Sequence record: LC739533.1
Reading direction: 5' to 3' (one strand)
From: Escherichia phage phiWec179
DNA length: 64,000 nt
The translations under genes were made by a program, and so were the position numbers. Under the pieces are notes generated by a model. The model worked only from the letters and a program-made list of their open reading frames with translations. It ran no database searches and was not told the origin of the DNA. How positions within the stretch are numbered: the first letter of the stretch is position 1; the number at the start of each line of letters is the position of its first letter. This document shows positions 1-64,000 of this stretch, piece after piece.

Positions 1-702
1 TGCGTTGGACATTTGTGAACGAGGTGTAACATAAACAGACCCATCTTGAATAGACACGTTATGATCAATACTCTTACAAATGTGTTCCAGGTAGTGTGAA
101 GTATTTCCACACATCGCTGTCGCAGAAGAAAGGGTCTGATCATTGTCGATATGAATGTTACCTTCTGTTGTCCCAAGATCCTTAACAAGATCTGCAACAA
201 CACGTCTTACTTTCGTCCCTTTAGGGTAGCTACGACTGGTACGGGCTTCAGAGATGTTGATACCTCCGTCCAGACAATGGAGAACAGTTTTACGATCGAC
301 ACTATCGAACGTATCACTTACCCACTGAATTGTACCCTTGAAAATCATAACCAATTCTTGCCCTTCGTATCCAACTGCTAAAGCTACTGCCAGGTTGTTA
401 CGAATGCCTCGGTTGATGTAGTTTACTGTGTCATCCGACAGGTTGTAAACAGTAATCTCCGCTTGGTTAGGATCTTTGTTATTATCTTTCTTGATATTGA
501 AAGTAATTTGATGATGTTCAAGTAGATACAAATTAGAAGAAGATTTTGTAGTGCTTCCCAATTTAGTATCCAAATCTACTGTTGATTTAAAGGATGAGTT
601 GCTTGTCCTTTTCTGCACGGTATTCGTTGCCGTACCAATCAACAGTTTATATGCCCTGTTCAGATTGGGAACAGGGGCTTTTGTATATTCTCTTTCTGCC
701 AT
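1..702 (-). CDS. Tail/baseplate-region structural protein, truncated at window edge
   Basis: Minus-strand frame open to window start; ATG at 700-702 preceded by GGGGAG RBS; co-oriented with tail gene block. Forward ORFs 151-381 and 594-782 are antisense to it. Confidence 0.45.
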   Translation of the reverse strand, partial: MAEREYTKAPVPNLNRAYKLLIGTATNTVQKRTSNSSFKSTVDLDTKLGSTTKSSSNLYLLEHHQITFNIKKDNNKDPNQAEITVYNLSDDTVNYINRGIRNNLAVALAVGYEGQELVMIFKGTIQWVSDTFDSVDRKTVLHCLDGGINISEARTSRSYPKGTKVRRVVADLVKDLGTTEGNIHIDNDQTLSSATAMCGNTSHYLEHICKSIDHNVSIQDGSVYVTPRSQMSNA

Positions 703-720
703 ACAATCTCCCCTTAACTA

Positions 721-1134
721 TTAAGCTTGGTTCGATAGATTATCTATGTAAACCAAAACAAAACGTTTTTCAATTCCTGTAGTTGTGTAACCAGGACGAC
801 CGTTAATCTTTACCGTATCGATCATGTAAAGCTGTCCATCGGGAACACCTTCGAGATACTTGTACGGCTTCAGCAGGTCAAGTCCGTTGGTTATCTTAAA
901 CGTTACGCTCGGTTCGTCTCCTGATAAACCTATAAGGCACTGCCAAGCTTCATCACGAGTGTTCCAACGTAAACGTATATCGTAATCTACACCATCCAAT
1001 GTTACAGTGTAGGTTTGGTCTGGATATTCTTCTGTCTTCAAATACCAGGCAAAGTAATCAGAACGGTCTTCCAAGAAGACAGCCTTATATCCAGAGTTTG
1101 TTGTGCTTCGTGTTGCTTTAGAATAAGTTGCCAC
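721..1134 (-). CDS. Hypothetical tail-associated protein
   Basis: 137 aa ORF tightly packed between minus-strand tail genes; no recognisable motif. Confidence 0.45.
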   Translation of the reverse strand: MATYSKATRSTTNSGYKAVFLEDRSDYFAWYLKTEEYPDQTYTVTLDGVDYDIRLRWNTRDEAWQCLIGLSGDEPSVTFKITNGLDLLKPYKYLEGVPDGQLYMIDTVKINGRPGYTTTGIEKRFVLVYIDNLSNQA

Positions 1135-1136
1135 GA

Positions 1137-1871
1137 TTACCCTCCGTTATTCGACGGTGTATTAGTATCTCTTGCAGCATTTTGGTTAATTGGGTTAGTG
1201 ACTTTAGCACCACCAGTTGGAGCCTTGCTCTTAACCTCGCCACCAGTAGATTTGTTCGGGGCAGTCTTCACAGCTATCGCGTTAGTTGTTGCAGTGCTGA
1301 CCAAACGAATCTGCTCCAATTCCAGGTTGAACTGCATAGCGAATTCTGAACGATATTCGTAAGTGTAACCTTTCAGGATCACGTTCTCGAAAGTACGGTG
1401 TTCTGTTAATAGAACTATCGGTTGACGAGCATCAAAAATCTGATCAAGGTACTCGATTGCTTGGGAAATACGTGTTCCATTAACCCCTGCACTGTAAAGC
1501 TGATCACGCATCAAACGTACAGGCGTTTCTGTAATAACACCTGTCAATTTAAAAGTGTTGTTGTTTATTTTGACGTTATCACTCACTGTACTGCCGGATT
1601 CAACAGGGAAGCTTGTGATATCTGCTGAACGAGTTACTCCAACTTCCGGTGCGGAGTCGAAAGTAATCGCCATAAAGTTTTGTATGTATTGATCACTTGA
1701 GCTATTGTAAACACTGGCTAAGATACAAAAACCGTTATCACCTTTCACCGTGGAGGCGGAGTTATTCGTATTTTGTGTTGAGTTCACCTCTTGCTCGGAT
1801 TTGTAGACGGCTCTTACCGACTGTTGTGGAGTCATTGCTGCCATGATAACCTCATAGTAATGGTAATGCAA
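1137..1871 (-). CDS. Hypothetical tail protein
   Basis: 244 aa ORF directly downstream (minus sense) of tape measure candidate; position-based call. Confidence 0.45.
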   Translation of the reverse strand: MHYHYYEVIMAAMTPQQSVRAVYKSEQEVNSTQNTNNSASTVKGDNGFCILASVYNSSSDQYIQNFMAITFDSAPEVGVTRSADITSFPVESGSTVSDNVKINNNTFKLTGVITETPVRLMRDQLYSAGVNGTRISQAIEYLDQIFDARQPIVLLTEHRTFENVILKGYTYEYRSEFAMQFNLELEQIRLVSTATTNAIAVKTAPNKSTGGEVKSKAPTGGAKVTNPINQNAARDTNTPSNNGG

Positions 1872-1947
1872 AGAGGAAGATGCAAGATCTTCCCATATTG
1901 ATTATGATACCACAAATGTCGTCGTTATGTCAATGTAAAAATAATTC

Positions 1948-3015
1948 TTGACTACCATGATCCGCCTTGCTACACTGTATTTATTAACTAAGGAGGAAAT
2001 TATGGGCGTGATTAAAGGTTGGGACATTCAGAAGAAAGAATGTGAAGAAGTGGCAAGACCAGGTATTACTGTTCTTGGATTTGTTGAACCGTGGAATGGT
2101 GCACATACCAAACTGATGCTGAAATGTGAGAAGCATGGGGAATGGAATACAACCTCCATCAACAACTTCAAAAAGAATGGTTCTGGTTGTAATGGTTGTA
2201 GAGCGGATATATGTGGTGCAAGAGCAGAAGGGAATAGCTTTGCAAGTAAAAATGCTATCTCAGATGAGCAACACATTAAGGATTTCTTGGCTACCGGATT
2301 GTTTGCAGAGGGGACAACCTTCGTCAATACAGGTGTGAAAACAAAAGGTAATCACAACTGCGTGTGGAAAGTAAGTTGCCCTGTTTGTGCTGTGGATGTA
2401 TATTCTCAAGCTGGTTTATGTGATGGTAGTTTTGAAGGTCTGACTACACACCTTAAGGCTGGAAAGGTTCCTTGTCGTTGCTCTCCACGTCATTGCTATT
2501 CTAAAGACCAATGGTTGTTTAGATTTCAGTTAATGTGTGAAGAAAAAGGTTATACTTTCATCAAGGCCATCTACGAAGGGGAAGCATACTCTCATGGAGA
2601 TGTTGAGTATGCTTGTCCAGAACACGGCTCACAACGCATGACTGTGAAGAACCTCATGTCAGGTAAAGGTTGTCCAGAGTGTGCCAATAAAACACAACAG
2701 TTCTGTTATATCAATGAAGTGTATGATGAAGATAATAATCTCTGCGCTCTTAAATTTGGAATTGCCAATGATGCTGAACGTAGGATCAAAGGTCAGAACT
2801 CGAAGAATGCTTTCACAATGCAACAGAAAGCTGTCTACTTCTTTGATGATATCAAGTCGTGTCGAGCAGCAGAAAGGAAGTGTTTGAAGATGTTGAAGTG
2901 CGGTGTTGTGAATAAATTTCAATTGCAGGATGGACACACAGAAACAACCCATCTGGACAATTACGAAATTATTGAGGCTATTTACGAAAGTTTTGGAGGG
3001 GTGTTACAGAAATGA
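1948..3015 (+). CDS. Cys-rich zinc-ribbon protein with C-terminal T5orf172/GIY-YIG-like domain
   Basis: Repeated C-x-x-C/C-P-E-H-G/C-P-E-C pairs; C-terminal LKFGIANDAERRIKG resembles the KIGxT..RL core of T5orf172 domain; opposite strand to surrounding tail genes. Confidence 0.45.
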   Translation: MTTMIRLATLYLLTKEEIMGVIKGWDIQKKECEEVARPGITVLGFVEPWNGAHTKLMLKCEKHGEWNTTSINNFKKNGSGCNGCRADICGARAEGNSFASKNAISDEQHIKDFLATGLFAEGTTFVNTGVKTKGNHNCVWKVSCPVCAVDVYSQAGLCDGSFEGLTTHLKAGKVPCRCSPRHCYSKDQWLFRFQLMCEEKGYTFIKAIYEGEAYSHGDVEYACPEHGSQRMTVKNLMSGKGCPECANKTQQFCYINEVYDEDNNLCALKFGIANDAERRIKGQNSKNAFTMQQKAVYFFDDIKSCRAAERKCLKMLKCGVVNKFQLQDGHTETTHLDNYEIIEAIYESFGGVLQK

Positions 3016-3040
3016 AAAAAGGGGCCGAAGCCCCTTTCTT
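3015..3040. terminator. Bidirectional rho-independent terminator between convergent genes
   Basis: A-run, GGGGC-CGAA-GCCCC hairpin, T-run; reads as terminator on both strands. Confidence 0.6.
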
Positions 3041-4994
3041 AGTTACCACCAGATTGTCCACTTAAAGTAGCTAAAGTTAAACGGTTGAAAACATTGTTAC
3101 CACTGTTCTGAATACGAGCATCCAACATATTACCAAACTCCGAAGACGGGTTGATTGTTACGTTGATCAGATCACTCGGAATAGCAATCGTGTTTTCTAC
3201 AATAGGTTGGTTACGAGCCAGATTAACGTTTGGCGTATAAGCTGTTTCACGCAAATTCTCTAAAGGATTCCCGAAACCGAAAGCATGTGTTCGAGTTTCT
3301 TCTCCTCGGAACATTCTTCCAACGTCTTGAGTATCAATTCCAGTCCACTTATAAAGGAAGTCGGCTACTGGGTTGGTATCTCCTGATTGTGTTGCGGCGT
3401 ACAATTTGTCCGGTATAGTTTTATTAGGATCAGAATCCGGTCCGAAGATAGATGGTAAGTTTGTCACTAACCATTTATTAATATCTTCCGTGATACCGAT
3501 AATCTCTGTACCAAACTTAGCAACATTCAGTGTGGCATTTGCAAACTCCACCCCAAGATTCTTGGCAAAATTGTCCAAAGATTTAACGTTATCTAACCAA
3601 GATTCGTCTTTAGGTATTGCACTCATAAATCCTTCCAGGAAATAGTTCTGCATCCCTTGACCAACCAAACCTATTGTTGCAGTTAAACGTGTGTACTGTT
3701 TAGAAGCTTCCATTTGCTCATTAGTCAATGCAGCACCAGTACGTTGAAGCATACGGAGGGTTTCTTGGAAGCCTTCTCCGTTCTTGCTAAACATACGTTG
3801 GTAATGCATGAGGTCATCTCCAAGGTTCTCAAGAAGACGACCAATCTGTGCCGAGTTCATGCCGCGACGCTCACCTTCATTCACAGTTGCCTGGATGAAA
3901 GCTAACGGATCGTTCTGCATGTGCTTAATTTGCGAAGGGTTCCAGCCGAACATGTTCATGATATCGTTGATACCGTTGTCCCCGCCACGCCATTTTCCTT
4001 TCTTCTCGTCCCATTCAGAAGCCATCATCGAGTTACCTAAACGTTCACGAACGTCTTTAAGGTTATCGATTGACTTGATAATGTTTGCCGAGTCAACACC
4101 GTTCTGTTCACCCCAAGCAGTCATTGTCATAATGGCGTTGGCGTTTGCCTGAACGTTCTCTGCACCACGACCTACAAACTTGATACGATCATTAGCATTT
4201 TGCAAAGTGTTCCCTACAACAGAGCCACCTGCAAATAACCCTGCACCGATCATAGAAGAAACCATCATACGAGGGTTAAGACCTAAAGCACCATCTCGCA
4301 TTTGGGAATACTTACGTTCCTTATCTCGACGTTGTTGTGCCAATTCTCGTTTATGGTTACGTTCAATATCGCGCAACTCTTTATCACGCATACGTTGACG
4401 TTGCTTGGCTTCTGCTTCCAGTTCTCGACGAATCCTACGGCGACCACGAACCTCATCCTCAATATCTTTCGTTTTTTCTCTGTGGGATTTACGAAGGTTA
4501 TCAAGCTGATGGGCCAGAGTTTGGTTCATACGTTGAAGAGTGATATCTCCACGTTTGTATGATTCTACAGAGGCATCCATGATTTGTTTTGCTTGGCGTT
4601 GTGCATCTATGGAAGCTTTGGTATATTGCATACCACGCTTCTCAAAATTCTCCATGCGGAGGTTGCCTAAATCGTTACGACGAGCTTGGAGTTCTGCTGC
4701 GCGTTCTTCTGGTGTTTTCTTACCTGGTTTCGTTGGACGACCAGGACCGGAGGTAGTTCCACCACCTTTTGGAGCAGAAGGGGGAGCAGGGCGAGCAGGG
4801 AAAGTCTGCGCTTTACGCATTTCTCTTTCGATCTCTTTCATCTGCTGCCTAAATTTACTCATGTTTAAGGTAGGTTGGATTTTTTCAGCGAACCTTTTAA
4901 TACTTTCGACAGAATCTTTGGCCTCTTTGAGACTGTTCTTGTCCACCTTAAATGTGACTACGTTACTGATTTTTGAGGCATTAATATCTAACAA
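3039..4994 (-). CDS. Tail tape measure protein (tentative)
   Basis: 651 aa, long charged coiled-coil region (REK-rich), Gly/Ala-rich segment; sits immediately downstream of frameshifted chaperone pair. Confidence 0.45.
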   Translation of the reverse strand: MLDINASKISNVVTFKVDKNSLKEAKDSVESIKRFAEKIQPTLNMSKFRQQMKEIEREMRKAQTFPARPAPPSAPKGGGTTSGPGRPTKPGKKTPEERAAELQARRNDLGNLRMENFEKRGMQYTKASIDAQRQAKQIMDASVESYKRGDITLQRMNQTLAHQLDNLRKSHREKTKDIEDEVRGRRRIRRELEAEAKQRQRMRDKELRDIERNHKRELAQQRRDKERKYSQMRDGALGLNPRMMVSSMIGAGLFAGGSVVGNTLQNANDRIKFVGRGAENVQANANAIMTMTAWGEQNGVDSANIIKSIDNLKDVRERLGNSMMASEWDEKKGKWRGGDNGINDIMNMFGWNPSQIKHMQNDPLAFIQATVNEGERRGMNSAQIGRLLENLGDDLMHYQRMFSKNGEGFQETLRMLQRTGAALTNEQMEASKQYTRLTATIGLVGQGMQNYFLEGFMSAIPKDESWLDNVKSLDNFAKNLGVEFANATLNVAKFGTEIIGITEDINKWLVTNLPSIFGPDSDPNKTIPDKLYAATQSGDTNPVADFLYKWTGIDTQDVGRMFRGEETRTHAFGFGNPLENLRETAYTPNVNLARNQPIVENTIAIPSDLINVTINPSSEFGNMLDARIQNSGNNVFNRLTLATLSGQSGGN

Positions 4995-5008
4995 AGTATT
5001 TCCTCCTG

Positions 5009-5257
5009 TTAGTGTATCATTTTCTTAAACATGTCTTGCATTTGAGAAGCGTTCTCTTGTTGCTTTCTCTTTATTGAAGTGTCTTTGCTGTACAGAGCTT
5101 CGATATAATCCTCATAGGTGAGGTACTCGTACATTCCTAACAGATAATCCACCCCGTATTGATCCAGGGTGGAGCGTGTTTCCGAGGTATTCTTCACAAC
5201 CTTGCAGAGAATGATCTCATACCACTTCAACGTAAGAGTCTTCTCTGCGGTTTCCAT
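5009..5257 (-). CDS. Tail assembly chaperone, frameshift extension (T part of G-T fusion)
   Basis: ORF in -1 frame relative to 5278-5760; its frame stays open upstream across the end of the preceding gene up to a slippery heptamer. Confidence 0.45.
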   Translation of the reverse strand: METAEKTLTLKWYEIILCKVVKNTSETRSTLDQYGVDYLLGMYEYLTYEDYIEALYSKDTSIKRKQQENASQMQDMFKKMIH

Positions 5258-5277
5258 CGCGTGACGAATGGCTGGAC

Positions 5278-5760
5278 TTAGTTCGTTGCCAGATCCTGAA
5301 CCGCTTGGAACTGGGTCAACAGTTTTCCGAAACCTCGTTTGAAAAAAGGGCCATAGTTCACCTCAAGAACTTTTGCTGTCAAGTCGAGGACAAGTTCTGG
5401 GTGAGCAAAGAAGAGTTCATCGAAGTTATCAGATACATTATGTCCTGCTTCGGTATATACTTCGTCTAAGATCTTACGGAGGAACACGGTAAGGTTCTTC
5501 TCTTCAAGACCAGAGAACAATTGAATAAGTGCCATTGCAATACGAGATTCCAGATCTTCATCAGCCGACATAAGGGCGGTATTGTACATGGTCATAGGTA
5601 CAGCTAAAACGCTACCGAGTTCTGGAATACGTTCGAAGACCTTTGAAGGACTCCACTTCAGAATACGGAAGGTTACGAAACGGGTTTCATCCAAGTAAAT
5701 TTTTACGATTTCTTCTGGACGTGCATATTGTTTGATAGTATCGTCTTGTTGTTCTGACAT
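5278..5760 (-). CDS. Tail assembly chaperone (G-like)
   Basis: 160 aa ORF between tube and tape measure candidates; contains in-frame slippery site near 3' end. Confidence 0.5.
   Translation of the reverse strand: MSEQQDDTIKQYARPEEIVKIYLDETRFVTFRILKWSPSKVFERIPELGSVLAVPMTMYNTALMSADEDLESRIAMALIQLFSGLEEKNLTVFLRKILDEVYTEAGHNVSDNFDELFFAHPELVLDLTAKVLEVNYGPFFKRGFGKLLTQFQAVQDLATN
5341..5347 (-). other. -1 programmed ribosomal frameshift slippery heptamer T_TTT_TTC
   Basis: Minus-strand sequence ggC_CCT_TTT_TTC_aaa in zero frame of chaperone gene; -1 frame then runs without stops into ORF 5009-5257. Confidence 0.5.
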
Positions 5761-5780
5761 AGTTTCCTCTCTTTTTAGTT

Positions 5781-5806
5781 AAATAAAAAGGGCATTTCTG
5801 CCCTTT
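5781..5806 (-). terminator. Rho-independent terminator after tail tube gene
   Basis: Hairpin GGGCA-GAAA-TGCCC followed by T-run on minus strand. Confidence 0.6.
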
Positions 5807-5811
5807 CGTTA

Positions 5812-6291
5812 TTATTGAATGGTCAGTGCAGAGATAGAGTTAAGAACACTCATACCTACACCAACTTCATTACGTAACAGGCTTGCATCTTTCAGACCGA
5901 TAACCCATTGGTTCTCTGTAATCATTTCGCCCATGGTGTCTTCAGGTTGAGACTGAATCCAACCAATGGTGCTAATGTAATAGCCACGAGGATCTTCCAG
6001 ATAAACGCTGAATGCTACTTGACGAGTAGAATACATTGTTTGAGCATAAGTTGCAAGAACTTCGTTCGCTGGAGATGTACGTTGCAGAGAAATAGTCATG
6101 GTGCCGAGACGGTTGCGGCTAAGAGCCAGAGAAACATCGCCATCAGTACCAGCATATGGGTTAATAATATCGTTGGCTTTTGCGATTACAATTTTAGTGT
6201 CGGTTGCAAAACCCCACGGCTCCCATCCACCCAGGGACAGAACGATTTGGGAAGGATCATAGGCCATTACGCCAGTAAGCATTTTATCCAA
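5812..6291 (-). CDS. Tail tube protein (tentative)
   Basis: 159 aa ORF downstream of sheath candidate, followed by strong terminator; size and position typical of contractile-tail tube. Confidence 0.5.
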   Translation of the reverse strand: MDKMLTGVMAYDPSQIVLSLGGWEPWGFATDTKIVIAKANDIINPYAGTDGDVSLALSRNRLGTMTISLQRTSPANEVLATYAQTMYSTRQVAFSVYLEDPRGYYISTIGWIQSQPEDTMGEMITENQWVIGLKDASLLRNEVGVGMSVLNSISALTIQ

Positions 6292-6337
6292 TTTGGATCT
6301 CCTTTAGGGATAAGGCGAGGTTGCCCCCGCCAAATTA

Positions 6338-7711
6338 TTAGTTTGCAGTACGGTTGGTCAGGACGTGAACCTGAACCTTAACGTAATGGAAGAATCCTGC
6401 GTAAACGTATTCAATCTTCATGCCGTCAACCAGACGCTGATTAATCTGCGAATCAGTCATGTCAGCACGAGAAGGAAGGTAAACGATAGGCTTCAGGTCA
6501 ACACGCAGTCCAGTTTCTTCTGAAACAACCACTTCGTTAGAAATAGAACCGTTCAGAATACCAACTTGGATCGGGTTAGCCAGAACCGCTTGTTTAATCA
6601 GAGCCAGACCATTGGAAGTAGCACGAACACCACCACCCAACATTGACTGCTGTTTGAACAGAGTGAACAGAGATTCTTCGGTACGAGCTTTGAACCACAG
6701 AGCGTGAACTACGTAGTCAGCAAAGAAACCGTTAACCATCAGACCATCGCGGTAGAACAGAGTTGCGTGTTCTTTACGGTAGATGTTACCATTCTGTTGA
6801 ACAATGTTATTTTCCGCAGTCTGACCAAGCTTCTCGATTTCAACTCCAACCAGAGTTTTACCGTGTAGAGTGGTAGTACCAGGCTGTGCAGAGCAGATAG
6901 AACCAACTACGGCAGCTTCTGGGAATACAGAGTCCGCGTCGCTCATCCACAAGGCGAAACAGGTGTTGACGTAACCGAGGTCATTCAAACGCTCAAGAAC
7001 GTTGTCTTCGGCTTTAGTAGTGATACCAACGTCTGAACTGGAGAAGAAGTATACTTTATCATTCTCTTCTACCCAAGCAGCTACATCAAGAATATCTTCA
7101 ACAGCGTGGGAGTCAGACAGAACCCAGAACCAGCTACTATCGATATCGTGCAGAGCGGCGATATCTTCGGTAATGCCGTTAGCGTAGACGGTTTCTTTAG
7201 CGAAGCCGTTTGCATCCAGAGAAGCGTATTTGCCTACAACTGGAGAAACAGTGATCACAGCACCATCGTTAGCAACGGTAAACAGACCACCATAAACTAC
7301 GTCTGCATTGATCATTTCTGTCAGACCAACAACGATTTCTTGTGCTGTTGCAGTGTCGTCAGCAATGAATTTGAAATCTTTCTTGTTCTTGCCTTCTTTG
7401 ATAGTGACAACATATGTTGCACTGTCTTCAACTGCTGGGGTCAGGGTAAAGTTTGTTACTTCACGCTTACCAACAATCACTTGACTTGGTGCGAATAATC
7501 CGTTAAACAGTTTAACTGCCATGATATAGGCTGGATCATTAACACCGTAACCCGCTTCCAGAAGTGCGTCAGAAGAGGTGTAATATTCAATCGCGTTACC
7601 AGTGACAGTCTGACCAGTAAGGATCAGGGGAATGTCAAACTGGGTTTCACGGATTGATGTAGCTCCGTACAGTAAAGTTACGGTTGCTACCTTTTCACGA
7701 AAAGTTGCCAT
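6338..7711 (-). CDS. Tail sheath protein (tentative)
   Basis: 457 aa ORF preceding tube gene; size and order as in P2/Mu-like sheath-tube-chaperone-TMP modules. Confidence 0.5.
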   Translation of the reverse strand: MATFREKVATVTLLYGATSIRETQFDIPLILTGQTVTGNAIEYYTSSDALLEAGYGVNDPAYIMAVKLFNGLFAPSQVIVGKREVTNFTLTPAVEDSATYVVTIKEGKNKKDFKFIADDTATAQEIVVGLTEMINADVVYGGLFTVANDGAVITVSPVVGKYASLDANGFAKETVYANGITEDIAALHDIDSSWFWVLSDSHAVEDILDVAAWVEENDKVYFFSSSDVGITTKAEDNVLERLNDLGYVNTCFALWMSDADSVFPEAAVVGSICSAQPGTTTLHGKTLVGVEIEKLGQTAENNIVQQNGNIYRKEHATLFYRDGLMVNGFFADYVVHALWFKARTEESLFTLFKQQSMLGGGVRATSNGLALIKQAVLANPIQVGILNGSISNEVVVSEETGLRVDLKPIVYLPSRADMTDSQINQRLVDGMKIEYVYAGFFHYVKVQVHVLTNRTAN

Positions 7712-7744
7712 TTATGCTCCTGTTAGAAACTTATTCCAATGAAT

Positions 7745-8443
7745 TTATTCGTTGGGGTTGTTAAATAATGATCCATCATCAGTTACTGGTGAGTATTCGC
7801 CATTAACCTCATGAACTACGTAAATTCTATCCAGAGTTAAATCCAGAGGTGTGGGATCATTGTAGCTATCTCTGAATGATCGAATATGCATGTTGACAGC
7901 CTCTATAGGGGTTGTCATAATATCCTCAATACTCATACGAGTGTTGAAGGTCATAATCATACGCGCTCTAACTTCAGTCTTATCTCCATCCAGAACTGTG
8001 TTTGCCTGTGTGATATTTGTTGCTGACAGGAAACCCATCCCTTTGGAATAGAGATGCTTGTATTTTAATTCCTCTGCACCACGTAGAGCAGCCAGAACAT
8101 AGCTCAACAGAGTAGTAGGTCTTCCACGGAAAGCCATGAGTTCAATCTCATAGGTATTGTCCATCTCGTAGGAAAACATGTCTTGCTCTATTTTGCCTCG
8201 GTAAGACCACCCACCAGAATCACTGGAGGTGATAATACGTAGTGCCAGGTATGGATTGGTAGGTTGGACGAACGGTTTGTCCATCACGTAAATTGGCAAT
8301 CCAGTTAATTCTTGAAGGAAACTACCTATATTAAGATAGATAGCGTTCTCATACGCTTCGATTTGTTCGTAGATATTAGCCAAAGTTTCCTCCCTCTTGA
8401 TCGTAATCCCATGTATTGTTTTGATCGTCCAATATGGCGACAC
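7745..8443 (-). CDS. Hypothetical virion (neck/tail) protein
   Basis: 232 aa ORF in late block; start overlaps upstream gene, true start may be internal. Confidence 0.4.
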   Translation of the reverse strand: MSPYWTIKTIHGITIKREETLANIYEQIEAYENAIYLNIGSFLQELTGLPIYVMDKPFVQPTNPYLALRIITSSDSGGWSYRGKIEQDMFSYEMDNTYEIELMAFRGRPTTLLSYVLAALRGAEELKYKHLYSKGMGFLSATNITQANTVLDGDKTEVRARMIMTFNTRMSIEDIMTTPIEAVNMHIRSFRDSYNDPTPLDLTLDRIYVVHEVNGEYSPVTDDGSLFNNPNE

Positions 8444-8825
8444 AATGATGATGGGTTAGGAAAGTAGTTCGAGTCCAATCTTTAAGGGAGTACACAGAAT
8501 ACCACTGACCATCAATCAAGATTTGGTCGGATAGTTGAGAGGTTCCTTGTTGGATGCCTCGCATTTCTGTTTTAGTCCAGAAACTATATTGCGCCTTTGA
8601 TCTGTACCCTTCAGGCAGTGCTTTTAGAGTTTTTCCAGAGATTGGTTGCAGACTTGCAGCCGCTATCTCAAACTCTTCATATTCTACGGTACTACCCATA
8701 TTGGCGATAACAGAACCTACAGCTTCTTTGTAGACACGTCTACGCCCTTGATATGAGGTAAGATCAAGGAGAGTGAATTGATCAAGTAACACCTGTATCT
8801 CCTTTTTAGTATACATCAAAAACAA
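8376..8825 (-). CDS. Hypothetical virion protein
   Basis: 149 aa ORF in late block. Confidence 0.4.
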   Translation of the reverse strand: MFLMYTKKEIQVLLDQFTLLDLTSYQGRRRVYKEAVGSVIANMGSTVEYEEFEIAAASLQPISGKTLKALPEGYRSKAQYSFWTKTEMRGIQQGTSQLSDQILIDGQWYSVYSLKDWTRTTFLTHHHCVAILDDQNNTWDYDQEGGNFG

Positions 8826-8837
8826 AATTTATGCAAG

Positions 8838-9326
8838 TTATTTTTTAGACTTGCCTTTTGTGATCTTCGAGTCTATCTCGTTAATCATGTGCCCTGTGTC
8901 AATCAACGTGTGTGTAGAATAATTCCCTCTATCACGACGAATCTTAATTGTCACCGGAGAAAGTGCTCTATATCGTTGGGAAGCTATTGCTCTTGCTATT
9001 CCTTCACGAGAAGCTTTCGCTATCGGCTCAAAAACTCCGAGTCCTTTATTTCGCATCAAGTATTGAACAAAAACATTCGGTAATAGCTTGGCTATCTCTT
9101 TACTGGAAATCACAGCACCGTCAGTCATAAACGGACGGGCTGGAATATTATTTGTTTCGTTACCATATTGCTGGATAGCAGCTATCGCCGGAATAGTGAG
9201 ATCTGATTCAGGGTGTCTCTTGTTTTCAAGGAAACCAGCTTCAATTTCCACATTCTCTAATACCATCATCTTTTTAATGATTGTATCCCAGTCTGTGTCT
9301 GTGCCTGGCAAGATCTCACTTTTCAT
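8838..9326 (-). CDS. Hypothetical head-tail joining protein
   Basis: 162 aa ORF, position between capsid and tail modules. Confidence 0.4.
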   Translation of the reverse strand: MKSEILPGTDTDWDTIIKKMMVLENVEIEAGFLENKRHPESDLTIPAIAAIQQYGNETNNIPARPFMTDGAVISSKEIAKLLPNVFVQYLMRNKGLGVFEPIAKASREGIARAIASQRYRALSPVTIKIRRDRGNYSTHTLIDTGHMINEIDSKITKGKSKK

Positions 9327-9874
9327 TATTTGTCCCTACGATAATATGATACAGGTCCGTAGTTTCGCAGATAGTTTACGTTACGTGTTTTACGATCTAC
9401 ACTGGCAACATTACCTAAACCATTCACAGAGTTAGGATCGCTGTTGACACGATCGATTTCACGAGCATCTACACCACCAATCAGAACACGACTTGTTGCA
9501 CCACGTCCAGCGGTACATCCTGGAATAACCATTAAGCCGTTCAGGTAGTTGTTGTAGATATCTTCCCAAGGAGATTTGTATTCTACTTGACCGTTACTAA
9601 ACTTAACTTCTACTTCCACTTCGCCCATCTTTTCACGGCGGGACATTGCACCACCACTTTGACTGTTGTTATTTAAAACATCAGTGTTCCACAGGTATTC
9701 AAGAACAGAAATTAAACTGTTCCACAGAACAGCACACTTATTAGAGTCGGCGTTACCAATAATATCGATCCACGTCTGGATAATCTGAATCAACACTGCG
9801 TCTGGCAAAGTTTCTTGAGACGGATTATAAACAAGGATTCGAACCATTGGTGCCAATTCAGTAGCAATCAGCAT
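9326..9874 (-). CDS. Hypothetical head-tail joining protein
   Basis: 182 aa ORF; 1-nt overlap with downstream gene. Confidence 0.4.
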   Translation of the reverse strand: MLIATELAPMVRILVYNPSQETLPDAVLIQIIQTWIDIIGNADSNKCAVLWNSLISVLEYLWNTDVLNNNSQSGGAMSRREKMGEVEVEVKFSNGQVEYKSPWEDIYNNYLNGLMVIPGCTAGRGATSRVLIGGVDAREIDRVNSDPNSVNGLGNVASVDRKTRNVNYLRNYGPVSYYRRDK

Positions 9875-9883
9875 AACTTCTCC

Positions 9884-10228
9884 TTACTTTTTACGGAGTG
9901 ATCGTTTCTTGGCTGGTGAATCTACTGCTTCAACTTTCAGAACTTCCTGCTCAACTTCAATCTCTTTGTAGTCTTCGAAGCTGACAAGGAAATACCCCAT
10001 ATGCTCTTCACTACTAAACGGATGAACCAACAGACCAGTTTCTTCACGCAGACGTTGTAAGAAATGAATAAAATTACCACCTAAAGCAACACGACCATCT
10101 TTCAGATAGAAAGACATTGGAGGTGCTTGGGTGAGAGTCTTCTCTGCATCCAGATTGCTCACGAGCTTAGAGAAGTCCTGAATCATTTCGTGGTAGCTGA
10201 AGTAACGTTTTAATTGTGGGTTTGACAT
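9884..10228 (-). CDS. Hypothetical head-tail connector protein
   Basis: 114 aa ORF immediately after terminator that follows capsid gene. Confidence 0.4.
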   Translation of the reverse strand: MSNPQLKRYFSYHEMIQDFSKLVSNLDAEKTLTQAPPMSFYLKDGRVALGGNFIHFLQRLREETGLLVHPFSSEEHMGYFLVSFEDYKEIEVEQEVLKVEAVDSPAKKRSLRKK

Positions 10229-10261
10229 AATAATCTCCTCGGTATATAGTGTTCATATAAC

Positions 10262-10296
10262 AAAAAAGGCTCGCCCATCACGGACGAGCCTCTTTT
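10262..10296 (-). terminator. Rho-independent terminator after major capsid gene
   Basis: GGCTCG...CGAGCC hairpin followed by TTTTTT on minus strand. Confidence 0.6.
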
Positions 10297-10310
10297 AGAA
10301 CAGAGTTCTA

Positions 10311-11309
10311 TTAAGCAGTGGTCAGACGAACGATCAGTTCTGGGCGAACGTTAACTGCCAGAAGAGAGAATTCAGACTGAAGACTTACAGTACGGTGCTC
10401 ACTGATCATGAACGTGTACAGTTCACGAGCAACAGTGTTAGCCAGTTCTGGAGTATCAGCAGGAGCGTAGTGCGCCTGGAACATATCCGCGATACCCATA
10501 GGCAGAACATATGCTTCACCAGCAGGGATGTTACCGTGAATATCTTCGATGTAGGTTACGCCGTTCCATTCGAACACCTGAACGTCCATGTTACCGTTCA
10601 AACGGTCACGCAGAAGGTTAGGAGTACCCTGGAAGTACTGGTAAGCCTGACGAACGAACGGAGAGTTAACCAGAGAAGCGAAGAACTCACGAGAGCACAG
10701 AGCAACGATACGAGTAGCGGTAGAACCGTCTTGTTTTTCGTCGATGATGTATGCACGAGCTTCTTGCTCAACGGTAGCCGCTGGAGAAACAGTGGTAGAA
10801 GCGAAATCTACAGGAACTGATTTCTGGGTAGCGCCCCACTCGGTGTACCAGTTGTACGCAGAGTTAGCAGCGCCGCCGCCAGTGTATGCACGACCCATTA
10901 CTGCTTCAGCAAAGATCTTCTCTTTGGTTTTTGCAGCATCACGCAGAATCTGCGTCATATAACGGTTAACTACTTCTGCTTCAGTACGCAGAGAGTCGTT
11001 GATACCAGCCATAGCGAAGCTACGGAAAGACTGGATATCTTGAGCTTTGATGTTCTTATCCAGTGGGAAGAATGGGATACGGAACACTTTGACTTCTGGA
11101 GTATCCATAGTCAGGAAGTTACGCTCACCACCACGTTCACGGGCAGGGATCAGACCATCTTGAGTTTTTTGTTTGCCGATTTCAACAACGGTAGTTGCAT
11201 GGTACTGTACATCAAACAGACCCAGGCTGGCAATCAGTGTATCAGGAGTATCCTGAAGTTCGATCATTGGGCTGAAATCAACAACCTGATCTAAAATTAC
11301 TGCTGGCAT
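10311..11309 (-). CDS. Major capsid protein (tentative)
   Basis: 332 aa ORF after scaffold-like gene, own strong terminator; position in portal-scaffold-capsid order. Confidence 0.5.
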   Translation of the reverse strand: MPAVILDQVVDFSPMIELQDTPDTLIASLGLFDVQYHATTVVEIGKQKTQDGLIPARERGGERNFLTMDTPEVKVFRIPFFPLDKNIKAQDIQSFRSFAMAGINDSLRTEAEVVNRYMTQILRDAAKTKEKIFAEAVMGRAYTGGGAANSAYNWYTEWGATQKSVPVDFASTTVSPAATVEQEARAYIIDEKQDGSTATRIVALCSREFFASLVNSPFVRQAYQYFQGTPNLLRDRLNGNMDVQVFEWNGVTYIEDIHGNIPAGEAYVLPMGIADMFQAHYAPADTPELANTVARELYTFMISEHRTVSLQSEFSLLAVNVRPELIVRLTTA

Positions 11310-11331
11310 TATATTAATCTCCTATCAAAAA

Positions 11332-11724
11332 TTAAGAAGTGAAAACGACTTTTTCAGTCAGTTTCAGATCACGAGTTTCCAGTGCTGCTACGCCAGCGTC
11401 GTCAATCAGATTACCGTTGCTATAGAATACAGCAAAACGGTTCAGAGTCAGGTCGCGTACACCAACAACGGCGGTGAAAGTGTCACCAACTGCAACATCA
11501 TCGATACCGAACAGAGCATCAGTCCACAGCAGAACTTTAGCAGCATCAGCGGCAGCGGCAGCTTCGGTGTTGTCAGCTTTCAGTACGGAACCAATTTTCA
11601 TGGTTGCGGTTTTAACCAGGTTTACTTCGCGTACACAGTGTCCGAGGTCAGAGCTAAAAACTCCACCCAGAACCAGGTGTCCGAATTCCTGGCGAGAGTT
11701 AGATAAAGTAATTCCTTTAGCCAT
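11332..11724 (-). CDS. Hypothetical head protein (decoration-like?)
   Basis: 130 aa ORF between scaffold and capsid candidates. Confidence 0.35.
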   Translation of the reverse strand: MAKGITLSNSRQEFGHLVLGGVFSSDLGHCVREVNLVKTATMKIGSVLKADNTEAAAAADAAKVLLWTDALFGIDDVAVGDTFTAVVGVRDLTLNRFAVFYSNGNLIDDAGVAALETRDLKLTEKVVFTS

Positions 11725-11743
11725 TTAATTTAATCTCCTAAGA

Positions 11744-12862
11744 TTATTGTTTCTGGGCTTTTTTGAGTTCGGCAGCTTTCTGACGAATCAGTTCAGATGC
11801 AGACTTGGCAACAACTTCAACATTGGCAACATCAGCGCCTTGTTCTTTACCAAACTCTTTCTTAACTGCTTCAACTTCTGCACGGGCTTTTTCGAATGCG
11901 TTAACAACAGTTTCAGCGATCTCTTTATTATCGATCAGGTATTTAACCAGAGCTTCAACTTTTTCTTCTTCTACGAAAGCGTAGGACTTAACAACAGTGG
12001 TGTACTCTTCTTCGATACGAGCCAGTTCAGCTTTACGAAGTTCTTCTGCTGCGAGTTCTGCTTTAGCGATCTTTTCCTGTGCTGCCAGTTCTGCTTGTTC
12101 ACGGGCTTCTGTCGCTGCTTTTTCTACAGCTTCAGCAATCTGTGCTTTCATCAGGTCTTGGAATTCGGCAGATTTCAGGAATTCTTCTTTGTTAATATTT
12201 TCCAAAGGTAATTCTCCTTTATTGATTCCAGTTGTGTTTGCAGATTTGTCACCTGCGGGGTTAGCCTCTGCATCCACAGAGTTCTTATTGGTTTGAGCAT
12301 TATGTGCTTTCACCAGATAATCTTTAACTTGATCGTGTTTCAGAGCACCTTTAATAAGATCGCCAAGAGCATCTTCGATCAGGTCTTCAAAGAAATCGAC
12401 GGAAACCATAACGTCACCATCAACAACTTGATAATCGGTAGTACGTACAACAGGTTTAGCAACTTCAGCCAGTTCAACAACTAATCCGTTCAAAGTGAAG
12501 TCCACAGCAAACATGCCGTGATCAGAACAGAAGATTGCAACGTTAGCATCAAAGTCTACATCTGCCAGCCAAACCCAGTCCCAACATGTGGAGAACTTTT
12601 CGTTTACAGCGTTGGCGATGCGGTCCATTACTTGCTGAATGTAACCTTTACGTAATTCAGTAACGTCTTCACCCATTTTAGCCAGAGCTTCGATTTTCTC
12701 GAAGGTCACTTCAGGAGAGCCGTCAGATTTAAAAAGCAGTGGGGTATTGTAACCAGACGCTGCACCACCTTGAAAATCGAAAGTGTATGCGATATGTGCG
12801 CCCAGAGTTTCTTCCGTAGCTTTACCCGAAAAGTCTACGTTAGTAAGATATGTATTTGCCAC
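11744..12862 (-). CDS. Head scaffolding protein (tentative)
   Basis: 372 aa; C-terminal half highly charged alpha-helical repeats (AEELRKAELARIEEE, KAELAAQEKIAKAEL). Confidence 0.45.
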   Translation of the reverse strand: MANTYLTNVDFSGKATEETLGAHIAYTFDFQGGAASGYNTPLLFKSDGSPEVTFEKIEALAKMGEDVTELRKGYIQQVMDRIANAVNEKFSTCWDWVWLADVDFDANVAIFCSDHGMFAVDFTLNGLVVELAEVAKPVVRTTDYQVVDGDVMVSVDFFEDLIEDALGDLIKGALKHDQVKDYLVKAHNAQTNKNSVDAEANPAGDKSANTTGINKGELPLENINKEEFLKSAEFQDLMKAQIAEAVEKAATEAREQAELAAQEKIAKAELAAEELRKAELARIEEEYTTVVKSYAFVEEEKVEALVKYLIDNKEIAETVVNAFEKARAEVEAVKKEFGKEQGADVANVEVVAKSASELIRQKAAELKKAQKQ

Positions 12863-12864
12863 AA

Positions 12865-13344
12865 TTAGTCCTTCTTGACTTTCACGCCCATCGCACCTAT
12901 ACTCAAACCTTTAAGAACACCGTCCTTACGAGCTTGATACAGTTCAGGGTCGTTGAATTGGATTTTAACGAGGGGAGTTCCTTCCACAACGAGTTCGTCA
13001 CCAATGTAACAATCAACTTCGTTCACCCAAGCTTTAACTGGAGCAAATTTGTCTGTGTTCTTCATGTGACCAAGATTACCACTTACGTTAGTAATATTCT
13101 CATTGAAGTTGTCTACCATCTTCCTGATTTCCATATCGGACATACGCTCACCGTGGAGGTCGTCTTTTTCAGGTGGACAATACAATACCTCAATAACCTG
13201 CATTTGCTCTTCGTCAAACTTATTATGTTTGATTACTGTTTGAGGTTGTTGAGGAGGTGTAGAATCTTGTTGGGATGGGGTTGATTCTTTCATACCGCTG
13301 AACGATTTGAAGAGTTCCCAGAGTGTATCTTTATTAAGTTCCAT
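12865..13344 (-). CDS. Hypothetical head assembly protein
   Basis: 159 aa ORF between portal and scaffold candidates. Confidence 0.35.
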   Translation of the reverse strand: MELNKDTLWELFKSFSGMKESTPSQQDSTPPQQPQTVIKHNKFDEEQMQVIEVLYCPPEKDDLHGERMSDMEIRKMVDNFNENITNVSGNLGHMKNTDKFAPVKAWVNEVDCYIGDELVVEGTPLVKIQFNDPELYQARKDGVLKGLSIGAMGVKVKKD

Positions 13345-13435
13345 ATGAACCTCTTAAAAACAAATATCCCATAAATCTTAGTCTACAGGATATTCGTCAT
13401 TTTGTCAATACCTAAAATCAAAAAAGTTTAATTTT

Positions 13436-15001
13436 TTAATTCGATAAGTTTGCTGCTGATGGATCAAGAGCCGAAACGCTGGTGGATGTACCTGTACCTG
13501 CGGTCGCCATACCGTCTCCAGAACGTGAAGTTTTATCTGGCATGAATGTCTCCATATATTCTACGAATTTATCCTTGTCAGAAACAATGTCGTCTGGTAT
13601 ACGATAATCAAAGCCTAACTTCTCTAAGAACTCGTTGATAATTTCCGCTGTAAGTGGAATAGCTCCTGCTGCAACAATCTGTTGGATCGCTTTAGCGTTT
13701 ACTTCAATATCAGGATCGCCCATTTCACCACTAACAAACTTCGGCATATCTTCATCGGAAAGGAAGATATTGTTTAAGCGAAGTGCTTGTGGGATCAATT
13801 GAGAGTTAATAGCTTCAACAACAATATCTACATCACGTTCAATGAAGTGTGAGAGCAGGGTCTGTTTATTATCGGACAATGCAAAGCTGCCAGCGTCCCC
13901 GTCACCCATTATCAATACACCCGCACCAAAACGGTTGTAAATATCCAGTTTACGTTGTTTGATCAGTTCTTGCGTATCAAACTGTTTACCAGCCCCTTCT
14001 ACACCTTGGAACACCAGGTCATACTGACGCATAACAGTGCCTTCATAAACGTCTGAAGGTAATACCATATATGCTTGCTCACCAGAGTGTAGGTTAGCAA
14101 TGTTTGCCTGGAGCACGCGTAAGGACTGTGCTTCATCTCCGGCAGGGTCAAGAGATGCGCGGTTAAGAATATCGCTCGGTACTTTCAGAACAGGCATACC
14201 GCCCAAATCTTTAGAAACACCGATAACTTCGAATTCTTGAATTAAAGATTTTTCACGCCAGCTACGATATACAGCCAACAGAGGTGACACACCCAGAGGA
14301 TTGTTTTCTGTGATATTGCTACCAACAAAAATAACCTTGTTCATGGGGATTTGACGTACACCCAGTTGTAGCTTACTATTACCTGGAGCCAACATAGTAT
14401 TGGTGATGTTCTGGTTTACCGAAATAACGGAGCGACCATCATCAGAATAGGTGAAAGGGTTTGACATATCCAAAGTATCTTGCGGTCGGAAAGCAAGCTT
14501 AGTGAGACGATAATAGCCATAGTATGGACTCTTCGGATCTTCGTCAAGTTCAAACACCTTTTCAGCAAATGCAAAACCGAACTGCTTATATGTAAGAAGA
14601 GATCTCACATACTGGCGTAATGGTGCTTGCATGTTGCGTAACATGTATTCAATAAACTTTGCAGCTTTTCTTGACTTGGCAGAGTTTACGTTGTATTTTA
14701 TTTTAAAGTCGAAAAATGCTCTGTCTACGAAAATGTATGTTGCATCAAGAGCGGTAGCAACATCTGGGTCTTCACCCATTTCCTTATAAGTACGGATGTT
14801 TTCAGGAAAGCGTGTTTCATACGGTTGCATGAAGTTAGTGAATGCTTTGATTGAGTTCAACCCAATCGTCCCGATTTCAGGAGAGAGAAGTAAACTCTTT
14901 TCTTTCTCTGCCTGTTTTGACGGAGAGAGAGCAGCTTTGTTCACTGCACTTTGTTTCCAGTAATCCGACTTCTTAGTGTACTGTCTTTTTTCTGTTGACA
15001 C
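13436..15001 (-). CDS. Portal protein (tentative)
   Basis: 521 aa ORF directly downstream of terminase large subunit; GTG start at 14999-15001 with GGAGGAAG RBS. Confidence 0.5.
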   Translation of the reverse strand: MSTEKRQYTKKSDYWKQSAVNKAALSPSKQAEKEKSLLLSPEIGTIGLNSIKAFTNFMQPYETRFPENIRTYKEMGEDPDVATALDATYIFVDRAFFDFKIKYNVNSAKSRKAAKFIEYMLRNMQAPLRQYVRSLLTYKQFGFAFAEKVFELDEDPKSPYYGYYRLTKLAFRPQDTLDMSNPFTYSDDGRSVISVNQNITNTMLAPGNSKLQLGVRQIPMNKVIFVGSNITENNPLGVSPLLAVYRSWREKSLIQEFEVIGVSKDLGGMPVLKVPSDILNRASLDPAGDEAQSLRVLQANIANLHSGEQAYMVLPSDVYEGTVMRQYDLVFQGVEGAGKQFDTQELIKQRKLDIYNRFGAGVLIMGDGDAGSFALSDNKQTLLSHFIERDVDIVVEAINSQLIPQALRLNNIFLSDEDMPKFVSGEMGDPDIEVNAKAIQQIVAAGAIPLTAEIINEFLEKLGFDYRIPDDIVSDKDKFVEYMETFMPDKTSRSGDGMATAGTGTSTSVSALDPSAANLSN

Positions 15002-15104
15002 TTTCTTCCTCCGGCACTGTGCTTAAAGATCAATAGGGCAAGGGTTAAATAAATTAACCCGCCCATAAAGTCATTGTACACTTTAAAGTAACTTTTGTCA
15101 ACAA

Positions 15105-17183
15105 TTATCTTCGACGAGGAGTACTTACAGTAGTGAAATGCCTGGAGTTCATGTTACTGTACCCAGTAGGTGCATTTGTTGTTGTAGGTATCGCTACAGC
15201 CTTGTGTGCCGTCTCTTTCGCCAGAGTGTTGAAGCAAGATGCTGCGGCATCTGGAAGGTCATCTTTAAGCATTGCTGTAGATCGTTCACCGTTAAAAGAT
15301 TCCAATTCTTTATAAAAGTGATTCAAAGTTTCAATGTTAGGAAATGAATCTTCTACGATATAAACAAAACCATTCTGACAGGCACTACTGAACGGCATGA
15401 AACGTTGAAGTTTCTTTTTGTTGCCTGGCATTGCGTCGGGTTTAACAACAAAACCTTCAACAATAAGTTTCTTAGCTGATTCCGTATATTCAATGAGTCC
15501 AGCACCAGACGGGTCTTTTGGAAGAACGATCTGAACATCTGGTCCATCAATCTTAGCCTGTTGGAGGATCAGGTTATCCCTGTCACCAGGTAAGCGTCGG
15601 AATCTTCCGAAAACTTTACTCTTCTCGTCTATAGCGTCGTAATCATAATCCCCGAAGATATAAATGTTCCCGTTTAGGTCTTTACCCATCTTAACCGATG
15701 CTGTATAGTCGGGATAACGATAACGTTCACTTGGAACGGATACAGCTTTATCCCATGCACGCATATACTTCATGTTGTTAGGAACATCTTTGTATTCTAT
15801 CTTGTGAAGCCATTCACGTTGGAAGAATGATTCCTCTTGAATACGGGCAAACCAACAACCATCCAGAAGCTGTGCTCGCTTGATCGCTGTCTGCGATTTA
15901 AGAGAAGCCAGGTATTTCGGGTTAAGGCGAATCAGTTCAGGGTTATCAAAGATCGTACCGCCGATAAACACAAACGTTTGAGGTTCGATCGTAACAATCT
16001 CACCAGTGTTTGGGTTCTCCATGAAACAGTTTTCAGGATACTTCTCTTTAAGTTCCTCTGCTGTGTCGGCAAATACAGGCTCATCATTTACAATAATGAA
16101 GTAGGTTTGTTTACCACACATATCTTCACGAGGATAACCGCCTTCGTCAAGATAAGGTAACACCCAGTTCAGTACCCAGCTATCCGCATCGGGGTTACAG
16201 GTACAGAGCATGAAAGATGTTTCTGACTCGGAACGCATACGACCGAGAAGATAAAGCATCTCGTACTGGGTGAAATGGGTGAGTTCGTCAAAACCAACCA
16301 TACTGTACTGTGTACCCTGATGGTTAGTCTCGGCTGTAACGTTATCGTTCTCCAGATGGTCAAACTTCAAAGTACCACCGTTAGTGGCCTCAAAGATAAT
16401 GTCCATCGTACTTTCTTTTACGTGTGGTTGTAAAGGAAGATACAAACGTTTAGCTTCTGTAAACAAACCCCCTGGCTTACGGTGTGCAGTAGTGTTCTTA
16501 CGGAATAAGATACCACCGAACAAAGGATCTTTATAGGCAAACTTAAGGGCTTTTAGCAGAAGCAGACGAGACTTGCCGCTATTGCCAGTAACGAAGCAGT
16601 GATTGCCCCGTCTAAGGACAATATAGCTACTTGGAGTTTCAAAGCAATATTTCTTATCATCAGATGTAATAACCTCGTGTATTTTTAAATAAGTGTTTTG
16701 TTTGCCTGGGATGTTAAATGGAACGCGCTTACCGAACGGATCTTCAATGTATCCTTTCAGTGGTGCTCCTGCTTGTTGCAGAGCAATAAGATCTCCCACA
16801 GCAATCTCAAAATGTTTTTTGGATTTCTTTTTCTTGTAAAAGACGAAACGATGCTCCATACTCAACTCTTGGAACACTCCTGCACCATTAGTGATTCGGT
16901 ACAGGTTGTCATCTTTCATATCGTATTCTACGAAGTAAGGTGTGACCAACTCTAAGCGTTTTCTCTTAGGATTATACTGGTAGATATCTTCTCCACTGTA
17001 CTGACTTATTTGTTTCCAACCATCACGGGTAAGATACTCTGTTTCAGCAGATACACAACCTGCGGCACCACCGTAAATCATAACTTCCGGCATTAGATCC
17101 ATTGCCAGCGTCTGTTTACCTGGTTGAGCCTTTACTTCGATATCAGCGCCAGCTAAACTGCCAGCCGCTTTTTTCTTAGCCAC
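15105..17183 (-). CDS. terL: Terminase large subunit, intein-containing precursor
   Basis: N-terminal YGGAAG ... SGKS split Walker A, Walker B-like VGFDELTHF, nuclease-type C-terminal region; GTG start with AAGGAGG RBS. Confidence 0.8.
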   Translation of the reverse strand: MAKKKAAGSLAGADIEVKAQPGKQTLAMDLMPEVMIYGGAAGCVSAETEYLTRDGWKQISQYSGEDIYQYNPKRKRLELVTPYFVEYDMKDDNLYRITNGAGVFQELSMEHRFVFYKKKKSKKHFEIAVGDLIALQQAGAPLKGYIEDPFGKRVPFNIPGKQNTYLKIHEVITSDDKKYCFETPSSYIVLRRGNHCFVTGNSGKSRLLLLKALKFAYKDPLFGGILFRKNTTAHRKPGGLFTEAKRLYLPLQPHVKESTMDIIFEATNGGTLKFDHLENDNVTAETNHQGTQYSMVGFDELTHFTQYEMLYLLGRMRSESETSFMLCTCNPDADSWVLNWVLPYLDEGGYPREDMCGKQTYFIIVNDEPVFADTAEELKEKYPENCFMENPNTGEIVTIEPQTFVFIGGTIFDNPELIRLNPKYLASLKSQTAIKRAQLLDGCWFARIQEESFFQREWLHKIEYKDVPNNMKYMRAWDKAVSVPSERYRYPDYTASVKMGKDLNGNIYIFGDYDYDAIDEKSKVFGRFRRLPGDRDNLILQQAKIDGPDVQIVLPKDPSGAGLIEYTESAKKLIVEGFVVKPDAMPGNKKKLQRFMPFSSACQNGFVYIVEDSFPNIETLNHFYKELESFNGERSTAMLKDDLPDAAASCFNTLAKETAHKAVAIPTTTNAPTGYSNMNSRHFTTVSTPRRR
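16581..17057 (-). mobile_element. Mini-intein inserted in terminase P-loop (159 aa)
   Basis: Insert begins with Cys (CVSAETEY...), ends ...CFVTGN followed by Ser; removing it restores YGGAAGSGKS. No homing endonuclease domain evident. Confidence 0.6.
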
Positions 17184-17192
17184 TTCTCCTCC

Positions 17193-17519
17193 TTACTTAC
17201 TGATAATCCCTTTCTCTTGCAGAGCCTTAATGTAGTTTTGCAGACCGATTACTTTATTACGATCTTGACTCCAGAGAACATTGTTTGTGGTTCCGTTGTC
17301 AACAACTTCTGAACGAGAAACACCTTTCGCCACTTGTTGATCCGTATACGGCACTGGCTCACTTACACCCTCCATAAGAGAGGATTCTGGAGCTTTGACT
17401 TCTTGTACCGCAACAGCTTTACATTCATCAATTAGAATCGGGGAGGCTTTTGTTGAGGATGCGCAACCCGTCATCATTAGGGCCGAAGCAAGACATAGAC
17501 CCAGTAGTAGTTTTTGCAT
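17193..17519 (-). CDS. Outer-membrane lipoprotein, o-spanin-like
   Basis: Signal peptide MQKLLLGLCLASALMMTG-C lipobox; start overlaps 3' end of i-spanin-like ORF in another frame. Confidence 0.45.
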   Translation of the reverse strand: MQKLLLGLCLASALMMTGCASSTKASPILIDECKAVAVQEVKAPESSLMEGVSEPVPYTDQQVAKGVSRSEVVDNGTTNNVLWSQDRNKVIGLQNYIKALQEKGIISK

Positions 17520-17835
17520 AGTTTGTTTTCTCCTCGTTTATCTTCTTTTCCTTGTTTGCTAAATCTTTTCTCAATTGAGCATTCTTGGCAGAGAGTGAAG
17601 CGATTTGGTTATTAAGAGCGAGACGTTCATCATCTGCTTTCTTTTGAAGAACATCAAAATCTTGTTTTGCTTTTGCTTGTTGTTGCTGATAGATAGTTAC
17701 TTGGTGCTGTTCTCCAGCAGTGTAACCATTATCATATAAAGCCTTTCCGCCGAAGTATAAACCAGCTAAAAGGGCTACTAACAGAAGAATAACGTAAAAC
17801 CATTTACTCTTCAGAATCATTGGTATCAGGTTCAT
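17428..17835 (-). CDS. i-spanin-like protein (N-terminal TM plus coiled coil)
   Basis: N-terminal hydrophobic helix then periplasmic coiled coil (QQQQAKAKQDFDVLQKKADDERLALNNQIASLSAKNAQLRKDL); overlapped by lipoprotein gene. Confidence 0.45.
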   Translation of the reverse strand: MNLIPMILKSKWFYVILLLVALLAGLYFGGKALYDNGYTAGEQHQVTIYQQQQAKAKQDFDVLQKKADDERLALNNQIASLSAKNAQLRKDLANKEKKINEEKTNYAKTTTGSMSCFGPNDDGLRILNKSLPDSN

Positions 17836-18100
17836 CTTTAAATCTCACTTTCGGTAAGGATGGAGAGTTATTCACTACCTTCTTCACTTCCATCGGTTGG
17901 GCTTCCGCAAGAATCTCTTCCCACGTCTTCTCGATCATCATCTAATTCGTCCTCAAGATCCCATTGACGGGAATAATCATTCTTTCTGTCGCGGTGGACA
18001 GAAGATTTGTTAAAATCATTCTTAACTACAAAGTTGCGCATATTTTATCCTCCTCAATATTGATCTTATCACAAAACATATACACAATGCAAGCCCTAAA

Positions 18101-18132
18101 AATAAAAAGCCCCTAACCTTTCGGAAAGGGGT
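18101..18132 (-). terminator. Rho-independent terminator
   Basis: GGGG/CCCC-closed hairpin followed by T-run on minus strand. Confidence 0.4.
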
Positions 18133-18181
18133 TGTTAAAATAACAAGGAGGAGAGGGCAAAGCGCCCCAAGAGAGGAGAGG

Positions 18182-18472
18182 TTAAATTACAATTTTCTTA
18201 GGCTGTTCTTCCACAACGGTAGGCGTTTCTTCCTCCATTGCTTCATAATGTTCTTCCAACCAGTCTTCGACTTGCTCTTTAATGGCTTTCGCTGCTTGGA
18301 ATCGGAGAGGTTTTGCTGCTTCGTTGTCATACACAAGTTCAACGATGTATTTCATGGCTGCGAGATAGTTCTCGGCAAACAATTCCTTCACTGTTGCTTG
18401 TGCTGCATCCATAGCGTAAATTTGTTGCATTTCTGCGGTAGGTCGTCCACGACCACGTTTAAGTTTAGGCAT
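18182..18472 (-). CDS. Small basic protein (possible DNA-binding / small terminase candidate)
   Basis: 96 aa; N-terminal KLKRGRGRPT basic motif; position upstream of terminase. Confidence 0.35.
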   Translation of the reverse strand: MPKLKRGRGRPTAEMQQIYAMDAAQATVKELFAENYLAAMKYIVELVYDNEAAKPLRFQAAKAIKEQVEDWLEEHYEAMEEETPTVVEEQPKKIVI

Positions 18473-18562
18473 GTGTATTCCTCCTACAATTTATCGTATC
18501 ATAAAAATATTCTTGTGTCAAGTTTTACTTTTACATGTACAACTGACATACCAATAACCCAG

Positions 18563-18590
18563 AAACAAAAAAGCCTCCACGAGGGAGGCT
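18563..18590 (-). terminator. Rho-independent terminator
   Basis: GCCTCC-ACGAG-GGAGGC hairpin followed by TTTTTTGTTTC on minus strand. Confidence 0.5.
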
Positions 18591-18672
18591 CTATGCGAGT
18601 TAGGGTTAACATGTGTCCCTAATATCATTTTAACATTTCAGTATAAAAATGTCTTTAGGATAATTCTTATAA

Positions 18673-18943
18673 TTAAGGTCTGTTGATTACCTTAACAGTT
18701 TGTCCTTTGTCGTTCATCAGATAGGCTGATTCAGTTTTGTGAACAAAGATAACACGTTCACCTGCGATAACAGAGGCTACCACGCCATCTGGTCGATCAT
18801 AACCTTCCCAATGATACTGAATAATTACGTCATCCTCTAAGCAGTAAAAGAATTCTTCTTCATTTACATTGAAAGGGACGGTATTGTAAATCTTTACTTC
18901 ATCTTCTTTAGAAAATTTACGGATTGTTTTTAACGTATACATG
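18673..18943 (-). CDS. Hypothetical protein
   Basis: About 90 aa from ATG at 18943; the longer listed ORF to 19170 runs through tRNA genes and is rejected. Confidence 0.4.
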
Positions 18944-19049
18944 ATGTGTCCTATTAAGTATTTAGTGTTTAGTGGGTTGTGCGTTTTAGGAGTCGCACCC
19001 CTCCCTCTTAGAAGGAACCAGGCAAGGTCTTCAAAGATACCGCTGGCGC

Positions 19050-19128
19050 GATATTTGGAGGCGGGAATCGGATTCGAACCGATGATCTCCAGCATATGAA
19101 ACTGGCGAGGACGACCAAACTCCTCTAT
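19050..19128 (-). tRNA. tRNA with anticodon CAU (Met or Ile2)
   Basis: Hand-folded: acceptor AGCGGGA/TCCCGCC (1:72 mismatch), anticodon stem CCAGT/GCTGG, loop TTCATAT, T-arm ATCGG-TTCGAAT-CCGAT, encoded CCA. Confidence 0.6.
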
Positions 19129-19134
19129 CCCGCT

Positions 19135-19205
19135 ATTAGGTGTCCCGTGCTGGATTCGAACCAGCATCACAATAAGTTGTGGATCTCTTATCCTGTAAGT
19201 CTAAC
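19135..19205 (-). tRNA. tRNA-like element, non-canonical (no standard anticodon arm found)
   Basis: Perfect T-arm GCTGG-TTCGAAT-CCAGC and near-complementary acceptor strands, but the middle forms a CACAA/TTGTG tetraloop hairpin instead; no encoded CCA. Confidence 0.3.
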
Positions 19206-19206
19206 G

Positions 19207-19280
19207 GGAAACTGGTTGTTTCGACAAGAATCGAACTTGTGTCTCACGATTATCAGTCGTGGGTTCTACCATTGAACTAC
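19207..19280 (-). tRNA. tRNA-Ile (GAU)
   Basis: Acceptor TGTTTCG/CGAAACA, D-arm GTTC-AATGGTA-GAAC, anticodon arm CACGA-CTGATAA-TCGTG, T-arm ACAAG-TTCGATT-CTTGT, encoded ACCA. Confidence 0.75.
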
Positions 19281-19286
19281 GAAACA

Positions 19287-27770: not shown

Positions 27771-27994
27771 TGGCAACAACATTCTATTTTGAAGGTAGTG
27801 AGAAAAAGACTTCCATTACCTTTCAAAGGGGTACACCAGCAGAAGATTTCTTATGGATGATAATCGATCATCTGAAAAGCGAAGGTATTCACCATATAGA
27901 CGAGTATTTCGCAGAGTCTACGGACTGGCAAAGCGTTGTTATGGAAGATGTTATTTTCGAACTACACCATATTATTAAGGAGGAGGGAATTTGA
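27770..27994 (+). CDS. Hypothetical protein
   Basis: Start at ATG 27770 overlapping upstream stop. Confidence 0.4.
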   Translation: MATTFYFEGSEKKTSITFQRGTPAEDFLWMIIDHLKSEGIHHIDEYFAESTDWQSVVMEDVIFELHHIIKEEGI

Positions 27995-29106
27995 AACAGA
28001 CTAATCAGACACTTTACGGTAAAGACTCAAATGGTAAACTGAAGCAATGGACTGTTTTCACAGACGGGGCAACAGTTACCGTAGCTCACGGTAAAGTTGG
28101 TGGGAAGATTACACAAAAATCATACGAGGCAGAAGCTAAAAACACTGGACGTGCAAATGCAACCACTCCAGAAGAACAAGCTGAAGCTGAAGCTTTTGCC
28201 AAATGGACTAAGCAACTGAAGAATGGTTATTATAAAACCACGGAAGAAGCAGAGAACCATGTTCCATCTACACCAATGAAATGCCAGGACTATAAAGATT
28301 TTGCGCATAAGGTGGTCTTCCCTGGGTATGCACAATACAAACTGAATGGCTTACGTTCAATGATCAACATGAAGGGCGAATGTTTGTCTAAAGCTGGAGA
28401 AGTTTACAAACTCCCTCCGCACTGGCAAGGTATTCCAAACTTCATCAGCGAAGTTGTTGGTCATCCTCTGGATGGGGAAGTGTTCGCTGGTCTTGGTGTT
28501 CTTAGTTTGCAACAGATCAACAGCGCATGGAAAAAGCACAATGAGAATACACCGCTCCTCAACTATTATGTTTACGATGTTCCTGTGGCAGATATGCCAT
28601 TTGAGAAGCGTGTTGAAGTATTAGCGGCTCTTAAAGCTGTAGCCGAAGATAACGGTTTGGACGAACTGATCTGTGTCGTACATACAGAGTATATTGAAAA
28701 TCAAGAACAGTTGGATGCATTTTATGCTAAAGCTTTACTTGAAAAAGCTGAAGGTATCGTGTATCGTAATGCTCATGGTGTCTATGAGTTTGATAAACGT
28801 TCCTATGACGTGATCAAACGAAAACCGCGCCAGACTTTGGAAGTTAAAGTTATTTCTATGCGTTCTGATAAAAATAACGATGGGGTGTTGACAGGTGAGA
28901 TGGAGAATGGTAAACTTGTTGAGTTCTTGATGCGAAAAGATGCTCACGAAACTATCAACTACCGTAAAGCAGAGAATGCCGAAACTTTGATTGGTCAGTT
29001 TGTTGAGATCGAGTATGAAGAATTTTCTGATGAAGGTATCCCAACTAAACCAGTCGGTGTACGTCTTCGTAAAATGATCCCAGGGACTTGGGAGCCAGCA
29101 GAGTAA
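27991..29106 (+). CDS. ATP-dependent DNA ligase-like nucleotidyltransferase
   Basis: Motif I-like KLNGLR, motif III-like LDGEVFA, motif IV EGIVYR, motif V VIKRK in correct order; apparent TTG start after AGGAGG RBS. Confidence 0.55.
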   Translation: MKQTNQTLYGKDSNGKLKQWTVFTDGATVTVAHGKVGGKITQKSYEAEAKNTGRANATTPEEQAEAEAFAKWTKQLKNGYYKTTEEAENHVPSTPMKCQDYKDFAHKVVFPGYAQYKLNGLRSMINMKGECLSKAGEVYKLPPHWQGIPNFISEVVGHPLDGEVFAGLGVLSLQQINSAWKKHNENTPLLNYYVYDVPVADMPFEKRVEVLAALKAVAEDNGLDELICVVHTEYIENQEQLDAFYAKALLEKAEGIVYRNAHGVYEFDKRSYDVIKRKPRQTLEVKVISMRSDKNNDGVLTGEMENGKLVEFLMRKDAHETINYRKAENAETLIGQFVEIEYEEFSDEGIPTKPVGVRLRKMIPGTWEPAE

Positions 29107-29116
29107 AGGAGGTTGT

Positions 29117-29305
29117 ATGTTGATTTTAACAGTGTATATCTTGTTGTCAGTATTGGCTGTATGCTGTATGTTCCTTAGCTGTTGCAAAGATAAGACACTT
29201 TTAGTCTCTGTAGCAAAAACTATAGATGCGATAATGGCGGGTATCGGGTACGCAGCAGTGATCTACATTTTCTGTTTTTACTTTGTGGCTGAATGGGTTA
29301 ATTAA
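29117..29305 (+). CDS. Small membrane protein
   Basis: 62 aa, almost entirely hydrophobic helices. Confidence 0.45.
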   Translation: MLILTVYILLSVLAVCCMFLSCCKDKTLLVSVAKTIDAIMAGIGYAAVIYIFCFYFVAEWVN

Positions 29306-29314
29306 GGGGGATTT

Positions 29315-29503
29315 ATGGGTGTTGAAGTTTTTCTGATTCTTTTGTTGCTTTCTATTGTGGCTTGTGGTATTATTATGGCTTCTACATTCCCATTAAACAC
29401 TTGGTGGCGAAAATTAAGTCTGATGCTTATATACTGTGCAGCAGGTGCACAAATGGGTTCGGTTGTTATCTACTTGACTGAACTCGCAAAAAATTATTTT
29501 TAA
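29315..29503 (+). CDS. Small membrane protein
   Basis: 62 aa, two predicted hydrophobic helices. Confidence 0.45.
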   Translation: MGVEVFLILLLLSIVACGIIMASTFPLNTWWRKLSLMLIYCAAGAQMGSVVIYLTELAKNYF

Positions 29504-29516
29504 TAAGGAGAACAAG

Positions 29517-30245
29517 ATGATCGAGAACTTTTTTAAAGAGATTAAGGTAGATGTGGACTTCTATAAGAAAGCAGCTAAACATGTAATTGATTGGAATGCA
29601 AAAGCGCGTGGCGGAGAACAGCCGGAATTTGACCAGGCGATGTTTGTTTCCCAGATCGGGTTTGTTCGTGAAGAACTGAAAGAGTATGAAGAAGCCGCTA
29701 AAACTAATGATCACGTTGAACTCTTGGATGCAGCCGCCGATGTATTCGTTGTTTCCAGTTACCTGGTGTACATGTTCTTTGGTGAAGAAGCCACTCTGAA
29801 GTTCCTTGAGAATCAGGTTGGTACTGTCTTCACAGAAACAATCTACACCGATTTCGACAATATGGAAGCTACCTTCACTGATCCTGTTCAGATGGCAGTA
29901 TTGAGTGCTGGTATTATGAACCTTGCGCGTGATACGCTGGTGCGTTCTGTTTATGCAGACAAAAAGATTATGAAAGAAGTTCTTGACAGTAATGATTCTA
30001 AGTACCCTACTAAGAAGCAACTGTTGGCTGTATGGAATACTTCCGATATTGATCTTGCAATTTCACAAGAATGCGCAGCGATTGAAGAGCGTAATGCCAA
30101 TCGTCCTGAAGGTGCTTACACTGGCGTACATGCTACGTACAATGAAAAACAGAAAGTTTATGTGTTCTTTGATGATAAAGGTAAGATCATGAAGCCTTCT
30201 ACCTTTGTTAAACCTGATATTGCAAAAATCATTGCTAAGAAATAA
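29517..30245 (+). CDS. MazG-like nucleotide pyrophosphohydrolase (tentative)
   Basis: REELKEYEEA ... LLDAAADVF acidic helix pair resembling the MazG EExxE...D motif. Confidence 0.4.
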   Translation: MIENFFKEIKVDVDFYKKAAKHVIDWNAKARGGEQPEFDQAMFVSQIGFVREELKEYEEAAKTNDHVELLDAAADVFVVSSYLVYMFFGEEATLKFLENQVGTVFTETIYTDFDNMEATFTDPVQMAVLSAGIMNLARDTLVRSVYADKKIMKEVLDSNDSKYPTKKQLLAVWNTSDIDLAISQECAAIEERNANRPEGAYTGVHATYNEKQKVYVFFDDKGKIMKPSTFVKPDIAKIIAKK

Positions 30246-30251
30246 TCTGTA

Positions 30252-30277
30252 AGCCGCCCTTCGGGGCGGTTATTGTG
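30252..30277 (+). terminator. Rho-independent terminator (weak T-run)
   Basis: CCGCCC-TTCG-GGGCGG hairpin followed by TTATTGT. Confidence 0.4.
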
Positions 30278-30302
30278 AGAGTTAAATAATAGGAGGAAAT
30301 AT

Positions 30303-31181
30303 ATGTTCGTTAAATCTTTTAAATCTGCACTTCCGATGGTTGCTGGTGATAATGCTTCTGTAGCGTCTCTGAACGAGTTCAACGAATTTCCGATTGACTT
30401 TGTACCTGCTGAAGGATCTCAAGCCCATACTATTGGTCTGGTTCGTTTTGAAGATGACGGGAAATACGTAAAAGAGTTCTCCGATCTGGAACTCCTTCAG
30501 GTTGGTCAATCTGTCAAGAAAGTTGACAAGAAGAAAGTTAAACGTCTTCTTAATGAACGCCTGGAAGAAATTCGAGTAGATATGGAAAGCCAGGGTCAAG
30601 AATTCTTTGTCGCTAAAGAAGACATGAAAGCCCTGAAAGCTGATATTGAATTTGGTCTGCTTCCAGAAACTGAACCAGAAGATTTCTTCAATTATGTAGT
30701 TCTGGATAAAACAACCAACCTGTTCTATGTGATCAACGGCAGTAAGAAAGTAGCGGAAGCTATTACTTCCTTCTTCCGTAATGTTTTAGGGACTTTCCCT
30801 TCTGTAGGCTTTAGTGTTCACGAAGAAGCGATTATCAAAGGTTTTGGTACATTGCTGAAAGAACACGAAGCTGATCGCCTTACTCTTGGCAACTATATTA
30901 AACTGGAAGATAGTGAAGGTGTTGTTGTCTGGACGAAAGAATCTCTTTACGATTCCAAAGCAATCGAACTTAAAGAAGACGGTAAAGATGTTGTCGCTAT
31001 TGGCTTGGAGTACGATGGTGTGCTGGAGTTTGTAGTAGATAAAGAGTTGAAGTTGAGTAAGCTTCGTTTCCCTAAATACTTCAACGATGACGAAGGTTCT
31101 ATTGAAGCATCTACTCTACTTTGCTTCAACGAGATTCGTGGTTTGATGGCAGATCTGACGAAAGCAACTATTCTTAAATAA
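30303..31181 (+). CDS. Hypothetical protein (RdgC-like size and pattern, tentative)
   Basis: 292 aa; weak resemblance to recombination-associated RdgC; not verified. Confidence 0.3.
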   Translation: MFVKSFKSALPMVAGDNASVASLNEFNEFPIDFVPAEGSQAHTIGLVRFEDDGKYVKEFSDLELLQVGQSVKKVDKKKVKRLLNERLEEIRVDMESQGQEFFVAKEDMKALKADIEFGLLPETEPEDFFNYVVLDKTTNLFYVINGSKKVAEAITSFFRNVLGTFPSVGFSVHEEAIIKGFGTLLKEHEADRLTLGNYIKLEDSEGVVVWTKESLYDSKAIELKEDGKDVVAIGLEYDGVLEFVVDKELKLSKLRFPKYFNDDEGSIEASTLLCFNEIRGLMADLTKATILK

Positions 31182-31185
31182 GTGC

Positions 31186-31214
31186 TTGACTTGCAGACTT
31201 CATTGTGATACTAT
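31186..31214 (+). promoter_or_regulatory. Sigma70-like promoter
   Basis: TTGACT -35, 17-nt spacer, TACTAT -10. Confidence 0.5.
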
Positions 31215-31243
31215 GCCTACCTACTCAACGAGGTAGGCTTTTA
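31215..31243 (+). terminator. Hairpin with T-run overlapping promoter-proximal leader
   Basis: GCCTACCT-ACTCAACG-AGGTAGGC then TTTT; may terminate upstream transcripts or structure the leader. Confidence 0.4.
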
Positions 31244-31252
31244 GGAGGTGTT

Positions 31253-31462
31253 ATGAAAAAGACAATTGCAGCGTTACTGTTGGCAACAAGTTTCTCGGCA
31301 GCGGCTGGACAAACTACTCTCATTCTTTCGGATGAGGAAGTTAGCGGAAATACTAAATATTGTTTCTATTCCAACTCCATCTACGACAAAGTTATCCAGA
31401 TCTCTGCGAGTCGGCAATGTCCTTACACAAAAACATTCAGTACGGATGATGACGATGAATAA
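31253..31462 (+). CDS. Small secreted protein with signal peptide
   Basis: MKKTIAALLLATSFSAAAG signal-peptide-like N-terminus, two Cys, acidic C-terminus DDDDE; RBS AGGAGG. Confidence 0.5.
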   Translation: MKKTIAALLLATSFSAAAGQTTLILSDEEVSGNTKYCFYSNSIYDKVIQISASRQCPYTKTFSTDDDDE

Positions 31463-31506
31463 TAGGGGGAATTATCAGCGGGTACATTTTAATAAAACCG
31501 GAAGAT

Positions 31507-32598
31507 TTGCACAAGTATGTTGACCTAAACACTGTTGTGGTTATTGACTACGATCAGGTTGCTTTCCAAGCGGCTTCTGCTGTAGAGAAGCGTCGTATCT
31601 TGGCTAAACATGCAGCCTCCGGTTCCGAAAAAGAATTTGACAATAAGACAGAGTTTTGGGGTAAGAGTAAGACTGAAATTGGTGGTTGGCTTGGAGCATT
31701 GAATGCTAAACGAGAAGAGCAGGGTAAACGTCCTTTCACCAAAGAAGAGTTTGAAATTATTGATGTGCAATACGTACCAGACACTTTGTCACATGCTTTT
31801 CAAGCAGCTAAAACAAAAGTTCAAGCGATCTTAAAGCATTTAAGTTTAGAAAAATATTGCGGAGTTATCGGTGTAGGGAAAACCTTCCGACATGATTTTA
31901 AGATGCCTACCGAATATAAATCTGAACGATCTGACATTAAGCCTTTACAACTATCCGATACCAAAGACTACTTGGTAGAGCAACACAATGGGGATGTTGT
32001 TACGGTTATCGAAGCCGATGATGAATTAGAGAAGTACGGTTTCCAAGGCTACAAAGATTACAAACGCACAGGCAAATTCTCTTACATCCTGGCGTCAATA
32101 GATAAAGACAGCCTATCCACTCCAAGCATCCTCTTTAACTTCTACAAAGAAGACGGTGTATTCAAGAATCCCGATATCATTCTGATAGACGAGTCCATTG
32201 GAGATTTGTGGATTGTTGAGAAGGGCAAGAAAAAAGAGGTTAAGGGTTGGGGATCTTTCTGGTTGGCCTATCAGATGCTGATGGGAGATAAAACGGATAG
32301 CATCCGTCCTTACCAGGATTTTGGTATTAAGTTTGGAGATGTTTCTTGTTTCAACTTGATATCTGAATGCAAGACCCAAGCTGAACTTTTCCAGAAAGTG
32401 AAAGATACATTTTATACCTGGTTCCCTGAAGGTGTTAAATTTACATCTTGGGATGGGGAAGCAGTAGAATTAACAACCGATCAATGGATCGAGACAATAT
32501 TCCAACTCGTTTACATGAAACGTTGGGATAACGATAACACAACTTTTGAGAGTATGCTTCAAGCGTACATTTCACAACAGGAGATAATTAATGAGTAA
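31507..32598 (+). CDS. 5'-3' exonuclease / flap endonuclease-like (tentative)
   Basis: N-terminal VVVIDYDQVAFQAA resembles FEN/PIN motif; LMGDKTDSIRPYQDFGIKFGDV resembles H3TH LxGDxxDNIPG..GIG; apparent TTG start. Confidence 0.45.
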   Translation: MHKYVDLNTVVVIDYDQVAFQAASAVEKRRILAKHAASGSEKEFDNKTEFWGKSKTEIGGWLGALNAKREEQGKRPFTKEEFEIIDVQYVPDTLSHAFQAAKTKVQAILKHLSLEKYCGVIGVGKTFRHDFKMPTEYKSERSDIKPLQLSDTKDYLVEQHNGDVVTVIEADDELEKYGFQGYKDYKRTGKFSYILASIDKDSLSTPSILFNFYKEDGVFKNPDIILIDESIGDLWIVEKGKKKEVKGWGSFWLAYQMLMGDKTDSIRPYQDFGIKFGDVSCFNLISECKTQAELFQKVKDTFYTWFPEGVKFTSWDGEAVELTTDQWIETIFQLVYMKRWDNDNTTFESMLQAYISQQEIINE

Positions 32599-33556
32599 AT
32601 TAACAACAGAGCAGAAAGTAGAAATCATTAGCCTTAAAACACAAGGTCTTTCTTCTCGCCAGATCGCTGCATTAGTTCTCGGTAGCGCGACAAAGAAAAG
32701 CACAGTGAACGATTTCTTGGTTCGTGAAAACTCTGCCAATGCTGGAACTCCTAAAGTTAAACCAGAAGGTCCAGTAGTTAAAATTATTGACGTTGAAACA
32801 GCACCAGAAATTGCGTATACTTTCCGTCGATTCAAAGCTTTTATCTCTCCTGATCAGGTGATTCGCCGTGGTTACTTGCTGTCCTACTCTTCCGCAGATC
32901 TGCGTACTGCTGAAGTTGAAGGTAAGAACTTGGCAAGCTACCCTCTGTTCGATATTGATCACACAGACGATTGGGAACTGTGTCAAGACATTTGGAAGCT
33001 TCTGGATGAAGCTGATATCGTTGTAGCTCACAACGGTGTTAAATTTGACCGTGCTTATATTAACCAGCGTTTCGCATACCACGGAATGGTTCCTCCGTCG
33101 AACTATGTTGTGGTCGATACTCTGAAAGCGGCTAAGAAACAATTCTTCTTACCGTCTAATTCTCTGAAAGAGATGGGTGCTTACTTCGAAACAGAGAGCG
33201 AAAAACTTGATAACGAAGGGTTCCCATTGTGGAAGGCTTGTTGTGAAGGTGATCGTGATGCGTTTGAACGTATGCAAACTTACAACGATGGTGATGTAGT
33301 TTCTCTGCGAGATCTGTACATTAAGATTCTGGCATGGATTCCGCAACATCCTAACGTATCTGCTTACTACGAAGATACCAAAGTTCGTTGCTCTCGTTGT
33401 GGCAGTGCACATGTGAATGTACTGGCAGATAAGAAGTACCACACAGCAGTAAGTTCTTTTGATATTATTCGTTGTGAAGATTGTGGTGGACTTTCTCGTG
33501 GACGTGTTAACAGCCGTTCCAAAGATAAGATGAAAAACACCATTGTAGGGATTTAA
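32591..33556 (+). CDS. DEDDh-type 3'-5' exonuclease with N-terminal HTH and C-terminal zinc ribbon
   Basis: IIDVETAPE (Exo I), VVAHNGVKFDRAYI (Exo II), YNDGDV (Exo III); C-terminal CSRCG ... CEDCGG. Confidence 0.55.
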   Translation: MSKLTTEQKVEIISLKTQGLSSRQIAALVLGSATKKSTVNDFLVRENSANAGTPKVKPEGPVVKIIDVETAPEIAYTFRRFKAFISPDQVIRRGYLLSYSSADLRTAEVEGKNLASYPLFDIDHTDDWELCQDIWKLLDEADIVVAHNGVKFDRAYINQRFAYHGMVPPSNYVVVDTLKAAKKQFFLPSNSLKEMGAYFETESEKLDNEGFPLWKACCEGDRDAFERMQTYNDGDVVSLRDLYIKILAWIPQHPNVSAYYEDTKVRCSRCGSAHVNVLADKKYHTAVSSFDIIRCEDCGGLSRGRVNSRSKDKMKNTIVGI

Positions 33557-33561
33557 TAAGA

Positions 33562-33590
33562 AAGGGGCTTCGGCCCCTTTTTTAATTTAA
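33562..33590 (+). terminator. Rho-independent terminator
   Basis: AGGGGC-TTCG-GCCCCT hairpin followed by TTTTTTAATTT. Confidence 0.7.
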
Positions 33591-33593
33591 GTG

Positions 33594-33622
33594 TTGACAT
33601 AGAGAACCAAGTGCGATACAAT
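33594..33622 (+). promoter_or_regulatory. Near-consensus sigma70 promoter
   Basis: TTGACA -35, 17-nt spacer, TACAAT -10. Confidence 0.6.
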
Positions 33623-33664
33623 CTTTATCAAGAAGGCATATCGCCTTAACAAGAGGAGACTATC

Positions 33665-34123
33665 ATGAGTAAGAATATTATTGTTTTTCGTAACGCTGCT
33701 GATTTCCGTAATTATGCCGCAGAATCTGGTCGTAACAATGCAGCCCGTGCTTTGTATCGTCAGTTCTTACGTTTAAATAATCTGGAGCGTAACGAGCTAA
33801 TCCAGGATTCCTCTGGTTTGACAGTAGGGAAAGATAACCGTCAACAAGTACTTATCGGAGGTTGCCTGTACGGTGTGTCTGTGAACGATAAAGGTGATTG
33901 TCGTCAGTACGACACTGACTATGTTGGTCTGATTAATATCTCCCCGACTACAGGCAGAGTTCTACTGGCATTCACTAACGATTTATCTTTACACAAGAAA
34001 CCAAACTTGATCCGCACAAAAGGAAACAATGCATCTTATAACGCTGCTCTTAGCAAAGATGCTTCTGTAGAGCTTGAAAACTTTAAAATCTGGGATAACA
34101 CCACTCCAGAACAAAATTACTAA
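33665..34123 (+). CDS. Hypothetical protein
   Basis: 152 aa; first gene after strong promoter; RBS GAGGAG. Confidence 0.45.
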   Translation: MSKNIIVFRNAADFRNYAAESGRNNAARALYRQFLRLNNLERNELIQDSSGLTVGKDNRQQVLIGGCLYGVSVNDKGDCRQYDTDYVGLINISPTTGRVLLAFTNDLSLHKKPNLIRTKGNNASYNAALSKDASVELENFKIWDNTTPEQNY

Positions 34124-34132
34124 GGAGGTTGA

Positions 34133-34360
34133 ATGAGCATTACATTAACAGGTAATGAAATTTTTGAATTATTTGAAATGTTGGGTATGAACTACTCAAT
34201 CGAAAAAGATCCAGAATTATTGGACGTTAGCATCACCGTCTTAGAAGACAAAGAACTTCTTGATGATAATGGTAACGTTATGTACAAAGGTCGTGTAGCT
34301 TTCTATACAGATTACCCTGAAGAGGGTGGAGTTGGAATCCAGGAGGAAAATTATGTCTAA
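34133..34360 (+). CDS. Hypothetical acidic protein
   Basis: 75 aa; RBS AAGGAGG. Confidence 0.45.
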   Translation: MSITLTGNEIFELFEMLGMNYSIEKDPELLDVSITVLEDKELLDDNGNVMYKGRVAFYTDYPEEGGVGIQEENYV

Positions 34361-34751
34361 TGCATTTAATGATCAAGTTGACGGACACCATTACACAGAT
34401 ATGGTAATGCAACCTATAGAGTTGGCTTATCTTGTAGGTGGCACACCTTGTTTCTGCAAGCTTGCTAAATACTCTACTCGTGTCAAGGGTGATCGCATGA
34501 TCAACTTGGACAAAGCTATTCATTGCATCGCGCTGGAAGCTACCATGATGGAAAACCATAGTTTCATGGTACAGGAAAACTACCCAGCAGCCACAAGTAA
34601 GGCCAAAACTGATCAAGCCATGTTACTGATTGACTTCTTCACAAAAGATCCGTTAATCCGCGAAGCTTTGAAGTGTATGTATTGTTCTTACTACCAAGAT
34701 GCAATGATGGCTATCCGAAAACTTAAGGAACAAATTAGTAATGGCGAATAA
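34353..34751 (+). CDS. Hypothetical protein
   Basis: Start at ATG 34353 after RBS AGGAGGA. Confidence 0.4.
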   Translation: MSNAFNDQVDGHHYTDMVMQPIELAYLVGGTPCFCKLAKYSTRVKGDRMINLDKAIHCIALEATMMENHSFMVQENYPAATSKAKTDQAMLLIDFFTKDPLIREALKCMYCSYYQDAMMAIRKLKEQISNGE

Positions 34752-34932
34752 CACAAAACAGTACGGAGAAGGTGAGGTTTATAAAATTTATAACCGTAAA
34801 GGGGATAAGCTTTTAGTAACTATCACCATCCCAGAAAATATGTGCAAGGCAGGTTTGGATCGCCTGTTGTTCTTTAAACACAATATTCCACCTGGTGAAT
34901 ACACAATCAAGAAGGTGCCAATTGTCAAGTAA
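34741..34932 (+). CDS. Hypothetical protein
   Basis: 63 aa; overlapping start. Confidence 0.4.
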   Translation: MANNTKQYGEGEVYKIYNRKGDKLLVTITIPENMCKAGLDRLLFFKHNIPPGEYTIKKVPIVK

Positions 34933-34945
34933 AGAACCAAAAATA

Positions 34946-35500
34946 ATGTGGGGCGAAGGAACGCCCTGGAAGTCACAAGCAGAGTTTTACACTTATCTTC
35001 GTGGCTGTCTTCGTCAGGCTTGGATGCGTCACCCTAACAAAATCAAACTCCTGAATGCAAAACGATACAAAGCGGATCGTCTTGACAAAGATGGTAAGGT
35101 GATGTTAGATAAGAAGACTGGCTTACCGAAACAGGTTTGGCATTGTTCTTGTGAAGTGTGCGGATACACTGGAGGTATGAAAGACTTCCAAGTGGATCAT
35201 ATCCATGCAGCAAAAAACTTGCAATGTTTTGATGACATTCCTATGTTCGTTCTACGTCTGATTTATGTCAATGTGGAAGACTTACGTATGGTTTGTAAAT
35301 CTTGTAACTCTATCTTAGCTTACGCTGACAAGCAGGGCATTTCTTTCGAACAAGCAAAAGTTGAGAAAGAAGCTATTGCGATCTGCAAAGATAAGCAAGA
35401 TAAGAAATGGTTAACGAAACGAGGTATCGAACCAGCAAGTACCGTAGCAAAACGAAGAGAACAAATAGTCAAAATCCTATTGCAGGAAATCGAAAGTTAG
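34946..35500 (+). CDS. HNH / endonuclease VII-like His-Me finger nuclease (tentative)
   Basis: WHCSCEVCG ... QVDHIHA ... VCKSCNS follows the CxxC-DH-CxxCN pattern of T4 endoVII/HNH nucleases. Confidence 0.4.
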   Translation: MWGEGTPWKSQAEFYTYLRGCLRQAWMRHPNKIKLLNAKRYKADRLDKDGKVMLDKKTGLPKQVWHCSCEVCGYTGGMKDFQVDHIHAAKNLQCFDDIPMFVLRLIYVNVEDLRMVCKSCNSILAYADKQGISFEQAKVEKEAIAICKDKQDKKWLTKRGIEPASTVAKRREQIVKILLQEIES

Positions 35501-35534
35501 GTTAATATAACAATACTGGAAGAGAGGAGGGATT

Positions 35535-36152
35535 ATGAAGATAGTTTGTGATTGGGATCTGGTGGTTGCTCCACTGGATGTTGCTTGGCTGGAATGGTTG
35601 GTTAAAGTTAGTGGAGATTGTGTAGGCTTCTCCGAAGCTGTCAAGAATGTTGACTACGATCTTACTAAATACTTCCCAGGTTTCCGTGAGAAGTTTAACA
35701 TCGATCCTTACGGCTTTCTGGATAATCCCCATCTCTATGACACGATGGGATGTATCAAACCTATGGCTGACTTCTTAGAAGGTATTGTGAAAGAGGGCGA
35801 TAATGCACTTATTGCAAGTGTGACTAAAGGTGGACACCTTAGCTCAAAACACAAACATGTTTTAAGAACTTTGCCAACCATTGATTTTGGTAAAGGTTCT
35901 GGTAACGGTTTCTTTGCCACAAAAGAAAAATACCTGTTGCCTTGTGATATTGCCATAGATGATAGGGCAGAAAACCTGTTGTATTTTCCAGATCATGTTG
36001 TTAAGATTTATTACAATACGATGTATAAAGATTTGTATTTGGAAGAATTAAAAAAGAAACCAAACGTAGTTGTCACGGGTTTGTACAATCAAGCAGAAAC
36101 CTGTTGGCAGGTTTATTCAATGTTAAAAGAACGAGGAGAAATTAATGTCTAA
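35535..36152 (+). CDS. HAD-superfamily hydrolase, possible 5'-deoxynucleotidase
   Basis: N-terminal CDWDLVV (DxDxV motif I-like) and downstream IDD motif; located just upstream of thyX. Confidence 0.35.
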   Translation: MKIVCDWDLVVAPLDVAWLEWLVKVSGDCVGFSEAVKNVDYDLTKYFPGFREKFNIDPYGFLDNPHLYDTMGCIKPMADFLEGIVKEGDNALIASVTKGGHLSSKHKHVLRTLPTIDFGKGSGNGFFATKEKYLLPCDIAIDDRAENLLYFPDHVVKIYYNTMYKDLYLEELKKKPNVVVTGLYNQAETCWQVYSMLKERGEINV

Positions 36153-37134
36153 TATCAGTGCACAAGTCATCGCCCAATCCATCAACGAAGAAGGACAGAT
36201 GATCACAACTTTCGAACTGGAATATCCACGCATCATCCATTCGGAACTGATGACACACCGCCTATTCTCCCGAAACGCTGCTTCAAGCCGCGCTATTCCC
36301 GTCAAGACTTTGATTGAGATGGTTCGCAACGAACCTGCGGCACCTGTTCGATTTGGTCAACACCAACCTGGGATGCAGGATCAAGGTGTAGAGTATGATG
36401 CTCTCATTGGGGTAGGTTATTCGAGTCGTGAGTGGTGGAATTTAGCTGCACTTAGTGCGGCAAACTTTGCAGAACAAATGGCGGAAGCTGGTTACGCGAA
36501 GCAGGTTTGTAATCGCCTTCTTGAACCATTCCAAAAAATGAAGACGGTTCTGACAGCAACCGAATATGAAAACTTCTGGTGGCTACGTGATGATGCTGAT
36601 GCTGATCCGACTATTGAAGCTTTAGCCAAAATTATGTTTGAAGCCTATGAAGCTTCTACTCCAGAACTACTGGCTCCAGGTCAATGGCATACGCCTTACG
36701 TAGATCATGTCTACGAGAACATTGGTTTGGAAGGTGATGATGTTTGGGTATTCAGTGGGTATAGCACTACAGATGAAAATGGCAATACTATCATGCTGTC
36801 GCTGGAAGAAGCACTTGCAATCTCTTCTTCTTGTTGCGCACAAGTGAGCTATCGTCGTCTGAATGCAACTAAAGATAAAGCTTTGGACATTTATGGACGT
36901 TTGCTTACCGGACGTAAAGTTCACGCTTCCCCTTTTGAACATCAGGCAACCCCAATGAAAAAAATGGATTTGTCAGGCTTAAAACGACAGGAGCATGGTG
37001 TTAATATTCCTCCGTTCCCGATTTCTTGGGAACCAGGCGTTACTCATGTAGATCGTAATGGTCAATTCTGGTCGGGGAATATGAAGGGTTGGGTACAACA
37101 TCGTCAACTTTTAGACAATCATACTAAATGGTGA
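36145..37134 (+). CDS. thyX: Flavin-dependent thymidylate synthase ThyX
   Basis: ThyX signature THRLFSRNAASSRAIP (RHR...SxR). Confidence 0.8.
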   Translation: MSNISAQVIAQSINEEGQMITTFELEYPRIIHSELMTHRLFSRNAASSRAIPVKTLIEMVRNEPAAPVRFGQHQPGMQDQGVEYDALIGVGYSSREWWNLAALSAANFAEQMAEAGYAKQVCNRLLEPFQKMKTVLTATEYENFWWLRDDADADPTIEALAKIMFEAYEASTPELLAPGQWHTPYVDHVYENIGLEGDDVWVFSGYSTTDENGNTIMLSLEEALAISSSCCAQVSYRRLNATKDKALDIYGRLLTGRKVHASPFEHQATPMKKMDLSGLKRQEHGVNIPPFPISWEPGVTHVDRNGQFWSGNMKGWVQHRQLLDNHTKW

Positions 37135-37150
37135 TTCGAGTAAATTCTTA

Positions 37151-37180
37151 TTGACTTTAGTGTTAGATTTAGTGTAGTAT
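37151..37180 (+). promoter_or_regulatory. Sigma70-like promoter
   Basis: TTGACT -35, 18-nt spacer, TAGTAT -10; followed by leader hairpin GGGGG...CCCCC. Confidence 0.4.
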
Positions 37181-37230
37181 AGCAAAACGTTGGGGGAGGT
37201 GAGATTCCCCCTTTATAAAAGGAGAAAATT

Positions 37231-37641
37231 ATGTCATTAGTAAACACTACCACTTGGGCTACCGTGAGCATGTCTACCGTTAAGTCTACCCCGATCTGGA
37301 AGCAAGAGTCAGAAAAATACCGTGGTCATATTCCTCACGATCGTCACGCAGATGTACTTCGTGCCGCTCTGGTGTTCCTTGGTATGAACGAAGATGGCAA
37401 CTTCTCTGTTGAACGTAATGTTAACATTCGTAGTAACAACGACAACAGTTTGGTTTATATCAACACAACTCTTTATACTTTTGCTGTTAAAGAAAGCTGT
37501 CCTTTCAAACATATCTACCAAAAGAATGATATTTTTCATTACGGAGATGAAGAGTTTGGCGGTTGGGGTGTGACCCACACAAAAATGGATGATTTCGGTA
37601 ATTCCTATGATCCTGCGAGAGCAGAAGATAATTCACTTTAA
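37231..37641 (+). CDS. Hypothetical protein
   Basis: 136 aa; RBS AAAAGGAG. Confidence 0.45.
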   Translation: MSLVNTTTWATVSMSTVKSTPIWKQESEKYRGHIPHDRHADVLRAALVFLGMNEDGNFSVERNVNIRSNNDNSLVYINTTLYTFAVKESCPFKHIYQKNDIFHYGDEEFGGWGVTHTKMDDFGNSYDPARAEDNSL

Positions 37642-37651
37642 GAGAGGGATA

Positions 37652-37897
37652 ATGACCGATAATAAATACGAAGGCTGTGAGATTGAAGTTTACTTTGATG
37701 AGACAGTAGGCTGTAATGTTACAGTTATTTTAGATACTTCCAAACGCTTATCACCAAAACGACAGGAAGCAGATCGCAAAGCTAAAGCGAAAGGTTTCCA
37801 TGATATAAATCATTTTGAAGGGTTCCTTTATGCGAACGGGCTGTTTAACGAAATGAAATTTGGATACGATGTAGACGTGCTTGGGATTCATAGTTAA
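37652..37897 (+). CDS. Hypothetical protein
   Basis: Start moved to ATG 37652 after RBS AGAGGGA. Confidence 0.4.
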   Translation: MTDNKYEGCEIEVYFDETVGCNVTVILDTSKRLSPKRQEADRKAKAKGFHDINHFEGFLYANGLFNEMKFGYDVDVLGIHS

Positions 37898-37911
37898 TAT
37901 AGGGAGGAGAA

Positions 37912-40152
37912 GTGATTCGATACGTTACTAAATCAAATGGTAAGACAGAAGAGTTCAATCCTGAAAAACTGCGTAAATGGTCTGAATTTGCAGCAGGGAA
38001 ACTGAACTGGTCGGAAATTGAATTAGAAGCTGTGAAACGTTGTTACGATGGTGTGTCTACTCGTGATTTACATAAAGCTATGATCGCTGCGTGTATTGAT
38101 AAGAAGACTCAAGCGTACAGTGATATGGCAGGTCGATTGCTTCTCGGTATGATTTACAAACAGGCTCACGGGGGATACCACAGTATCCCTTCCCTGTACA
38201 CTTTCTACCAAGATATGGTGAAGCGTGGACATTGGGCCAAGATGGACTATACCGAAGAAGAAATCAAAGAGATTGGTAAGATTGTCAAACATAACAAGAA
38301 TCTAACCTACGGTTATTCTGTTCTTCGTCAGATGGCGGATAAATACTTGGTTCGTGATGCTGTGAATGATGTTGTTCACGAGTCACCGCAATTCCTGTTT
38401 ATTGGTGTGGCAATGCGTGTTATGGAGATCCAGCCTAAAGATCGTCGTATCAACGATATCAAAAAGCTGTACACATACGTAAGTGATCTTCAGATTAACT
38501 TACCATCTCCTTATCTGACAACGTTACGTACTCCGATCAAAGGTAGCGCGTCTTGTTGTTTATTCCGTGCAGACGATACAGCAGAGTCTTTGGCTATTGC
38601 AAACTATCTGGCACACGAATATACGTTGAATAATGCAGGGATTGGTGTTAACCTCCAAACTCGTGCAACTGGACAGGGTGTTAAGAACAACCGTATCGTT
38701 CATGGTGGTCTTCTCCCTTACCTCAAGTGGATGGAAGATAGCGTAGGAGCTTCTAAACAAGCGAGTCGTGGAGGTAGTGCAACGGTTACGTTCACAATCT
38801 TGGAGCCAGATTTTGAAGATCTGATTCGACTGAAGAACCCAACCACTCCGATCGATAAGCGTGTTGATAAGCTGGATTACTCTGTTGTTGTAAACCGCTC
38901 CTTCCTTCGCCGTGCGGCTAAAGGTGAAGAGTGGATGCTTGTGAGCTGTGACGAAGCACCGGAACTTTACGAAGCATTGTACAAAAGTGAAGAAGAGTTC
39001 GATGCGGTCTACGATAAAGTTAGTCGCCGTCGCATCAAAAAGAAAATTGTTAAGGCTCGTGACCTGTTGACTGAAATCATTGTTCAACGTGCAGAAACTG
39101 GACGTATTTATATGTTCTTCGCTGACAACGTAAACAATCACAGTCCTTTCCTGGATACTGTGTATCAGTCAAACTTATGTCAGGAGATCTTTTTACCTAC
39201 TAAAGCGTTCCATAAAATGACGGATCTCTTTACTGGTGAAAACACAGAAGATCAAGAATTGGCTTTATGCTTCTTGTCCTCTATTGTTGCTGGGCGCGTT
39301 ACGCCGGAGCAATATGAAGATGTTGCGTATTATACTGTATTGACGATTGATAACGTTATTGAGACGATGGAATATCCGTTCAAACATAACGAGATCACAG
39401 CTAAGGCTCGCCGCTCTATCGGCGTAGGTATTACAAACCTTGCACATTACTTGGCAAGCAACTTTGTAACCTATTCTGATCCTTATGCGAAGAAGCTGAT
39501 GCATGAATTAGCAGAACGTCATTACTTCTGGTTGGCACAAGCCTCTCTGCGCTTGGCGAAAGAGAAAGGTAATGCCGAGTGGATGGATAAAACTAAGTGG
39601 CCTCAAGGTTGGCTCCCTATTGACACCTACGCTAAAGCAGTAGATACTATTGGGGACTTTGAACTGAAGCTGGATTGGGAAGGCTTACGTGCTGGTATCA
39701 TTGAACAAGGTGGTATCCGTAACAGTGTGCTTGCAGCAGTGGCCCCGAACGAATCAAGTAGCTTGGTGAGTAATACGACCAACTCACTCTACCCTGTACG
39801 TGACACGATCATGTACAAACAGAGTCAGAAAGGTAACGTACTGTTTATCGTACCAGATTACGAAAAACTGAAAATGTTCTATCAGTCGGCGTGGGATACC
39901 CCGTCTAAAGATATTGCCGAGATGTATGGACTCTTCACTAAGTTTACGGATCAGGGTATCTCCTGTGATGCTTGGTTAGATTATTCCAAAATGGAAGGTG
40001 GACGTTTATCAGTGAAAGCCGAGATGCAATTTATCTTAACATTTGCAAAGCTTGGTGGTAAATCTCTTTACTACCTGAACAGCCGAACCAAATCAGCGGA
40101 ATCTATGGCCCAAGAAGATTCTGATGGTGGTTGTGAAGCTTGTAAAATGTAG
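37912..40152 (+). CDS. nrdA: Ribonucleoside-diphosphate reductase alpha subunit (class I)
   Basis: 746 aa; N-terminal ATP-cone (IRYVTKSNGKTEEFNPEKL), paired with adjacent R2; GTG start after GGGAGGAG RBS. Confidence 0.85.
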   Translation: MIRYVTKSNGKTEEFNPEKLRKWSEFAAGKLNWSEIELEAVKRCYDGVSTRDLHKAMIAACIDKKTQAYSDMAGRLLLGMIYKQAHGGYHSIPSLYTFYQDMVKRGHWAKMDYTEEEIKEIGKIVKHNKNLTYGYSVLRQMADKYLVRDAVNDVVHESPQFLFIGVAMRVMEIQPKDRRINDIKKLYTYVSDLQINLPSPYLTTLRTPIKGSASCCLFRADDTAESLAIANYLAHEYTLNNAGIGVNLQTRATGQGVKNNRIVHGGLLPYLKWMEDSVGASKQASRGGSATVTFTILEPDFEDLIRLKNPTTPIDKRVDKLDYSVVVNRSFLRRAAKGEEWMLVSCDEAPELYEALYKSEEEFDAVYDKVSRRRIKKKIVKARDLLTEIIVQRAETGRIYMFFADNVNNHSPFLDTVYQSNLCQEIFLPTKAFHKMTDLFTGENTEDQELALCFLSSIVAGRVTPEQYEDVAYYTVLTIDNVIETMEYPFKHNEITAKARRSIGVGITNLAHYLASNFVTYSDPYAKKLMHELAERHYFWLAQASLRLAKEKGNAEWMDKTKWPQGWLPIDTYAKAVDTIGDFELKLDWEGLRAGIIEQGGIRNSVLAAVAPNESSSLVSNTTNSLYPVRDTIMYKQSQKGNVLFIVPDYEKLKMFYQSAWDTPSKDIAEMYGLFTKFTDQGISCDAWLDYSKMEGGRLSVKAEMQFILTFAKLGGKSLYYLNSRTKSAESMAQEDSDGGCEACKM

Positions 40153-40157
40153 CAATA

Positions 40158-40181
40158 CAGGGGCTTCGGCCCCTTTTTTAT
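40158..40181 (+). terminator. Rho-independent terminator after nrdA
   Basis: AGGGGC-TTCG-GCCCCT followed by TTTTTT. Confidence 0.65.
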
Positions 40182-40193
40182 TGAGGAGCGATT

Positions 40194-40532
40194 ATGAGCA
40201 CACTTATAGTTTTACCTGGAGTAACCCCAATCTACCGACCTGGGTTTAAGCCTCTGTTGCTTTGCCCTGAAGATTTCACCCCTACTTGGTGTCACCATTA
40301 TCTTGGTGGACGTGAAATAGCTAACATGCAGATTTGGGAATCTTTTTATCCAGAAGCCACGGCTTACGCAATAACAAGAGCAAGAAGTGAAGAAACAGTG
40401 ACTGTTATACTTGGTAGAAGCGTATGGGAAGCATTAGAAGGTTTCTACCGGAGTAATGGTTTTGAGGAACAAGATATTTTAAACTTAAAAGGTTTTTGTG
40501 AAATAGTGGAGGATTTAAATGGCAGCAATTAA
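40194..40532 (+). CDS. Hypothetical protein between nrdA and nrdB
   Basis: 112 aa; RBS GGAG. Confidence 0.45.
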   Translation: MSTLIVLPGVTPIYRPGFKPLLLCPEDFTPTWCHHYLGGREIANMQIWESFYPEATAYAITRARSEETVTVILGRSVWEALEGFYRSNGFEEQDILNLKGFCEIVEDLNGSN

Positions 40533-41604
40533 TTTACATAATGAGACTTACAAAACAGGTAAATATCCGGTATTCATGGGTGAGCAATTGGGGATCTTTG
40601 ACTCAATTAATGTGACGTATCCTGAAATGCACCGTCTGTATAAACTTCAGAAAGCCCAAGATTGGGATGAGAATGAAGTGGATCTTAGTCAGACCCGTAA
40701 AGACTTTGTAGCGTGTTCAAAAAACAACTACGATGTTATGATCAAGAACTTGTCGTTCCAGTGGGAGAATGATTCTCTGGCAAAATCCATCATCACTTTG
40801 TTCTCTCCGTTTTTGAGCAACAATGAAGCATGTGCTATGATGATGAAGCAGAGTGAGATGGAAGTGCTTCACGCTCTAACTTACTCGGAGATTGTTCGCC
40901 AGTGTACTCCAAACCCTGTAGAAGTTATTGATCAGATTATGGAGAACGACAAGATCTTCAACCGTATGGGTATCATTGCAGAGATCATGGGAGAGTTGGA
41001 AGAAGCAGGTCACAAATATGCACTTGGTCTGATTGAAGCTGATGATAAACTACGTTTGCTGGTCATGAAAGGTCTGGTAGCCCTGATTGGTCTGGAAGGT
41101 ATCCAGTTTATCTCTTCTTTCTCGGCAACGTTCGCCTTGGCAGAACAGCAACTGTTTGTAGGTGCTTGTAAGCTGATTCAGAAAATCATGTTGGATGAAA
41201 TCCTGCATGTTAAAATGGACTATGCTGTCATTGATGCTCTGATGCAAGATCCTGTGTGGAAGAAGATCTACGAAGATAACATCGAAGAACTTACAACTAT
41301 TCTGGATACAGTTATCGCTCAAGAAGAGCAGTGGTGTGATTATCTGTTTAGCGAAGGACGTTTTATCGTTGGGCTGAATGCTGAACTGTCCCGTCAATGG
41401 GTGTACTTCAATGCGGCTCCAATTTATCGTCGTTTGAAGATGAAGCACAGCTTTAAATCTCCTAAACAGAACCCACTACCTTGGATGGACATTTGGTTAA
41501 ACCCAGATCAGATTCAAGCAGCGGCGCAAGAGATCCAAGTTACAGCTTACAAACTGAACTCGGCTAACAAAGATGTTTCTGATGATATGGAGTTTGACTT
41601 CTAA
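40519..41604 (+). CDS. nrdB: Ribonucleoside-diphosphate reductase beta subunit
   Basis: 361 aa, helical di-iron R2-like (EVLHALTYSEI), paired with nrdA. Confidence 0.8.
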   Translation: MAAINLHNETYKTGKYPVFMGEQLGIFDSINVTYPEMHRLYKLQKAQDWDENEVDLSQTRKDFVACSKNNYDVMIKNLSFQWENDSLAKSIITLFSPFLSNNEACAMMMKQSEMEVLHALTYSEIVRQCTPNPVEVIDQIMENDKIFNRMGIIAEIMGELEEAGHKYALGLIEADDKLRLLVMKGLVALIGLEGIQFISSFSATFALAEQQLFVGACKLIQKIMLDEILHVKMDYAVIDALMQDPVWKKIYEDNIEELTTILDTVIAQEEQWCDYLFSEGRFIVGLNAELSRQWVYFNAAPIYRRLKMKHSFKSPKQNPLPWMDIWLNPDQIQAAAQEIQVTAYKLNSANKDVSDDMEFDF

Positions 41605-41822
41605 TGAAACTTAAATGTGTAGGATTGATCGACACATTCAAAGACGTATTTGACAAAGGGGCTTCCTATGAAGCCTCGGAGTTAAAGAACGGTTTTTGTG
41701 ATGTGCATGGTAAACGTCTTAAGAAAAACGGAGAACCTTGGCTTGGTGTTATGTCTTGTGGTCATATTGTGGTTAACGGTGTTGCAAAGTTTGAAATCGT
41801 AAAGGAGGAAGATAATGAGTGA
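41604..41822 (+). CDS. Hypothetical protein
   Basis: 72 aa; ATGA overlap with nrdB stop. Confidence 0.4.
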   Translation: MKLKCVGLIDTFKDVFDKGASYEASELKNGFCDVHGKRLKKNGEPWLGVMSCGHIVVNGVAKFEIVKEEDNE

Positions 41823-41958
41823 GTTTAGTTTTTGCCCTATTTGTGGTGGTACAGGTAATGCCTTAATTAGTGCGGAGCAGTACAGCCCGTGTTGGCATTG
41901 TTCTGGTAGTGGTTTGGTAGTTGAAGAAAACAAAGAGGAGGAAAAAGATGGGGATTGA
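41815..41958 (+). CDS. Zinc-ribbon small protein (47 aa)
   Basis: CPICGGTG ... CWHCSGSG (DnaJ-like CxxCxGxG pairs); RBS AAGGAGGA; below ORF-track cutoff. Confidence 0.4.
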   Translation: MSEFSFCPICGGTGNALISAEQYSPCWHCSGSGLVVEENKEEEKDGD

Positions 41959-42274
41959 TATCGAATGGAAGATGGTGCAAGGCGCACCATATAAGAAATG
42001 GGAAGAAGTGTTTAAAGGCGATCCGCAGATTGAGGATCAATTCGATGGGGATTTCAACTGGTTTCTTTACGAAGGTATTGGGTTAGTGAGTGTCTCCCCG
42101 TGGTTTGATGCAGATCCTGAAGATTGTGTCTTTGGTATTGAACTTGCGTCAGGATGCAGCGCACGGGCAATAGATCTCACAAGCTTGGATAAAAAAGCAA
42201 ACGAGATCTATTTTGAACTGCTTAATAAGTATAATATTGAGACTGAAACGTTAGTATCACAAAACGTTTGGTAA
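41948..42274 (+). CDS. Hypothetical protein
   Basis: Start at ATG 41948 after RBS AGGAGGA. Confidence 0.4.
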   Translation: MGIDIEWKMVQGAPYKKWEEVFKGDPQIEDQFDGDFNWFLYEGIGLVSVSPWFDADPEDCVFGIELASGCSARAIDLTSLDKKANEIYFELLNKYNIETETLVSQNVW

Positions 42275-42283
42275 GGAGAACTA

Positions 42284-43276
42284 ATGCGCTATCTGGTAAC
42301 AGGTGGTCTTGGTTTTATTGGGAGCGCCGTTGTGCGCTCTCTTTGTCAAGATCCTAATAACGAAGTTTTTGTCATTGATAAAATGGGCTACGCAGCCGAT
42401 ATTGAAAATGTAGGGGATATCACTCACGCCAAACTAAGCATGACGGATTTGGCAAACGAAGCACAGGTCAAAAGTTTGGTGGTAGAATGCAACCCTGATT
42501 TCATTATTCACTTAGCGGCAGAGAGTCATGTGGACAACTCTATCAAAAATCCACGAGCTTTCATCGACTCCAATATCATCGGTACATATAATTTACTGGA
42601 AGCTGCGAGACTACTCCCAAGGAATAAGCTGAAGATGTTTGTACACGTCTCCACAGACGAAGTGTACGGCGATATGGCAGACTCTGGCGCTCCCTTTACC
42701 GAAGAGACAGCATATACTCCTTCAAGCCCGTACAGCGCGTCCAAGGCGGCTTCTGATCATCTTGTGAAAGCTTGGCACCGTACTTATGACTTGCCTGTAG
42801 TGATAACTAATTGCTCCAATAATTTTGGACCTTACCAATACCCTGAAAAATTGATTCCAAAAGTAATCACAAGCATCTTGACGAACAAAGAAATCCCAGT
42901 GTATGGTAAAGGTGATCAGGTACGAGACTGGCTTTTTGTTGAGGACCATGCACGAGCTATTCTTCAGGTAGCTTCTGGCGGCGAACCTGGACAAACTTAC
43001 AACGTAGGTACACGTAATCCTAAAACCAATATGGAGATCATCTATATGATTTGTGATTACATGGATGCCGTACACCCGCAAAGTGGAACCTACCCCTCTT
43101 CAAGTTTAATAACTTTTGTTGAAGATCGTAAAGGACATGACTTGCATTATGAAATCAACCCTGCTAAGATTGAATCTGAACTGGGTTGGAGTGCAAACTC
43201 CACATTTGAACAAGACCTTTACTCTACGATAGAGTGGTATTTAAACAACCCTCAATGGTGGAGAGAAAAGATTTAA
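42284..43276 (+). CDS. rmlB: dTDP-glucose 4,6-dehydratase
   Basis: TGGLGFIGS Rossmann motif, [10 protein letters not shown] (YxxxK) catalytic motif. Confidence 0.85.
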
Positions 43277-43284
43277 GGAGGGTT

Positions 43285-44163
43285 ATGAAAGGTATTATTT
43301 TGGCTGGAGGAAGTGGAACCCGCCTACATCCAGTAACACGCAGTGTGAGCAAGCAATTGCTCCCTGTGTATGACAAACCTATGATTTATTATCCTTTATC
43401 AGTCTTGATGTTGGCAGATATTAAGGATATCTTAATCATCACAACCCCAGGCGATCAGGAAGATTTTGAGTATCTTCTTGGAGATGGATCTATGTTTGGG
43501 ATAAAGATCACTTACGCAATGCAGTCTGAACCACGAGGTCTTGCAGATGCTTTCATCATTGGTAAAGATTTCATTGGGGAAGATTCTGTTGCCCTTATTT
43601 TAGGGGATAACTTGTTCTTCGGACAAAGTTTCGGAAAACTTCTTATCCAAGCCAGCGAAATGGTGGATGTTTGGGGTGGAGCTTGTATCTTCGGGTATCT
43701 GGTGAAAGATCCTGAACGATTCGGTGTTGTTGAGTTTGGAAGTAATCGCCAAGCTATCTCTATTGAAGAGAAACCGGAACATCCTAAATCAGACTATGCT
43801 GTCACGGGTTTGTATTTCTATGACAACTCTGTTGTTCAACGTGCATTGGAAGTAACCCCTTCCGAGCGTGGAGAACTGGAGATCACAGATATCAATCGCA
43901 GCTACCTCGAAGACAGGAAGTTACAAGTTGAAGTTCTTGGAAGAGGATTCACTTGGTTGGATACAGGGACACACGCCAGTCTAATGGAAGCAGGTCAATT
44001 CGTGCAGACTATTGAGAACTGCCAAGGATTGAAGATTGCGTGCCTGGAAGAGATCGCTTTCAAAAAAGGGTGGATTTCTTTAGAGACTTTGGTGTATCAT
44101 GGCAACTCATTGAAGAAAACAGAGTACGGGCAATATTTGTTAAAATTAGCGGAGGGTAAATGA
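43285..44163 (+). CDS. rmlA: Glucose-1-phosphate thymidylyltransferase
   Basis: [17 protein letters not shown] signature; start set to ATG 43285 after RBS AAGGAGGG. Confidence 0.85.
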
Positions 44164-44720
44164 AAATAAAAGAATTAAGTATTCCTGGTCTGGTTGTCTT
44201 TAAACCTCAAGTTTACAAAGATGATCGTGGTTACTTCACGGAGACGTTTAACGAGAAGATTTACGAAGAGGTTATTGGCAAACAAACGTTTGTTCAGGAT
44301 AACCATTCATTCTCTACTTTAGGTGTTCTTCGCGGAATGCACTTTCAAGTAAACAATCCGCAAGGTAAGCTTGTACGTTGCACACGAGGTGAAGTTTTTG
44401 ACGTGGCTGTAGATCTTCGTGAAGGTAGTCCAACCTTCGGACAATGGGAAGGTGTGATTCTTAGTGGGCGTAACAATAAACAGTTTTGGATTCCACCTGG
44501 CTTTGCACATGGTTTTGTTGTAACCTCTTATGAAGCCAACTTTGAATACAAGTGCACCAACTACTACGATCCGGCATCTGAACGTAGTTTGTTGTGGAAC
44601 GATCCTACTGTGAATATTGATTGGGGTTTTGATATGATTTTCAATGATGAGAATTTTGTACCTATCATTTCGGAAAAGGATGCACAAGCTAAAACACTGA
44701 AGGAGCTTATGGAATCATGA
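44160..44720 (+). CDS. rmlC: dTDP-4-dehydrorhamnose 3,5-epimerase
   Basis: Cupin-type RmlC pattern ([11 protein letters not shown] ... GMHFQ ... [10 protein letters not shown]). Confidence 0.85.
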
Positions 44721-45559
44721 AAACATATTTAGTATTGGGTGGTAATGGTCAATTAGGTCAGGCACTGCGTAAAGTGGTGCCGGAGAATGTGACTTTGGTG
44801 TATCCAGAAAAGCGTGTAGATATCACCAGTTTCGAAGCTGTAAGAAAAGCGATCATGGACACCCCAAATATTAACGGTGTTATCAACTGTGCGGCATACA
44901 CTGCGGTGGACAAAGCAGAGACAGATGTTGATGCAGCTATGGCTGTAAATTTACACGGGGCAGCTAATATTGCTGCCTTCTGTAAGGCTTGGGATATTGA
45001 CATGGTGCATATTTCTACTGACTATGTGTTCAACAGCGATAAACCGTTGTTCCATCAGGATGAACCCAACCCTATCAATGTTTACGGGTTATCTAAAAGT
45101 TTGGGTGAAGCTGCTGTTCGTGGTATCTACCATAAAGCTTTTATTATCCGCACGGCTTCTGTGTATAGCGAGTTTGGTAACAACTTCCTGAAGACTATGG
45201 TGTCTCGTTACAACGATGGTCAAAGAGACTTCTCGGTAGTTGCAGATCAAACATCTCGACCAACTTATGCCCCAGATTTGGCTAAGATGATTTTCCAAGT
45301 GTTGGAAACAGGATATAACACCCGTACTTTGCATTACGCTGGGAACATCACTGTTTCGTGGCACCAGTTCGCAAAAATGATATTGACACGTATGCCTGAA
45401 TCTGTTATTATACACCCGACCTCTGCTGCAACCTATAATTCGGCAGCGATGCGACCAGCAAAGTCTATACTAATTACGTCTGGTTGGAACGAACCTTCAA
45501 GCGTCGGACAAGGTATTGAAGAATCTTTAGCAGTATTACTTAATAAGGAGAGAGCATGA
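44717..45559 (+). CDS. rmlD: dTDP-4-dehydrorhamnose reductase
   Basis: LVLGGNGQLG Rossmann motif; ATGA-coupled to rmlC. Confidence 0.8.
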   Translation: MKTYLVLGGNGQLGQALRKVVPENVTLVYPEKRVDITSFEAVRKAIMDTPNINGVINCAAYTAVDKAETDVDAAMAVNLHGAANIAAFCKAWDIDMVHISTDYVFNSDKPLFHQDEPNPINVYGLSKSLGEAAVRGIYHKAFIIRTASVYSEFGNNFLKTMVSRYNDGQRDFSVVADQTSRPTYAPDLAKMIFQVLETGYNTRTLHYAGNITVSWHQFAKMILTRMPESVIIHPTSAATYNSAAMRPAKSILITSGWNEPSSVGQGIEESLAVLLNKERA

Positions 45560-45816
45560 ATTTTGTAATTTACGGCAAACCAAATTGCCAGTTCTGTGAA
45601 ATGTCCAAACAACTCTTAACTATGCGTGAAAAAGAGTTTGAATATCTGACATTAGATCAGGACTATGATTTTGAAGTGATGACTCAAGCAGTGATCGCAG
45701 CAACAGGAATTGCACCTCGCACCTTCCCGCAGATTTTTGTGGAAGAGCTTGGAGCAGTAACCCACGTAGGCGGTTTTACCGAACTGCGTGATTTCATGGC
45801 TCAAATTGCGGAGTAA
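45556..45816 (+). CDS. Glutaredoxin / NrdH-like redoxin
   Basis: 86 aa with N-terminal C-Q-F-C active-site motif. Confidence 0.6.
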   Translation: MNFVIYGKPNCQFCEMSKQLLTMREKEFEYLTLDQDYDFEVMTQAVIAATGIAPRTFPQIFVEELGAVTHVGGFTELRDFMAQIAE

Positions 45817-45821
45817 TATAA

Positions 45822-45971
45822 ATGAAAAGTAAACAGAAACGTAAGATCTTTTCTCGTGCTTTAGCAAACGAGCTTAAGTCCAACACAAAGAAGACGAAAC
45901 CGAAACGTGAGACTTCTCCTGAACATTTACTGTTTGACGAACTGGATCACGGAGTAGAGGACGACGAATAA
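45822..45971 (+). CDS. Small basic protein (49 aa)
   Basis: Lys/Arg-rich ORF with plausible start; below ORF-track cutoff. Confidence 0.3.
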   Translation: MKSKQKRKIFSRALANELKSNTKKTKPKRETSPEHLLFDELDHGVEDDE

Positions 45972-45979
45972 AGGAAAAC

Positions 45980-46483
45980 ATGGCTAAAAAAGTAGTAGAT
46001 GAGTTTGACATGTTGGCTGTTGATGAAGGACTGAAGCTGACTGTTTACCCAGACACCTTGGGATATTGGACAGTCGGCATTGGACACCTCTTAACTAAAA
46101 AGAAAGATAAGGCGGAAGCTATTCGTATTCTGGATGCTCTTGTTGGTCGCAAGACTAACGGAGTTATCACAGAGAAAGAAGCCCGTGCTATCTTTGCTGA
46201 CGATGTTGAAAAGGCGAAAAAACAGATTAAAAACAGTTCCATTCTTGCCCCAATTTATGATAAGGTGAGTGAAACCCGTAAACTGGCAATCATCAATATG
46301 GTGTTCCAGTTGGGGTTAACAGGAACGGAAGGCTTTAAAAATAGCTTGACTTTAATCAGTAATTCGTACTATACTCAAGCTGGTAAAAACATGAGAGCCA
46401 GTAAATGGTACTCTCAAACGCCAAACCGTGCAGAACGAGTAATCAAGGTTCTAACATCTGGGACTCTTGATTCTTACAACTAA
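45980..46483 (+). CDS. Endolysin, T4 lysozyme-like (GH24)
   Basis: Collinear with T4 lysozyme: DEGLKLTVYPDTLGYWTVGIGHLLTK ... NMVFQLG ... WYSQTPNRAERV. Confidence 0.85.
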   Translation: MAKKVVDEFDMLAVDEGLKLTVYPDTLGYWTVGIGHLLTKKKDKAEAIRILDALVGRKTNGVITEKEARAIFADDVEKAKKQIKNSSILAPIYDKVSETRKLAIINMVFQLGLTGTEGFKNSLTLISNSYYTQAGKNMRASKWYSQTPNRAERVIKVLTSGTLDSYN

Positions 46484-46485
46484 CA

Positions 46486-46506
46486 AAGGGGCGCAAGCCC
46501 CTTCTA
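46486..46506 (+). terminator. Hairpin, weak terminator
   Basis: GGGGC-GCAA-GCCCC followed by TTCT. Confidence 0.35.
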
Positions 46507-46520
46507 TAAGGAGTGCTACT

Positions 46521-47276
46521 ATGGGAAAAACAGCTACCGCTAAATCACCGCGCCAGAAGTTAGCTTCTAATGCGAAAGTAGAAAGTCGTTATGCTGCAAA
46601 AGCAGTTGGAAATGATGACTATCGTTTAGATGGGTTTTCACCAGAAGGAGATCAGCAGCAAATCGTTCAAAGTATGATCTGGAATGATCTTACAGTCGTA
46701 AATGCTCCAGCAGGGACAGGCAAGACTTCCGTGACTTTATGGAAAGCTTTGCAGATGCTTCGAGCAGGAGATTTCCGTAAGCTTCTTTTTATTAAAAACC
46801 CGACTGAAGTTGGTGATGATCAGATTGGTTTCCTTTCAGGAGATAAAACTGATAAACTGGCGGCGCACTACGAATCAACCAAACGAATCTTCCAGCAGTT
46901 TATGACTGCAAACAAATTAGAGAATGATATTGGTTCCGGTAAGATTGAACTTAATATCCCGAACTACCTACTGGGTGCTACCCTGGACAACACTATTGTG
47001 ATCATTGATGAAGCACAGCTTATGTCTCCAGAAACATTAAAACTTCTGGTAGAGCGTGCAGGGATCAACACTCATGTTGTTGTTCTTGGAGATGTTCGTC
47101 AAACCTACGCTATCAAGAAGCGTGCAAACGGTTTGAAAGATCTTCTTGACAAAGTTGCCCCTGAAGGTGAAGATGGTGTTCGTGTCCCTCTGGTAGACTT
47201 TATCGGTTATGTGCAGTTAACCACAGATGACAACAAACGATCTCGTTTGTCTAAGTTCATCACGGAAATTTATTAA
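46521..47276 (+). CDS. phoH: PhoH-like ATPase
   Basis: Walker A GTGKT, Walker B VIIDEAQ; start moved to ATG 46521. Confidence 0.75.
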   Translation: MGKTATAKSPRQKLASNAKVESRYAAKAVGNDDYRLDGFSPEGDQQQIVQSMIWNDLTVVNAPAGTGKTSVTLWKALQMLRAGDFRKLLFIKNPTEVGDDQIGFLSGDKTDKLAAHYESTKRIFQQFMTANKLENDIGSGKIELNIPNYLLGATLDNTIVIIDEAQLMSPETLKLLVERAGINTHVVVLGDVRQTYAIKKRANGLKDLLDKVAPEGEDGVRVPLVDFIGYVQLTTDDNKRSRLSKFITEIY

Positions 47277-47315
47277 TAACAAAAAAGCAAGGATGCTTTA
47301 TTAAAGGGAGGGTCG

Positions 47316-47813
47316 ATGGTACAGACAATTATAGATCGGACTGGTATTGATGAATGTTACCAAACTGGGCTTGTGAAGCCTAACGAGTTCCGACAGATTT
47401 GCGTGAATCATATTGAGAAAGAAATTGCACTAACTTTGGAGAACCTTACTCTCCGAGACAAGCTGTCAATGTTTGTGGCTTGGTGTAAAGGTGAAGATTG
47501 GTTATTGGCCCATTTTCAAGAACTTTCTGATAGTCAAGAAGGCTTATATGAATGTATAATAGGAATAGCTGGCTCCAATCCTGAACTTCTCCATTTGGAA
47601 GAAGAAGAGGCGAAGTTATTGTTCTTAAGCAACATGTTCAATCGTAAAGCATTGCTTGTTCGTGAGTGTAGTGATCTTTTAAATCATCCACTGGCGATCA
47701 CAAACGAAATACTGGTTGACAAAGAGACATTACGTGCGATAGACTATCTGCGCAAGTATGTCAACGGCGGGAAAGCAGTTCTTAAAACATTAACAGAGGA
47801 GGAAGCAGAATGA
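47316..47813 (+). CDS. Hypothetical protein
   Basis: 165 aa; ATGA-coupled to HslV-like gene. Confidence 0.45.
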   Translation: MVQTIIDRTGIDECYQTGLVKPNEFRQICVNHIEKEIALTLENLTLRDKLSMFVAWCKGEDWLLAHFQELSDSQEGLYECIIGIAGSNPELLHLEEEEAKLLFLSNMFNRKALLVRECSDLLNHPLAITNEILVDKETLRAIDYLRKYVNGGKAVLKTLTEEEAE

Positions 47814-48499
47814 CTACAATTATCGCAACCAAAAACAAGATCCTTAGCGACGGTAAAGTAACTTTCGGTGGTCGTGTAGATTCAACCAATTTCAAGAAAG
47901 TACGTAAGATTGGGGATTATCTCGTAGGTGGCGCAGGGCGTTTGACTTCGGTATTAGCTTTCTTCCAGTGGTTCGAACAGAACCTGCAATGTGAAGCGGC
48001 GCGTGAGGCAGTGCCTGGGTTGATGATCAGTTCTAACCCTGATCGTGAAGATGAAGAGTTTATTGCTCTCGTTGTTCACCCAGACGGACGTATTTTCCTG
48101 CATGAAGGTAATGATCCTACTCGTGCATACCCAATCGACGAAGAATACTACGCAGTAGGTAGTGGTTCCGATTTCGCGCTCGCAGCACTGGACGGCGGTG
48201 CTTCTCCAGAAGCTGCTATGGAGGTTGCCAAGAAGCGTGACGCATACTCCGGTGGCGAAACCTTCGTTGAAGAATTAGATGAGATCATTGAACTGACTGA
48301 CGAAGATCTCGAAAACTTCACCAAACAAGAACTGATCAACCTGCTCAAGTTTGGTGATCCTTCTGGTGAAGAAACTCCTCGTGACGTGGCAGGTGACGAG
48401 ACGGTAGAAGAAGAGGTTGCTGTAGAAAAAGACTTGACTTCTAAACCGGAAAATATTAATCTCGTAAACGTAGCGGATTTCGACAATCCCGCTGCTTAA
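47810..48499 (+). CDS. HslV-like N-terminal-threonine peptidase with acidic C-terminal extension
   Basis: After Met: TTIIATKNK (Thr nucleophile position), KKVRKIGD, GGAGRLTS, AVGSGSDFALAAL, collinear with HslV; extra acidic tail. Confidence 0.55.
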   Translation: MTTIIATKNKILSDGKVTFGGRVDSTNFKKVRKIGDYLVGGAGRLTSVLAFFQWFEQNLQCEAAREAVPGLMISSNPDREDEEFIALVVHPDGRIFLHEGNDPTRAYPIDEEYYAVGSGSDFALAALDGGASPEAAMEVAKKRDAYSGGETFVEELDEIIELTDEDLENFTKQELINLLKFGDPSGEETPRDVAGDETVEEEVAVEKDLTSKPENINLVNVADFDNPAA

Positions 48500-48504
48500 T
48501 AAAA

Positions 48505-48527
48505 CTGCCCCTTCGGGGGCATTTCTT
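48505..48527 (+). terminator. Rho-independent terminator
   Basis: GCCCC-TTCG-GGGGC followed by ATTTCTT. Confidence 0.45.
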
Positions 48528-48544
48528 ACACAGAGGAGATTATT

Positions 48545-48982
48545 ATGTTGAACGTTCCTGTTAAATTCGTCGATAGCTGTGTTAATGCTTACCAACAAAC
48601 TTGTAAACGTGCCTCAAACTGTTTGCAGTCTTTGATTCAAACGCGGTACGTGATCCAAAAGAAAAGAAAGTGGTTTGGTAAGGATTCTTATAGTGTTAAT
48701 GCGTTTGGGGAGTATCAACTCCAATATGACGATAACATGCAGCACATCTTAGAGTTTTTACTGATAAAAGATAAAATCTCCCCTGCGGATTACCAGTTAC
48801 TTAAATTCTACGATCAGAGTTTGTCTATTGAGGAAGTTATTGAAGATATCCTTTCTCGTAAGACAGATAAGAACACTATTGGTATTACAAACTTAGAGAT
48901 GCAATTGCTTAATGAGATCTTTTTGTTTGTGGAAGATGAGTCTGTAACTAAGGAGGAGCTTTTAAATGGCTTTAAGCTATGA
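48545..48982 (+). CDS. Hypothetical protein
   Basis: 145 aa; RBS AGAGGAG. Confidence 0.45.
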   Translation: MLNVPVKFVDSCVNAYQQTCKRASNCLQSLIQTRYVIQKKRKWFGKDSYSVNAFGEYQLQYDDNMQHILEFLLIKDKISPADYQLLKFYDQSLSIEEVIEDILSRKTDKNTIGITNLEMQLLNEIFLFVEDESVTKEELLNGFKL

Positions 48983-49475
48983 TCGTCCAGAGTCCGATTA
49001 CTATCCGACTCCGCAAAAAGCGATTAACTCGTTATTTAGCATTATTGATTTTAAAAATTTGAAAGAGGAAGGATTTACATTTGCAGAACCGTGTAAAGGA
49101 CAAGCAGCGGCTATTTACCGTCACTTCCCTGAAGGTTCTCAGTATTGTGAGCTTGAAGAAGGTAAAGATTATTTTAGTCACGTATGGGAAAATCGTCCCG
49201 ACATTATAATCACTAACCCCCCGTTCAAGCTGGCATTAGAGTTCTTGGAAAAGAGCTTGAAAGAAGCAGACGTATCAGTCTACCTGCTTCGCTTGGGATT
49301 CCTTGAGTCAAAGAAACGTCGAGCGTTTCATCAAGAAAACCCACCTACGAATTTGATTGTACTCTCCGAACGTCCTTCGTTCGTAGCGGGTGGAACAGAT
49401 AAGACAGCGTATGCTTGGTACGTATACGATCCAAAACAAATTTTGGGTCTAACTCAACCATTTTATTTCGTTTAA
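48966..49475 (+). CDS. DNA N6-adenine methyltransferase, small phage Dam-like
   Basis: N-terminal DYYPTP and catalytic NPPF motif in 169 aa. Confidence 0.55.
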   Translation: MALSYDRPESDYYPTPQKAINSLFSIIDFKNLKEEGFTFAEPCKGQAAAIYRHFPEGSQYCELEEGKDYFSHVWENRPDIIITNPPFKLALEFLEKSLKEADVSVYLLRLGFLESKKRRAFHQENPPTNLIVLSERPSFVAGGTDKTAYAWYVYDPKQILGLTQPFYFV

Positions 49476-49485
49476 GGAGCACACT

Positions 49486-49722
49486 ATGGCTAAATTTATT
49501 ATGACCGTTTCTATTGATTTTGATGATGAGGACGGAGGCATTAACTTAGGTATTGCTCAGAACCTGGAAGGGGATTTGAACCCGACAGAAGCAGCTATGG
49601 CGGTATTCTTTAAAGATGCCATAACAGCCACAGCAACGCATTCTGCAAATCAAACTGTAGATTACGGTAGCATGGTTCAAGCCTTGGTTGATGCTCAAAA
49701 CGGTGAAGATTGGGATGATTAA
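49486..49722 (+). CDS. Hypothetical protein
   Basis: 78 aa acidic ORF. Confidence 0.4.
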   Translation: MAKFIMTVSIDFDDEDGGINLGIAQNLEGDLNPTEAAMAVFFKDAITATATHSANQTVDYGSMVQALVDAQNGEDWDD

Positions 49723-49925
49723 TGGCTTACAATTATTATTGCGTTTACGCAAATGAAGCAAAGAAAGGCGACACTGGCACTAATGTCTATGCAGAATCAG
49801 AAATACATGCAAAAGAAATTGGTGCGATCCTTCTGTCACGTTGGACAGGTGGTAACTATTCTGCTGCGGATTTGTTCGCAGAAATGGATGACACCATCCA
49901 AGAAGATACCATCACCACAACCTGA
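49722..49925 (+). CDS. Hypothetical protein
   Basis: 67 aa; overlapping start. Confidence 0.4.
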   Translation: MAYNYYCVYANEAKKGDTGTNVYAESEIHAKEIGAILLSRWTGGNYSAADLFAEMDDTIQEDTITTT

Positions 49926-49946
49926 TATTGCTTGAAGTAGTTGGTA

Positions 49947-49978
49947 CTCTCCTTGTTTCGGCAAGGAGGGTATTTTTA
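49947..49978 (+). terminator. Hairpin with T-run
   Basis: CTCCTTG-TTTCGG-CAAGGAG followed by TATTTTTA. Confidence 0.45.
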
Positions 49979-49989
49979 AGGAGGAAATT

Positions 49990-50181
49990 ATGCAGGAGAA
50001 TGAAGAGATAGTTGTTAAAAAGTTCCCGACACGTACACAGGCAGTCAACTTTGCCTCTGATTTGCTTTTGGATGTGGAAGGAGTTCTCATTAGACATGAA
50101 GGGGATTCCTGGAATGTCTCTTATAATGTAAACAGATCAATTATATATTTAGGAGAAGAGAACTTCTCTCGTATAGAGTGA
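49990..50181 (+). CDS. Hypothetical protein
   Basis: 63 aa; RBS AAGGAGG. Confidence 0.4.
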   Translation: MQENEEIVVKKFPTRTQAVNFASDLLLDVEGVLIRHEGDSWNVSYNVNRSIIYLGEENFSRIE

Positions 50182-50195
50182 TCGAAGGAGCAATT

Positions 50196-50768
50196 ATGCG
50201 TTCTACTTACACAGGTAAGATTAATTCTGGTATCATTTTAGCAGCAGCAGGAATCATCAGCAAAACTTTCAAAGTGGCAAACCTACCAGAGTGTGTAGAT
50301 TTTGACCACGTATTCAATCCATTAAATCCTTCTCGTTGTGTTGTTCGTAGCAACGTTGAGAATCCAAATGAGAACTTGTTTTATGTAACATCACCTTCAC
50401 AAAGTATTCTAAACCAAGTGGAGGCTAAAATTATTACCGAAGGTAGTTATTTCTCATTGCTACCTTGTAAATCGGTGGAGATTGAAGATAGTATCACCTT
50501 CGCAAATAACTTGGTCTTGACCATGTTCATGGTTTCTGATAAAGACTGTGGAGACGATATGGTTTTAGCTGTAAGGAATGTTTATGACACATTGGGTATT
50601 GCTTATAGCTGTAAGTTGTGCGATGATTATAAATCTTGTTCAGACTTTTACATAAATGGTGTTCGGGTATGCCGTGTTGAATCCTACTGGGTGCAAGACA
50701 CATACATAACAGTAGCGAACGTGATCAATGAACCTATGTTCAGCCACGCTTTAGCGTTAATCATTTGA
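50196..50768 (+). CDS. Hypothetical Cys-containing protein
   Basis: Start moved to ATG 50196 after RBS AAGGAG. Confidence 0.4.
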   Translation: MRSTYTGKINSGIILAAAGIISKTFKVANLPECVDFDHVFNPLNPSRCVVRSNVENPNENLFYVTSPSQSILNQVEAKIITEGSYFSLLPCKSVEIEDSITFANNLVLTMFMVSDKDCGDDMVLAVRNVYDTLGIAYSCKLCDDYKSCSDFYINGVRVCRVESYWVQDTYITVANVINEPMFSHALALII

Positions 50769-50778
50769 GGAGGAAGGA

Positions 50779-51108
50779 ATGGAAATTACTACAGAACAGG
50801 CTCTTATCGACGAAGGGCGTAAAATCTTAGAGAAGCATTTGGGAGATATACATCAAACCCCTGGCTACTTAGGGTGGCGCATGGTTGAAGCTGTAGATTT
50901 CCTTCCTCGTACAAAACAAGACGTTGAAATGCGTTCTCTGTTCTTGCTTGTCAAAGTAGACGGGGATACGCCTTTCAAACTCGCAGCTTCACACATTGAG
51001 AAGGTGGAGGAGAAAGCTTATTCAGAGTTTGCCGAACTCGTATTACAGGAGGATCTCGAAGGGAAGGTAAACATTTTTATTTTTCTGGATTTTGAGGAGG
51101 AGATATGA
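50779..51108 (+). CDS. Hypothetical protein
   Basis: 109 aa; RBS GAGGAGG. Confidence 0.45.
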   Translation: MEITTEQALIDEGRKILEKHLGDIHQTPGYLGWRMVEAVDFLPRTKQDVEMRSLFLLVKVDGDTPFKLAASHIEKVEEKAYSEFAELVLQEDLEGKVNIFIFLDFEEEI

Positions 51109-51842
51109 TTTTATATAAAGAGATTACCGTGGAGCAGGATCAAGACCTCTTCATCATCGGGGACTTACATGGTTGCTACGATCTTTACTTGAAAGGTAAG
51201 AATTATCTTGGTATCCGAGATACAGATGTGGTTGTGTCTCTCGGAGATTTGACAGATCGCGGTAAACAAAACTTCAAATGTGTTGTGGAATTTACACGCA
51301 AAGAGAATCGTTATGCGCTTTGTGGTAATCACGAAGATATGATGATTAAAGGCTTACTGGAAGGGGATCGTCGTTACTACGAATGTTGGTATCAGAACGG
51401 TGGTCATACAGTGTTGGCAGAATGTGATGAAGAAGGCTCTACATTACTTGCTACGATGGTCGAGGACAACCCTGTGGTTTTGGTTGTGAATTACCGAGGT
51501 ATGAAGTTAGGGTTTATTCATGGCGGATATCCTTCCTCTTTTGAATATATTCCGCTGACAGACATACCGCACCTACGTATGAACAAAGCAAGAGAGGCTA
51601 CTTTTGCTGAAGCTTTGATGTGGGATCGTGACATGGTGGAGTGTGCTAAAGAAGGTATGAAACTTCCGGTTGTTATGGGTGTTGATTATGTGTTTCACGG
51701 GCACTCTTATGTGAAAGAACCTTTGATCAATGCTAATCGTGTTTATATGGACACTGGGTCTGTTTTCAATAACAACTTAACGTTTGCCTATTTTGATGCA
51801 GACGGTGGACTTCAGTTTTATTCAACTTTACAGGAGGATTAA
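51105..51842 (+). CDS. PPP-family Ser/Thr protein phosphatase (lambda PPase-like)
   Basis: GDLHG, GDLTDRG, GNHE motifs in canonical order. Confidence 0.7.
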   Translation: MILYKEITVEQDQDLFIIGDLHGCYDLYLKGKNYLGIRDTDVVVSLGDLTDRGKQNFKCVVEFTRKENRYALCGNHEDMMIKGLLEGDRRYYECWYQNGGHTVLAECDEEGSTLLATMVEDNPVVLVVNYRGMKLGFIHGGYPSSFEYIPLTDIPHLRMNKAREATFAEALMWDRDMVECAKEGMKLPVVMGVDYVFHGHSYVKEPLINANRVYMDTGSVFNNNLTFAYFDADGGLQFYSTLQED

Positions 51843-52135
51843 TGTATAAAATTACAATCGTAGAATCTGTGGGTGAGATTCGTAAAGAAATTATTCTGGA
51901 GACGGAAGATCTGGAACTGGTACGTGAAATCATAATTGGTAAGAATGTAGACAAGGTGGAGTCGGACGCACCCAACCTGATGATCGATGACCAATATGCA
52001 GAATTTCGTCGTATTTTTGAGGAAGAAAGGAAGAAGTGGGGCAAAGAACCAAACGTTTTTCGTCCTTATAATCCGTATCCTTCTGGTGATCCGTGGATCA
52101 TGACTAACAGAAACCCGTTTGAAATAACCTGTTGA
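51842..52135 (+). CDS. Hypothetical protein
   Basis: 97 aa; ATG overlaps upstream stop. Confidence 0.4.
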   Translation: MYKITIVESVGEIRKEIILETEDLELVREIIIGKNVDKVESDAPNLMIDDQYAEFRRIFEEERKKWGKEPNVFRPYNPYPSGDPWIMTNRNPFEITC

Positions 52136-52143
52136 GGTGGCCT

Positions 52144-52722
52144 ATGAGCAACCTATTTTACACAGGCGTGGGAAGTCGAGAGATAACCCACGAAGAATGG
52201 GATTTAATGGTCGCTGTAGCAAAGTGGTTGGCTAACTGTGGTTTTACTTTACGTTCAGGTAATGCAAACGGTAGTGACTCTGCTTTCGAAACAGGTGTGG
52301 AAGAATCCAAAAACAAATCTCTCAAGGAGATTTATATCCCTTGGGAGAAGTTTGAAGGCAATGATATTCCAGGTGAGAAAATAGTTCTTGCTAAACCTGA
52401 CAGTATGAACTATGCTATCAGTCTCCAGTGGATAAAGGATATTCATCCGGCATTTGATAAATTGAAACAAGGTGCACGTAAATTGCATCAACGTAACGTT
52501 CATCAGGTGTTGGGACAAGATCTGGAGCATCCAATTCCTTCTTTGTTTTTACTGGCTTGTTCCAAAGAAGATAAGAAGGGAGACGTTATGGGTGGAACAC
52601 GGACGGCGTGGCTCATCGCTAAAGCTAATAACGTTCCATGTTTTAACTTACGTGGTAAAACAAAGGAAGAACTTTATGCTTTTCTTAAACCGTTGGTCAA
52701 GGGGGCAATCAGTGGCAATTAA
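52144..52722 (+). CDS. SLOG / DprA(Smf)-like Rossmann-fold protein
   Basis: GVGSR ... LRSGNANGSDSAFETG ... HQRN ... GGTRTAWLIAKANNVPCF matches DprA/SLOG pattern; start set to ATG 52144. Confidence 0.45.
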   Translation: MSNLFYTGVGSREITHEEWDLMVAVAKWLANCGFTLRSGNANGSDSAFETGVEESKNKSLKEIYIPWEKFEGNDIPGEKIVLAKPDSMNYAISLQWIKDIHPAFDKLKQGARKLHQRNVHQVLGQDLEHPIPSLFLLACSKEDKKGDVMGGTRTAWLIAKANNVPCFNLRGKTKEELYAFLKPLVKGAISGN

Positions 52723-53236
52723 GTTAAATCGTGCAAACGTAGGTAATCGTTTTAACCTTAGCCGTATAAACGAGGACGTAGATGTTACAGCAGATATTGA
52801 AAAAATCATGCAGGGTATTGTCCATCACGGTTTGCGTTTTGCCAGGGATTTGGTAATCTTCCGTTATGACGGAGAAGATGATCGTTCAAAGAATGATGGG
52901 ATTATCTTCGTAGATAAAGATTTAACCCAAGCAGATATTGAACAGATCAACCGTTATTTTATTGGTGTAGGGGATCTTCAAGACACGCAGCTTGCACGTA
53001 TGGCAGAAATTCTGGCGAATAAATTGTTGCAAGATATCGGAAAAGTTCTTGACAAAAATCCAAAACATGTTATAGTGACTATCCACAAAATGAGTTTTAT
53101 TAAGTATCTTAACAAACCTGGTAAACTGGGTTATGGATGGATACGCACAAGTGGACCACAAACCACTCTCGAAACCGAGATGTGCTATACAATTGAAGAA
53201 GTAAAACGTGAGGAGGAAGAGAATGGCGGAATTTAA
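52676..53236 (+). CDS. Hypothetical protein
   Basis: Long listed ORF trimmed to first start with RBS (ATG 52676; GTG 52712 alternative). Confidence 0.35.
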   Translation: MLFLNRWSRGQSVAIKLNRANVGNRFNLSRINEDVDVTADIEKIMQGIVHHGLRFARDLVIFRYDGEDDRSKNDGIIFVDKDLTQADIEQINRYFIGVGDLQDTQLARMAEILANKLLQDIGKVLDKNPKHVIVTIHKMSFIKYLNKPGKLGYGWIRTSGPQTTLETEMCYTIEEVKREEEENGGI

Positions 53237-53513
53237 TGAAGTGAAAAGTTACGAAAGCAATTTCGTAAGCAATTGGGAAGCATGGGATGAGATGGGTGTT
53301 GGTGAACTCTATTTCTACAATGTAACCCTTCGTCCAGAATATCAACATCTCATTCCAGAAGGCACTGTGCAGATCGGTATGTTCATGTCTTCTCAAGACG
53401 GTGTTGTGCAGTTTGAGTTTTACTCTGACACAGAACAGAACGAATTCACTTATCGTGCATTCAATATCGTATTAGCTTTAGGAGAGGAGAAATTTTATGA
53501 CGACGAAGTATAA
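53223..53513 (+). CDS. Hypothetical protein
   Basis: Start set to ATG 53223 after RBS GAGGAGGAAG. Confidence 0.4.
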   Translation: MAEFNEVKSYESNFVSNWEAWDEMGVGELYFYNVTLRPEYQHLIPEGTVQIGMFMSSQDGVVQFEFYSDTEQNEFTYRAFNIVLALGEEKFYDDEV

Positions 53514-53694
53514 AACAGTAGCAGAAGCACTGAAAGCAGCACACGAAGCCATTGCAGAAGCTGAACAATTGGCTGATGAAACTGGCACAAGTTTTCACTT
53601 CTCTGTTGAATATGGGATGGGTGGTACTTATGACCCAGAAGATGAGAACGAATACACTGGGACCAACTGGCACCCATCTTCCCTCGGTTGTTAA
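53497..53694 (+). CDS. Small Cys-terminated protein, paralogue 1
   Basis: N-terminal alanine-rich helix, Gly/Tyr/acidic core, C-terminal W-x-P-SS-x-x-C. Confidence 0.45.
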   Translation: MTTKYKTVAEALKAAHEAIAEAEQLADETGTSFHFSVEYGMGGTYDPEDENEYTGTNWHPSSLGC

Positions 53695-53708
53695 TAAGGA
53701 GAAATAAA

Positions 53709-53927
53709 ATGAGTGATCGTAATGCACAAGCATTAGCAGACAAAGCAAAAGAAATCATGAAGCTTGTGGATGCACTGGCAGCAGAAGCAGAAAAGGAAGG
53801 TTTCGGTCTTAGCTTAGAAAACAATACAATCTGTTTTGAAGATTGGCAGTCTTCTGCTTGCTATGGCGAAGCTGATGATGGTTTCACCGTTGACTCTGAC
53901 GGTGTTTGGTATAGCAGTAATTGTTAA
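53709..53927 (+). CDS. Small Cys-terminated protein, paralogue 2
   Basis: Same architecture as 53497-53694; ends ...VWYSSNC. Confidence 0.45.
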   Translation: MSDRNAQALADKAKEIMKLVDALAAEAEKEGFGLSLENNTICFEDWQSSACYGEADDGFTVDSDGVWYSSNC

Positions 53928-53936
53928 GGAGGGATC

Positions 53937-54206
53937 ATGTCAGAAGGTAGTGCCTTAATCAAGGCAAAAGTTAAAGAGATGGAAGAATCACAACAGAAGT
54001 TCCGCAACGAGATTGAAGAGCTTTGTGAGCAGTTCCAAGAACAAGCGTGGATCGGTGATTACGGGAATGGGGAAACTTACTACCCAACAGGAACAAACGC
54101 AGAAGAACATTATCTCACCTATATCTGCGGAGACTATGATATTGAGATTGACGAAAACGGTCTGATGACCGAAGGTCTTTGGGTGTCTTCCTCGGAAATG
54201 TGCTAA
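53937..54206 (+). CDS. Small Cys-terminated protein, paralogue 3
   Basis: Same architecture; ends ...LWVSSSEMC; followed by strong terminator. Confidence 0.45.
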   Translation: MSEGSALIKAKVKEMEESQQKFRNEIEELCEQFQEQAWIGDYGNGETYYPTGTNAEEHYLTYICGDYDIEIDENGLMTEGLWVSSSEMC

Positions 54207-54214
54207 TAAATAAT

Positions 54215-54238
54215 AACCCGCTTCGGCGGGTTTTTTAT
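54215..54238 (+). terminator. Rho-independent terminator
   Basis: CCCGC-TTCG-GCGGG followed by TTTTTTATT. Confidence 0.7.
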
Positions 54239-54247
54239 TGTGTGAGT

Positions 54248-54276
54248 GTTGACAAGACACGAAGAACCTGGTAGAC
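54248..54276 (+). promoter_or_regulatory. Sigma70-like promoter
   Basis: TTGACA -35, 17-nt spacer, TAGACT -10. Confidence 0.5.
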
Positions 54277-54305
54277 TTGTCTCATCAACTAAGAGAGGAG
54301 GATAT

Positions 54306-55244
54306 ATGAAAGTATTAATCGGTAGTCGTGCGTTGGAAATGATTTGTCGTTCTCGTGGTGTAGAACTGTATCGTGCTTGCGTAGATCTGGATTACCTCTG
54401 CACTGAAGAAGAGTGGCAAGCAGAAGCCCAGAAATTCTCGAAAGATCGTTTCGTAGAAATTGTTGAACGTAAAGGTAACAAAGGGCATATCAAAATGATC
54501 GCGGGCGCTCATCTGGAATATGATATTGCACAACCAGGCGACTCTACAGATGCTTTGATTCAATACATCAAAGAGAATGCAGATCATCTGCCGCGTATTG
54601 GTTATGATGTGGTCGCGCCTTTGGATGTTTTATACCTTCTGAAGATGAGTCACCGTTTTAAGAAGGACAGTCCTCACTTCCTGAAAACAATGAAGGATAT
54701 CCACTTCATGCGTAACCTTGGAGCGAAGATCCCTGAAGAGTTGGAAGATACATACAAACTGCGTCAGAAGGAGTCCTATAATTACGGGCACCCTAATCTG
54801 AACGTGAAAAGTAAAGATTTCTTCAAGGGTGATGAAGTGCCTTATGTGTATGATCACGATAGCCTGCACAGAGTTTTAGCTGTAATGGAGGAACCAGCTT
54901 ACACGAACTACCTAAAGGATGGTAACGAGGTAATGACAAGTAAAGATAAGTTCTATGCTGTTGACGAAACTACCAGATTGCTTGGGGTGTTAGAGGAGAG
55001 TTTGGTTCTGGCTTCGGAAAGGTGTCTAATACCTTTCAACTACAGTGTTACAGGGAAGAAGGCATTTCTTATGGCTTTGACTAAAGTTTGCACTTCTATC
55101 ACATCGGGCTACTTTCGAGAATATGCTTATGAAAAGTTCTTCCTTGTGTGTAAGGTATACGATAATATGTATCCTAACGACGAGTGGGTGGATACGTTAA
55201 GACAAGCCATAGATAAGGGGGCTGTTGATGTATATAAAGCATAA
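54306..55244 (+). CDS. Hypothetical protein, possible nucleotidyltransferase fold
   Basis: N-terminal LIGSRALEM ... CVDLDYL loosely resembles the GS...DxD signature of Pol-beta-type nucleotidyltransferases; weak. Confidence 0.3.
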   Translation: MKVLIGSRALEMICRSRGVELYRACVDLDYLCTEEEWQAEAQKFSKDRFVEIVERKGNKGHIKMIAGAHLEYDIAQPGDSTDALIQYIKENADHLPRIGYDVVAPLDVLYLLKMSHRFKKDSPHFLKTMKDIHFMRNLGAKIPEELEDTYKLRQKESYNYGHPNLNVKSKDFFKGDEVPYVYDHDSLHRVLAVMEEPAYTNYLKDGNEVMTSKDKFYAVDETTRLLGVLEESLVLASERCLIPFNYSVTGKKAFLMALTKVCTSITSGYFREYAYEKFFLVCKVYDNMYPNDEWVDTLRQAIDKGAVDVYKA

Positions 55245-55839
55245 ATATTTAGGAATCACAGACGAAGACTCCAAAGATGGAGAATTCGTCTACACGATCA
55301 CAGCAGCGAATGGATACTACCAGACCCGTATAGGGGGTTTATGGAGAGCTTTAAATGCGCGGGTAGGTAAGGGATCATACACAAACGTATGTGTAGATTT
55401 TAAAGATTTCAAAGAGTTTGCCGAGAGTGTAACAATATTAGCCAATTATAAAACATTAGATAGTTATGGGAACCACTATCACTTAGATAAAGACTTAAAA
55501 TGTTACAAGAAGGATAAATCTTACAACAAAGATTCAGTGCTGTTTATCCCTGGGCACTTAAATACCGCCTTGAAAGGTGTGATCCCTTACTTGGAGTGTG
55601 GGGCTACTTGTGGAGTCAGTTTTAGTAAGATTCGGAATAAGTTTCGAGCCTACTGTAATGATGGCGGTAGTAGACAGATACATTTAGGGTACTTCGAAAG
55701 TAAAGAAGCTGCTCAAAAAGCTTGGGTATTGGAGAAGATAAATCAAATAAAACGTTCCTTAATCAAAGAGAACATCTCGGACGAAGATATTTTGTATTTT
55801 ACGGGTGTTTTGATAAGCGATTTAGAAGGAGGTTATTGA
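55228..55839 (+). CDS. HNH homing endonuclease-like protein with AP2-like domain
   Basis: GNHYHLDKD ... N ... PGHLN HNH-like core plus FRAYCNDGGSRQIHLGYFESKEAAQKAW AP2-type element. Confidence 0.45.
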   Translation: MYIKHKYLGITDEDSKDGEFVYTITAANGYYQTRIGGLWRALNARVGKGSYTNVCVDFKDFKEFAESVTILANYKTLDSYGNHYHLDKDLKCYKKDKSYNKDSVLFIPGHLNTALKGVIPYLECGATCGVSFSKIRNKFRAYCNDGGSRQIHLGYFESKEAAQKAWVLEKINQIKRSLIKENISDEDILYFTGVLISDLEGGY

Positions 55840-55840
55840 T

Positions 55841-56239
55841 ATGGGTTGGTGTGATCAGTCACAAAGTTACTTCAAAGTGACACATGTGGATCTCAACAAG
55901 GCAAGAGTGAAGCTGTTGAGTATTGAAAAAGAAACAGCAGCTATTGACAAACGCCTCCGAGAGAGTAAAGTGGTAATCACTTCTTGGTTCGGACTGAAAC
56001 GTAAAGTCCTCACGCAGCGAGAGCATGTAATTAAAAATATGCATGGTTGGGCTTGGTTCCACGACATGGCAAAACACCTGGGGTACATTTCTACTGAAGA
56101 ACACGACCTCTTGGAGCTACGTTATCGCCTTCCAGATGTAGAAGATTTAGATTTGTGGATCAGTTCCGAACAAATCTTCTTAACCGAGAGCGATTGGAAG
56201 AAAGTCAATATTTGTCTTAAATGGAGGGAGAATGAGTAA
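55841..56239 (+). CDS. Hypothetical protein
   Basis: 132 aa; coupled start. Confidence 0.45.
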   Translation: MGWCDQSQSYFKVTHVDLNKARVKLLSIEKETAAIDKRLRESKVVITSWFGLKRKVLTQREHVIKNMHGWAWFHDMAKHLGYISTEEHDLLELRYRLPDVEDLDLWISSEQIFLTESDWKKVNICLKWRENE

Positions 56240-56915
56240 AGTAGTTTTATCAACATTTGATGGATCTGGGATCATGGTACTTCGTTACGCAGAAGCGGGA
56301 CATAAATGCTATTGTGTAAATGCTGACGAAGGTGATCACGGGGCTTATGAAGTTCGCATGGAACATCCTAACATCACTTACGTGAACGCATGGATTGATT
56401 CCAACTTCAACCCTGAAGATTACGGTATTCCTAAGCCAGATATTATCTTTGGCTTCCCTCCATGTACCATGCTTGCTGGTTGCGGTAGTAAGCACGAACG
56501 TAGCGCAGAAGAGTTGGAAGAAGCTTTGGCTAACATTCGTATCGTGGAAGCTTTAGGAAATAAATACAACGTTCCGTGGATGATTGAGAATCCGGTGGGT
56601 AAACTGTCAACATTGTGGCGTAAACCGGATTTCTATTTCGATCCTTACGAATATGGCGGATATCTGTTTGATGAAGAAGGCAGCTTCCACCCTAAAATGC
56701 CTACCCGTGACGGTTACACAAAGAAAACCTGTATTTGGCATGGCAATGGTTTTGTTAAGCCTGTGAAGAAGCCTGTGGAACATATTGGTTGCTTCTGGGG
56801 CTGGAAAAGTTTAGGCGGAGCAAGTGCGAAAACAAAGCAACTCCGATCGTTAACTGCTCGCGGTTTTGCTCGTGCTGTGTTTTTATCTAACAACCTTTTA
56901 GATAAGGAGGAATGA
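56232..56915 (+). CDS. DNA cytosine-5 methyltransferase-like protein (compact)
   Basis: Motif I-like FDGSG, motif IV GFPPCT (Pro-Cys), motif VI ENPVG, in canonical order. Confidence 0.5.
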   Translation: MSKVVLSTFDGSGIMVLRYAEAGHKCYCVNADEGDHGAYEVRMEHPNITYVNAWIDSNFNPEDYGIPKPDIIFGFPPCTMLAGCGSKHERSAEELEEALANIRIVEALGNKYNVPWMIENPVGKLSTLWRKPDFYFDPYEYGGYLFDEEGSFHPKMPTRDGYTKKTCIWHGNGFVKPVKKPVEHIGCFWGWKSLGGASAKTKQLRSLTARGFARAVFLSNNLLDKEE

Positions 56916-57580
56916 TGACCCATTTAAAACCTTTTGGTGGAAAACCTATTGTGGCGTATCAAGTAGATCGTGATGATTGGGAAGGCAGTGTAGTTGTCTT
57001 TGGTAATCATTTCTTTGCTGTGCGTCGTAAAGGCGCAAGCATGTTAGATTGTGAGGAGGAGTATTGTCATGTCTCCCGTGCCAAAGAATTCGACCAGTAT
57101 GTAGAAAAAGGTTTTGTGCCTGTCAAAGCTTTACTGGAGGCAGGATGGTGGATACACTCTGCTCATGATGGTGTTAGACTTGACGAGTCTGTAGATAGTC
57201 TTGAGGCAGATTTTGACGAATGTGAAGATGGCATGTATATTGAGGGGGATCTTGTATTTTCCCTTGACGAGAAAAGTGTGTGGAAGAACTGGGAAGAAAT
57301 GGAACGTCACGCGCATTTTATCAATGATGCTTTGATTCGTAAAGCTTGGTTCACGGAGGCGGTGAAGGTAGCGTATCCGCAATTCACCTTTACAGAGGTT
57401 TGGGGCGGTCCACACCACATCACCCATACAGCATTTTTCGACTTCCCTGGTTCACGTTACAAAGGTAATGTAATGTGGGACTGGGATGAGAATGAAGTAC
57501 CATCTGTTCAAGACTTTCGTTGTTATGTTTGCCAAGGCGATCAAGAAGCCCTTGACAAATACCTGCAAAGTCTGGTATAG
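56912..57580 (+). CDS. Hypothetical protein
   Basis: 222 aa; ATGA-coupled. Confidence 0.45.
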   Translation: MMTHLKPFGGKPIVAYQVDRDDWEGSVVVFGNHFFAVRRKGASMLDCEEEYCHVSRAKEFDQYVEKGFVPVKALLEAGWWIHSAHDGVRLDESVDSLEADFDECEDGMYIEGDLVFSLDEKSVWKNWEEMERHAHFINDALIRKAWFTEAVKVAYPQFTFTEVWGGPHHITHTAFFDFPGSRYKGNVMWDWDENEVPSVQDFRCYVCQGDQEALDKYLQSLV

Positions 57581-57597
57581 TGCCAGCATCTGAACAA

Positions 57598-57625
57598 AGC
57601 CTCCTGCTTCAGGGGGCTTTTCTTT
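57598..57625 (+). terminator. Rho-independent terminator
   Basis: AGCCTCC-TGCTTCA-GGGGGCT followed by TTTCTTTT. Confidence 0.55.
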
Positions 57626-57638
57626 TATGGGAGGAAAT

Positions 57639-58133
57639 ATGTTTCAAGTAGAAATTCATGTGCACAACAGTTGTTCAAATTGCGAAACTTGTGGTTACAA
57701 TAGTTCAACCATGATCACTGTTAGCGGAGACTTAGGACATGCCAAGTTTGGCGAAGTCGCAAGCTGCTTCAGCGGAGAGGATGCAGATTGGCATGATATT
57801 GCTTTGTGGCTATGCGGAAGACTGAATGTAAATTGTAAAGACTTCCCTGAACTGTTGAGCCGAAATCTTATTGATAGTCGGGAACAAGCCTACAATATTT
57901 ATGCCGCTTCTGTTTATGTTGATCATAAATGGGTAGAAGATGAAGAAGCTGAACGTTTGCTGCGCCTCTACTACGAAGCAGAGGAAGCTTATGATAACTA
58001 TTATAGCATGTCCAACATTCTACGCTTGTTTGCAGAGTTTGATATTTACTTTGAAGTGAGTTATTCTGAAGAGGAAGTGTATGATTTTGATGACGATGAT
58101 TACGAGGAGGATGAAGAATGCCAAGACGATTAA
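57639..58133 (+). CDS. Hypothetical Cys-containing acidic protein
   Basis: Start set to ATG 57639 after RBS GGGAGGAAA; C-terminal poly-acidic tail. Confidence 0.4.
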   Translation: MFQVEIHVHNSCSNCETCGYNSSTMITVSGDLGHAKFGEVASCFSGEDADWHDIALWLCGRLNVNCKDFPELLSRNLIDSREQAYNIYAASVYVDHKWVEDEEAERLLRLYYEAEEAYDNYYSMSNILRLFAEFDIYFEVSYSEEEVYDFDDDDYEEDEECQDD

Positions 58134-58918
58134 TAGTGATCAGCGGTGCTGGTCTAAGCGCCGATAGCGGTGTACGTACTTTCCGCACTGATACAGATAG
58201 CGGGAAAGCTTTGTGGGATGAATACGACCTTTCTGAAGTGTGCGATATTTTCAATTTCCGTGCTGGCTACCAGCAAGAACAATGTGTTCCTGGCGCTGCT
58301 GGTGGATTAGATGCAGAGGGATACAACCTCTACCGTAAAACTCACGACTTCTACAATAAACGTCGCGTAGAGATGGATAGTGTGTCTCCTAACGCTGCGC
58401 ATTACCAGATCGCAGAGTGGTTCCAAGAGTACGGCTGCGATCGTGTTATCAACATCACAACAAACGTAGATGATCTTCTGGAACAAGCAGGGGTTGTTCA
58501 TGAAGATGTTCTGCATGTTCACGGCTTCCTGCCTGAAGTGATTGTAGACAATAGAATCATCAAGGATGTTGGTTATGCTGCTATTGATGTAGATGATTAC
58601 AAGTATGTGAAGCCCAATGTAGTGTTCTTTGGGGAGACTGCCCCACTGTATAACGATATGTACCACATCTTAGACGGCTTGACGGCTCAAGATATGGTGG
58701 TTGTAGTGGGCTGCTCTAATCAAGTGATCAACTTCAACTGGGATTTGTTCCCAGCCCTCAACATAGGAACAAAGATGGTCGTAGTTAATCCTGGGGTTAA
58801 TTACGAAGAAACACTTCTCTATGAAGATCGTGGAGTTTTTGTTTACCGAGAAAAAGCTGCAACAGCCTTCAGTAATGAAGGTTTCATTAAAATGATCGAA
58901 GACCACTTAAACAAATAA
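58118..58918 (+). CDS. Sir2-family (sirtuin-like) NAD-dependent protein
   Basis: ISGAGLSADSGVRTFR, VLHVHG, VVFFGE; no obvious Zn-binding Cys tetrad. Confidence 0.6.
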   Translation: MPRRLIVISGAGLSADSGVRTFRTDTDSGKALWDEYDLSEVCDIFNFRAGYQQEQCVPGAAGGLDAEGYNLYRKTHDFYNKRRVEMDSVSPNAAHYQIAEWFQEYGCDRVINITTNVDDLLEQAGVVHEDVLHVHGFLPEVIVDNRIIKDVGYAAIDVDDYKYVKPNVVFFGETAPLYNDMYHILDGLTAQDMVVVVGCSNQVINFNWDLFPALNIGTKMVVVNPGVNYEETLLYEDRGVFVYREKAATAFSNEGFIKMIEDHLNK

Positions 58919-58923
58919 ACCAA

Positions 58924-58948
58924 CCAAGGGGCTACGGCCCCTTTCTTA
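58924..58948 (+). terminator. Rho-independent terminator
   Basis: AGGGGC-TACG-GCCCCT followed by TTCTTATT. Confidence 0.55.
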
Positions 58949-58961
58949 TTAGGAGATTACT

Positions 58962-59234
58962 ATGCAACAAGAAACTTTCGATTTTTATCTCGCCAATTAC
59001 GTCTACTACTTCTCTAATGGTACACAGAAAGGGGAAGGCAACCTTTACCTGGCTACCAACACTGGAGCAGGTGTTCGTAAAGCCAATATTGATTTAGCAA
59101 GAGAAACAGTTCGCTCTGGACTGGAAGAGACGCTTGAAACTCCCGTTGTTGTGGTTATACAAACTATCAGTTACCTTGCAACTTGTACTAAAGAAGATTT
59201 TGAGGCTCCTCAAACGCAATCTAACGAAGCATAA
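58962..59234 (+). CDS. Hypothetical protein
   Basis: 90 aa; last plus-strand gene before convergent terminator. Confidence 0.45.
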   Translation: MQQETFDFYLANYVYYFSNGTQKGEGNLYLATNTGAGVRKANIDLARETVRSGLEETLETPVVVVIQTISYLATCTKEDFEAPQTQSNEA

Positions 59235-59268
59235 AAGAAAGGCACCCAAGTGGGTGCCTTTTCTATTT
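59234..59268. terminator. Bidirectional terminator between convergent gene blocks
   Basis: A-run, AGGCACCC-AAG-TGGGTGCCT hairpin, T-run. Confidence 0.6.
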
Positions 59269-59303
59269 GAGAGCGTCTCTGTGCGATTTAAGGGGGTTCT
59301 CGG

Positions 59304-59534
59304 CTATTTGTGAAGTGCTCTCTCGTACAACTCGATAATCAACTCGTCTTCGGCAGTAATACGGGCCATTTGATCTGTCTTCAGGATTGCTGGTTGGTAA
59401 TGATGCATTTCACTGCTCAAGATACACTCCCACTCATCTTCCCCTACTCTCTCACCTACGTGAATCTTCACAGGATACCAGAAAGGATTGTCCACCAGGA
59501 ATGCCATACAACCTTCTTCGATTTTGCTCAACAT
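59304..59534 (-). CDS. Hypothetical protein
   Basis: 76 aa; RBS AAGGAG. Confidence 0.45.
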   Translation of the reverse strand: MLSKIEEGCMAFLVDNPFWYPVKIHVGERVGEDEWECILSSEMHHYQPAILKTDQMARITAEDELIIELYERALHK

Positions 59535-59555
59535 AGTAATCTCCTTTGTTCAGAT

Positions 59556-59580
59556 ATGAAAAAACCCGCCGAAGCGGGTT
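59556..59580 (-). terminator. Rho-independent terminator
   Basis: ACCCGC-TTCG-GCGGGT followed by TTTTTTCAT on minus strand. Confidence 0.6.
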
Positions 59581-59624
59581 CATGTGCTGCGGTAGGATCA
59601 GTATCCTACAGCACGAATTGTTTG

Positions 59625-59909
59625 TCAACGTTTGGAGTAGAAAAACTCCTCATATTCTGATCGTGTGACTATTGCTGGGCGACCTTTAGTGCCGAAGAAG
59701 TTTGCGCTTGGGCCTTGTGCCATACCTTTATTGAACAAGCAGTAATCCCCACGCATATAAATCCCAGAGAATGTTTCAACAACATCGTATTTGCCAACGC
59801 TGGAGAACTTAATTTCTCCATCTGCATCTCGAACTGCGATCACAGCTTGTTCAGGCCATTCTTCGTTGAGAGCTTTAAGACCGTTGTAAACTTCTTGTAC
59901 GAGTTCCAT
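59625..59909 (-). CDS. Hypothetical protein
   Basis: 94 aa. Confidence 0.45.
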   Translation of the reverse strand: MELVQEVYNGLKALNEEWPEQAVIAVRDADGEIKFSSVGKYDVVETFSGIYMRGDYCLFNKGMAQGPSANFFGTKGRPAIVTRSEYEEFFYSKR

Positions 59910-59918
59910 ATTACCTCC

Positions 59919-60092
59919 TTAAAGTACGATTTTTTCTTCGTCTGGTTTGTCATAATTTGGAGAGTAGACATGTGAAGGGTTGAAACCCTTGAAGCTACCA
60001 CGTCCTTTACGAGGACAGTTGAAAGTACGAGCCTGATGATCACCGAAAGACTTACCACAATGCACACATTTGAAGTTGGTAACTTTATTCAT
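59919..60092 (-). CDS. Zinc-finger small protein
   Basis: CVHCG ... CPRKG Cys pairs; start set to ATG 60092 after RBS AAAGGAGAAG. Confidence 0.45.
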   Translation of the reverse strand: MNKVTNFKCVHCGKSFGDHQARTFNCPRKGRGSFKGFNPSHVYSPNYDKPDEEKIVL

Positions 60093-60248
60093 GTTCTTCT
60101 CCTTTAGGTTAATAGGCTGCACCTATTAAGATGCAGCTTTTGATAGATTACTTAGATGAGTCCAGAATATCTTTTACTTTGGCGATGATAACATCTTGAT
60201 ACTTATGGATGTGATATCCTACTACTAAACCTACGATAAATGCAATCA

Positions 60249-60848
60249 TTATTTTCTCCTATTTTGCTCGAATGTAGCTTGTGTCGGTATGTCAAACCAG
60301 TGGAAGTAACCTTTTTGTTGGGGTGCGATGCTGGTGCCAGTTGCCACAGCCAACACATCCACACTGATACCTATCTGATCATCTTCTACCGTATAATCCG
60401 AGGACCATAATTTAACAGTCAACGGTGTCTTTCCGACGAGGAAGTGAAGTCCTGCGTTTCCCCAGAGATTCACTTCAATCGCCTCGTCTTGAGATACATC
60501 TTGCTCTACTTCCTGTAGTTTGTCAAACACTTTCTGCACATCTTTTGGGTTAAGACGGATACTGTGCAGATAGTCAAACATGTTCACAAAATCTTGTGCT
60601 CGTTTTGTGTTTTTGGATACAGGATGAAGACAGTGTGGCACTAACGGCGACACACGAATATACCCTCCATCATCGTACCAACGCACAATAAACACGTCTC
60701 GACTTGGCTGACGATCTTTTGCTAAGATCGTAACTTCTTGACCCTCTTCAATAGATGGGTAGTCTGGATCATACGCTGATGCACCATAGACCAAAGCTAC
60801 GTGTCCAACATCCAAAGGTGTTTTTCCGTCCCAATAATTTGTTTCCAT
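60249..60848 (-). CDS. Hypothetical protein
   Basis: 199 aa; RBS AGGAGGGGAAA. Confidence 0.45.
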   Translation of the reverse strand: METNYWDGKTPLDVGHVALVYGASAYDPDYPSIEEGQEVTILAKDRQPSRDVFIVRWYDDGGYIRVSPLVPHCLHPVSKNTKRAQDFVNMFDYLHSIRLNPKDVQKVFDKLQEVEQDVSQDEAIEVNLWGNAGLHFLVGKTPLTVKLWSSDYTVEDDQIGISVDVLAVATGTSIAPQQKGYFHWFDIPTQATFEQNRRK

Positions 60849-60857
60849 TTTCCCCTC

Positions 60858-61121
60858 CTAAATAAGATCTGTGAAGTAGTGAATAACTTCAATATTATGG
60901 AAAAGCGTTTTACGCTCTTTTGTGTATTCTGTTGTCGTGACAGTTACCTTCGCCACCCCAAAATCTTTCATAGGGAACGTGGGTGCCTCTTTCAGGATAT
61001 TATGTACTGTTTGGATGGCTTCAAATTCTGTCTCCCAGTAACTGAAGTAACCTTCGTCATCCGTGACGAGATTCTTGCCTTCCAAGTTCACGAAACAATA
61101 AAACTCTCGCGGTGTTGTCAT
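60858..61121 (-). CDS. Hypothetical protein
   Basis: 87 aa. Confidence 0.4.
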   Translation of the reverse strand: MTTPREFYCFVNLEGKNLVTDDEGYFSYWETEFEAIQTVHNILKEAPTFPMKDFGVAKVTVTTTEYTKERKTLFHNIEVIHYFTDLI

Positions 61122-61272
61122 TCCACCTTCTCCAAAGCTTTCTTGAAGAATGTAGCATGTAACAGATGGCCCTCTGTATCAAACCATGTCACTTTACAGG
61201 AGTCCCCGTAGTCCTCTGTGACGGTCATGATAACAGCTTCCCCACGTAAGGTTACAACATCGCCTACTGTAA

Positions 61273-61719
61273 TCATAAATCCTCCGGTGTACCAGCACGT
61301 AAAGCAGCTAAAGGTTCGGCTACAGCTTCCAGGGCGGCTTCAATTTGATCTTCAATCACATCACGAACCATTGCAATACGCTCATCAATATGCACAACGA
61401 AAGCATCGCTATAAGCACCAACTAACGTATTGTAAAATGTTTCTTGTGCGCTTAACGCGCCGCTAAGAATGAAATTACGTTGATCTTCAGGTAGTTGTTG
61501 GTGCTCTTCATATTTGGCAAACGTTTCACGGTTGATTTCCAACAGAGTCCCCATCATAAGGTCAAACTGCAAATCTTTGTCCGAGGGATTTCCCATTACA
61601 ATGGTATTGTAAATGTTCAGCAAGCTGGTGCTAACACGAGCATTGTTTTCTACACCTTCCATCTGACGGAAAATAGTTAACACATCAATAGTTTCTTCAA
61701 TCTTTTCGTTTTGGTTCAT
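61273..61719 (-). CDS. Hypothetical protein
   Basis: 148 aa; RBS AGAGGAGAACG. Confidence 0.45.
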   Translation of the reverse strand: MNQNEKIEETIDVLTIFRQMEGVENNARVSTSLLNIYNTIVMGNPSDKDLQFDLMMGTLLEINRETFAKYEEHQQLPEDQRNFILSGALSAQETFYNTLVGAYSDAFVVHIDERIAMVRDVIEDQIEAALEAVAEPLAALRAGTPEDL

Positions 61720-61897
61720 ATACGTTCTCCTCTATTATTGGAAGATATCCTGTAGTTTTACAGGGATTGCACTCATAAAGCTGGCCTACATCAACCATAA
61801 CGTAGCCTAAACCTCCACAATATGGACACTCCATAGGGGTACAAGGTACAGGTGTTGTTACGGTTACATCCACAACACGGGCAATTCTCATTCCCAT
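61697..61897 (-). CDS. Zinc-ribbon small protein
   Basis: CPYCGGLGY ... CNPCKTTGY (CxxCxGxG pairs). Confidence 0.45.
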   Translation of the reverse strand: MGMRIARVVDVTVTTPVPCTPMECPYCGGLGYVMVDVGQLYECNPCKTTGYLPIIEENVYEPKRKD

Positions 61898-62139
61898 TCT
61901 CCTATAAGCTGGGGATTCAAGGCGAATTGTGACATACGTTCAGTGGGAGAGTATAAGTACGGAGGTGTAATTTGCTCCAGCACCTTAGCTGCACGTACTT
62001 CATCTTCCACATCAATATGGAAACCACGTTCCATAGTTAATACGCCATGATCATTAAGAAGGAATAGAGATTCTACTCCATCTACCTTATCAATTGCAAC
62101 ATAAAGTTTAGTCATATTATCTCCATTACCATTCGGCAA
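61888..62139 (-). CDS. Hypothetical protein
   Basis: 83 aa; overlapping coupled start. Confidence 0.4.
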   Translation of the reverse strand: MPNGNGDNMTKLYVAIDKVDGVESLFLLNDHGVLTMERGFHIDVEDEVRAAKVLEQITPPYLYSPTERMSQFALNPQLIGEWE

Positions 62140-62431
62140 TCAGTTGAGGTTTGACAGCAAAAGCTTGAAAGGTTGTAATATCATAAAGAAAGACATTAGT
62201 CGCCTCTTTCAGCTTAGTTGTCATGCCAGCCTTAGTTTCTCCGTTCCACGGGAAGATAGCAACACCTTGCTCTCCAACTAACCACCAGTGGTAATTGCCG
62301 TCACGAAGATCTTTTGCTTTATAAAGATAATTAGTAATCATTGCCACGTTTCTCCCATCTTTGCATCGCCTGTAACCAGCCCTCGGCTCTTTCCCTGGTT
62401 TCGAAGTAGACAGGAATACCCGTCCCTGCAA
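62126..62431 (-). CDS. Hypothetical protein
   Basis: 101 aa. Confidence 0.4.
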   Translation of the reverse strand: MQGRVFLSTSKPGKEPRAGYRRCKDGRNVAMITNYLYKAKDLRDGNYHWWLVGEQGVAIFPWNGETKAGMTTKLKEATNVFLYDITTFQAFAVKPQLIAEW

Positions 62432-62694
62432 ATGTGACCCACCAAGTGAAGATCCACCAACCTGTTTTTATGCGATATCCTGTTTCATATTCGACCACTT
62501 TCATGAGTCACCTTTAAAATCGTCTCACTATATCATTTACTATGTGTGTCTGTCAAGTTTTTCTTAGGGAAGAAGAGATCACAATAATGAATGTAGAAAA
62601 GTTCCACCAAAACCTCATCCTTGTACGACAAACACTGCTCATCCTATTATTTTACATTAAAGCTTGGATAACAACCATCAGACAAATCTTAGTA

Positions 62695-62859
62695 TCATCT
62701 TATGGCTACAAGATAGAAACATAGAACACATCCAACCACACTTACTAAGAAACTGACATAAACAACAAACCTGTTATCGTCCACAATAGCCACAGCTAAT
62801 GCGGCAGATGTTATCAGGAAAAGAACCATCAACAGAATATCCCTGTTTACTGCATCCAT
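62695..62859 (-). CDS. Small membrane protein (54 aa)
   Basis: AGGAGGTG RBS before ATG 62859; mostly hydrophobic; below ORF-track cutoff. Confidence 0.4.
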   Translation of the reverse strand: MDAVNRDILLMVLFLITSAALAVAIVDDNRFVVYVSFLVSVVGCVLCFYLVAIR

Positions 62860-63146
62860 AGACACCTCCTCTTGTTAGTTACAGAGAGTATAATACCGGA
62901 ACGTTACGATTACAACTACGAAGAACGGGTGATTTTTGATTGATAGGTAGGACTTATCTGAAAGGAATAATTGATAGGGAACGCTGTATTGACTTTTGCG
63001 AAAAAACATGCTACCCTAAACATATGTTTACGAGCGATAGCGAGTAGTGATTTCTATAGTATTATTGCATGTTACTCACGATAGGGAGTAAGCAATGTTA
63101 GTGAGGTAGACAGACTATGATCAACCATCTACCTACTAACTATCTA

Positions 63147-63347
63147 TTACTCAGAGAAGGTACATTCGAGTACAGTCCAGACTAATATTACAGTCCAAGA
63201 TGCTAACAGTATCCTGAAGATAGTCCACCAACTAAACACATCTACCGTAATCCAGTGTCCAGCTACCAGTGATCCTGCTAACCAACCTCCTACAACAGTG
63301 ATAACCCAAAGAATAAAACCTATCAAAGAAAACGTAGCAAGTTTCAT
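63147..63347 (-). CDS. Small membrane protein
   Basis: 66 aa, two hydrophobic helices, Trp-rich. Confidence 0.45.
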   Translation of the reverse strand: MKLATFSLIGFILWVITVVGGWLAGSLVAGHWITVDVFSWWTIFRILLASWTVILVWTVLECTFSE

Positions 63348-63628
63348 TAGACTTCTCCTCTATAAAGTTTATCTTCTCTTCTAACTTCAATCTTACACTC
63401 TTTGTCTACCACAATCAAGACTGAACATGAGTAATATCCTTCTGCAACAGTCTCGATCTGTTCTTCCAGATCCTTCGTCAATTCCTCTCCCATGAGATAG
63501 AAGGCAAACTTCGTGCAATGTAATAACTCTTCCTTGAAGTTAACCATCTTGTAGATGTTCATCCCAGTCTTATGTTCATCTACTGTCCAACCACTTGATC
63601 GAAGTCTGACTGCTGCGTTATGTCTCAT
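63347..63628 (-). CDS. Hypothetical protein
   Basis: 93 aa; coupled overlaps on both sides. Confidence 0.4.
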   Translation of the reverse strand: MRHNAAVRLRSSGWTVDEHKTGMNIYKMVNFKEELLHCTKFAFYLMGEELTKDLEEQIETVAEGYYSCSVLIVVDKECKIEVRREDKLYRGEV

Positions 63629-63768
63629 CGTCCGTTACCATTCAATTGATCACGTAGCTTTTCTGCATCTCGTTTCTGTGGGAACGTGGCAACAGAGACA
63701 TTGAATTCATTAACAACAGAAAAGGACTTGTCCAGGTTTTCACGGATAGTAAAAGGTTTCTTGCTCAT
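63625..63768 (-). CDS. Small hypothetical protein (47 aa)
   Basis: ATG 63768 with ATGA overlaps at both ends; below ORF-track cutoff. Confidence 0.3.
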   Translation of the reverse strand: MSKKPFTIRENLDKSFSVVNEFNVSVATFPQKRDAEKLRDQLNGNGR

Positions 63769-63977
63769 AATCTCCCTCCATCTTTAAGACGATTTTTAAC
63801 CCAGCGTAGACGATCTGGATCTGTGTGTTGTGAAGCGTTTTCCGAATCCAGTAAATAAGCCTTTCTTCCGAACGGATAGGTTTCACATAACCCTGCTTCA
63901 ATAAACTGATTATACATCTCTTTCATAGTGTTTTCGATTAAATACCAGTTACCTTCTGGAAGGTCTAAATCATACAA
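63765..63977 (-). CDS. Hypothetical protein (start may lie beyond window)
   Basis: 70 aa ORF near window edge. Confidence 0.35.
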   Translation of the reverse strand: MYDLDLPEGNWYLIENTMKEMYNQFIEAGLCETYPFGRKAYLLDSENASQHTDPDRLRWVKNRLKDGGRL

Positions 63978-64000
63978 CCAATACTCAAGATTACCACACA

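What the first reader, a model, noticed from the sequence alone, without database searches (positions are those of the whole stretch)
37151..37215. Promoter followed by a GGGGG/CCCCC leader hairpin upstream of an RBS
After a -35/-10 pair, the leader forms a G5/C5-closed hairpin followed by TTTATAAAA and then the RBS of the next gene. This could be an attenuator, RNA thermometer or RNase processing site controlling the nrdA-proximal operon.
Basis: seen in the sequence. Interest (0 to 1): 0.25.

Follow-up and report, generated by a model that had tools for sequence, protein, structure and literature searches.

The report
Conserved promoter plus leader hairpin before nrdA
This is a real and conserved but ordinary phage control region: a host-type promoter followed by a small stable RNA hairpin in front of the genes leading into ribonucleotide reductase, probably an RNA stability element and not a switch.

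Summary
The window is Escherichia phage phiWec181/186 (Stephanstirmvirinae).
- -35 TTGACT at 37151-56 and -10 TAGTAT at 37175-80
- a 7-bp G5/C5 stem-loop at 37192-37211
- an A/U-rich spacer, SD AGGAG at 37220-24 and ATG at 37231

In this one sequence the evidence is weak (fold z about -1.1; promoter-like hits are not above chance). Comparison settles it. In 12 homologous spacers, TTGACTTT and TA[GA]TAT are invariant. The stem is kept by compensatory changes (GGGGGA/TCCCCC, GGGAGGA/TCCTCCC, AGGAGAGC/GCTCTCCT, GGGACT/AGTCCC), with 5 of 8 pairs changed on both sides. Distant Vequintavirinae have an unrelated GC hairpin in the same place, and the homologous rV5 promoter (P107) was predicted in 2013.

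The hairpin has no conserved U-tract, no upstream alternative partner, and does not contain the SD. So attenuator and RNA-thermometer readings are not supported. The best reading is a constitutive sense-strand RNA stem-loop acting as an mRNA stability or insulation element. That is an inference, because no 5' ends have been mapped. Its layout resembles the PeSL promoter/stem-loop cassettes of T4-like phages, but it is not a repeated cassette. Interest is low.

The parts
36145..37134 (+). Upstream gene, a flavin-dependent thymidylate synthase (thyX-like). It is the last gene of the upstream unit, and its stop TGA is at 37132-34.
   Evidence: Pfam Thy1, 9e-09. PHROG 85 thymidylate synthase, 3.6e-105. 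Annotated only as hypothetical in LC739534/35.
37151..37156 (+). -35 hexamer TTGACT of the internal sigma70-type promoter.
   Evidence: TTGACTTT is invariant in 12 homologous spacers. The homologous rV5 promoter P107 was predicted in PMC3606486 Table S4.
37175..37180 (+). -10 hexamer TAGTAT, after an 18-nt spacer.
   Evidence: TA[GA]TAT is invariant in the 12 homologues, with a 17-18 nt spacer.
37187..37189 (+). Predicted transcription start. It is either A37187, the 7th nt after the -10, or G37189 within a conserved Y-R step. Not mapped.
   Evidence: Inferred from the usual -10-to-start distance. The AA at 37186-87 is invariant in alignment A2.
37192..37211 (+). Leader stem-loop: 5' arm GGGGGAG (37192-98), loop GUGAGA (37199-204), 3' arm UUCCCCC (37205-11).
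   Evidence: MFE -13 kcal/mol. Covariation is shown. The sense strand folds slightly better than the antisense in 10 of 13 homologues.
37212..37219 (+). A/U-rich unpaired spacer UUUAUAAA. It is not a conserved U-tract.
   Evidence: The terminator scan finds nothing here.
37220..37224 (+). Shine-Dalgarno AGGAG, 6 nt before the ATG.
   Evidence: AGGAG is conserved in all 12 Stephanstirmvirinae homologues. Predicted P(unpaired) is 0.70.
37231..37641 (+). First gene of the unit: a 136-aa protein of unknown function, the phi92 gp077 family.
   Evidence: PHROG 15711, unknown function. tblastn finds 134 phage records, and the six whose taxonomy I read are Stephanstirmvirinae.
37652..37897 (+). Second gene of the unit: an 81-aa protein of unknown function.
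   Evidence: Annotation. PHROG 15807.
37912..40152 (+). nrdA, the ribonucleotide reductase large subunit and third gene of the unit.
   Evidence: Pfam Ribonuc_red_lgC, 7.7e-98. Annotation.
40160..40179 (+). Strong intrinsic terminator GGGGC-TTCG-GCCCC followed by T6, which closes the unit.
   Evidence: Repeat family D1 and intergenic fold. Homologous to rV5 t109.

Best explanation
The site is an internal host-type (sigma70) promoter in the thyX-to-gp077-like intergenic spacer. It adds transcripts to the unit made of two small unknown genes and nrdA, which ends at the strong terminator after nrdA.

A 7-bp GC-rich stem-loop forms in the sense RNA 10-11 nt after the -10. That places it about 2-5 nt from the predicted 5' end. 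An unpaired A/U-rich spacer and a strong SD follow.

The stem-loop is a constitutive structural element, not a switch. Most likely it sets RNA stability and insulates the RBS in three ways:
- As a 5'-proximal hairpin on promoter-initiated mRNA, it hinders 5'-end-dependent decay by RppH and RNase E, as in ompA and papA.
- In read-through RNA from thyX, it is an intercistronic hairpin that can become a protective end after processing.
- It ties up a CU-rich segment that would otherwise pair with the SD.

What is shown: the sequence parts, their conservation, the covariation, the lack of a U-tract, and the free SD. What is inferred: promoter activity, the start site, and the stability function.
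For: - Promoter. TTGACTTT and TA[GA]TAT with a 17-18 nt spacer are invariant in 12 homologues, while the stop-to-(-35) linker varies in length and sequence. The homologous rV5 site was independently predicted as P107, TTGACT-17-TATAAT.
- Unit boundaries. There is a terminator-promoter pair at 33564-33622 and a terminator at 40160-79.
- Stem. RNAalifold recovers it, with 4 of 6 pairs compensatory. In the stem-anchored alignment, 5 of 8 pairs changed on both sides. 88.9% of cells are paired, against 75.9% in shuffles (0 of 500 reach the observed value) and 57-67% in slid controls.
- Deeper conservation. Vequintavirinae carry unrelated GC stems at the same place, with energies of -11.5 to -16.4 kcal/mol throughout.
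- Strand. G.U pairs are present, and the sense strand is the more stable in 10 of 13 homologues.
- Spacing. The -10-to-stem distance is 10-11 nt in 11 of 12 Stephanstirmvirinae, whereas the stem-to-SD distance (5-12 nt) and the loop (3-8 nt) vary.
- SD. It is predicted free when the hairpin forms. If the 5' arm is blocked, the 3' arm pairs with the SD at -5.4 kcal/mol here.
- Literature. 5' secondary structure stabilises E. coli mRNA because RppH and RNase E need single-stranded 5' ends (PMC3997798; PMC8833179).
Against: - No 5' or 3' end mapping exists for this phage family.
- With the canonical start at A37187, 5 nt stay unpaired. RppH and RNase E need only 2 and prefer 3 or more, so protection may be partial.
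- In distant relatives the geometry differs. The stem starts 2-3 nt after the -10 in KP13-16 and rV5-like EdH4, so the start would fall inside the 5' arm. It starts 15-16 nt after in PVP-SE1 and Iguana. A strictly 5'-terminal role therefore cannot hold across the wider group.
- The single-sequence fold is not significant.
- The stem-anchored alignment is fitted to the structure, and purine-rich versus pyrimidine-rich arms raise the baseline pairing.
Confidence: 0.45

Rival explanations
1. PeSL-type insulator. The stem-loop mainly attenuates or ends transcription coming from thyX, and the adjacent promoter restarts it. This keeps the two units separately controlled.
For: - The composite layout matches the published PeSL description: upstream stop, sigma70 promoter, polyG/polyC stem-loop, SD and start within about 100 bp (PMC2839356).
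- One PeSL stem-loop reduced reporter expression as much as rrnB T1.
- In KP13-16 and rV5-like EdH4, the stem overlaps the predicted start, so only read-through RNA would carry it.
- A clear cassette of this kind exists in the same window at 31186-31252, with the hairpin abutting the -10 and followed by T4-5. It is conserved in L024.
Against: - There is no conserved U-tract: 4 U in 8 nt here and 1-4 in relatives, against T6 at true terminators.
- It is not called by the terminator scan, nor listed among the ARNold terminators of rV5.
- In this phage the whole stem lies downstream of the predicted start, so it would equally hit the promoter's own transcripts.
Confidence: 0.2
2. Translational switch or thermometer. 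The 5' arm mimics an SD (GGAGGUGA), the 3' arm is an anti-SD (CCUCC-like), and the true SD follows. Loss or melting of the 5' pairing would let the 3' arm close the RBS.
For: - With the 5' arm blocked, the 3' arm pairs with the SD in every Stephanstirmvirinae homologue, at -3.6 to -10.9 kcal/mol.
- In phi92 the SD-closed fold is the MFE, and P(SD unpaired) is 0.14.
Against: - In this phage the hairpin wins by 7.6 kcal/mol, and the SD stays 0.61-0.76 unpaired from 25 to 42 C.
- SD mimicry is absent in EdH4 (GGCUCAC), Iguana (GGGGC) and KP13-16 (GGGACU).
- Retention of purines in the 5' arm is explained by transition-only compensatory paths through G.U intermediates.
- No trigger is evident, and there is no Rfam thermometer hit.
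Confidence: 0.07
3. Protein-binding site. This would be either an RNA operator for a phage or host protein, or a palindromic DNA operator just downstream of the -10 that shuts the promoter off.
For: - The inverted repeat sits at +6 to +25, a classic operator position.
- Covariation also preserves dyad symmetry.
- The KP13-16 loop GAAGA equals the lambda nutL boxB loop (from memory; sequence).
Against: - Loop sequence and length are not conserved (3-8 nt), so half-site spacing is not fixed.
- Arm sequences differ completely between lineages.
- G.U pairs break the DNA symmetry.
Confidence: 0.08
4. The hairpin is a chance or neutral inverted repeat with no function. Only the promoter matters.
For: The single-sequence fold z is about -1.1. 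GC-rich hairpins are common in this genome's spacers.
Against: There are compensatory changes at 5 of 8 pairs. A stem of similar energy persists in two subfamilies despite complete sequence turnover.
Confidence: 0.05

Closest known systems
PeSL (promoter-early stem-loop) cassettes of T4-like phages RB49/phi1 (Arbiol et al. 2010, PMC2839356; Comeau et al. 2014, PMC4122927)
   Same: Both are about 100-bp intergenic composites. Each has the upstream stop codon, a strong sigma70-like -35/-10, a stable stem-loop often made of polyG then polyC, and the SD and start of the next gene. One PeSL subclass has the stem downstream of the -10.
   Different: - Here the stem lies 10-11 nt after the -10, beyond the likely start.
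- The cassette is single-copy in the window and is not a repeated motif.
- It sits in a conserved thyX-nrdA core with fixed synteny, not a hyperplastic region.
- The host phage is a Stephanstirmvirinae, not a T4-like phage.
- There is no evidence of recombination or shuffling.
5'-terminal stabilising stem-loops of E. coli mRNAs (ompA, papA; reviewed in PMC3997798)
   Same: In both, the stem sequence is free to vary while the structure is kept. The stem lies near the 5' end and is followed by an A/U-rich unpaired segment and the SD. In papA the hairpin is intercistronic and becomes 5'-terminal after RNase E processing (from memory).
   Different: The start site is unmapped. The predicted 2-5 unpaired nt are at the edge of what protects. 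The geometry is not kept in Vequintavirinae relatives.
Intrinsic terminators and attenuators of the same genome (GGGGC-TTCG-GCCCC-T6 family)
   Same: A GC-rich short stem of similar energy lying in an intergenic spacer.
   Different: There is no tetraloop, no conserved U-tract and no alternative structure. It lies downstream of a promoter, not upstream of one.
Predicted promoter P107 of phage rV5 (Kropinski et al. 2013, PMC3606486, Table S4)
   Same: It is the homologous intergenic promoter, TTGACT-17-TATAAT, downstream of thyX and upstream of the homologous gene. The same terminator follows nrdA (t109).
   Different: It was predicted in silico only. The adjacent hairpin (GGCTCAC/GTGAGCC) was not described, and in rV5-like phages it begins 3 nt after the -10.

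Membership tests
Intrinsic terminator / transcription attenuator | GC-rich hairpin immediately followed by a U-tract (about 5 or more U in 8 nt) | tested here: not met
   UUUAUAAA has 4 U here, relatives have 1-4, and true terminators in the window have T6.
Intrinsic terminator / transcription attenuator | Mutually exclusive antiterminator structure or leader peptide upstream of the terminator | tested here: not met
   Only about 5 nt of transcript precede the stem. The tiny ATT-CCC-CCT-TTA-TAA frame is not conserved.
RNA thermometer (ROSE, fourU types) | SD or start codon sequestered in the temperature-labile hairpin | tested here: not met
   The SD is 8 nt downstream of the stem. P(unpaired) is 0.61, 0.70 and 0.76 at 25, 37 and 42 C. 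No Rfam hit comes near any gathering score.
5'-terminal stabilising stem-loop (ompA/papA type) | Stem-loop within a few nt of the mRNA 5' end | tested here: inconclusive
   The predicted start at 37187-37189 leaves 2-5 unpaired nt. No mapping data exist.
5'-terminal stabilising stem-loop (ompA/papA type) | Structure, not sequence, is what is conserved | tested here: met
   Compensatory changes at 5 of 8 pairs, and unrelated stems in Vequintavirinae.
5'-terminal stabilising stem-loop (ompA/papA type) | Disruption shortens mRNA half-life in an RppH/RNase E-dependent way | not testable with these tools
   Needs rifampicin-chase experiments.
PeSL cassette | sigma70-like promoter, stem-loop and SD/start within one short intergenic spacer | tested here: met
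PeSL cassette | Multi-copy repeated motif with sequence similarity between copies | tested here: not met
   No second copy of the 32-nt promoter with up to 3 mismatches, and it is not in any repeat family. Only the 64-kb window was searched.
PeSL cassette | Located in hyperplastic regions, flanking shuffled ORFans | tested here: not met
   The thyX-spacer-gp077-like gene order is kept in all 12 Stephanstirmvirinae loci, and nrdA follows in the four annotated that far. The only difference is an HNH gene inserted in CR9 and PVP-SE1.
RNase III processing site | Roughly two helical turns (about 20 bp) of double-stranded RNA | tested here: not met
   The stem is 6-9 bp in all homologues.
lambda-type nut boxB | Conserved GNRA-like pentaloop on a 5-bp stem, with a boxA nearby | tested here: not met
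   Loops differ in length and sequence (GUGAGA, GGUGAG, GUA, UAU, UGUC, UUCUG). Only KP13-16 has GAAGA.
Palindromic DNA operator | Fixed half-site spacing and strict dyad symmetry | tested here: not met
   The loop is 3-8 nt, G.U pairs are present, and the sense strand folds slightly better.

The most novel reading that the evidence does not exclude
PeSL-like promoter/stem-loop cassettes are a general device of large virulent non-T4 myoviruses (Stephanstirmvirinae and Vequintavirinae). The stem is placed at, just after, or well after the start site to set how much upstream transcription and which RNA ends each unit sees. In the phi92 group this particular stem would double as a three-part translational switch (SD mimic, anti-SD, SD).
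Probability: 0.12. Interest if true: 0.4.

Novelty: new member of a known kind. Interest (0 to 1): 0.17.

Why it matters
The main value is for annotation. The finding defines a transcription unit in a phage group with no transcript maps: a promoter at 37151-80, then two small genes and nrdA, then a terminator at 40160-79. It also gives a clean, covariation-supported leader hairpin that could be used to test how virulent coliphages protect or insulate their mRNAs. The homologous promoter had already been predicted in rV5, and leader or intercistronic stem-loops are a familiar device, so a specialist would not be surprised.

Tried and rejected
- Rfam, on the local region at E up to 10 and on the whole window at gathering scores. 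Only tRNAs passed, and nothing matched at the site.
- IMG/VR scans with the downstream protein and with a DNA pattern. They returned no hairpin variants beyond those in GenBank phages.
- Literature searches for transcript maps of Phapecoctavirus or Stephanstirmvirinae. None were found; one search was mis-specified and wasted.
- A plain MAFFT alignment of the leader put the 3' arms out of register. I therefore used RNAalifold on the hairpin region and a stem-anchored alignment with the loop removed. The latter is fitted to the structure.
- Terminator or attenuator: rejected for lack of a U-tract and of any alternative structure.
- RNA thermometer: rejected because the SD lies outside the stem.
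- RNase III site: rejected because the stem is too short.
- boxB/nut: rejected because the loops are not conserved.
- DNA operator: rejected on variable spacing and G.U pairs.
- An upstream mini-ORF after the SD-like GGAGGTGA (ATT CCC CCT TTA TAA): rejected as not conserved.
- A T4/rV5-type late promoter in TATAAAAG: rejected as not conserved and not matching the rV5 late motif.
- SD mimicry of the 5' arm as a conserved feature: rejected because it is absent in EdH4, Iguana and KP13-16.

Full report
**Source and context.** The window is 100% identical to Escherichia phage phiWec181/phiWec186. GenBank files these phages under Phapecoctavirus, Stephanstirmvirinae, and a recent paper proposes the genus 'Wecvirus' for them (PMC12695924). 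The first 32 kb match LC739535.1 53451-85450 exactly.

The finding lies in the 96-nt spacer 37135-37230.
- Upstream is a thyX-like thymidylate synthase gene at 36145-37134 (Pfam Thy1; PHROG 85).
- Downstream is a 136-aa gene of unknown function at 37231-37641, of the phi92 gp077 family (PHROG 15711).
- An 81-aa unknown gene, nrdA (37912-40152) and a strong terminator at 40160-40179 follow.

| Element | Coordinates |
|---|---|
| -35 TTGACT | 37151-56 |
| Spacer | 18 nt |
| -10 TAGTAT | 37175-80 |
| Stem 5' arm GGGGGAG | 37192-98 |
| Loop GUGAGA | 37199-204 |
| Stem 3' arm UUCCCCC | 37205-11 |
| UUUAUAAA | 37212-19 |
| SD AGGAG | 37220-24 |
| ATG | 37231 |

The stem-loop folds at -13 kcal/mol.

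Taken alone, this sequence is weak evidence.
- The G5...C5 pattern is unique in the window, but 6 of 100 shuffles have at least one.
- The leader fold has z = -1.09.
- Promoter-like hits in the region are at chance level.

**Comparative evidence.** I collected the homologous spacer from 12 Stephanstirmvirinae sources:
- phiWec188, PsgM04F and an IMG/VR contig
- AV126, ESCO5 and a phAPEC8-like contig
- phi92 and PD114
- a Klebsiella-type contig and phi1_175008
- Citrobacter Tr1
- Klebsiella KP13-16

TTGACTTT and TA[GA]TAT with a 17-18 nt spacer are invariant. The linker between the thyX stop and the -35 varies in length (9-19 nt) and sequence.

The stem is kept while its sequence changes:

| Source | 5' arm | 3' arm |
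|---|---|---|
| phiWec181 | GGGGGA | TCCCCC |
| AV126, ESCO5 | GGGAGGA | TCCTCCC |
| phi92, PD114 | AGGAGAGC | GCTCTCCT |
| Klebsiella-type contig, phi1_175008 | GGGAGAGC | GCTCTCC(T) |
| Citrobacter Tr1 | GGGGAGG | CCTCCTC |
| KP13-16 | GGGACT | AGTCCC |

RNAalifold on a plain alignment recovers the hairpin, with 4 of 6 pairs compensatory. In a stem-anchored alignment with the loop removed, 5 of 8 pairs changed on both sides. In that alignment 88.9% of cells pair, against 75.9% in shuffles (0 of 500 reach the observed value) and 57-67% when the partner is slid by 1-3 columns. The caveat is that this alignment is fitted to the stem.

G.U pairs occur, and the sense strand folds better than the antisense in 10 of 13 homologues. 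This points to a sense-strand RNA structure and not to a DNA dyad.

**More distant relatives.** Vequintavirinae have the same layout upstream of the homologous gene, but with unrelated stems.
- rV5-like EdH4: TTGACT-17-TATAAT, then 3 nt, then GGCTCAC/GTGAGCC.
- PVP-SE1: TTGACA-17-TATCTT, then 15 nt, then GGGGAG/CTCCCC.
- Klebsiella Iguana: GGGGC/GCCCC.
- CR9: CCGGGGC/GCCCCGG, with no evident promoter.

All of these stems fall between -11.5 and -16.4 kcal/mol. The rV5 genome paper had already predicted the homologous promoter (P107) and the terminator after nrdA (t109). It did not list the hairpin as a terminator (PMC3606486 Table S4).

**What it is not.**
- Not an intrinsic terminator or attenuator. 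The U-tract is short here (4 U in 8 nt) and not conserved (1-4 U), whereas the genome's real terminators are GGGGC-TTCG-GCCCC followed by T6. Only about 5 nt of transcript precede the stem, so no antiterminator can form.
- Not an RNA thermometer. The SD lies outside the stem and is predicted 0.61-0.76 unpaired between 25 and 42 C. No Rfam family matches.
- Not an RNase III site. The stem is only 6-9 bp.
- Not a nut boxB or a fixed-spacing operator. The loops vary from 3 to 8 nt and in sequence.

**Most likely mechanism (inference).** The promoter adds transcripts for the unit of two small genes and nrdA, on top of read-through from the upstream promoter at 33594-33622. The stem-loop is a constitutive RNA element.

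In 11 of 12 Stephanstirmvirinae it begins 10-11 nt after the -10, while the loop length and the stem-to-SD distance vary. With a start at A37187, or at the conserved Y-R step ending at G37189, 2-5 nt would be unpaired ahead of it. 5' secondary structure stabilises E. coli mRNAs because RppH and RNase E need single-stranded 5' ends (PMC3997798). They need at least two unpaired nucleotides and prefer three or more (PMC8833179). Protection here would therefore be borderline and depends on the real start site.

In read-through RNA the same hairpin is intercistronic. It could become a protective 5' or 3' end after cleavage in the flanking A/U-rich segments, as I recall for papA.

The stem also sequesters a CU-rich 3' arm. 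When the 5' arm is blocked, that arm pairs with the SD at -5.4 kcal/mol here and up to -10.9 kcal/mol in phi92. I give this stability and insulation reading 0.45.

**Evidence against it.** In KP13-16 and rV5-like phages the stem overlaps the predicted start. In PVP-SE1 and Iguana it lies 15-16 nt from the -10. A strictly 5'-terminal role therefore cannot be general across the wider group.

**Rivals.**
- PeSL-type attenuation of upstream transcription (0.2). The composite layout matches the PeSL description (PMC2839356). The window also holds a clearer cassette of that type at 31186-31252, with the hairpin abutting the -10 and followed by a T-run; it is conserved in a phAPEC8-like contig. At the finding itself, however, the U-tract is missing and the stem lies downstream of the likely start.
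- Translational switch of SD mimic, anti-SD and SD (0.07). It is attractive for phi92, where the SD-closed fold is the MFE. It is weak here, and the SD mimicry is not conserved in Vequintavirinae or KP13-16.
- Protein-binding site (0.08).
- Neutral repeat (0.05).

**Membership.** The element works like, and is laid out like, a PeSL or a leader stabiliser hairpin. It fails two PeSL defining features: it is not a multi-copy repeated motif, and it is not in a hyperplastic region with shuffled genes. I therefore file it as a new member of a known kind, a conserved promoter plus leader or intercistronic stem-loop, and not as a PeSL.

**Verdict.** The element is ordinary in kind, so interest is low (0.17).

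Noticed in passing
window 31186-31252: Promoter TTGACT-17-TACTAT with an 8-bp hairpin (GCCTACCT/AGGTAGGC) starting directly after the -10, followed by T4 and the SD. This is a PeSL-like promoter/terminator overlap in which the promoter's own transcript would start inside the 5' arm. It is conserved, with T5, in the phAPEC8-like contig L024.
   Followed up: partly
window 57552-57638: Promoter-like TTGACA-18-TATAGT inside the 3' end of the upstream gene. About 15 nt later comes a 10-bp hairpin plus UUUUCUUUU, just before the SD of the next gene (fold z = -2.4). This promoter-terminator-gene order makes it a better attenuator candidate than the finding.
   Followed up: partly
window 33564-33583, 40160-40179, 58928-58950, 3006-3043: A family of near-identical intrinsic terminators, GGGGC-TTCG/TACG-GCCCC followed by a T-run. 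The one after nrdA corresponds to rV5 terminator t109.
   Followed up: partly
window 18473-19055 (- strand): A 583-nt stretch with no annotated gene between a small CDS and the tRNA cluster. It holds a minus-strand ORF (18673-19170 from the mechanical start; an inner ATG would give about 87 aa) that overlaps tRNA-Met at its 5' side.
   Followed up: no
window 19056-21370 (- strand): Ten tRNA genes with several sigma70-like promoters. The spacers between them are unusually long (313, 331 and 257 nt) and strongly structured, with MFE of -83 to -90 kcal/mol. No Rfam family other than tRNA matches.
   Followed up: no
window 42284-45559 and 58118-58918: The phage record annotates a full dTDP-rhamnose pathway (rffG, glucose-1-phosphate thymidylyltransferase, rfbC, rfbD) and a cobB-type NAD-dependent deacylase.
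   Followed up: no
L015 (Klebsiella phage KP13-16) about 736-760: The homologous hairpin is GGGACU-GAAGA-AGUCCC, starting 2 nt after the -10. From memory, its GAAGA loop on a U-A closing pair equals the lambda nutL boxB loop. No other homologue shares the loop.
   Followed up: partly
L026 (CR9) 1224-1532; L027 (PVP-SE1) 1143-1541: An HNH endonuclease gene is inserted between thyX and the homologous downstream gene in two Vequintavirinae. In PVP-SE1 the promoter and hairpin lie downstream of the insertion. In CR9 only a hairpin with a U-rich tail is evident.
   Followed up: partly
window 36145-37134: The gene is annotated only as 'hypothetical protein' in LC739534/35, but it is clearly a ThyX-type thymidylate synthase (PHROG 85 at 3.6e-105). 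Pfam Thy1 covers only residues 21-173 of 329.
   Followed up: partly

Follow-up and report, generated by a model that had tools for sequence, protein, structure and literature searches.

A complete dTDP-L-rhamnose operon in lytic Escherichia phages and its possible role in virion glycosylation

Why does a lytic Escherichia phage carry what appears to be a complete pathway to dTDP-L-rhamnose among its genes for nucleotide metabolism, and to what would the sugar be attached? The question arises from positions 42284-45559 of a 64,000-nucleotide stretch of phage phiWec179 (LC739533.1), the whole of which we call the window. A sequence-only reading had assigned the four genes there to rmlB, rmlA, rmlC and rmlD and had linked them foremost to sugar hypermodification of the phage DNA. 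The window differs by one base from Escherichia phage phiWec186 (Stephanstirmvirinae), the operon itself being a 100% match. The operon is already known: it is annotated in GenBank in phiWec186 and in the phAPEC8/phi92 relatives (phAPEC8, JX561091) and was discussed by Olsen 2020, who proposed a role in DNA glycosylation, and by Maffei 2021 (PMC8594841) for phi92-like phages, where the same idea was raised. What our analysis adds is its absence from the nrdB-grx junction of a sister subfamily, the pattern in which rmlA and rmlB are lost, a remote glycosyltransferase cassette, and the genomic context of the relatives of these transferases.

Profile searches, which could have shown that the four reading frames are not Rml enzymes, placed all of them above the NCBIfam equivalog cut-offs with E-values of 1e-73 to 1e-135, far outside chance. 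The first gene, rmlB (42284..43276, plus strand), lies behind an AAGGAG ribosome-binding site and encodes a predicted dTDP-glucose 4,6-dehydratase of 330 residues that scores 428.8 bits against TIGR01181 (cut-off 365.1). Aligned with S. enterica RmlB 1g1a (E 6e-110), it shows the GxxGxxG site that binds NAD, together with the Thr-Asp-Glu and YxxxK motifs, with STDEVYG and YSASK kept. The second gene, rmlA (43285..44163, plus strand), encodes a predicted glucose-1-phosphate thymidylyltransferase of 292 residues counted from the ATG (TIGR01207, 448.6 bits, cut-off 360.65; PDB 4ho0, E 2.5e-123), in which the nucleotide-binding loop GGxGTRL is present as GGSGTRL; this loop, and for RmlB TGGLGFIGS and YxxxK (here YSASK), are the motifs that had been quoted, and they are found in the translations. 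The product of rmlC (44160..44720, plus strand), a predicted dTDP-4-dehydrorhamnose 3,5-epimerase of 186 residues, scores 246.1 bits against TIGR01221 (cut-off 155.75) and keeps the catalytic His, Lys, Tyr and Asp of P. aeruginosa RmlC 2ixi (E 6e-62), with LRGMHFQ, QGKLVR, EYKCT and WNDP at the matching positions. The product of rmlD (44717..45559, plus strand), a predicted dTDP-4-dehydrorhamnose reductase of 280 residues, passes TIGR01214 narrowly (244 bits, cut-off 224.05) and matches PDB 3sc6 (E 1.4e-49), with the Thr/Tyr/Lys triad kept in STDYVF and YGLSK. These comparisons confirm, as far as sequence can, that the locus encodes RmlB, RmlA, RmlC and RmlD as intact enzyme genes, and they uphold the reading that a lytic phage has the whole dTDP-L-rhamnose pathway.

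The phage proteins share equivalog thresholds and catalytic residues with bacterial RmlABCD (RfbABCD), so that the same chemistry is expected, but they fall short of the enterobacterial sub-family models PRK10084 (397 against a cut-off of 649), PRK10217 (388 against 698), PRK15480 (394 against 588) and PRK09987 (107 against 308). The setting differs as well, since the genes sit on a lytic phage in the order B-A-C-D, whereas the genes annotated in E. coli at the best matches are given as rfbD, rfbA, rfbB and rfbC. The best E. coli DNA match covers no more than 42% of the operon, at 64% identity, and on this ground a recent capture from that host is ruled out.

The junctions of the operon are tight. 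The gene pairs rmlA/rmlC, rmlC/rmlD and rmlD/grx each overlap by 4 nt (ATGA), so that the overlap that had been described for all four genes holds for rmlA/rmlC and rmlC/rmlD, whereas rmlB and rmlA are separated by 8 nt. The start of rmlA is the ATG at 43285, preceded by an AAGGAGG ribosome-binding site; a GTG at 43234 was rejected as the start, the ATG having this site and agreeing with the GenBank annotation. Downstream lies the glutaredoxin gene grx (45556..45816, plus strand; PF00462, 41.8 bits), which overlaps the rmlD stop by 4 nt. Upstream, on the same strand, come a 329-residue divergent ThyX-like thymidylate synthase (36145..37134; PF02511, 35.8 bits; phrog_85, E 4e-105) that reaches just 28.7 bits against TIGR02170 (cut-off 87.9), nrdA (37912..40152) and nrdB (40519..41604, annotated in LC739535.1). 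The operon thus does lie within the thyX-nrdA-nrdB...grx block, as had been read, but not directly after nrdB, from which it is separated by about 680 nt holding three small plus-strand ORFs (41604..42274; 72, ~47 and ~108 residues) with no assigned function, the last of which matches phrog_15453. A scan for promoters and terminators returned counts at chance level, the sole convincing element being a strong terminator-like hairpin after nrdA (40159-40174). Judging from the spacing and the lack of terminators, the rml genes are probably transcribed together with nrdB and grx.

The operon had also been described as fused to the dNTP-supply module, but the comparison with the sister subfamily makes it look like an insertion. 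The NrdB of the phage studied here is 50% identical to Vequintavirus NrdB. In the Vequintavirus Bas58, grx follows nrdB directly, with neither the rml genes nor the small upstream ORFs at that place, and by this comparison grx is the original downstream neighbour of nrdB. Because the rml genes and the small ORFs are absent from this junction, the position of the operon in the dNTP block is weak evidence on its function and on any role in DNA.

Within the Stephanstirmvirinae, in contrast, phAPEC8, phi92 and BASEL Bas60-62 carry the same genes in the same position with the flanking gene order kept. The operon is a sequence mosaic relative to phAPEC8, with RmlB and RmlA 94-97% identical and RmlC and RmlD just 63-65%, and in Klebsiella phage 05F01 the order thyX-nrdAB-rmlBACD-grx is kept despite 37% identity in RmlD. 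The dN/dS values of the rml genes (0.03-0.34 overall; 0.04-0.06 for rmlB and 0.03-0.11 for rmlA) are close to those of thyX and nrdA and indicate that the genes are under purifying selection, in line with the identities claimed for them. Judged in this way, the four genes would constitute a functioning pathway that is maintained by the phage.

The pathway is not retained evenly, however. All subfamily phages compared have retained rmlC and rmlD, but some have lost rmlA and rmlB. Both are absent from ESCO37, and phage Eryne carries an in-frame deletion that joins residues 1-310 of rmlB to the C-terminal part of rmlA (from about residue 140-160), with rmlC and rmlD intact. Among 'Escherichia' phage records, RmlA is found in 87, and RmlD in 105-106, as are the transferase families GT1, GT2 and GT4 described below. 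The RmlA and RmlB steps are present in every E. coli, where they serve the synthesis of enterobacterial common antigen (ECA), whereas RmlC and RmlD are missing from many strains; in our search, all 5426 of 5426 E. coli genomes had at least one rmlB/rmlA-like locus. That hosts supply the first two steps and many of them lack the last two would account for the constant presence of rmlC and rmlD and the occasional loss of rmlA and rmlB.

A donor sugar calls for a transferase, and the sequence-only reading had seen none in the window. This agrees with our Pfam scan, which found no glycosyltransferase in most non-structural ORFs of 165 to 620 residues and ten selected ORFs, a set that lies outside most of the head and tail genes. 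Searching the remaining genome, as had been suggested, uncovered, about 70 kb upstream of the operon and outside the window, a cassette that comprises three to four glycosyltransferase genes and lies at 24479-27619 in phiWec186. It encodes two GT-A-type and two GT-B-type enzymes, matched by PHROGs with E-values of 1e-74 to 1e-138. The GT1, GT2 and GT4 families co-occur with rmlD across the subfamily, a clade-level trait that is phylogenetically non-independent, and Vequintavirinae records have no RmlD or GT4 match among the matches listed. In this subfamily the cassette lies in the replication module, beside primase-helicase and DNA polymerase and not beside head genes, and in phiWec186 and a Justusliebigvirus contig it is directly downstream of a Ter-associated module (PRTase, HAD phosphatase, Macro, TerC, TelA, TerD).

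More distant relatives of the transferases occur in a different setting. By profile comparison, the GT2 family is a clear remote homologue of gp99 of Mycobacterium phage Saal (hhalign probability 99.1%, E 8e-19; common motif FDDDCYP), which shares an operon with gp101, a protein 86% identical to Che8 gp110. PMC12363180 reports Che8 gp110 to be essential for capsid glycosylation, and mycobacteriophage virion glycosylation involving Che8 gp108-110 is attributed to Freeman 2023 in PMC11256854 and PMC12363180. Direct profile comparisons of Che8 gp108, gp109 and gp110 with the GT2 and GT4 families gave no significant match. The GT4 family matches gp6 of Streptomyces phage KimJongPhill (probability 99.9%, E 4e-34), which shares its cassette with genes for an RmlB-like 4,6-dehydratase and a methyltransferase; terminase and portal follow shortly downstream. 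In an uncultured phage contig, GT2 and GT4 homologues lie directly upstream of the TerS, TerL, portal, protease and major capsid genes; another GT4 homologue adjoins a terminase gene, and in Cellulophaga phage phi18:2 a GT1 homologue lies between the portal and capsid genes. A GT2-like paralogue in Klebsiella phage KP13-26 sits amid small early ORFs and is uninformative. A bacterial GT4 homologue, P0024, was considered by gene size as part of a three-gene transferase set and was set aside, its neighbours not being homologous to GT1 or GT2.

We tentatively favour the reading that the operon is a self-supplied source of rhamnose donor for glycosylation of the virion. In such a scheme, RmlA would convert glucose-1-phosphate and dTTP to dTDP-glucose and RmlB would convert this to dTDP-4-keto-6-deoxyglucose, after which epimerization by RmlC and reduction by RmlD would yield dTDP-L-rhamnose, the role of the operon being to secure this donor whatever the host. 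The dTDP-rhamnose would most likely be used by the phage transferase cassette, and virion proteins would be its most likely acceptors, for which mycobacteriophage Che8 and giant viruses with their own sugar-nucleotide and transferase genes offer models. Virion or host-surface glycosylation had been offered as a second option for the locus; the relatives of the transferases in head-gene and virion-glycosylation loci point to the virion half of it and disfavour the host surface. As in Che8-type mycobacteriophages there are phage transferase cassettes, with GT2 as the link to the Saal locus, but here there is no direct match to gp108-110, the host is Gram-negative, and the phage adds a sugar-nucleotide pathway of its own to what would be a putative glycosylation system. 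Ser/Thr-rich tails of the kind that bear glycans in Che8 were not found on the major capsid, decoration, tube or sheath proteins, and our literature search returned no reports of glycosylated coliphage virions. The giant viruses PBCV-1 (a chlorovirus) and Mimivirus glycosylate autonomously with their own nucleotide-rhamnose synthesis and several transferases, and the likeness to the phages lies in just this combination.

An unlikely alternative is that the phage remodels the host envelope, diverting the ECA precursor dTDP-4-keto-6-deoxyglucose to dTDP-rhamnose and onto lipid-linked intermediates (Und-PP-GlcNAc) or the LPS core. Receptors in ECA or the LPS core would then be masked or depleted, giving superinfection exclusion or fewer progeny lost on debris, and were ECA or LPS the target, receptor masking of this kind would be new for a lytic phage. 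The conserved core of rmlC and rmlD, with rmlA and rmlB dispensable, would suit action on a host-made intermediate, and phi92-like phages depend on wecB (ECA) and waaC/waaG (LPS core) (Maffei 2021, PMC8594841). On the other hand, the lytic cycle is short and leaves little time for replacing existing surface glycans, the scanned ORFs yielded no flippase, polymerase, ligase or membrane GT-C enzyme, and the homologous transferases beside head genes belong to Mycobacterium, Streptomyces and Cellulophaga phages whose hosts lack ECA and enterobacterial LPS. Nor do the scanned ORFs contain a GtrB-like bactoprenol transferase or a membrane GT-C enzyme as in GtrABC seroconversion, the scan being restricted to ORFs above the size of GtrA (~120 residues) and outside most of the structural module.

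The leading idea of the sequence-only reading, that a rhamnose-containing sugar is placed on a modified base of the phage DNA in analogy to T4 glucosyl-hmC, is disfavoured, and we consider it improbable. As in T4, whose alpha- and beta-glucosyltransferases act on hmC, phage transferases lie amid replication and nucleotide-metabolism genes: the operon is within the dNTP-supply block and the cassette adjoins primase-helicase and DNA polymerase. The ThyX homologue is divergent, and GT2 has a sub-threshold match to the TET-associated glycosyltransferase family PF20691 (E 0.002, 18.5 bits against 27.5) and a weak match to phrog_842, beta-glucosyl-HMC-alpha-glucosyltransferase (E 3e-7 over ~60 residues), all of which would accord with the proposal made by Olsen 2020. 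Against this, phi92-like phages with the same operon, relatives of phiWec186 rather than phiWec186 itself, are, according to Maffei 2021 (PMC8594841), 'exceptionally susceptible' to restriction-modification systems. Moreover, a Pfam scan of most non-structural ORFs of 165 to 620 residues and selected others, a set outside most head and tail genes and outside replication-region ORFs such as those at record positions 6668-8146, 10553-12367, 28532-30313 and 33022-36183, detected neither a ThyA-type hydroxymethylase nor TET/JBP. The missing rml genes at the Bas58 junction make the position of the operon uninformative, and unlike in T4 the donor would be a dTDP-sugar.

More improbable still is a purely metabolic effect with no phage acceptor, in which the operon adjusts the pools of dTTP, dTDP-sugars or UDP-glucose or sustains host glycan synthesis, unrelated to the transferases. 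The operon is co-located and probably co-transcribed with nrdAB, thyX and grx, and dysregulated RmlA drains thymidine nucleotides in E. coli and disturbs its division and O-antigen synthesis (PMC12773781). Yet it is RmlA, the enzyme that acts on dTTP, that is naturally lost, while the rhamnose-specific RmlC and RmlD are kept under purifying selection; three transferase families closely follow the operon in their occurrence, and an unrelated Streptomyces phage pairs an RmlB-like gene with a GT4-family transferase. That dTDP-rhamnose and the transferases decorate a small-molecule metabolite of the Ter-associated module, directly upstream of the cassette in phiWec186 and the Justusliebigvirus contig, is highly implausible, since adjacency is its whole support and transferase homologues of other phages occur without Ter genes.

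Returning to virion glycosylation, it is conceivable, though we hold this somewhat more loosely than the role of the operon as donor supply, that the Stephanstirmvirinae build rhamnose glycans on their own virions with rmlBACD and three to four phage transferases. If so, this would be, as far as we could find, the first report of glycosylated virions among phages that infect Gram-negative bacteria, and a bacteriophage counterpart to the autonomous glycosylation of giant viruses. The glycan coat of mycobacteriophages alters antibody binding and neutralization, and a coat on these coliphages would likewise have consequences for antibody recognition and pharmacokinetics. The subfamily comprises phAPEC8, phi92 and phiWec-type coliphages, several of which are therapy candidates, and confirmation would mean that a common, broad-host-range group of phages proposed for therapy bears a glycan coat.

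The four consecutive plus-strand genes of the rml operon (42284-45559) had been read from sequence alone as a complete dTDP-L-rhamnose pathway, and profile searches bore this out. Curated NCBIfam equivalog cut-offs were exceeded by rmlB (dTDP-glucose 4,6-dehydratase, 42284-43276, 330 aa; 428.8 against 365.1), rmlA (glucose-1-phosphate thymidylyltransferase, 43285-44163, 292 aa; 448.6 against 360.65), rmlC (dTDP-4-dehydrorhamnose 3,5-epimerase, 44160-44720, 186 aa; 246.1 against 155.75) and rmlD (dTDP-4-dehydrorhamnose reductase, 44717-45559, 280 aa; 244 against 224.05). Pfam also supported these assignments, and alignment to solved enzymes showed that the catalytic motifs of all four proteins are intact. 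The genes had been described as overlapping, which holds for the ATGA junctions of rmlA/rmlC and rmlC/rmlD, a junction type also found between rmlD and the glutaredoxin gene grx, but not for rmlB/rmlA, since rmlA starts at ATG 43285, preceded by an AAGGAGG site and separated by 8 nt from the rmlB stop. Similarly, the operon does lie in the block containing nrdA, nrdB, thyX and grx, but three small ORFs separate it from nrdB, which it had been said to follow directly. As we found no terminator-like hairpin between nrdB and grx, a single transcription unit may extend from nrdB through the small ORFs and rmlBACD to grx. Elsewhere in the block, a strong terminator-like hairpin (AGGGGCTTCGGCCCCT, then a T-run) lies at 40159-40174, directly 3' of nrdA. 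The ThyX homologue (36145-37134) is long (329 aa) and divergent, reaching 28.7 of the 87.9 bits required by TIGR02170 and having THR in place of the usual RHR motif, and an NT5C-like 5'-deoxynucleotidase gene (35535-36152) overlaps its start.

The operon is 100% identical to that of Escherichia phage phiWec186 (LC739535.1, Stephanstirmvirinae), where the genes are annotated as rffG, G1P thymidylyltransferase, rfbC and rfbD; across the 64 kb, the window and LC739535.1 differ only at position 59611 (G versus A). It is likewise annotated in phAPEC8, ESCO5, Danish wastewater phages and BASEL Bas60-62. Rhamnosylation of hydroxymethylated nucleotides was suggested by Olsen et al. (PMC7552041), and Maffei et al. 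(2021) found these phages "exceptionally susceptible" to restriction-modification systems despite "a putative dTDP glycosylation machinery" (PMC8594841). Because these papers and the GenBank annotation came earlier, both the operon and the DNA-sugar idea of the sequence-only reading were already published; its observation is confirmed and its interpretation partly supported. Several near-identical Stephanstirmvirinae genomes bear record names that assign them to Campylobacter, Pseudomonas, Acinetobacter or Serratia, among them Campylobacter phage B15 and Pseudomonas phage PsgM04F, and these host labels may be unreliable.

Comparison with phiWec188, phAPEC8 and a phi92-like phage gave dN/dS values of 0.03-0.34 for the four rml genes, similar to those of thyX (0.12-0.15). 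The order thyX-nrdA-nrdB-rmlBACD-grx-lysin-phoH is preserved in Klebsiella phage 05F01, whose RmlD is only 37% identical. Judged from such comparisons, the rml genes appear functional and ancient. Recent capture from the E. coli host was rejected, given that the best E. coli DNA match covers no more than 42% of the operon at 64% identity and the Rml proteins score below the enterobacterial sub-family models. The operon is also mosaic: relative to phAPEC8, RmlB and RmlA are 94-97% identical (dS 0.6-0.7), whereas RmlC and RmlD are only 63-65% identical (dS 1.5-2.7), which suggests that the rmlBA half was recently exchanged between genera. In Bas58, a Vequintavirus from the sister subfamily, grx directly follows nrdB, and no Vequintavirus was among the matches listed in searches with RmlD or the glycosyltransferase GT4. 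It thus appears that the rml genes and small ORFs were inserted into an older nrdB-grx junction, and the argument from location for a DNA role is weakened accordingly.

As the sequence-only reading had noted, the window showed no glycosyltransferase when most of its non-structural ORFs of at least 165 aa and ten further selected ORFs were scanned against Pfam. Searching the rest of the genome revealed four adjacent genes about 70 kb away (LC739535.1 24479-27619), encoding two GT-A-like and two paralogous GT-B proteins: GT1 (187 aa, phrog_14179), GT2 (227 aa, phrog_2456, weakly matching Glycos_transf_2 and TAGT) and the paralogues GT3 and GT4 (315 and 314 aa; phrog_7162, Glyco_trans_1_2). A conserved 92-aa ORF (phrog_4240) and then a primase-helicase gene lie 3' of this cassette. 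In BASEL, two of the Bas61 orthologues are annotated as glycosyltransferases and the other two as "disaccharide synthases", and phage 05F01 carries a single GT-B gene. GT1, GT2 and GT4 each occur in 105-106 "Escherichia" phage records, equalling the number for RmlD, and are present in divergent Klebsiella members too, the co-occurrence being a clade-level trait. Also outside the window, this lytic phage carries a Ter-associated module (LC739535.1 13656-23162) comprising HAD-like hydrolase, PRTase_3 (PF15610), Macro domain, TerC, TelA, vWA-TerF and TerD genes, with a cell-wall hydrolase of the Hydrolase_2 type after them; according to a 2024 paper, this module has no known function in phi92-like phages.

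We tentatively favour virion proteins as the rhamnose acceptor, mainly because relatives of the transferases repeatedly adjoin head genes, in one case together with a 6-deoxyhexose enzyme. The GT2 family, which matched approximately 500 mycobacteriophage records, is clearly, though remotely, homologous to Mycobacterium phage Saal gp99 (hhalign 99.1%, E 8e-19, 194 columns, FDDDCYP in common), and the same Saal operon encodes gp101, 86% identical to gp110 of mycobacteriophage Che8, which is described as essential for capsid glycosylation (PMC12363180, PMC11256854). For the GT4 family, a full-length match was obtained to Streptomyces phage KimJongPhill gp6 (probability 99.9%, E 4e-34); gp6 is preceded by a methyltransferase and an RmlB-like 4,6-dehydratase (29% identity to RmlB from the window, E 4e-47; TIGR01181 203 bits), the trio lying just upstream of terminase and portal genes. 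In an uncultured 36-kb phage contig, homologues of GT2 (probability 98.5%, E 2e-15) and GT4 directly precede TerS, TerL, portal, MuF, protease and major capsid genes; a further GT4 homologue adjoins a terminase gene, and a GT1 homologue sits between the portal and capsid genes of Cellulophaga phage phi18:2. Against this reading, Che8 gp108, gp109 and gp110 gave no direct match to the GT2 and GT4 families, no Ser/Thr-rich tails were found on the major capsid, decoration, tube and sheath proteins, and in Stephanstirmvirinae the transferase cassette belongs to the replication module.

Remodelling of envelope glycans is unlikely by our estimate and stays plausible because enterobacterial common antigen (ECA) and LPS core serve these phages as receptors, Bas61 requiring wecB (ECA) and waaC/waaG (PMC8594841), and because the substrate of RmlC/RmlD is an ECA precursor. 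DNA is a distinctly improbable acceptor: the cassette adjoins replication genes and two sub-threshold matches to DNA-transferase families were obtained, but relatives are restriction-sensitive (PMC8594841), the ORFs scanned included no ThyA-type hydroxymethylase or TET/JBP, and the rml operon is absent from the nrdB-grx junction of the sister-subfamily phage, all of which count against the hypermodification proposed earlier. A solely metabolic role seems still less probable, and a small-molecule acceptor very improbable.

Other genes of the window include one for a 227-aa protein (56232-56915) with FDGSG and GFPPC motifs that recall C5-cytosine DNA methyltransferases and no Pfam match at E ≤0.001, and one for a 169-aa protein (48966-49475) with IIITNPPF and no Pfam match, the orthologue of which is listed in Bas61 as a putative N6-adenine methyltransferase. 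The NAD/ADP-ribose-related Sir2 (cobB), NADAR and Macro domain proteins (window 58118-58918; L003 38474-39001; LC739535.1 15142-15624) may have counter-defence roles. CapR homology repeats occur in the product of a lone plus-strand gene within the minus-strand tail module (2002-3015) and in a second protein (record 149545-150561). An HslV/proteasome-like protein (47810-48499), annotated in relatives as a proteasome component or HslV, has an acidic C-terminal tail and a weak Proteasome match.

Finally, rmlA and rmlB are absent from ESCO37 (PMC10269720), and phage Eryne carries a 436-aa ORF (6086-7396), annotated as "nucleotide-sugar epimerase", that a deletion has created by joining RmlB residues 1-310 in frame to the C-terminal part of RmlA, with loss of the RmlA nucleotide-binding loop. 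Compared with phage EmilieFrey, Eryne has the same RmlC, and its RmlD agrees at 272 of 276 residues. Among "Escherichia" phage records, RmlA was found in 87 and RmlD in 106. All 5426 of 5426 E. coli genomes contain at least one rmlB/rmlA-like locus (median one per genome), which corresponds to the ECA genes rffG and rffH. We infer that the indispensable contribution of the phage is the rhamnose-specific half of the pathway, RmlC and RmlD, which favours a real need for dTDP-L-rhamnose over manipulation of the dTTP pool.

What the first reader, a model, noticed from the sequence alone, without database searches (positions are those of the whole stretch)
47810..48499. Phage-encoded HslV-like protease with no HslU partner in sight
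The ORF is collinear with the bacterial proteasome-like peptidase HslV: Thr directly after the initiator Met, then KKVRK, GGAG and GSGS...AA blocks. It adds an acidic C-terminal tail of about 60 aa. No AAA+ ATPase is encoded nearby. It could hijack host HslU or ClpX-type unfoldases to degrade host or defence proteins, or act as a decoy.
Basis: partly seen in the sequence, partly recalled or inferred. Interest (0 to 1): 0.65.

Follow-up and report, generated by a model that had tools for sequence, protein, structure and literature searches.

The report
Phage proteasome-like peptidase, known family
The ORF is a real, probably active proteasome/HslV-type threonine peptidase, but it belongs to a phage-borne branch (PPH-like) that is already annotated and published, is not an HslV orthologue, lacks HslV's HslU-docking features, and is dispensable in at least one related phage; its function is still untested.

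Summary
The ORF (47810-48499, +, 229 aa) is real and has a proteasome-type Ntn fold. Thr follows the initiator Met, and the Thr1/Asp17/Lys33/Ser129/Asp166/Ser169 equivalents are invariant or nearly so across relatives down to about 30% identity.

It is not an HslV orthologue. It scores 32 and 31 bits against NCBI's HslV equivalog models (cut-offs 137 and 158). It lacks helix H2, most HslU-pocket residues differ, and HslV's basic pore cluster is acidic here. It fits the phage lineage "PPH/RPC" of Fuchs, Alva and Lupas (2021), who also found no AAA+ partner. Homologs occur in 193 phage records, many already labelled "peptidase HslV family".

Points I add:
- The "acidic tail" is a conserved two-helix module (residues about 156-183) followed by a variable, acidic, disordered stretch.
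- Long forms sit downstream of a PhoH-like ATPase in 7 of 7 informative lineages. In the closer ones a translationally coupled ORF of unknown function lies between.
- Phage VEcB carries a 1.1-kb deletion that removes the catalytic N-terminus, so the gene is dispensable for lytic growth.
- No AAA+ gene lies in the window. One classic AAA ATPase lies about 49 kb away but is not co-distributed with this gene.

Hijacking of HslU and a decoy role are poorly supported. The kind is known, the function is open, and interest is modest.

The parts
47810..48499 (+). Gene for a 229-aa proteasome-family (PPH-like, long form) N-terminal-threonine peptidase; Thr codon at 47813-47815
47810..48274 (+). Ntn-hydrolase core (residues 1-155). 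Catalytic equivalents in precursor numbering: T2, D14, K30, G40, S118, D144, S147. Has H1 (45-67); no H2 (68-83 is an acidic coil, ...SSNPDREDEE)
48275..48358 (+). Conserved C-terminal two-helix module (residues ~156-183; helices 164-168 and 172-181; motif LTxE-x5-F(S/T)K(Q/E)EL(I/L)NLLxxG)
48359..48496 (+). Variable acidic disordered tail (residues 184-229; pLDDT mostly <50). The sequence is not conserved, but acidity is
47796..47803 (+). Shine-Dalgarno-like GAGGAGGA, 6 nt upstream of the ATG, inside the end of the upstream ORF
   Evidence: read directly from the sequence
47316..47813 (+). Upstream 165-aa ORF of unknown function (phrog_14834). Its stop overlaps the peptidase start (ATGA). It is conserved immediately upstream of long-form peptidases in distant contigs
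46521..47276 (+). PhoH-like P-loop ATPase, same strand. Found upstream of the long-form peptidase in 7/7 informative lineages
48506..48528 (+). Terminator-like hairpin (TGCCCCTTCGGGGGCA) plus T-rich run, 7 nt after the stop codon. Probable end of the transcription unit
   Evidence: consensus match only

Best explanation
Shown:
- The ORF encodes a catalytically competent member of the proteasome/HslV superfamily.
- It belongs to a phage-borne lineage (PPH/RPC-like in the scheme of Fuchs et al. 2021), not to HslV proper.
- Host methionine aminopeptidase should expose Thr1 (inferred from established MetAP specificity). There is no propeptide.
- The full proteasome-type catalytic set is under strong purifying selection.
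- The gene lies in the nucleotide-metabolism/host-takeover module. It is probably co-transcribed with a PhoH-like ATPase and a coupled 165-aa ORF.
- It is an accessory gene and is not essential.

Inferred:
- By homology with HslV, BPH and 20S beta it probably assembles into stacked rings and works without a dedicated AAA+ unfoldase, i.e. as an ATP-independent peptidase acting on peptides or unfolded/disordered proteins.
- Its HslU-docking surface is remodelled and its pore region is acidic, as in the unfoldase-independent BPH.
- The conserved C-terminal two-helix module, which in this fold should project away from the ring, and the acidic disordered tail are the most likely elements for binding a partner or substrate, or for stabilising the rings.
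- Substrate and physiological role are unknown.
For: Identity and fold: core pLDDT >90; HslV/BPH/20S beta, E~1e-10, TM 0.56-0.71 normalised to target; 44 viral structure clusters with this fold.

Catalytic competence: T2, T3, D14, K30, G117, G119 are invariant and S118, D144, S147, G148, G149 are >=90% conserved in 55 sequences down to ~25-30% identity. The RDxxSGG block matches the proteasome-beta Asp166/Ser169 motif.

Not HslV: (32.4 bits vs 137; 31 vs 157.75). Bit scores to ~140-aa phage proteins (55-77 bits; Caulobacter/Rhizobium phage proteins E 1e-14 to 1e-16) exceed those to HslV (26-38 bits).

PPH/RPC hallmark (no H2): one search compared with PMC8665760 section 3.3.

Docking surface and pore changed: using residues from PMC6429459 and PMC5777263.

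No unfoldase. The only AAA in the genome is not co-distributed with this gene and has no aromatic-Gly pore loop or HbYX end. Fuchs et al. independently found no AAA+ co-occurrence.

Tail module conserved: a strict motif is present in 32/62 long-form clusters against 0.03 expected in shuffles, and the following 30 aa are 36% D/E against 13% in cores.

Operon context.

Dispensable: the VEcB deletion removes residues 1-62 plus the upstream ORF and half of PhoH.
Against: - No biochemical data exist for any member of this lineage.
- The characterised unfoldase-less relatives BPH and Anbu were inert in standard peptidase assays (PMC5777263), so 'active ATP-independent peptidase' is an inference.
- Ring assembly is not shown. 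The tandem-trimer AlphaFold trick gave only pTM 0.45 and mean pLDDT 67, and Fuchs et al. warn that some homologs may not form rings.
- Loss of H2 could change oligomerisation.
- Residues F57, E61 and R35 of the HslV apical surface are retained, so some interaction with HslU cannot be excluded from sequence alone.
- Constant PhoH adjacency might mean an ATPase partner after all.
Confidence: 0.6

Rival explanations
1. Hijacking of a host unfoldase: the phage peptidase forms HslV-like rings that dock onto host HslU (or another host AAA+ such as ClpX) and redirect ATP-dependent degradation to host or defence proteins.
For: The overall HslV-like fold and direct sequence matches to HslV. The known hosts of carrier phages listed are Proteobacteria, which generally possess HslUV (my own knowledge). 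F57, E61 and R35 equivalents are retained. No phage unfoldase is evident.
Against: - K28, F54, Q114 and the A79/K80 helix (H2) of the HslU pocket are not conserved or are absent, and the basic pore cluster is inverted to acidic.
- It fails the HslV equivalog models.
- The apparent HslU-tail-like DEDLxxF in the tail is confined to close relatives (12 of 234 proteins).
- ClpX docks on ClpP through a different fold and symmetry (established knowledge).
- BPH, which likewise lost these residues, is considered HslU-independent (PMC5777263).
Confidence: 0.12
2. A phage-encoded ATPase is the partner. Either the adjacent PhoH-like P-loop ATPase (perhaps bridged by the coupled phrog_14834 protein and the conserved C-terminal module), or the classic AAA ATPase encoded ~49 kb away.
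For: - PhoH lies upstream on the same strand in 7/7 informative long-form lineages, including one only 32% identical where it is directly adjacent. Short forms lacking the C-terminal module show no PhoH nearby.
- The start overlaps the upstream ORF in two lineages.
- PhoH, the upstream ORF and the peptidase N-terminus were lost together in VEcB.
- The genome has a PF00004 AAA whose closest solved matches are p97/Cdc48/VAT.
Against: - PhoH-like proteins are SF1-helicase-related RNA helicases/ATPases, not known unfoldases (PMC7824862).
- The whole RNR-glutaredoxin-lysin-PhoH-peptidase block is collinear in these phages, so adjacency may be inherited rather than functional.
- Relatives of the AAA ATPase occur in 394 phage records, mostly Gram-positive myophages and crAss-like phages without this peptidase. 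Vibrio, Rhizobium and Caulobacter are absent from its top-10 organism tally (the full list was not inspected).
- The AAA has no aromatic-hydrophobic-Gly pore loop and no HbYX C-terminus.
Confidence: 0.1
3. It is not a bulk protease but a specific Ntn enzyme: a site-specific processing peptidase, a transpeptidase/ligase like connectase, or an amidase. It would possibly be non-ring-forming, with the C-terminal module conferring substrate specificity.
For: - The proteasome-like family includes the monomeric, highly specific ligase connectase, and Fuchs et al. stress that several new homologs may not form rings.
- Loss of H2 and gain of a conserved C-terminal module and variable extra domains.
- The trimer prediction was not confident.
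- BPH and Anbu are inert on generic substrates.
Against: - The core retains H3/H4, which mediate ring-ring contacts in HslV/20S (plus established structures).
- The closest structural matches are ring-forming HslV, BPH and 20S beta.
- There is no connectase-like insertion between S3 and S4.
Confidence: 0.15
4. A catalytically irrelevant decoy or inhibitor that titrates host HslU or poisons host HslV rings by co-assembly.
For: Collinearity with HslV. The acidic tail could in principle block a partner.
Against: The nucleophile, the catalytic Asp/Lys, and the Ser129/Asp166/Ser169 equivalents are invariant or nearly so over deep divergence, which is unexpected for a decoy. The HslU-docking residues are not conserved. 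It is only ~25-28% identical to HslV, which makes co-assembly unlikely.
Confidence: 0.03

Closest known systems
[quoted passage not shown]
   Same: Group-I compact proteasome-like core with the Thr1/Asp17/Lys33 triad. Lacks helix H2. No propeptide. Carried by tailed phages. No AAA+ partner found. RPC also has a C-terminal extension of unknown fold. The ~140-aa Caulobacter and Rhizobium phage proteins are the nearest short relatives.
   Different: PPH is described as ~140 residues. This protein has ~75 more, including a conserved two-helix module. RPC is listed for Proteobacteria only, not phages. I could not obtain the reference sequences (WP_042125023.1, WP_140207863), so assignment to PPH versus RPC is by features, not by clustering.
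HslV (ClpQ), peptidase of the bacterial HslVU protease
   Same: Same fold. Met-Thr-Thr start without a propeptide. D17/K33/S124 equivalents. Direct sequence hits at E 1e-8 to 1e-5. TM 0.64-0.71 normalised to target.
   Different: Fails the equivalog HMMs (32 bits vs 137; 31 vs 158). No hslU. No H2. K28, F54 and Q114 changed. The basic pore cluster is acidic. Has the proteasome-like RDxxSGG where E. coli HslV has GDICIYTNH. Has a C-terminal module plus an acidic tail.
BPH (bacterial proteasome homolog; Fuchs et al. 2018, PMC5777263)
   Same: An HslV-derived relative that lost the HslU-interface residues, has an acidic pore region and has no known unfoldase. It is among the top structural matches (5ovt/5ovs, E~2e-10).
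   Different: BPH has both H1 and H2, an elongated acidic pore loop and heptameric rings. It is bacterial, not phage-borne, and has no C-terminal helical module. Target-normalised TM is only 0.56.
PHROG 1040 'peptidase HslV family' (phage annotation family)
   Same: The protein matches over residues 1-216 at E=3.5e-59. Homologs 78-94% identical at the DNA level are already labelled this way in GenBank/RefSeq.
   Different: The name is an annotation label, not a tested function, and it overstates the relationship to HslV.

Membership tests
Proteasome/HslV superfamily (Pfam PF00227; N-terminal-nucleophile threonine peptidases) | Sequence score above the curated family threshold | tested here: met
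   PF00227 25.5 bits against a gathering cut-off of 22.4, E=1.2e-5; PHROG 1040 E=3.5e-59
Proteasome/HslV superfamily (Pfam PF00227; N-terminal-nucleophile threonine peptidases) | N-terminal Thr nucleophile exposed at the mature N-terminus | tested here: met
   The sequence is M-T-T-I-I. T2 is invariant in 55/55 sequences. Met removal is inferred from MetAP specificity for small P1' residues (established knowledge), not shown.
Proteasome/HslV superfamily (Pfam PF00227; N-terminal-nucleophile threonine peptidases) | Asp17, Lys33, Gly47, Ser129, Asp166 and Ser169 equivalents | tested here: met
   D14 and K30 invariant; G40 is G in 48/54 and A in 6/54; S118 in 53/54; D144 in 54/54; S147 >=90%
Proteasome/HslV superfamily (Pfam PF00227; N-terminal-nucleophile threonine peptidases) | Alpha-beta-beta-alpha Ntn fold | tested here: met
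   AF2 core pLDDT >90; Foldseek matches to HslV, BPH and 20S beta at E~1e-10, probability 1.00
Proteasome/HslV superfamily (Pfam PF00227; N-terminal-nucleophile threonine peptidases) | Thr-dependent peptidase activity | not testable with these tools
   Needs biochemistry. The relatives BPH and Anbu were inert in standard assays (PMC5777263).
HslV (ClpQ) orthologues | Score above the NCBIfam equivalog cut-offs | tested here: not met
   NF003964: 32.4 bits vs 137. TIGR03692: 31 bits vs 157.75
HslV (ClpQ) orthologues | Partner hslU gene (hslVU operon) or any HslU homolog in the genome | tested here: not met
   No HslU/ClpX/Lon-like ORF in the window or in the 94%-identical full genome, apart from one unrelated classic AAA at E=1.3e-3 to ClpX
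HslV (ClpQ) orthologues | HslU C-terminal-tail pocket (K28, F54, F57, A79/K80 on H2, Q114) | tested here: not met
   K28 becomes S (family S/Q/T); F54 becomes L; Q114 becomes I/L; H2 is absent (residues 68-83 are coil). Only F57 is retained. Residue list from PMC6429459; the role of K28 is from my own recollection of the HslVU literature.
HslV (ClpQ) orthologues | Basic pore cluster Arg86/Arg89/Lys90 | tested here: not met
   R, E, E in the query; K/E/R, E, E/D in the family; cluster defined in PMC5777263
HslV (ClpQ) orthologues | Dodecamer of two hexameric rings | tested here: inconclusive
   Tandem-trimer AF2 run: pTM 0.45, mean pLDDT 67. No coordinates or multimer tool were available.
PPH / RPC (Fuchs et al. 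2021) | Compact group-I core lacking helix H2 | tested here: met
   DSSP on the model: H1 45-67, then coil 68-83, no second helix before strand 84-89. Criterion from PMC8665760 section 3.3.
PPH / RPC (Fuchs et al. 2021) | Size ~140 residues without C-terminal elements (PPH), or with a C-terminal extension of unknown fold (RPC) | tested here: inconclusive
   The core ends at ~155 as in the 131-139-aa Caulobacter and Rhizobium phage proteins, but ~75 further residues follow with no Pfam match. This fits 'PPH core plus extension'.
PPH / RPC (Fuchs et al. 2021) | Carried by tailed phages (PPH); Proteobacteria only (RPC) | tested here: met
   193 phage records: Escherichia, Vibrio, Aeromonas, Klebsiella, Rhizobium, Caulobacter and others. 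This favours PPH over RPC.
PPH / RPC (Fuchs et al. 2021) | Clusters with the published representatives WP_042125023.1 (PPH) or WP_140207863 (RPC) | not tested
   The sequences are not retrievable by accession with these tools. The paper's one held supplementary file has no relevant matches.

The most novel reading that the evidence does not exclude
The long-form peptidase, the translationally coupled phrog_14834 protein and the PhoH-like ATPase form one functional phage module. In it, the conserved C-terminal two-helix element and acidic tail recruit a partner or basic, nucleic-acid-binding substrates. This would be a new ATPase-protease pairing unrelated to HslUV, or an RNA/ribosome-directed degradation device.
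Probability: 0.12. Interest if true: 0.7.

Novelty: already known. Interest (0 to 1): 0.3.

Why it matters
Phage-encoded proteasome homologs are widespread: 193 phage records for this branch, and at least 44 viral structure clusters share the fold. None has a known substrate, partner or phenotype. What a virus gains from carrying a chambered-protease subunit without an unfoldase is a genuine open question.

This particular gene does not change that picture. It is a typical member, its close homologs are already annotated, and the 'no HslU' puzzle is already in print.

What is useful here is a sharper experimental handle:
- a defined long-form subfamily with a conserved C-terminal module;
- two constant neighbours (PhoH and phrog_14834);
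- a natural deletion strain (VEcB, against its >99%-identical relative muut) that could be used directly for phenotype screens.

Tried and rejected
1. HslU-tail mimicry in cis. E. coli HslU ends ...ADEDLSRFIL and the phage tail has TDEDLENF. However, DEDLxxF occurs in only 12 of 234 family proteins, all close relatives, and the relaxed form in 4 of 62 long-form clusters. Rejected.

2. The upstream 165-aa ORF as a cryptic second proteasome subunit. This was prompted by two adjacent 'HslV family' genes in Aeromonas phage 4L372D. The family HMM gives E>1 against it, and it is unrelated to Aeromonas gp163. Rejected. There is only one proteasome-like gene in the window and in the related genome.

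3. The genome's AAA ATPase as partner. It is not co-distributed with the peptidase and lacks pore-loop and HbYX features. Weak.

4. Capsid-maturation protease. The gene lies ~35 kb from the head module, on the other strand, in the metabolic module. Its catalytic N-terminus is deleted in the viable phage VEcB. Rejected.

5. Oligomer prediction by concatenating three copies: pTM 0.45, inconclusive.

6. Function of the tail, of the fused extra domains in longer relatives, and of the upstream ORF. No Pfam, NCBIfam or PDB match, including a profile search.

7. Looking up which published cluster holds the phAPEC8-type protein. The paper's held supplementary file has no relevant matches, and cluster look-ups of the ~140-aa relatives gave mostly unnamed metagenomic entries.

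8. Literature on function. Only passing annotation mentions were found, and no experiments.
Full report
**Source and observation**

The window matches Escherichia phage phiWec181/phiWec186 at 100% identity across the 690-bp ORF (Stephanstirmvirinae; filed under Phapecoctavirus, recently proposed as 'Wecvirus', PMC12695924).

The ORF at 47810-48499 (+) is 229 aa. It starts MTTIIAT and has a GAGGAGGA Shine-Dalgarno-like sequence 6 nt upstream.

The match to the proteasome/HslV superfamily is far beyond chance:
- PHROG 1040 'peptidase HslV family', E=3.5e-59.
- Pfam Proteasome above its gathering cut-off.
- Direct phmmer hits to solved HslV chains at E=1.4e-8 to 1e-4.
- An AlphaFold2 model with core pLDDT >90 whose best PDB matches are HslV, BPH and archaeal/eukaryotic 20S beta subunits, at E~1e-10.

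**Active site**

I aligned 55 sequences: the query, relatives down to ~25-30% identity, and E. coli HslV. T2, T3, D14, K30, G117 and G119 are invariant. S118, D144, S147, G148 and G149 are >=90% conserved. These are the equivalents of Thr1, Asp17, Lys33, Ser129, Asp166 and Ser169.

The RDxxSGG block resembles proteasome beta subunits. E. coli HslV has GDICIYTNH at that position.

There is no propeptide. Thr is a permitted P1' residue for methionine aminopeptidase (established knowledge), so the nucleophile should be exposed. Conservation of this kind argues for a working enzyme and against a decoy.

**Not an HslV orthologue**

- Against NCBI's two HslV equivalog models the protein scores 32.4 and 31 bits. 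The cut-offs are 137 and 157.75.
- The model has a long H1 (45-67) but no H2. Residues 68-83 are an acidic coil. Fuchs, Alva and Lupas (2021, PMC8665760) name exactly this feature as distinguishing their PPH and RPC groups.
- Of the HslV residues reported to accommodate the HslU C-terminal tail (F54, F57, A79/K80, Q114; PMC6429459; plus K28 from my own recollection), only F57 is kept.
- HslV's basic pore cluster R86/R89/K90 (PMC5777263) is R-E-E here and K/E/R-E-E/D across the family. That is an acidic pore region, as in the unfoldase-independent BPH.
- In an exhaustive search of 1.84 billion representatives, the nearest relatives after ~60 'long' clusters are many ~130-160-aa proteins at 55-77 bits. 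HslVs score only 26-38 bits.
- The 131-139-aa proteins of Caulobacter and Rhizobium phages match at E 1e-14 to 1e-16. They end a few residues after the YSGG motif, about where this protein's extension begins.

**Already known**

Homologs occur in 193 phage records: Escherichia 106, Vibrio 17, Aeromonas 15, Klebsiella 10, Rhizobium 10, Caulobacter 6 and others. Many are annotated 'peptidase HslV family', 'ATP-dependent protease subunit HslV', 'putative 20S proteasome' or 'nucleophile aminohydrolase'. The 94%-identical gene in PsgM04F and the RefSeq phAPEC8 gene carry that label.

[quoted passage not shown] They reported no co-occurring AAA+ and no informative context. A jumbo-phage paper likewise noted HslV genes without HslU (PMC7823757). 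I found no experimental work on any of these proteins.

**Partner search**

No ORF of >=60 aa in the window resembles E. coli HslU, ClpX, Lon or ClpP (all E>0.8).

Across the near-identical, functionally annotated genome, one 379-aa protein is a classic AAA (PF00004, E=3.5e-9). Its nearest solved structures are p97/Cdc48/VAT D2 domains. In phiWec181 it lies at 54720-55856, ~49 kb from the peptidase and outside the window. It is a weak candidate for three reasons:
- Its relatives are in 394 phage records dominated by Enterococcus, Bacillus, Staphylococcus, Lactobacillus and Lactococcus phages and crAss-like phages, none of which appear in the peptidase's organism tally.
- Vibrio, Rhizobium and Caulobacter do not appear in its top-10 organism tally.
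- It has no aromatic-hydrophobic-Gly pore loop between the Walker motifs and ends in ...SSVF rather than an HbYX motif.

**The tail**

The 'acidic tail of ~60 aa' has two parts.

Residues ~156-183 form two short helices (164-168 and 172-181; pLDDT 82-88 in the monomer model). They carry a motif conserved across Escherichia, Vibrio and Aeromonas phage proteins and metagenomic relatives: (L/I)T(K/R)E-x5-(M/L/F)(S/T)K(E/D)E(L/I)(L/I)-x2-(L/I)(F/L)(G/P). A strict regular expression for it hits 32 of 62 long-form clusters. The expectation is 0.03 in shuffled tails, and there are 0 hits in the cores. Most of the other clusters show obvious near-variants.

What follows is variable. Here it is disordered and acidic; in other relatives there are extra domains of up to ~200 aa without Pfam matches. 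It is compositionally conserved, though: 36% D/E over the next 30 residues against 13% in the cores, with mean net charge -7.9.

Fuchs et al. note that C-termini in this fold face away from the assumed rings and could be interaction sites. I infer that the module is a docking or ring-stabilising element. This is not shown.

**Context**

The peptidase start overlaps the stop of a 165-aa ORF (ATGA; phrog_14834, no detectable homolog of known function). A terminator-like hairpin follows the peptidase stop. A PhoH-like P-loop ATPase precedes the pair.

The phrog_14834 family occupies the same position in Justusliebigvirus and in three metagenomic contigs whose peptidases are 47-54% identical (E~1e-25 between the upstream ORFs). 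It again overlaps the start in one of them. It is found in 133 phage records.

PhoH lies upstream on the same strand in all seven informative long-form lineages. One of these has a peptidase only 32% identical, and there an intein-containing PhoH is directly adjacent. Three short-form contexts have no PhoH nearby.

The RNR-glutaredoxin-lysin-PhoH-peptidase block is collinear in all of these myophages, so shared ancestry is a sufficient explanation. PhoH-like proteins are regarded as RNA helicase-type ATPases (PMC7824862). I therefore rate a functional PhoH partnership as possible but unlikely.

**Dispensability**

Phage VEcB is an isolated, viable Justusliebigvirus that is >99% identical to phage muut on both flanks. 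It lacks 1,122 bp between 8-bp microhomologies. The deletion fuses PhoH residues ~1-113 in frame to peptidase residue ~63 onward. This removes Thr1, Asp17 and Lys33, the whole upstream ORF and half of PhoH.

Barring an assembly error, all three genes are non-essential for lytic growth on that host. This also excludes a role as the capsid-maturation protease.

**Mechanism and limits**

The most likely reading is an accessory, catalytically active proteasome-type peptidase. It would act without a dedicated unfoldase on peptides or unfolded/disordered proteins during infection, with the C-terminal module and acidic tail mediating partner or substrate contacts.

Ring assembly is inferred from homology only. 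A tandem-trimer AlphaFold run was inconclusive (pTM 0.45). The characterised unfoldase-less relatives BPH and Anbu were inactive in standard assays. A specific, non-bulk activity therefore remains a serious rival.

**Verdict**

The 'HslV' label is only superfamily-deep. The hijack and decoy ideas have little support. The kind is already known, and interest is modest (0.3).

Noticed in passing
outside the window: phiWec181 record 54720-55856 (-); L004 41112-42251 (+): A 379-aa classic AAA ATPase (PF00004). Its nearest solved structures are p97/Cdc48/VAT D2 domains. It is conserved in Stephanstirmvirinae, has relatives in 394 phage records (Herelleviridae-type, crAss-like and jumbo phages), and its function is unknown. 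It has a ~130-aa C-terminal region of unknown function.
   Followed up: partly
L010 3432-3983 and 4001-4885 (Aeromonas phage 4L372D gp163, gp162): Two different proteasome-like genes sit side by side: a 183-aa protein starting (M)TCII, and a 294-aa long-form relative of our protein. The pair could form a hetero-oligomer. gp163 matches our family HMM only weakly (E=2.4e-6) and gets no Pfam hit.
   Followed up: partly
L020 ~3001-3008 (Escherichia phage VEcB, gene vecB_055) vs L008 3065-4186 (phage muut): A natural 1,122-bp deletion between 8-bp microhomologies fuses PhoH to the C-terminal two-thirds of the peptidase and removes the phrog_14834 gene. This gives a ready-made knockout with a >99%-identical wild-type comparator.
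   Followed up: yes
L009 2767-3867 (Vibrio phage 1.193.O): A TnpB/IS605 OrfB element (PF01385, PF07282, PF12323) is inserted between PhoH and the peptidase gene. The record annotates it only as 'coil containing protein'.
   Followed up: yes
L017 4084-5946: The PhoH gene next to a distant long-form peptidase is interrupted by an intein/homing-endonuclease (Hom_end_hint and LAGLIDADG Pfam hits).
   Followed up: no
window 42284-45559 (+): A complete-looking phage-encoded dTDP-L-rhamnose pathway: dTDP-glucose 4,6-dehydratase, RmlA, RmlC and RmlD. It is followed by a glutaredoxin-like ORF (45556-45816). Its purpose in a lytic phage is not obvious.
   Followed up: no
window 45980-46483 (+): A T4-lysozyme-type protein (PF00959; PHROG 'baseplate hub subunit and tail lysozyme') is encoded in the metabolic module, far from the tail genes. 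It is conserved just upstream of PhoH; other lysin types occupy that position.
   Followed up: no
records OR584014 (PsgM04F), MG065656 and MG065639 ('Campylobacter phage C3/A150'): A 'Pseudomonas' phage is 94% identical at the DNA level to this E. coli phage gene. 'Campylobacter' phage records carry phi92-type proteins at 70-73% amino-acid identity. The host labels may be wrong, or the records may be contaminants.
   Followed up: no
window 58118-58918 (+): A Sir2/CobB-type NAD-dependent deacylase gene lies in the same co-directional gene run. It is annotated cobB in phiWec181.
   Followed up: no
P0050 (Escherichia phage vB_EcoM-Ro121c4YLVW): This phage has an annotated 159-aa version of the peptidase starting at MIHSDPDKEDEE, so it lacks the catalytic N-terminus. 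It could be a mis-called start, a frameshift or a second natural truncation.
   Followed up: no

What the first reader, a model, noticed from the sequence alone, without database searches (positions are those of the whole stretch)
48966..49475. Compact Dam-like N6-adenine methyltransferase
A 169-aa ORF carries the phage Dam-family features DYYPTP and NPPF. This points to anti-restriction self-methylation of phage DNA, possibly of newly made DNA that may also be sugar-modified.
Basis: partly seen in the sequence, partly recalled or inferred. Interest (0 to 1): 0.4.

Follow-up and report, generated by a model that had tools for sequence, protein, structure and literature searches.

The report
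Small stand-alone phage DNA methyltransferase
This is a real, well-conserved 169-residue phage gene for a stripped-down methyl-transferring enzyme that most likely marks adenines in the phage's own DNA, an ordinary kind of phage gene, though it is not a true relative of the classic Dam enzymes and nobody has yet shown what sequence it marks or why.

Summary
The ORF (48966-49475, +, 169 aa) and both motifs (DYYPTP residues 11-16, NPPF residues 84-87) are real. The gene has a strong ribosome-binding site and is under strong purifying selection (dN/dS 0.02-0.06). The window is Escherichia phage phiWec181/186.

It is not a member of either Dam family. PF02086 gives no hit. PF05869 gives no hit, and profile-profile probability is 6%.

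A DNA target is favoured by the EPC-type motif I and by gene neighbours. In 36 independent lineages these are mostly DNA polymerase, helicase, RNR and other DNA methylases.

The anti-restriction role is plausible but unproven. Related phages carrying orthologues are reported as exceptionally restriction-sensitive, so any protection must be narrow. The sugar-modification idea rests only on a nearby rhamnose operon.

Overall this is ordinary. A more striking side observation is that the whole phage genome contains no CTAG.

The parts
48966..49475 (+). Coding sequence of the 169-aa stand-alone amino-methyltransferase (stop codon included)
   Evidence: ORF list and sequence; PHROG 799 E = 3e-54; AF2 model pLDDT 90.5, Rossmann-type MTase core; dN/dS 0.02-0.06
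48950..48956 (+). Shine-Dalgarno sequence AAGGAGG, 9 nt upstream of the ATG; it lies inside the end of the preceding ORF
   Evidence: Read directly from the sequence
48996..49013 (+). Motif X-like DYYPTP (residues 11-16), the N-terminal Y-x-TP element that precedes motif I in M.TaqI/HsdM-type enzymes
   Evidence: T15 invariant; D11, Y13 and P16 at 90% or more; aligns with EFYTP of the PacII methylase in the profile search, at a non-significant E-value
49080..49100 (+). Motif I, FAEPCKG (residues 39-45), the predicted SAM-binding loop after strand beta-1
   Evidence: E41, P42 and C43 invariant, G45 at 90% or more; aligns with YDPACGTGG of PacII M; strand 39-41 in the model
49149..49172 (+). Predicted motif II/III acidic residues: E62 (SAM ribose contact) and D68-Y69 (SAM adenine contact)
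   Evidence: E62 and D68 at 90% or more, Y69 invariant; the functional assignment is inferred by analogy with M.TaqI (own knowledge)
49215..49226 (+). Motif IV, the catalytic NPPF (residues 84-87), directly after strand beta-4
   Evidence: N84, P85 and P86 invariant; strand 80-83 in the model; the only such motif in the window
49371..49400 (+). Conserved RPSF...TD segment (residues 136-145). F139 is the likely second aromatic that stacks on the flipped base. This is also the site where some homologues carry a Cys-rich, zinc-ribbon-like insertion
   Evidence: R136, P137, F139 and D145 invariant; insertions of about 25 residues with CxxC...CxC in P0046, P0052, P0089, P0096 and P0118; the stacking role is inferred
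48545..48982 (+). Upstream 145-aa ORF of unknown function whose end overlaps the MTase start by 17 nt (context only, not a conserved partner)
   Evidence: PHROG 15078, unknown function; present in Stephanstirmvirinae but absent next to the MTase in rV5, phiTE, 18-1-2 and other loci
48506..48521 (+). Terminator-like GC-rich hairpin between the HslV-like gene and the 145-aa ORF/MTase unit (context)
   Evidence: Consensus scan; the number of such sites in the region is not above shuffled expectation

Best explanation
The gene encodes a minimal SAM-dependent amino-methyltransferase that is essentially only a catalytic domain, with motifs in the order X (DYYPTP), I (EPCKG), II/III (E62, D68-Y69), IV (NPPF). 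Most likely it flips an adenine out of double-stranded phage DNA into the NPPF/F139 pocket and methylates N6. It would recognise a short, still unknown sequence through loops of the core rather than a separate recognition domain. It lies in the same-strand gene block as nucleotide-metabolism genes, so it would act on newly replicated phage DNA. The most probable benefit is protection against a narrow set of host restriction enzymes; roles in replication, packaging or gene control are also possible.

Shown: the gene is real, conserved and under selection; it has the methyltransferase fold and all cofactor and catalytic motifs; it has no recognition domain and no conserved partner; it associates with DNA-replication genes across lineages.

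Inferred: adenine-N6 chemistry, DNA as the substrate, site specificity, and the anti-restriction role.
For: Family and fold:
- PHROG 799 'DNA methyltransferase', E = 3e-54.
- AF2 model pLDDT 90.5, pTM 0.87.
- Best Foldseek PDB hit is M.TaqI (E = 1.2e-4).
- Invariant E41-P42-C43, N84-P85-P86, R136-P137-x-F139 and D145.
- Motif X and motif I align with PacII and StySJI DNA methylases (FYTP..., DPACGTGG). An acidic-Pro start to motif I is typical of DNA amino-MTases, whereas RNA enzymes usually have (D/E)xGxGxG (own knowledge).
- PADLOC type II MTase model, E = 7e-5.

DNA context:
- Across 36 lineage-independent viral loci the nearest neighbours are DNA polymerase A (6), DnaB-type helicase (5), RNR (4), exonucleases, SSB, RecA, ERF, P2 replication protein A, and other DNA methylases (D12 x2, EcoRI-type, C5).
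- In P2-like phage ACA1 the gene lies between replication genes B and A.
- On a cyanobacterial plasmid it sits directly upstream of a DnaB-like helicase and a DNA polymerase.
- In phage SEP9 it is adjacent to a PF01555 DNA methylase.
- On plasmid pHAE2 it is beside a DndB-like gene.

Other:
- Selection: dN/dS 0.02-0.06.
- Some homologues carry basic Cys-rich insertions or tails suited to nucleic-acid binding.
Against: - No experiment on any member of this family was found.
- No curated Pfam or NCBIfam family is reached.
- No restriction endonuclease partner was seen in any context.
- Relatives carrying orthologues are reported as exceptionally sensitive to type I, II and III RM systems (PMC8594841), so no broad protection is conferred.
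- This phage has purged CTAG completely, which shows it relies at least partly on site avoidance.
- phiWec188's record carries a frameshift in the gene. If that is real, the gene is dispensable in the laboratory.
- The neighbour tally has no matched background control.
Confidence: 0.62

Rival explanations
1. It is an RNA methyltransferase (m6A or m2G on tRNA or rRNA, of phage or host) rather than a DNA enzyme. It would work like METTL5/PH1948, TrmN6 or Erm/KsgA, perhaps tuning translation in a phage that carries its own tRNA set.
For: - The profile aligns over 60 residues with ErmAM.
- The size (about 170-200 aa) matches stand-alone RNA enzymes.
- The phage encodes 10 tRNAs.
- A tRNA nucleotidyltransferase lies 1-2 genes downstream in phiTE and 18-1-2, and a PhoH-like ATPase is conserved upstream.
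- Carriers are RM-sensitive.
Against: - Motif I is E-P-C-x-G, as in DNA amino-MTases, not (D/E)xGxGxG (own knowledge).
- Neighbours across 36 lineages are overwhelmingly DNA replication and DNA methylase genes. Only one RNA-related family appears among the 25 commonest of the 70 neighbour families found.
- The 'histidyl tRNA synthetase' annotated downstream in PsgM04F has no Pfam support.
- The tRNA genes are about 28 kb away on the other strand.
- There is no conserved TRMT112-like partner.
Confidence: 0.13
2. It is a genuine Dam-type enzyme: a GATC-specific N6-adenine methylase homologous to phage Dam proteins. It would top up host Dam methylation on rapidly replicating DNA.
For: - Sub-threshold PF05869 hits occur in relatives (rV5-type E = 0.001; P0339 E = 4e-4).
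- PF05869 is a similarly small (169-position) domain with the same W/Y-x-TP ... NPP(Y/F) order.
- A PF05869-annotated phage MTase appears in the BFVD hits at E = 8e-7.
- GATC is not avoided in this genome (337 observed, 350 expected).
Against: - The query gives no PF05869 or PF02086 hit at E <= 1.
- hhalign against a T1-Dam profile gives 6% probability, motif IV only.
- Family members occur in phages of Listeria, Staphylococcus, Clostridioides and cyanobacteria. Several of these hosts are not known to use Dam/GATC methylation (own knowledge), so a uniform GATC specificity is unlikely.
- The host already methylates GATC.
Confidence: 0.1
3. It is a sequence-non-specific adenine methylase (M.EcoGII-like in behaviour) that coats phage DNA with m6A and so blocks many restriction enzymes at once. 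That would explain how it can dispense with a recognition domain.
For: - The protein is only a catalytic core, and no partner is conserved.
- The family is very widespread in phages of many hosts, as expected for a host-independent shield.
Against: - Vequintavirinae and phi92-like phages, which carry orthologues, are 'exceptionally susceptible' to RM systems (PMC8594841). The BASEL panel, as I recall it, includes the adenine-methylation-sensitive EcoRI and EcoRV (own knowledge).
- This phage's complete CTAG purge and its strong GGCC, CCGG and GTAC depletion suggest restriction pressure is still felt.
- Small phage Dam enzymes show that site specificity is possible without a separate domain (own knowledge).
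Confidence: 0.05
4. It methylates something else with a planar amino or amide group (a protein glutamine as HemK/PrmC does, or a nucleotide or hypermodified base), or it is catalytically idle and serves as a binding protein.
For: - There are weak Pfam MTS-domain hits.
- A dTDP-rhamnose operon and a predicted glycosyltransferase in the same genome hint at unusual chemistry.
Against: - These structural matches are clearly weaker than those to adenine-N6 nucleic-acid enzymes.
- All cofactor and catalytic motifs are invariant and under strong purifying selection, which argues against an idle protein.
- Nothing links the rml genes to this ORF across lineages.
Confidence: 0.05

Closest known systems
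M.TaqI / MmeI / type I HsdM catalytic domains (gamma-type N6-adenine DNA methyltransferases; Pfam N6_Mtase PF02384, Eco57I PF07669)
   Different: Sequence similarity is confined to motifs and stays below every Pfam threshold. There is no C-terminal target-recognition domain and no HsdS-like partner. The spacing between motifs II and III is unusually short, and the whole protein is 169 aa against 380-750 aa or more.
Phage Dam family PF05869 (phage T1, HP1-type Dam)
   Same: A small phage-borne orphan enzyme with an N-terminal aromatic-x-TP element and central NPP(Y/F). It is encoded among replication and early genes, and the presumed function is self-methylation of phage DNA.
   Different: No detectable family membership: no hmmscan hit for this protein and hhalign probability 6%. 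Motif I differs (DLDAAA in T1 Dam against EPCKG here).
E. coli / T4 Dam (D12 class, PF02086)
   Same: Presumed N6-adenine chemistry, with an (N/D)PP(Y/F) catalytic motif.
   Different: Different class. Dam has its recognition domain between motif I and DPPY, whereas here only 38 residues separate them. There is no PF02086 hit.
METTL5 / PH1948 / Erm-KsgA RNA N6-adenine methyltransferases
   Different: Motif I type differs (own knowledge). There is no TRMT112-like partner or Erm/KsgA C-terminal domain. The genomic context is DNA replication, not translation.
PHROG 799 / pVOG VOG0822, e.g. phi92 gp056, phiTE_140, PVP-SE1 'putative DNA methyltransferase'
   Same: This is the family the protein belongs to (E = 3e-54). 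Orthologues are 83-100% identical in Stephanstirmvirinae and 42-47% in Vequintavirinae.
   Different: None in kind. The family name is a computational annotation, and I found no biochemical or methylome evidence for any member.

Membership tests
PHROG 799 (phage 'DNA methyltransferase' family) | Significant match to the family profile | tested here: met
   E = 3e-54, 185.9 bits, residues 4-157
SAM-dependent amino-methyltransferases (N6A/N4C/N2G type) | Class I Rossmann-like methyltransferase fold | tested here: met
SAM-dependent amino-methyltransferases (N6A/N4C/N2G type) | Catalytic (D/N/S)PP(Y/F/W) motif IV after strand beta-4, and a glycine-containing motif I after beta-1 | tested here: met
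   NPPF 84-87 after strand 80-83; EPCKG 41-45 after strand 39-41; both in invariant columns
SAM-dependent amino-methyltransferases (N6A/N4C/N2G type) | Methyl transfer from SAM to an exocyclic amino group | not testable with these tools
   Needs an enzyme assay or a methylome
Gamma-class type II DNA N6-adenine methyltransferases (M.TaqI-like) | Linear motif order X-I-II-III-IV-...-VIII | tested here: met
   DYYPTP (11-16), EPCKG (41-45), E62, D68, NPPF (84-87), RPSF (136-139)
Gamma-class type II DNA N6-adenine methyltransferases (M.TaqI-like) | C-terminal target recognition domain | tested here: not met
   The protein ends about 15 residues after the last core strand, and up to 159 of 169 residues align to catalytic domains alone
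Gamma-class type II DNA N6-adenine methyltransferases (M.TaqI-like) | Match to Pfam N6_Mtase (PF02384), Eco57I (PF07669) or EcoRI_methylase (PF13651) above the gathering score | tested here: not met
   Best is EcoRI_methylase at 12.8 bits against 26.4. Relatives also stay below threshold
Phage Dam family (Pfam PF05869) | Match to the PF05869 profile at or above its gathering score (28.1 bits) | tested here: not met
   No hit at E <= 1 for the query. Relatives reach 12.9-20.6 bits. The positive control, T1 Dam, scores 236.5 bits
Phage Dam family (Pfam PF05869) | Profile-profile homology over the whole domain | tested here: not met
   hhalign of A1 against 18 T1-Dam-type sequences: probability 6%, 34 columns around motif IV only. 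Caveat: the Dam profile had low diversity (63% identity or more)
E. coli/T4 Dam (D12 class, Pfam PF02086) | Match to PF02086, and alpha-type order with the recognition domain between motifs I and IV | tested here: not met
   No PF02086 hit. Motifs I and IV are 38 residues apart
E. coli/T4 Dam (D12 class, Pfam PF02086) | GATC specificity | not testable with these tools
   GATC frequency is at expectation, which is uninformative
Restriction-modification system methylase | Adjacent cognate restriction endonuclease | tested here: not met
   None in the window neighbourhood. None among the 25 commonest of the 70 neighbour families found for 144 neighbours in 36 lineages, though generic PD-(D/E)XK nucleases occur twice
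METTL5/PH1948-type RNA m6A methyltransferases | Structural similarity of the core | tested here: met
METTL5/PH1948-type RNA m6A methyltransferases | Sequence-level family match, or an activating partner (TRMT112-like) | tested here: not met
   Profile against PDB: METTL5 at E about 1, motif IV region only. No conserved neighbouring small ORF

The most novel reading that the evidence does not exclude
This protein represents a very large (over 13,000 clusters), Pfam-less, phage-specific family of catalytic-core-only amino-methyltransferases whose way of choosing targets is new. It might act on single-stranded or replication-fork DNA alongside the phage replisome, which would fit its frequent position next to polymerase and helicase genes. 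Or it might methylate RNA (tRNA or rRNA) and so be a phage-encoded epitranscriptomic enzyme. Either would explain why carriers stay restriction-sensitive.
Probability: 0.15. Interest if true: 0.6.

Novelty: new member of a known kind. Interest (0 to 1): 0.3.

Why it matters
For this gene the practical value is modest. It is better described as a stand-alone M.TaqI/HsdM-type catalytic core of PHROG 799.

It also flags that a very common phage gene family (about 13,500 clusters at 50% identity, no Pfam model, no solved structure, no experiment found) is named 'DNA methyltransferase' by inference only. Because the enzyme is only 169 residues with no recognition domain, finding its motif would show how little protein is needed for site-specific, or non-specific, DNA methylation. 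That could yield a compact tool enzyme.

For phage therapy candidates of the Stephanstirmvirinae, knowing whether this gene, the rhamnose operon or site avoidance (no CTAG at all) governs escape from restriction would help predict host range.

Tried and rejected
- **Dam membership:** tested by hmmscan and by building a T1-Dam profile for hhalign. Rejected.
- **Conserved specificity partner:** the overlapping 145-aa upstream ORF and the downstream small ORFs have no homologues beside the MTase in rV5, phiTE, 18-1-2, SEP9, ACA1, K575, S-TIM4 or a metagenomic locus. Rejected.
- **Domain fusions as a substrate clue:** the long family members turned out to be tandem duplications of the same module behind a signal-peptide-like leader (P0365, P0414), or short Cys-rich basic tails (P0270). 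No informative Pfam domain.
- **Plasmid leading-region context (ardA/ssb/psiB):** not found. Most plasmid hits look like phage-plasmids or misfiled phages, judged from their size, hosts and non-mobilizable typing.
- **Protein charge:** pI 5.4, family median 6.3. Not discriminating, because the T1 Dam family is similar.
- **Palindrome usage as a clue to specificity:** GATC is neutral, so nothing points to a protected site. This test did reveal the CTAG purge.
- **Second methylase in the genome:** the only other NPPF-containing ORF (phiWec186 24479-25042) is PHROG 14179 'glycosyltransferase', not an MTase.
- **Literature:** eight full-text searches and nine papers read gave no methylome, knockout or biochemical data for this family or phage group.
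- **AFDB50 fold search:** unavailable.
- **Promoter and terminator scan:** nothing above shuffled expectation.

Full report
**1. The observation**

The window is 100% identical over the tested 2.5 kb to Escherichia phages phiWec181 and phiWec186 (LC739534/5). These are ~150-kb myoviruses of the Stephanstirmvirinae, for which a new genus 'Wecvirus' has been proposed (PMC12695924).

An ATG-to-TAA ORF of 169 codons lies at 48966-49475 on the + strand. It is preceded by AAGGAGG nine bases upstream. Its start overlaps the end of a 145-aa ORF by 17 nt. DYYPTP is residues 11-16 and NPPF is residues 84-87. No other ORF in the window carries a (D/N/S)PP(Y/F/W/H) motif.

The gene is not a chance ORF:
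- It matches PHROG 799 at E = 3e-54.
- It has tblastn relatives in 531 phage records.
- Against its orthologue in phage PsgM04F it shows 7 synonymous and 0 non-synonymous differences. Against Phapecoctavirus and Justusliebigvirus orthologues, dN/dS is 0.02-0.06.

**2. What the protein is**

No Pfam, NCBIfam or PDB sequence match is significant. None of 210 homologues carries a precomputed Pfam domain. Nine further family members and fusion proteins also stay below every Pfam gathering score.

An alignment of 62 diverse homologues shows these invariant residues: T15, E41-P42-C43, Y69, N84-P85-P86, R136-P137-x-F139 and D145.

AlphaFold2 with that alignment gives a confident model (pLDDT 90.5, pTM 0.87) of a compact Rossmann-type methyltransferase core.
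- Foldseek's best PDB match is M.TaqI.
- Up to 159 of 169 residues align to catalytic domains alone, so there is no target-recognition domain.

The motif order (Y-x-TP, motif I, acidic residues, NPPF) is the M.TaqI/HsdM ('gamma') order. A profile search of PDB sequences lines up DYYPTP and EPCKG with FYTP and DPACGTGG of the PacII methylase, though at non-significant E-values.

**3. Size and make-up of the family**

An exhaustive profile search of 1.84 billion representatives finds 13,479 clusters at E <= 1e-3 and 6,875 at E <= 1e-10. Nearly all are 130-260 aa. Members occur in:
- phages of Escherichia, Klebsiella, Salmonella, Cronobacter, Pectobacterium, Vibrio, Aeromonas, Listeria, Staphylococcus and Geobacillus, and in cyanophages;
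- phage-plasmids;
- temperate phages.

**4. Is it 'Dam-like'?**

The E. coli/T4 Dam family (PF02086) gives no hit. Its architecture, with a recognition domain between motif I and DPPY, is also incompatible with the 38 residues that separate EPCKG from NPPF here.

The phage Dam family (PF05869) is a fairer comparison, because it is also small and starts with W-x-TP.
- I confirmed T1 Dam as a PF05869 member (1.7e-70).
- I built a profile from 18 of its relatives and compared it with the family alignment. hhalign gives 6% probability over 34 columns around motif IV.
- hmmscan gives no PF05869 hit for the query and only 13-21 bits (cut-off 28.1) for some relatives.

So the protein may work like a small phage Dam, but it is not demonstrably a member of either Dam family.

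**5. DNA or RNA?**

Fold alone cannot decide. Three lines of evidence favour DNA.

(a) Motif I begins acidic-Pro (E-P-C-x-G). This is typical of DNA amino-methyltransferases, whereas RNA enzymes usually have (D/E)-x-G-x-G-x-G (own knowledge, illustrated).

(b) Gene context. I fetched 80 viral loci and reduced them to 36 lineages whose methyltransferases are less than 60% identical. I then scanned the 144 nearest neighbouring ORFs against Pfam. The commonest families were:
- DNA polymerase A (6)
- DnaB-type helicase (5)
- ribonucleotide reductase (4)
- polymerase-associated and 5'-3' exonucleases (4 and 3)
- PD-(D/E)XK nucleases, SSB, RecA, ERF, the P2 replication protein and dUTPase
- other DNA methylases (D12 x2, EcoRI-type, C5)

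Only one RNA-related family appeared among the 25 commonest families shown. This tally has no matched background control.

(c) Individual contexts:
- between replication genes B and A in a P2-like phage;
- directly upstream of a DnaB-like helicase and a polymerase on a cyanobacterial plasmid;
- next to a PF01555 DNA methylase in Staphylococcus phage SEP9;
- next to a DndB-like gene on a 5.8-kb Paracoccus plasmid.

Against DNA:
- tRNA nucleotidyltransferase and PhoH-like genes lie nearby in the rV5/phiTE group.
- The phage has 10 tRNA genes, though they are about 28 kb away on the other strand.
- The 'histidyl tRNA synthetase' annotated downstream in PsgM04F has no Pfam support.

I put the RNA alternative at about 13%.

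**6. How does it find its target, and what is it for?**

No flanking ORF is conserved with the gene across divergent phages. The 145-aa upstream ORF (PHROG 15078, unknown function) is confined to the Stephanstirmvirinae. No restriction endonuclease neighbour was seen. The enzyme therefore appears to act alone.

Small phage Dam enzymes show that a core of about 170 residues can be site-specific, so the lack of a recognition domain is unusual but not unprecedented (own knowledge).

A non-specific 'coat everything' activity is unlikely. [quoted passage not shown] The phi92-like BASEL phage PaulScherrer carries one in the same 90%-identity cluster as P0004, which is 83% identical to the query. A later paper makes the same point for Stephanstirmvirinae (PMC10844046).

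Anti-restriction therefore remains the default hypothesis, but only against a narrow and unknown set of enzymes. I found no methylome, knockout or biochemical study of any family member.

The record of phiWec188 has a 1-nt deletion (AACCCACC to AACCC-CC, equivalent to window position 49343) that frameshifts the gene at codon 126. Its sibling phiWec190 is intact. If this is not a sequencing error, it is a natural knockout and shows the gene is dispensable in culture.

**7. The 'sugar-modified DNA' idea**

The window does encode a complete RmlB-RmlA-RmlC-RmlD dTDP-L-rhamnose pathway at 42284-45559. The genome also has a PHROG 14179 'glycosyltransferase' outside the window (phiWec186 24479-25042). 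Nothing links these to DNA or to the methyltransferase. The association is not conserved in other lineages, and the literature treats DNA rhamnosylation as conjecture.

**8. Comparison with known families, and novelty**

The protein works most like the catalytic domain of M.TaqI/MmeI/HsdM-type N6-adenine DNA methylases. In biology it resembles the small orphan phage Dam enzymes. It is a member of neither at the sequence-family level.

It does belong to PHROG 799/VOG0822, whose members (phi92 gp056, phiTE_140 and the identical PsgM04F protein) are already annotated as DNA methyltransferases. I therefore rate it a new member of a known kind, of modest interest (0.3).

The residual novel reading is a minimal-methylase family with a new targeting mode, or an RNA target. 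I give it about 15%.

**9. Noticed in passing**

The phage contains no CTAG at all.
- In the 64-kb window: 0 observed, against about 106 expected from a Markov model and 186 +/- 11 in dinucleotide-preserving shuffles. TAG occurs 636 times and CTA 683 times.
- In 151.1 of the 154.55 kb of phiWec186: 0 observed, about 250 expected.
- Every locus of the same clade is also CTAG-free. Sister genera have 1-2.6 CTAG per kb, and the median observed/expected among 79 other loci is 0.69.
- GGCC (0.32), CCGG (0.53) and GTAC (0.64) are also depleted, while GATC is not.

This lineage-specific purge looks like restriction-site avoidance, or self-protection from a CTAG-specific nuclease. It is arguably more surprising than the methyltransferase. 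It also shows that this phage does not rely on methylation alone. The two papers on this clade do not mention CTAG or methylation, and one full-text search found no report of a CTAG-free coliphage.

Noticed in passing
window 1-64000 (whole window); also L101 and L102 (phiWec186 117451-154550 and 3451-53450), L001, L013, L022, L025, L027: The tetranucleotide CTAG is completely absent. In the window it is 0 observed against about 106 (Markov) or 186 +/- 11 (shuffles) expected. In 151.1 kb of the phiWec186 genome it is 0 against about 250 expected. TAG and CTA are common. Only this clade ('Wecvirus', PsgM04F and related metagenomic contigs) shows it. Sister genera Phapecoctavirus and Justusliebigvirus have 1-2.6 CTAG per kb. 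GGCC, CCGG and GTAC are also depleted, while GATC is not. This suggests lineage-specific restriction-site avoidance or a CTAG-directed nuclease. It was not mentioned in the two papers on this clade.
   Followed up: partly
window 42284-45559 (+): A complete dTDP-L-rhamnose biosynthesis operon: RmlB 42284-43276, RmlA 43234-44163, RmlC 44160-44720, RmlD 44717-45559, all with Pfam E-values of 1e-71 to 1e-80. The literature calls it a 'putative dTDP glycosylation machinery'. Its acceptor (DNA, virion protein or host glycan) is unknown.
   Followed up: partly
L102:21029-21592 (= phiWec186 24479-25042, outside the window): A 187-aa ORF containing TNPPF is not a methylase. It matches PHROG 14179 'glycosyltransferase' (E = 1e-102). 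It is a candidate transferase for the rhamnose made by the rml operon.
   Followed up: partly
L013:964-1480 (phiWec188), equivalent to window 49343: The phiWec188 record has a 1-nt deletion in a C-rich run (AACCCACC to AACCC-CC). It frameshifts the methyltransferase at codon 126, so the gene is annotated as 129 aa. The sibling phage phiWec190 is intact. This is either a sequencing error or a natural knockout that could be used as a comparator.
   Followed up: partly
window 46467-48499 (+), and L002, L003, L004: The gene order PhoH-like ATPase (46467-47276), then an HslV/proteasome-like or ClpP-like protease (47810-48499; Pfam Proteasome 1e-5), then the methyltransferase is conserved across phAPEC8-, rV5-, phiTE- and Avunavirus-type phages. 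A PhoH-related gene also lies about 2 kb upstream of the homologue in Staphylococcus phage SEP9. The reason for this linkage is unknown.
   Followed up: partly
P0365 (L014:347-2029) and P0414: Two family members of 560 and 448 aa are tandem duplications of this methyltransferase module behind an N-terminal signal-peptide-like hydrophobic leader. One is encoded next to a Spore_YunB gene, so it probably comes from a Firmicute. An apparently exported double DNA-methylase-like protein is odd and unexplained.
   Followed up: no
window 19056-21113 (-): A cluster of 10 tRNA genes (Met x2, Ile, Pro, Gln, Gly, Thr, Tyr, Ser, Arg) on the minus strand.
   Followed up: no
window 50178-50768 (+): The ORF annotated 'histidyl tRNA synthetase' in the PsgM04F record has no Pfam hit at E <= 1e-3, so that annotation looks unsupported.
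   Followed up: partly
L019:1476-3843 (Paracoccus plasmid pHAE2): On a 5.8-kb plasmid a homologue of this methyltransferase lies next to a small hypothetical gene and a DndB-like (DNA sulfur modification family) gene, both on the opposite strand. This may be a compact modification or defence module.
   Followed up: no
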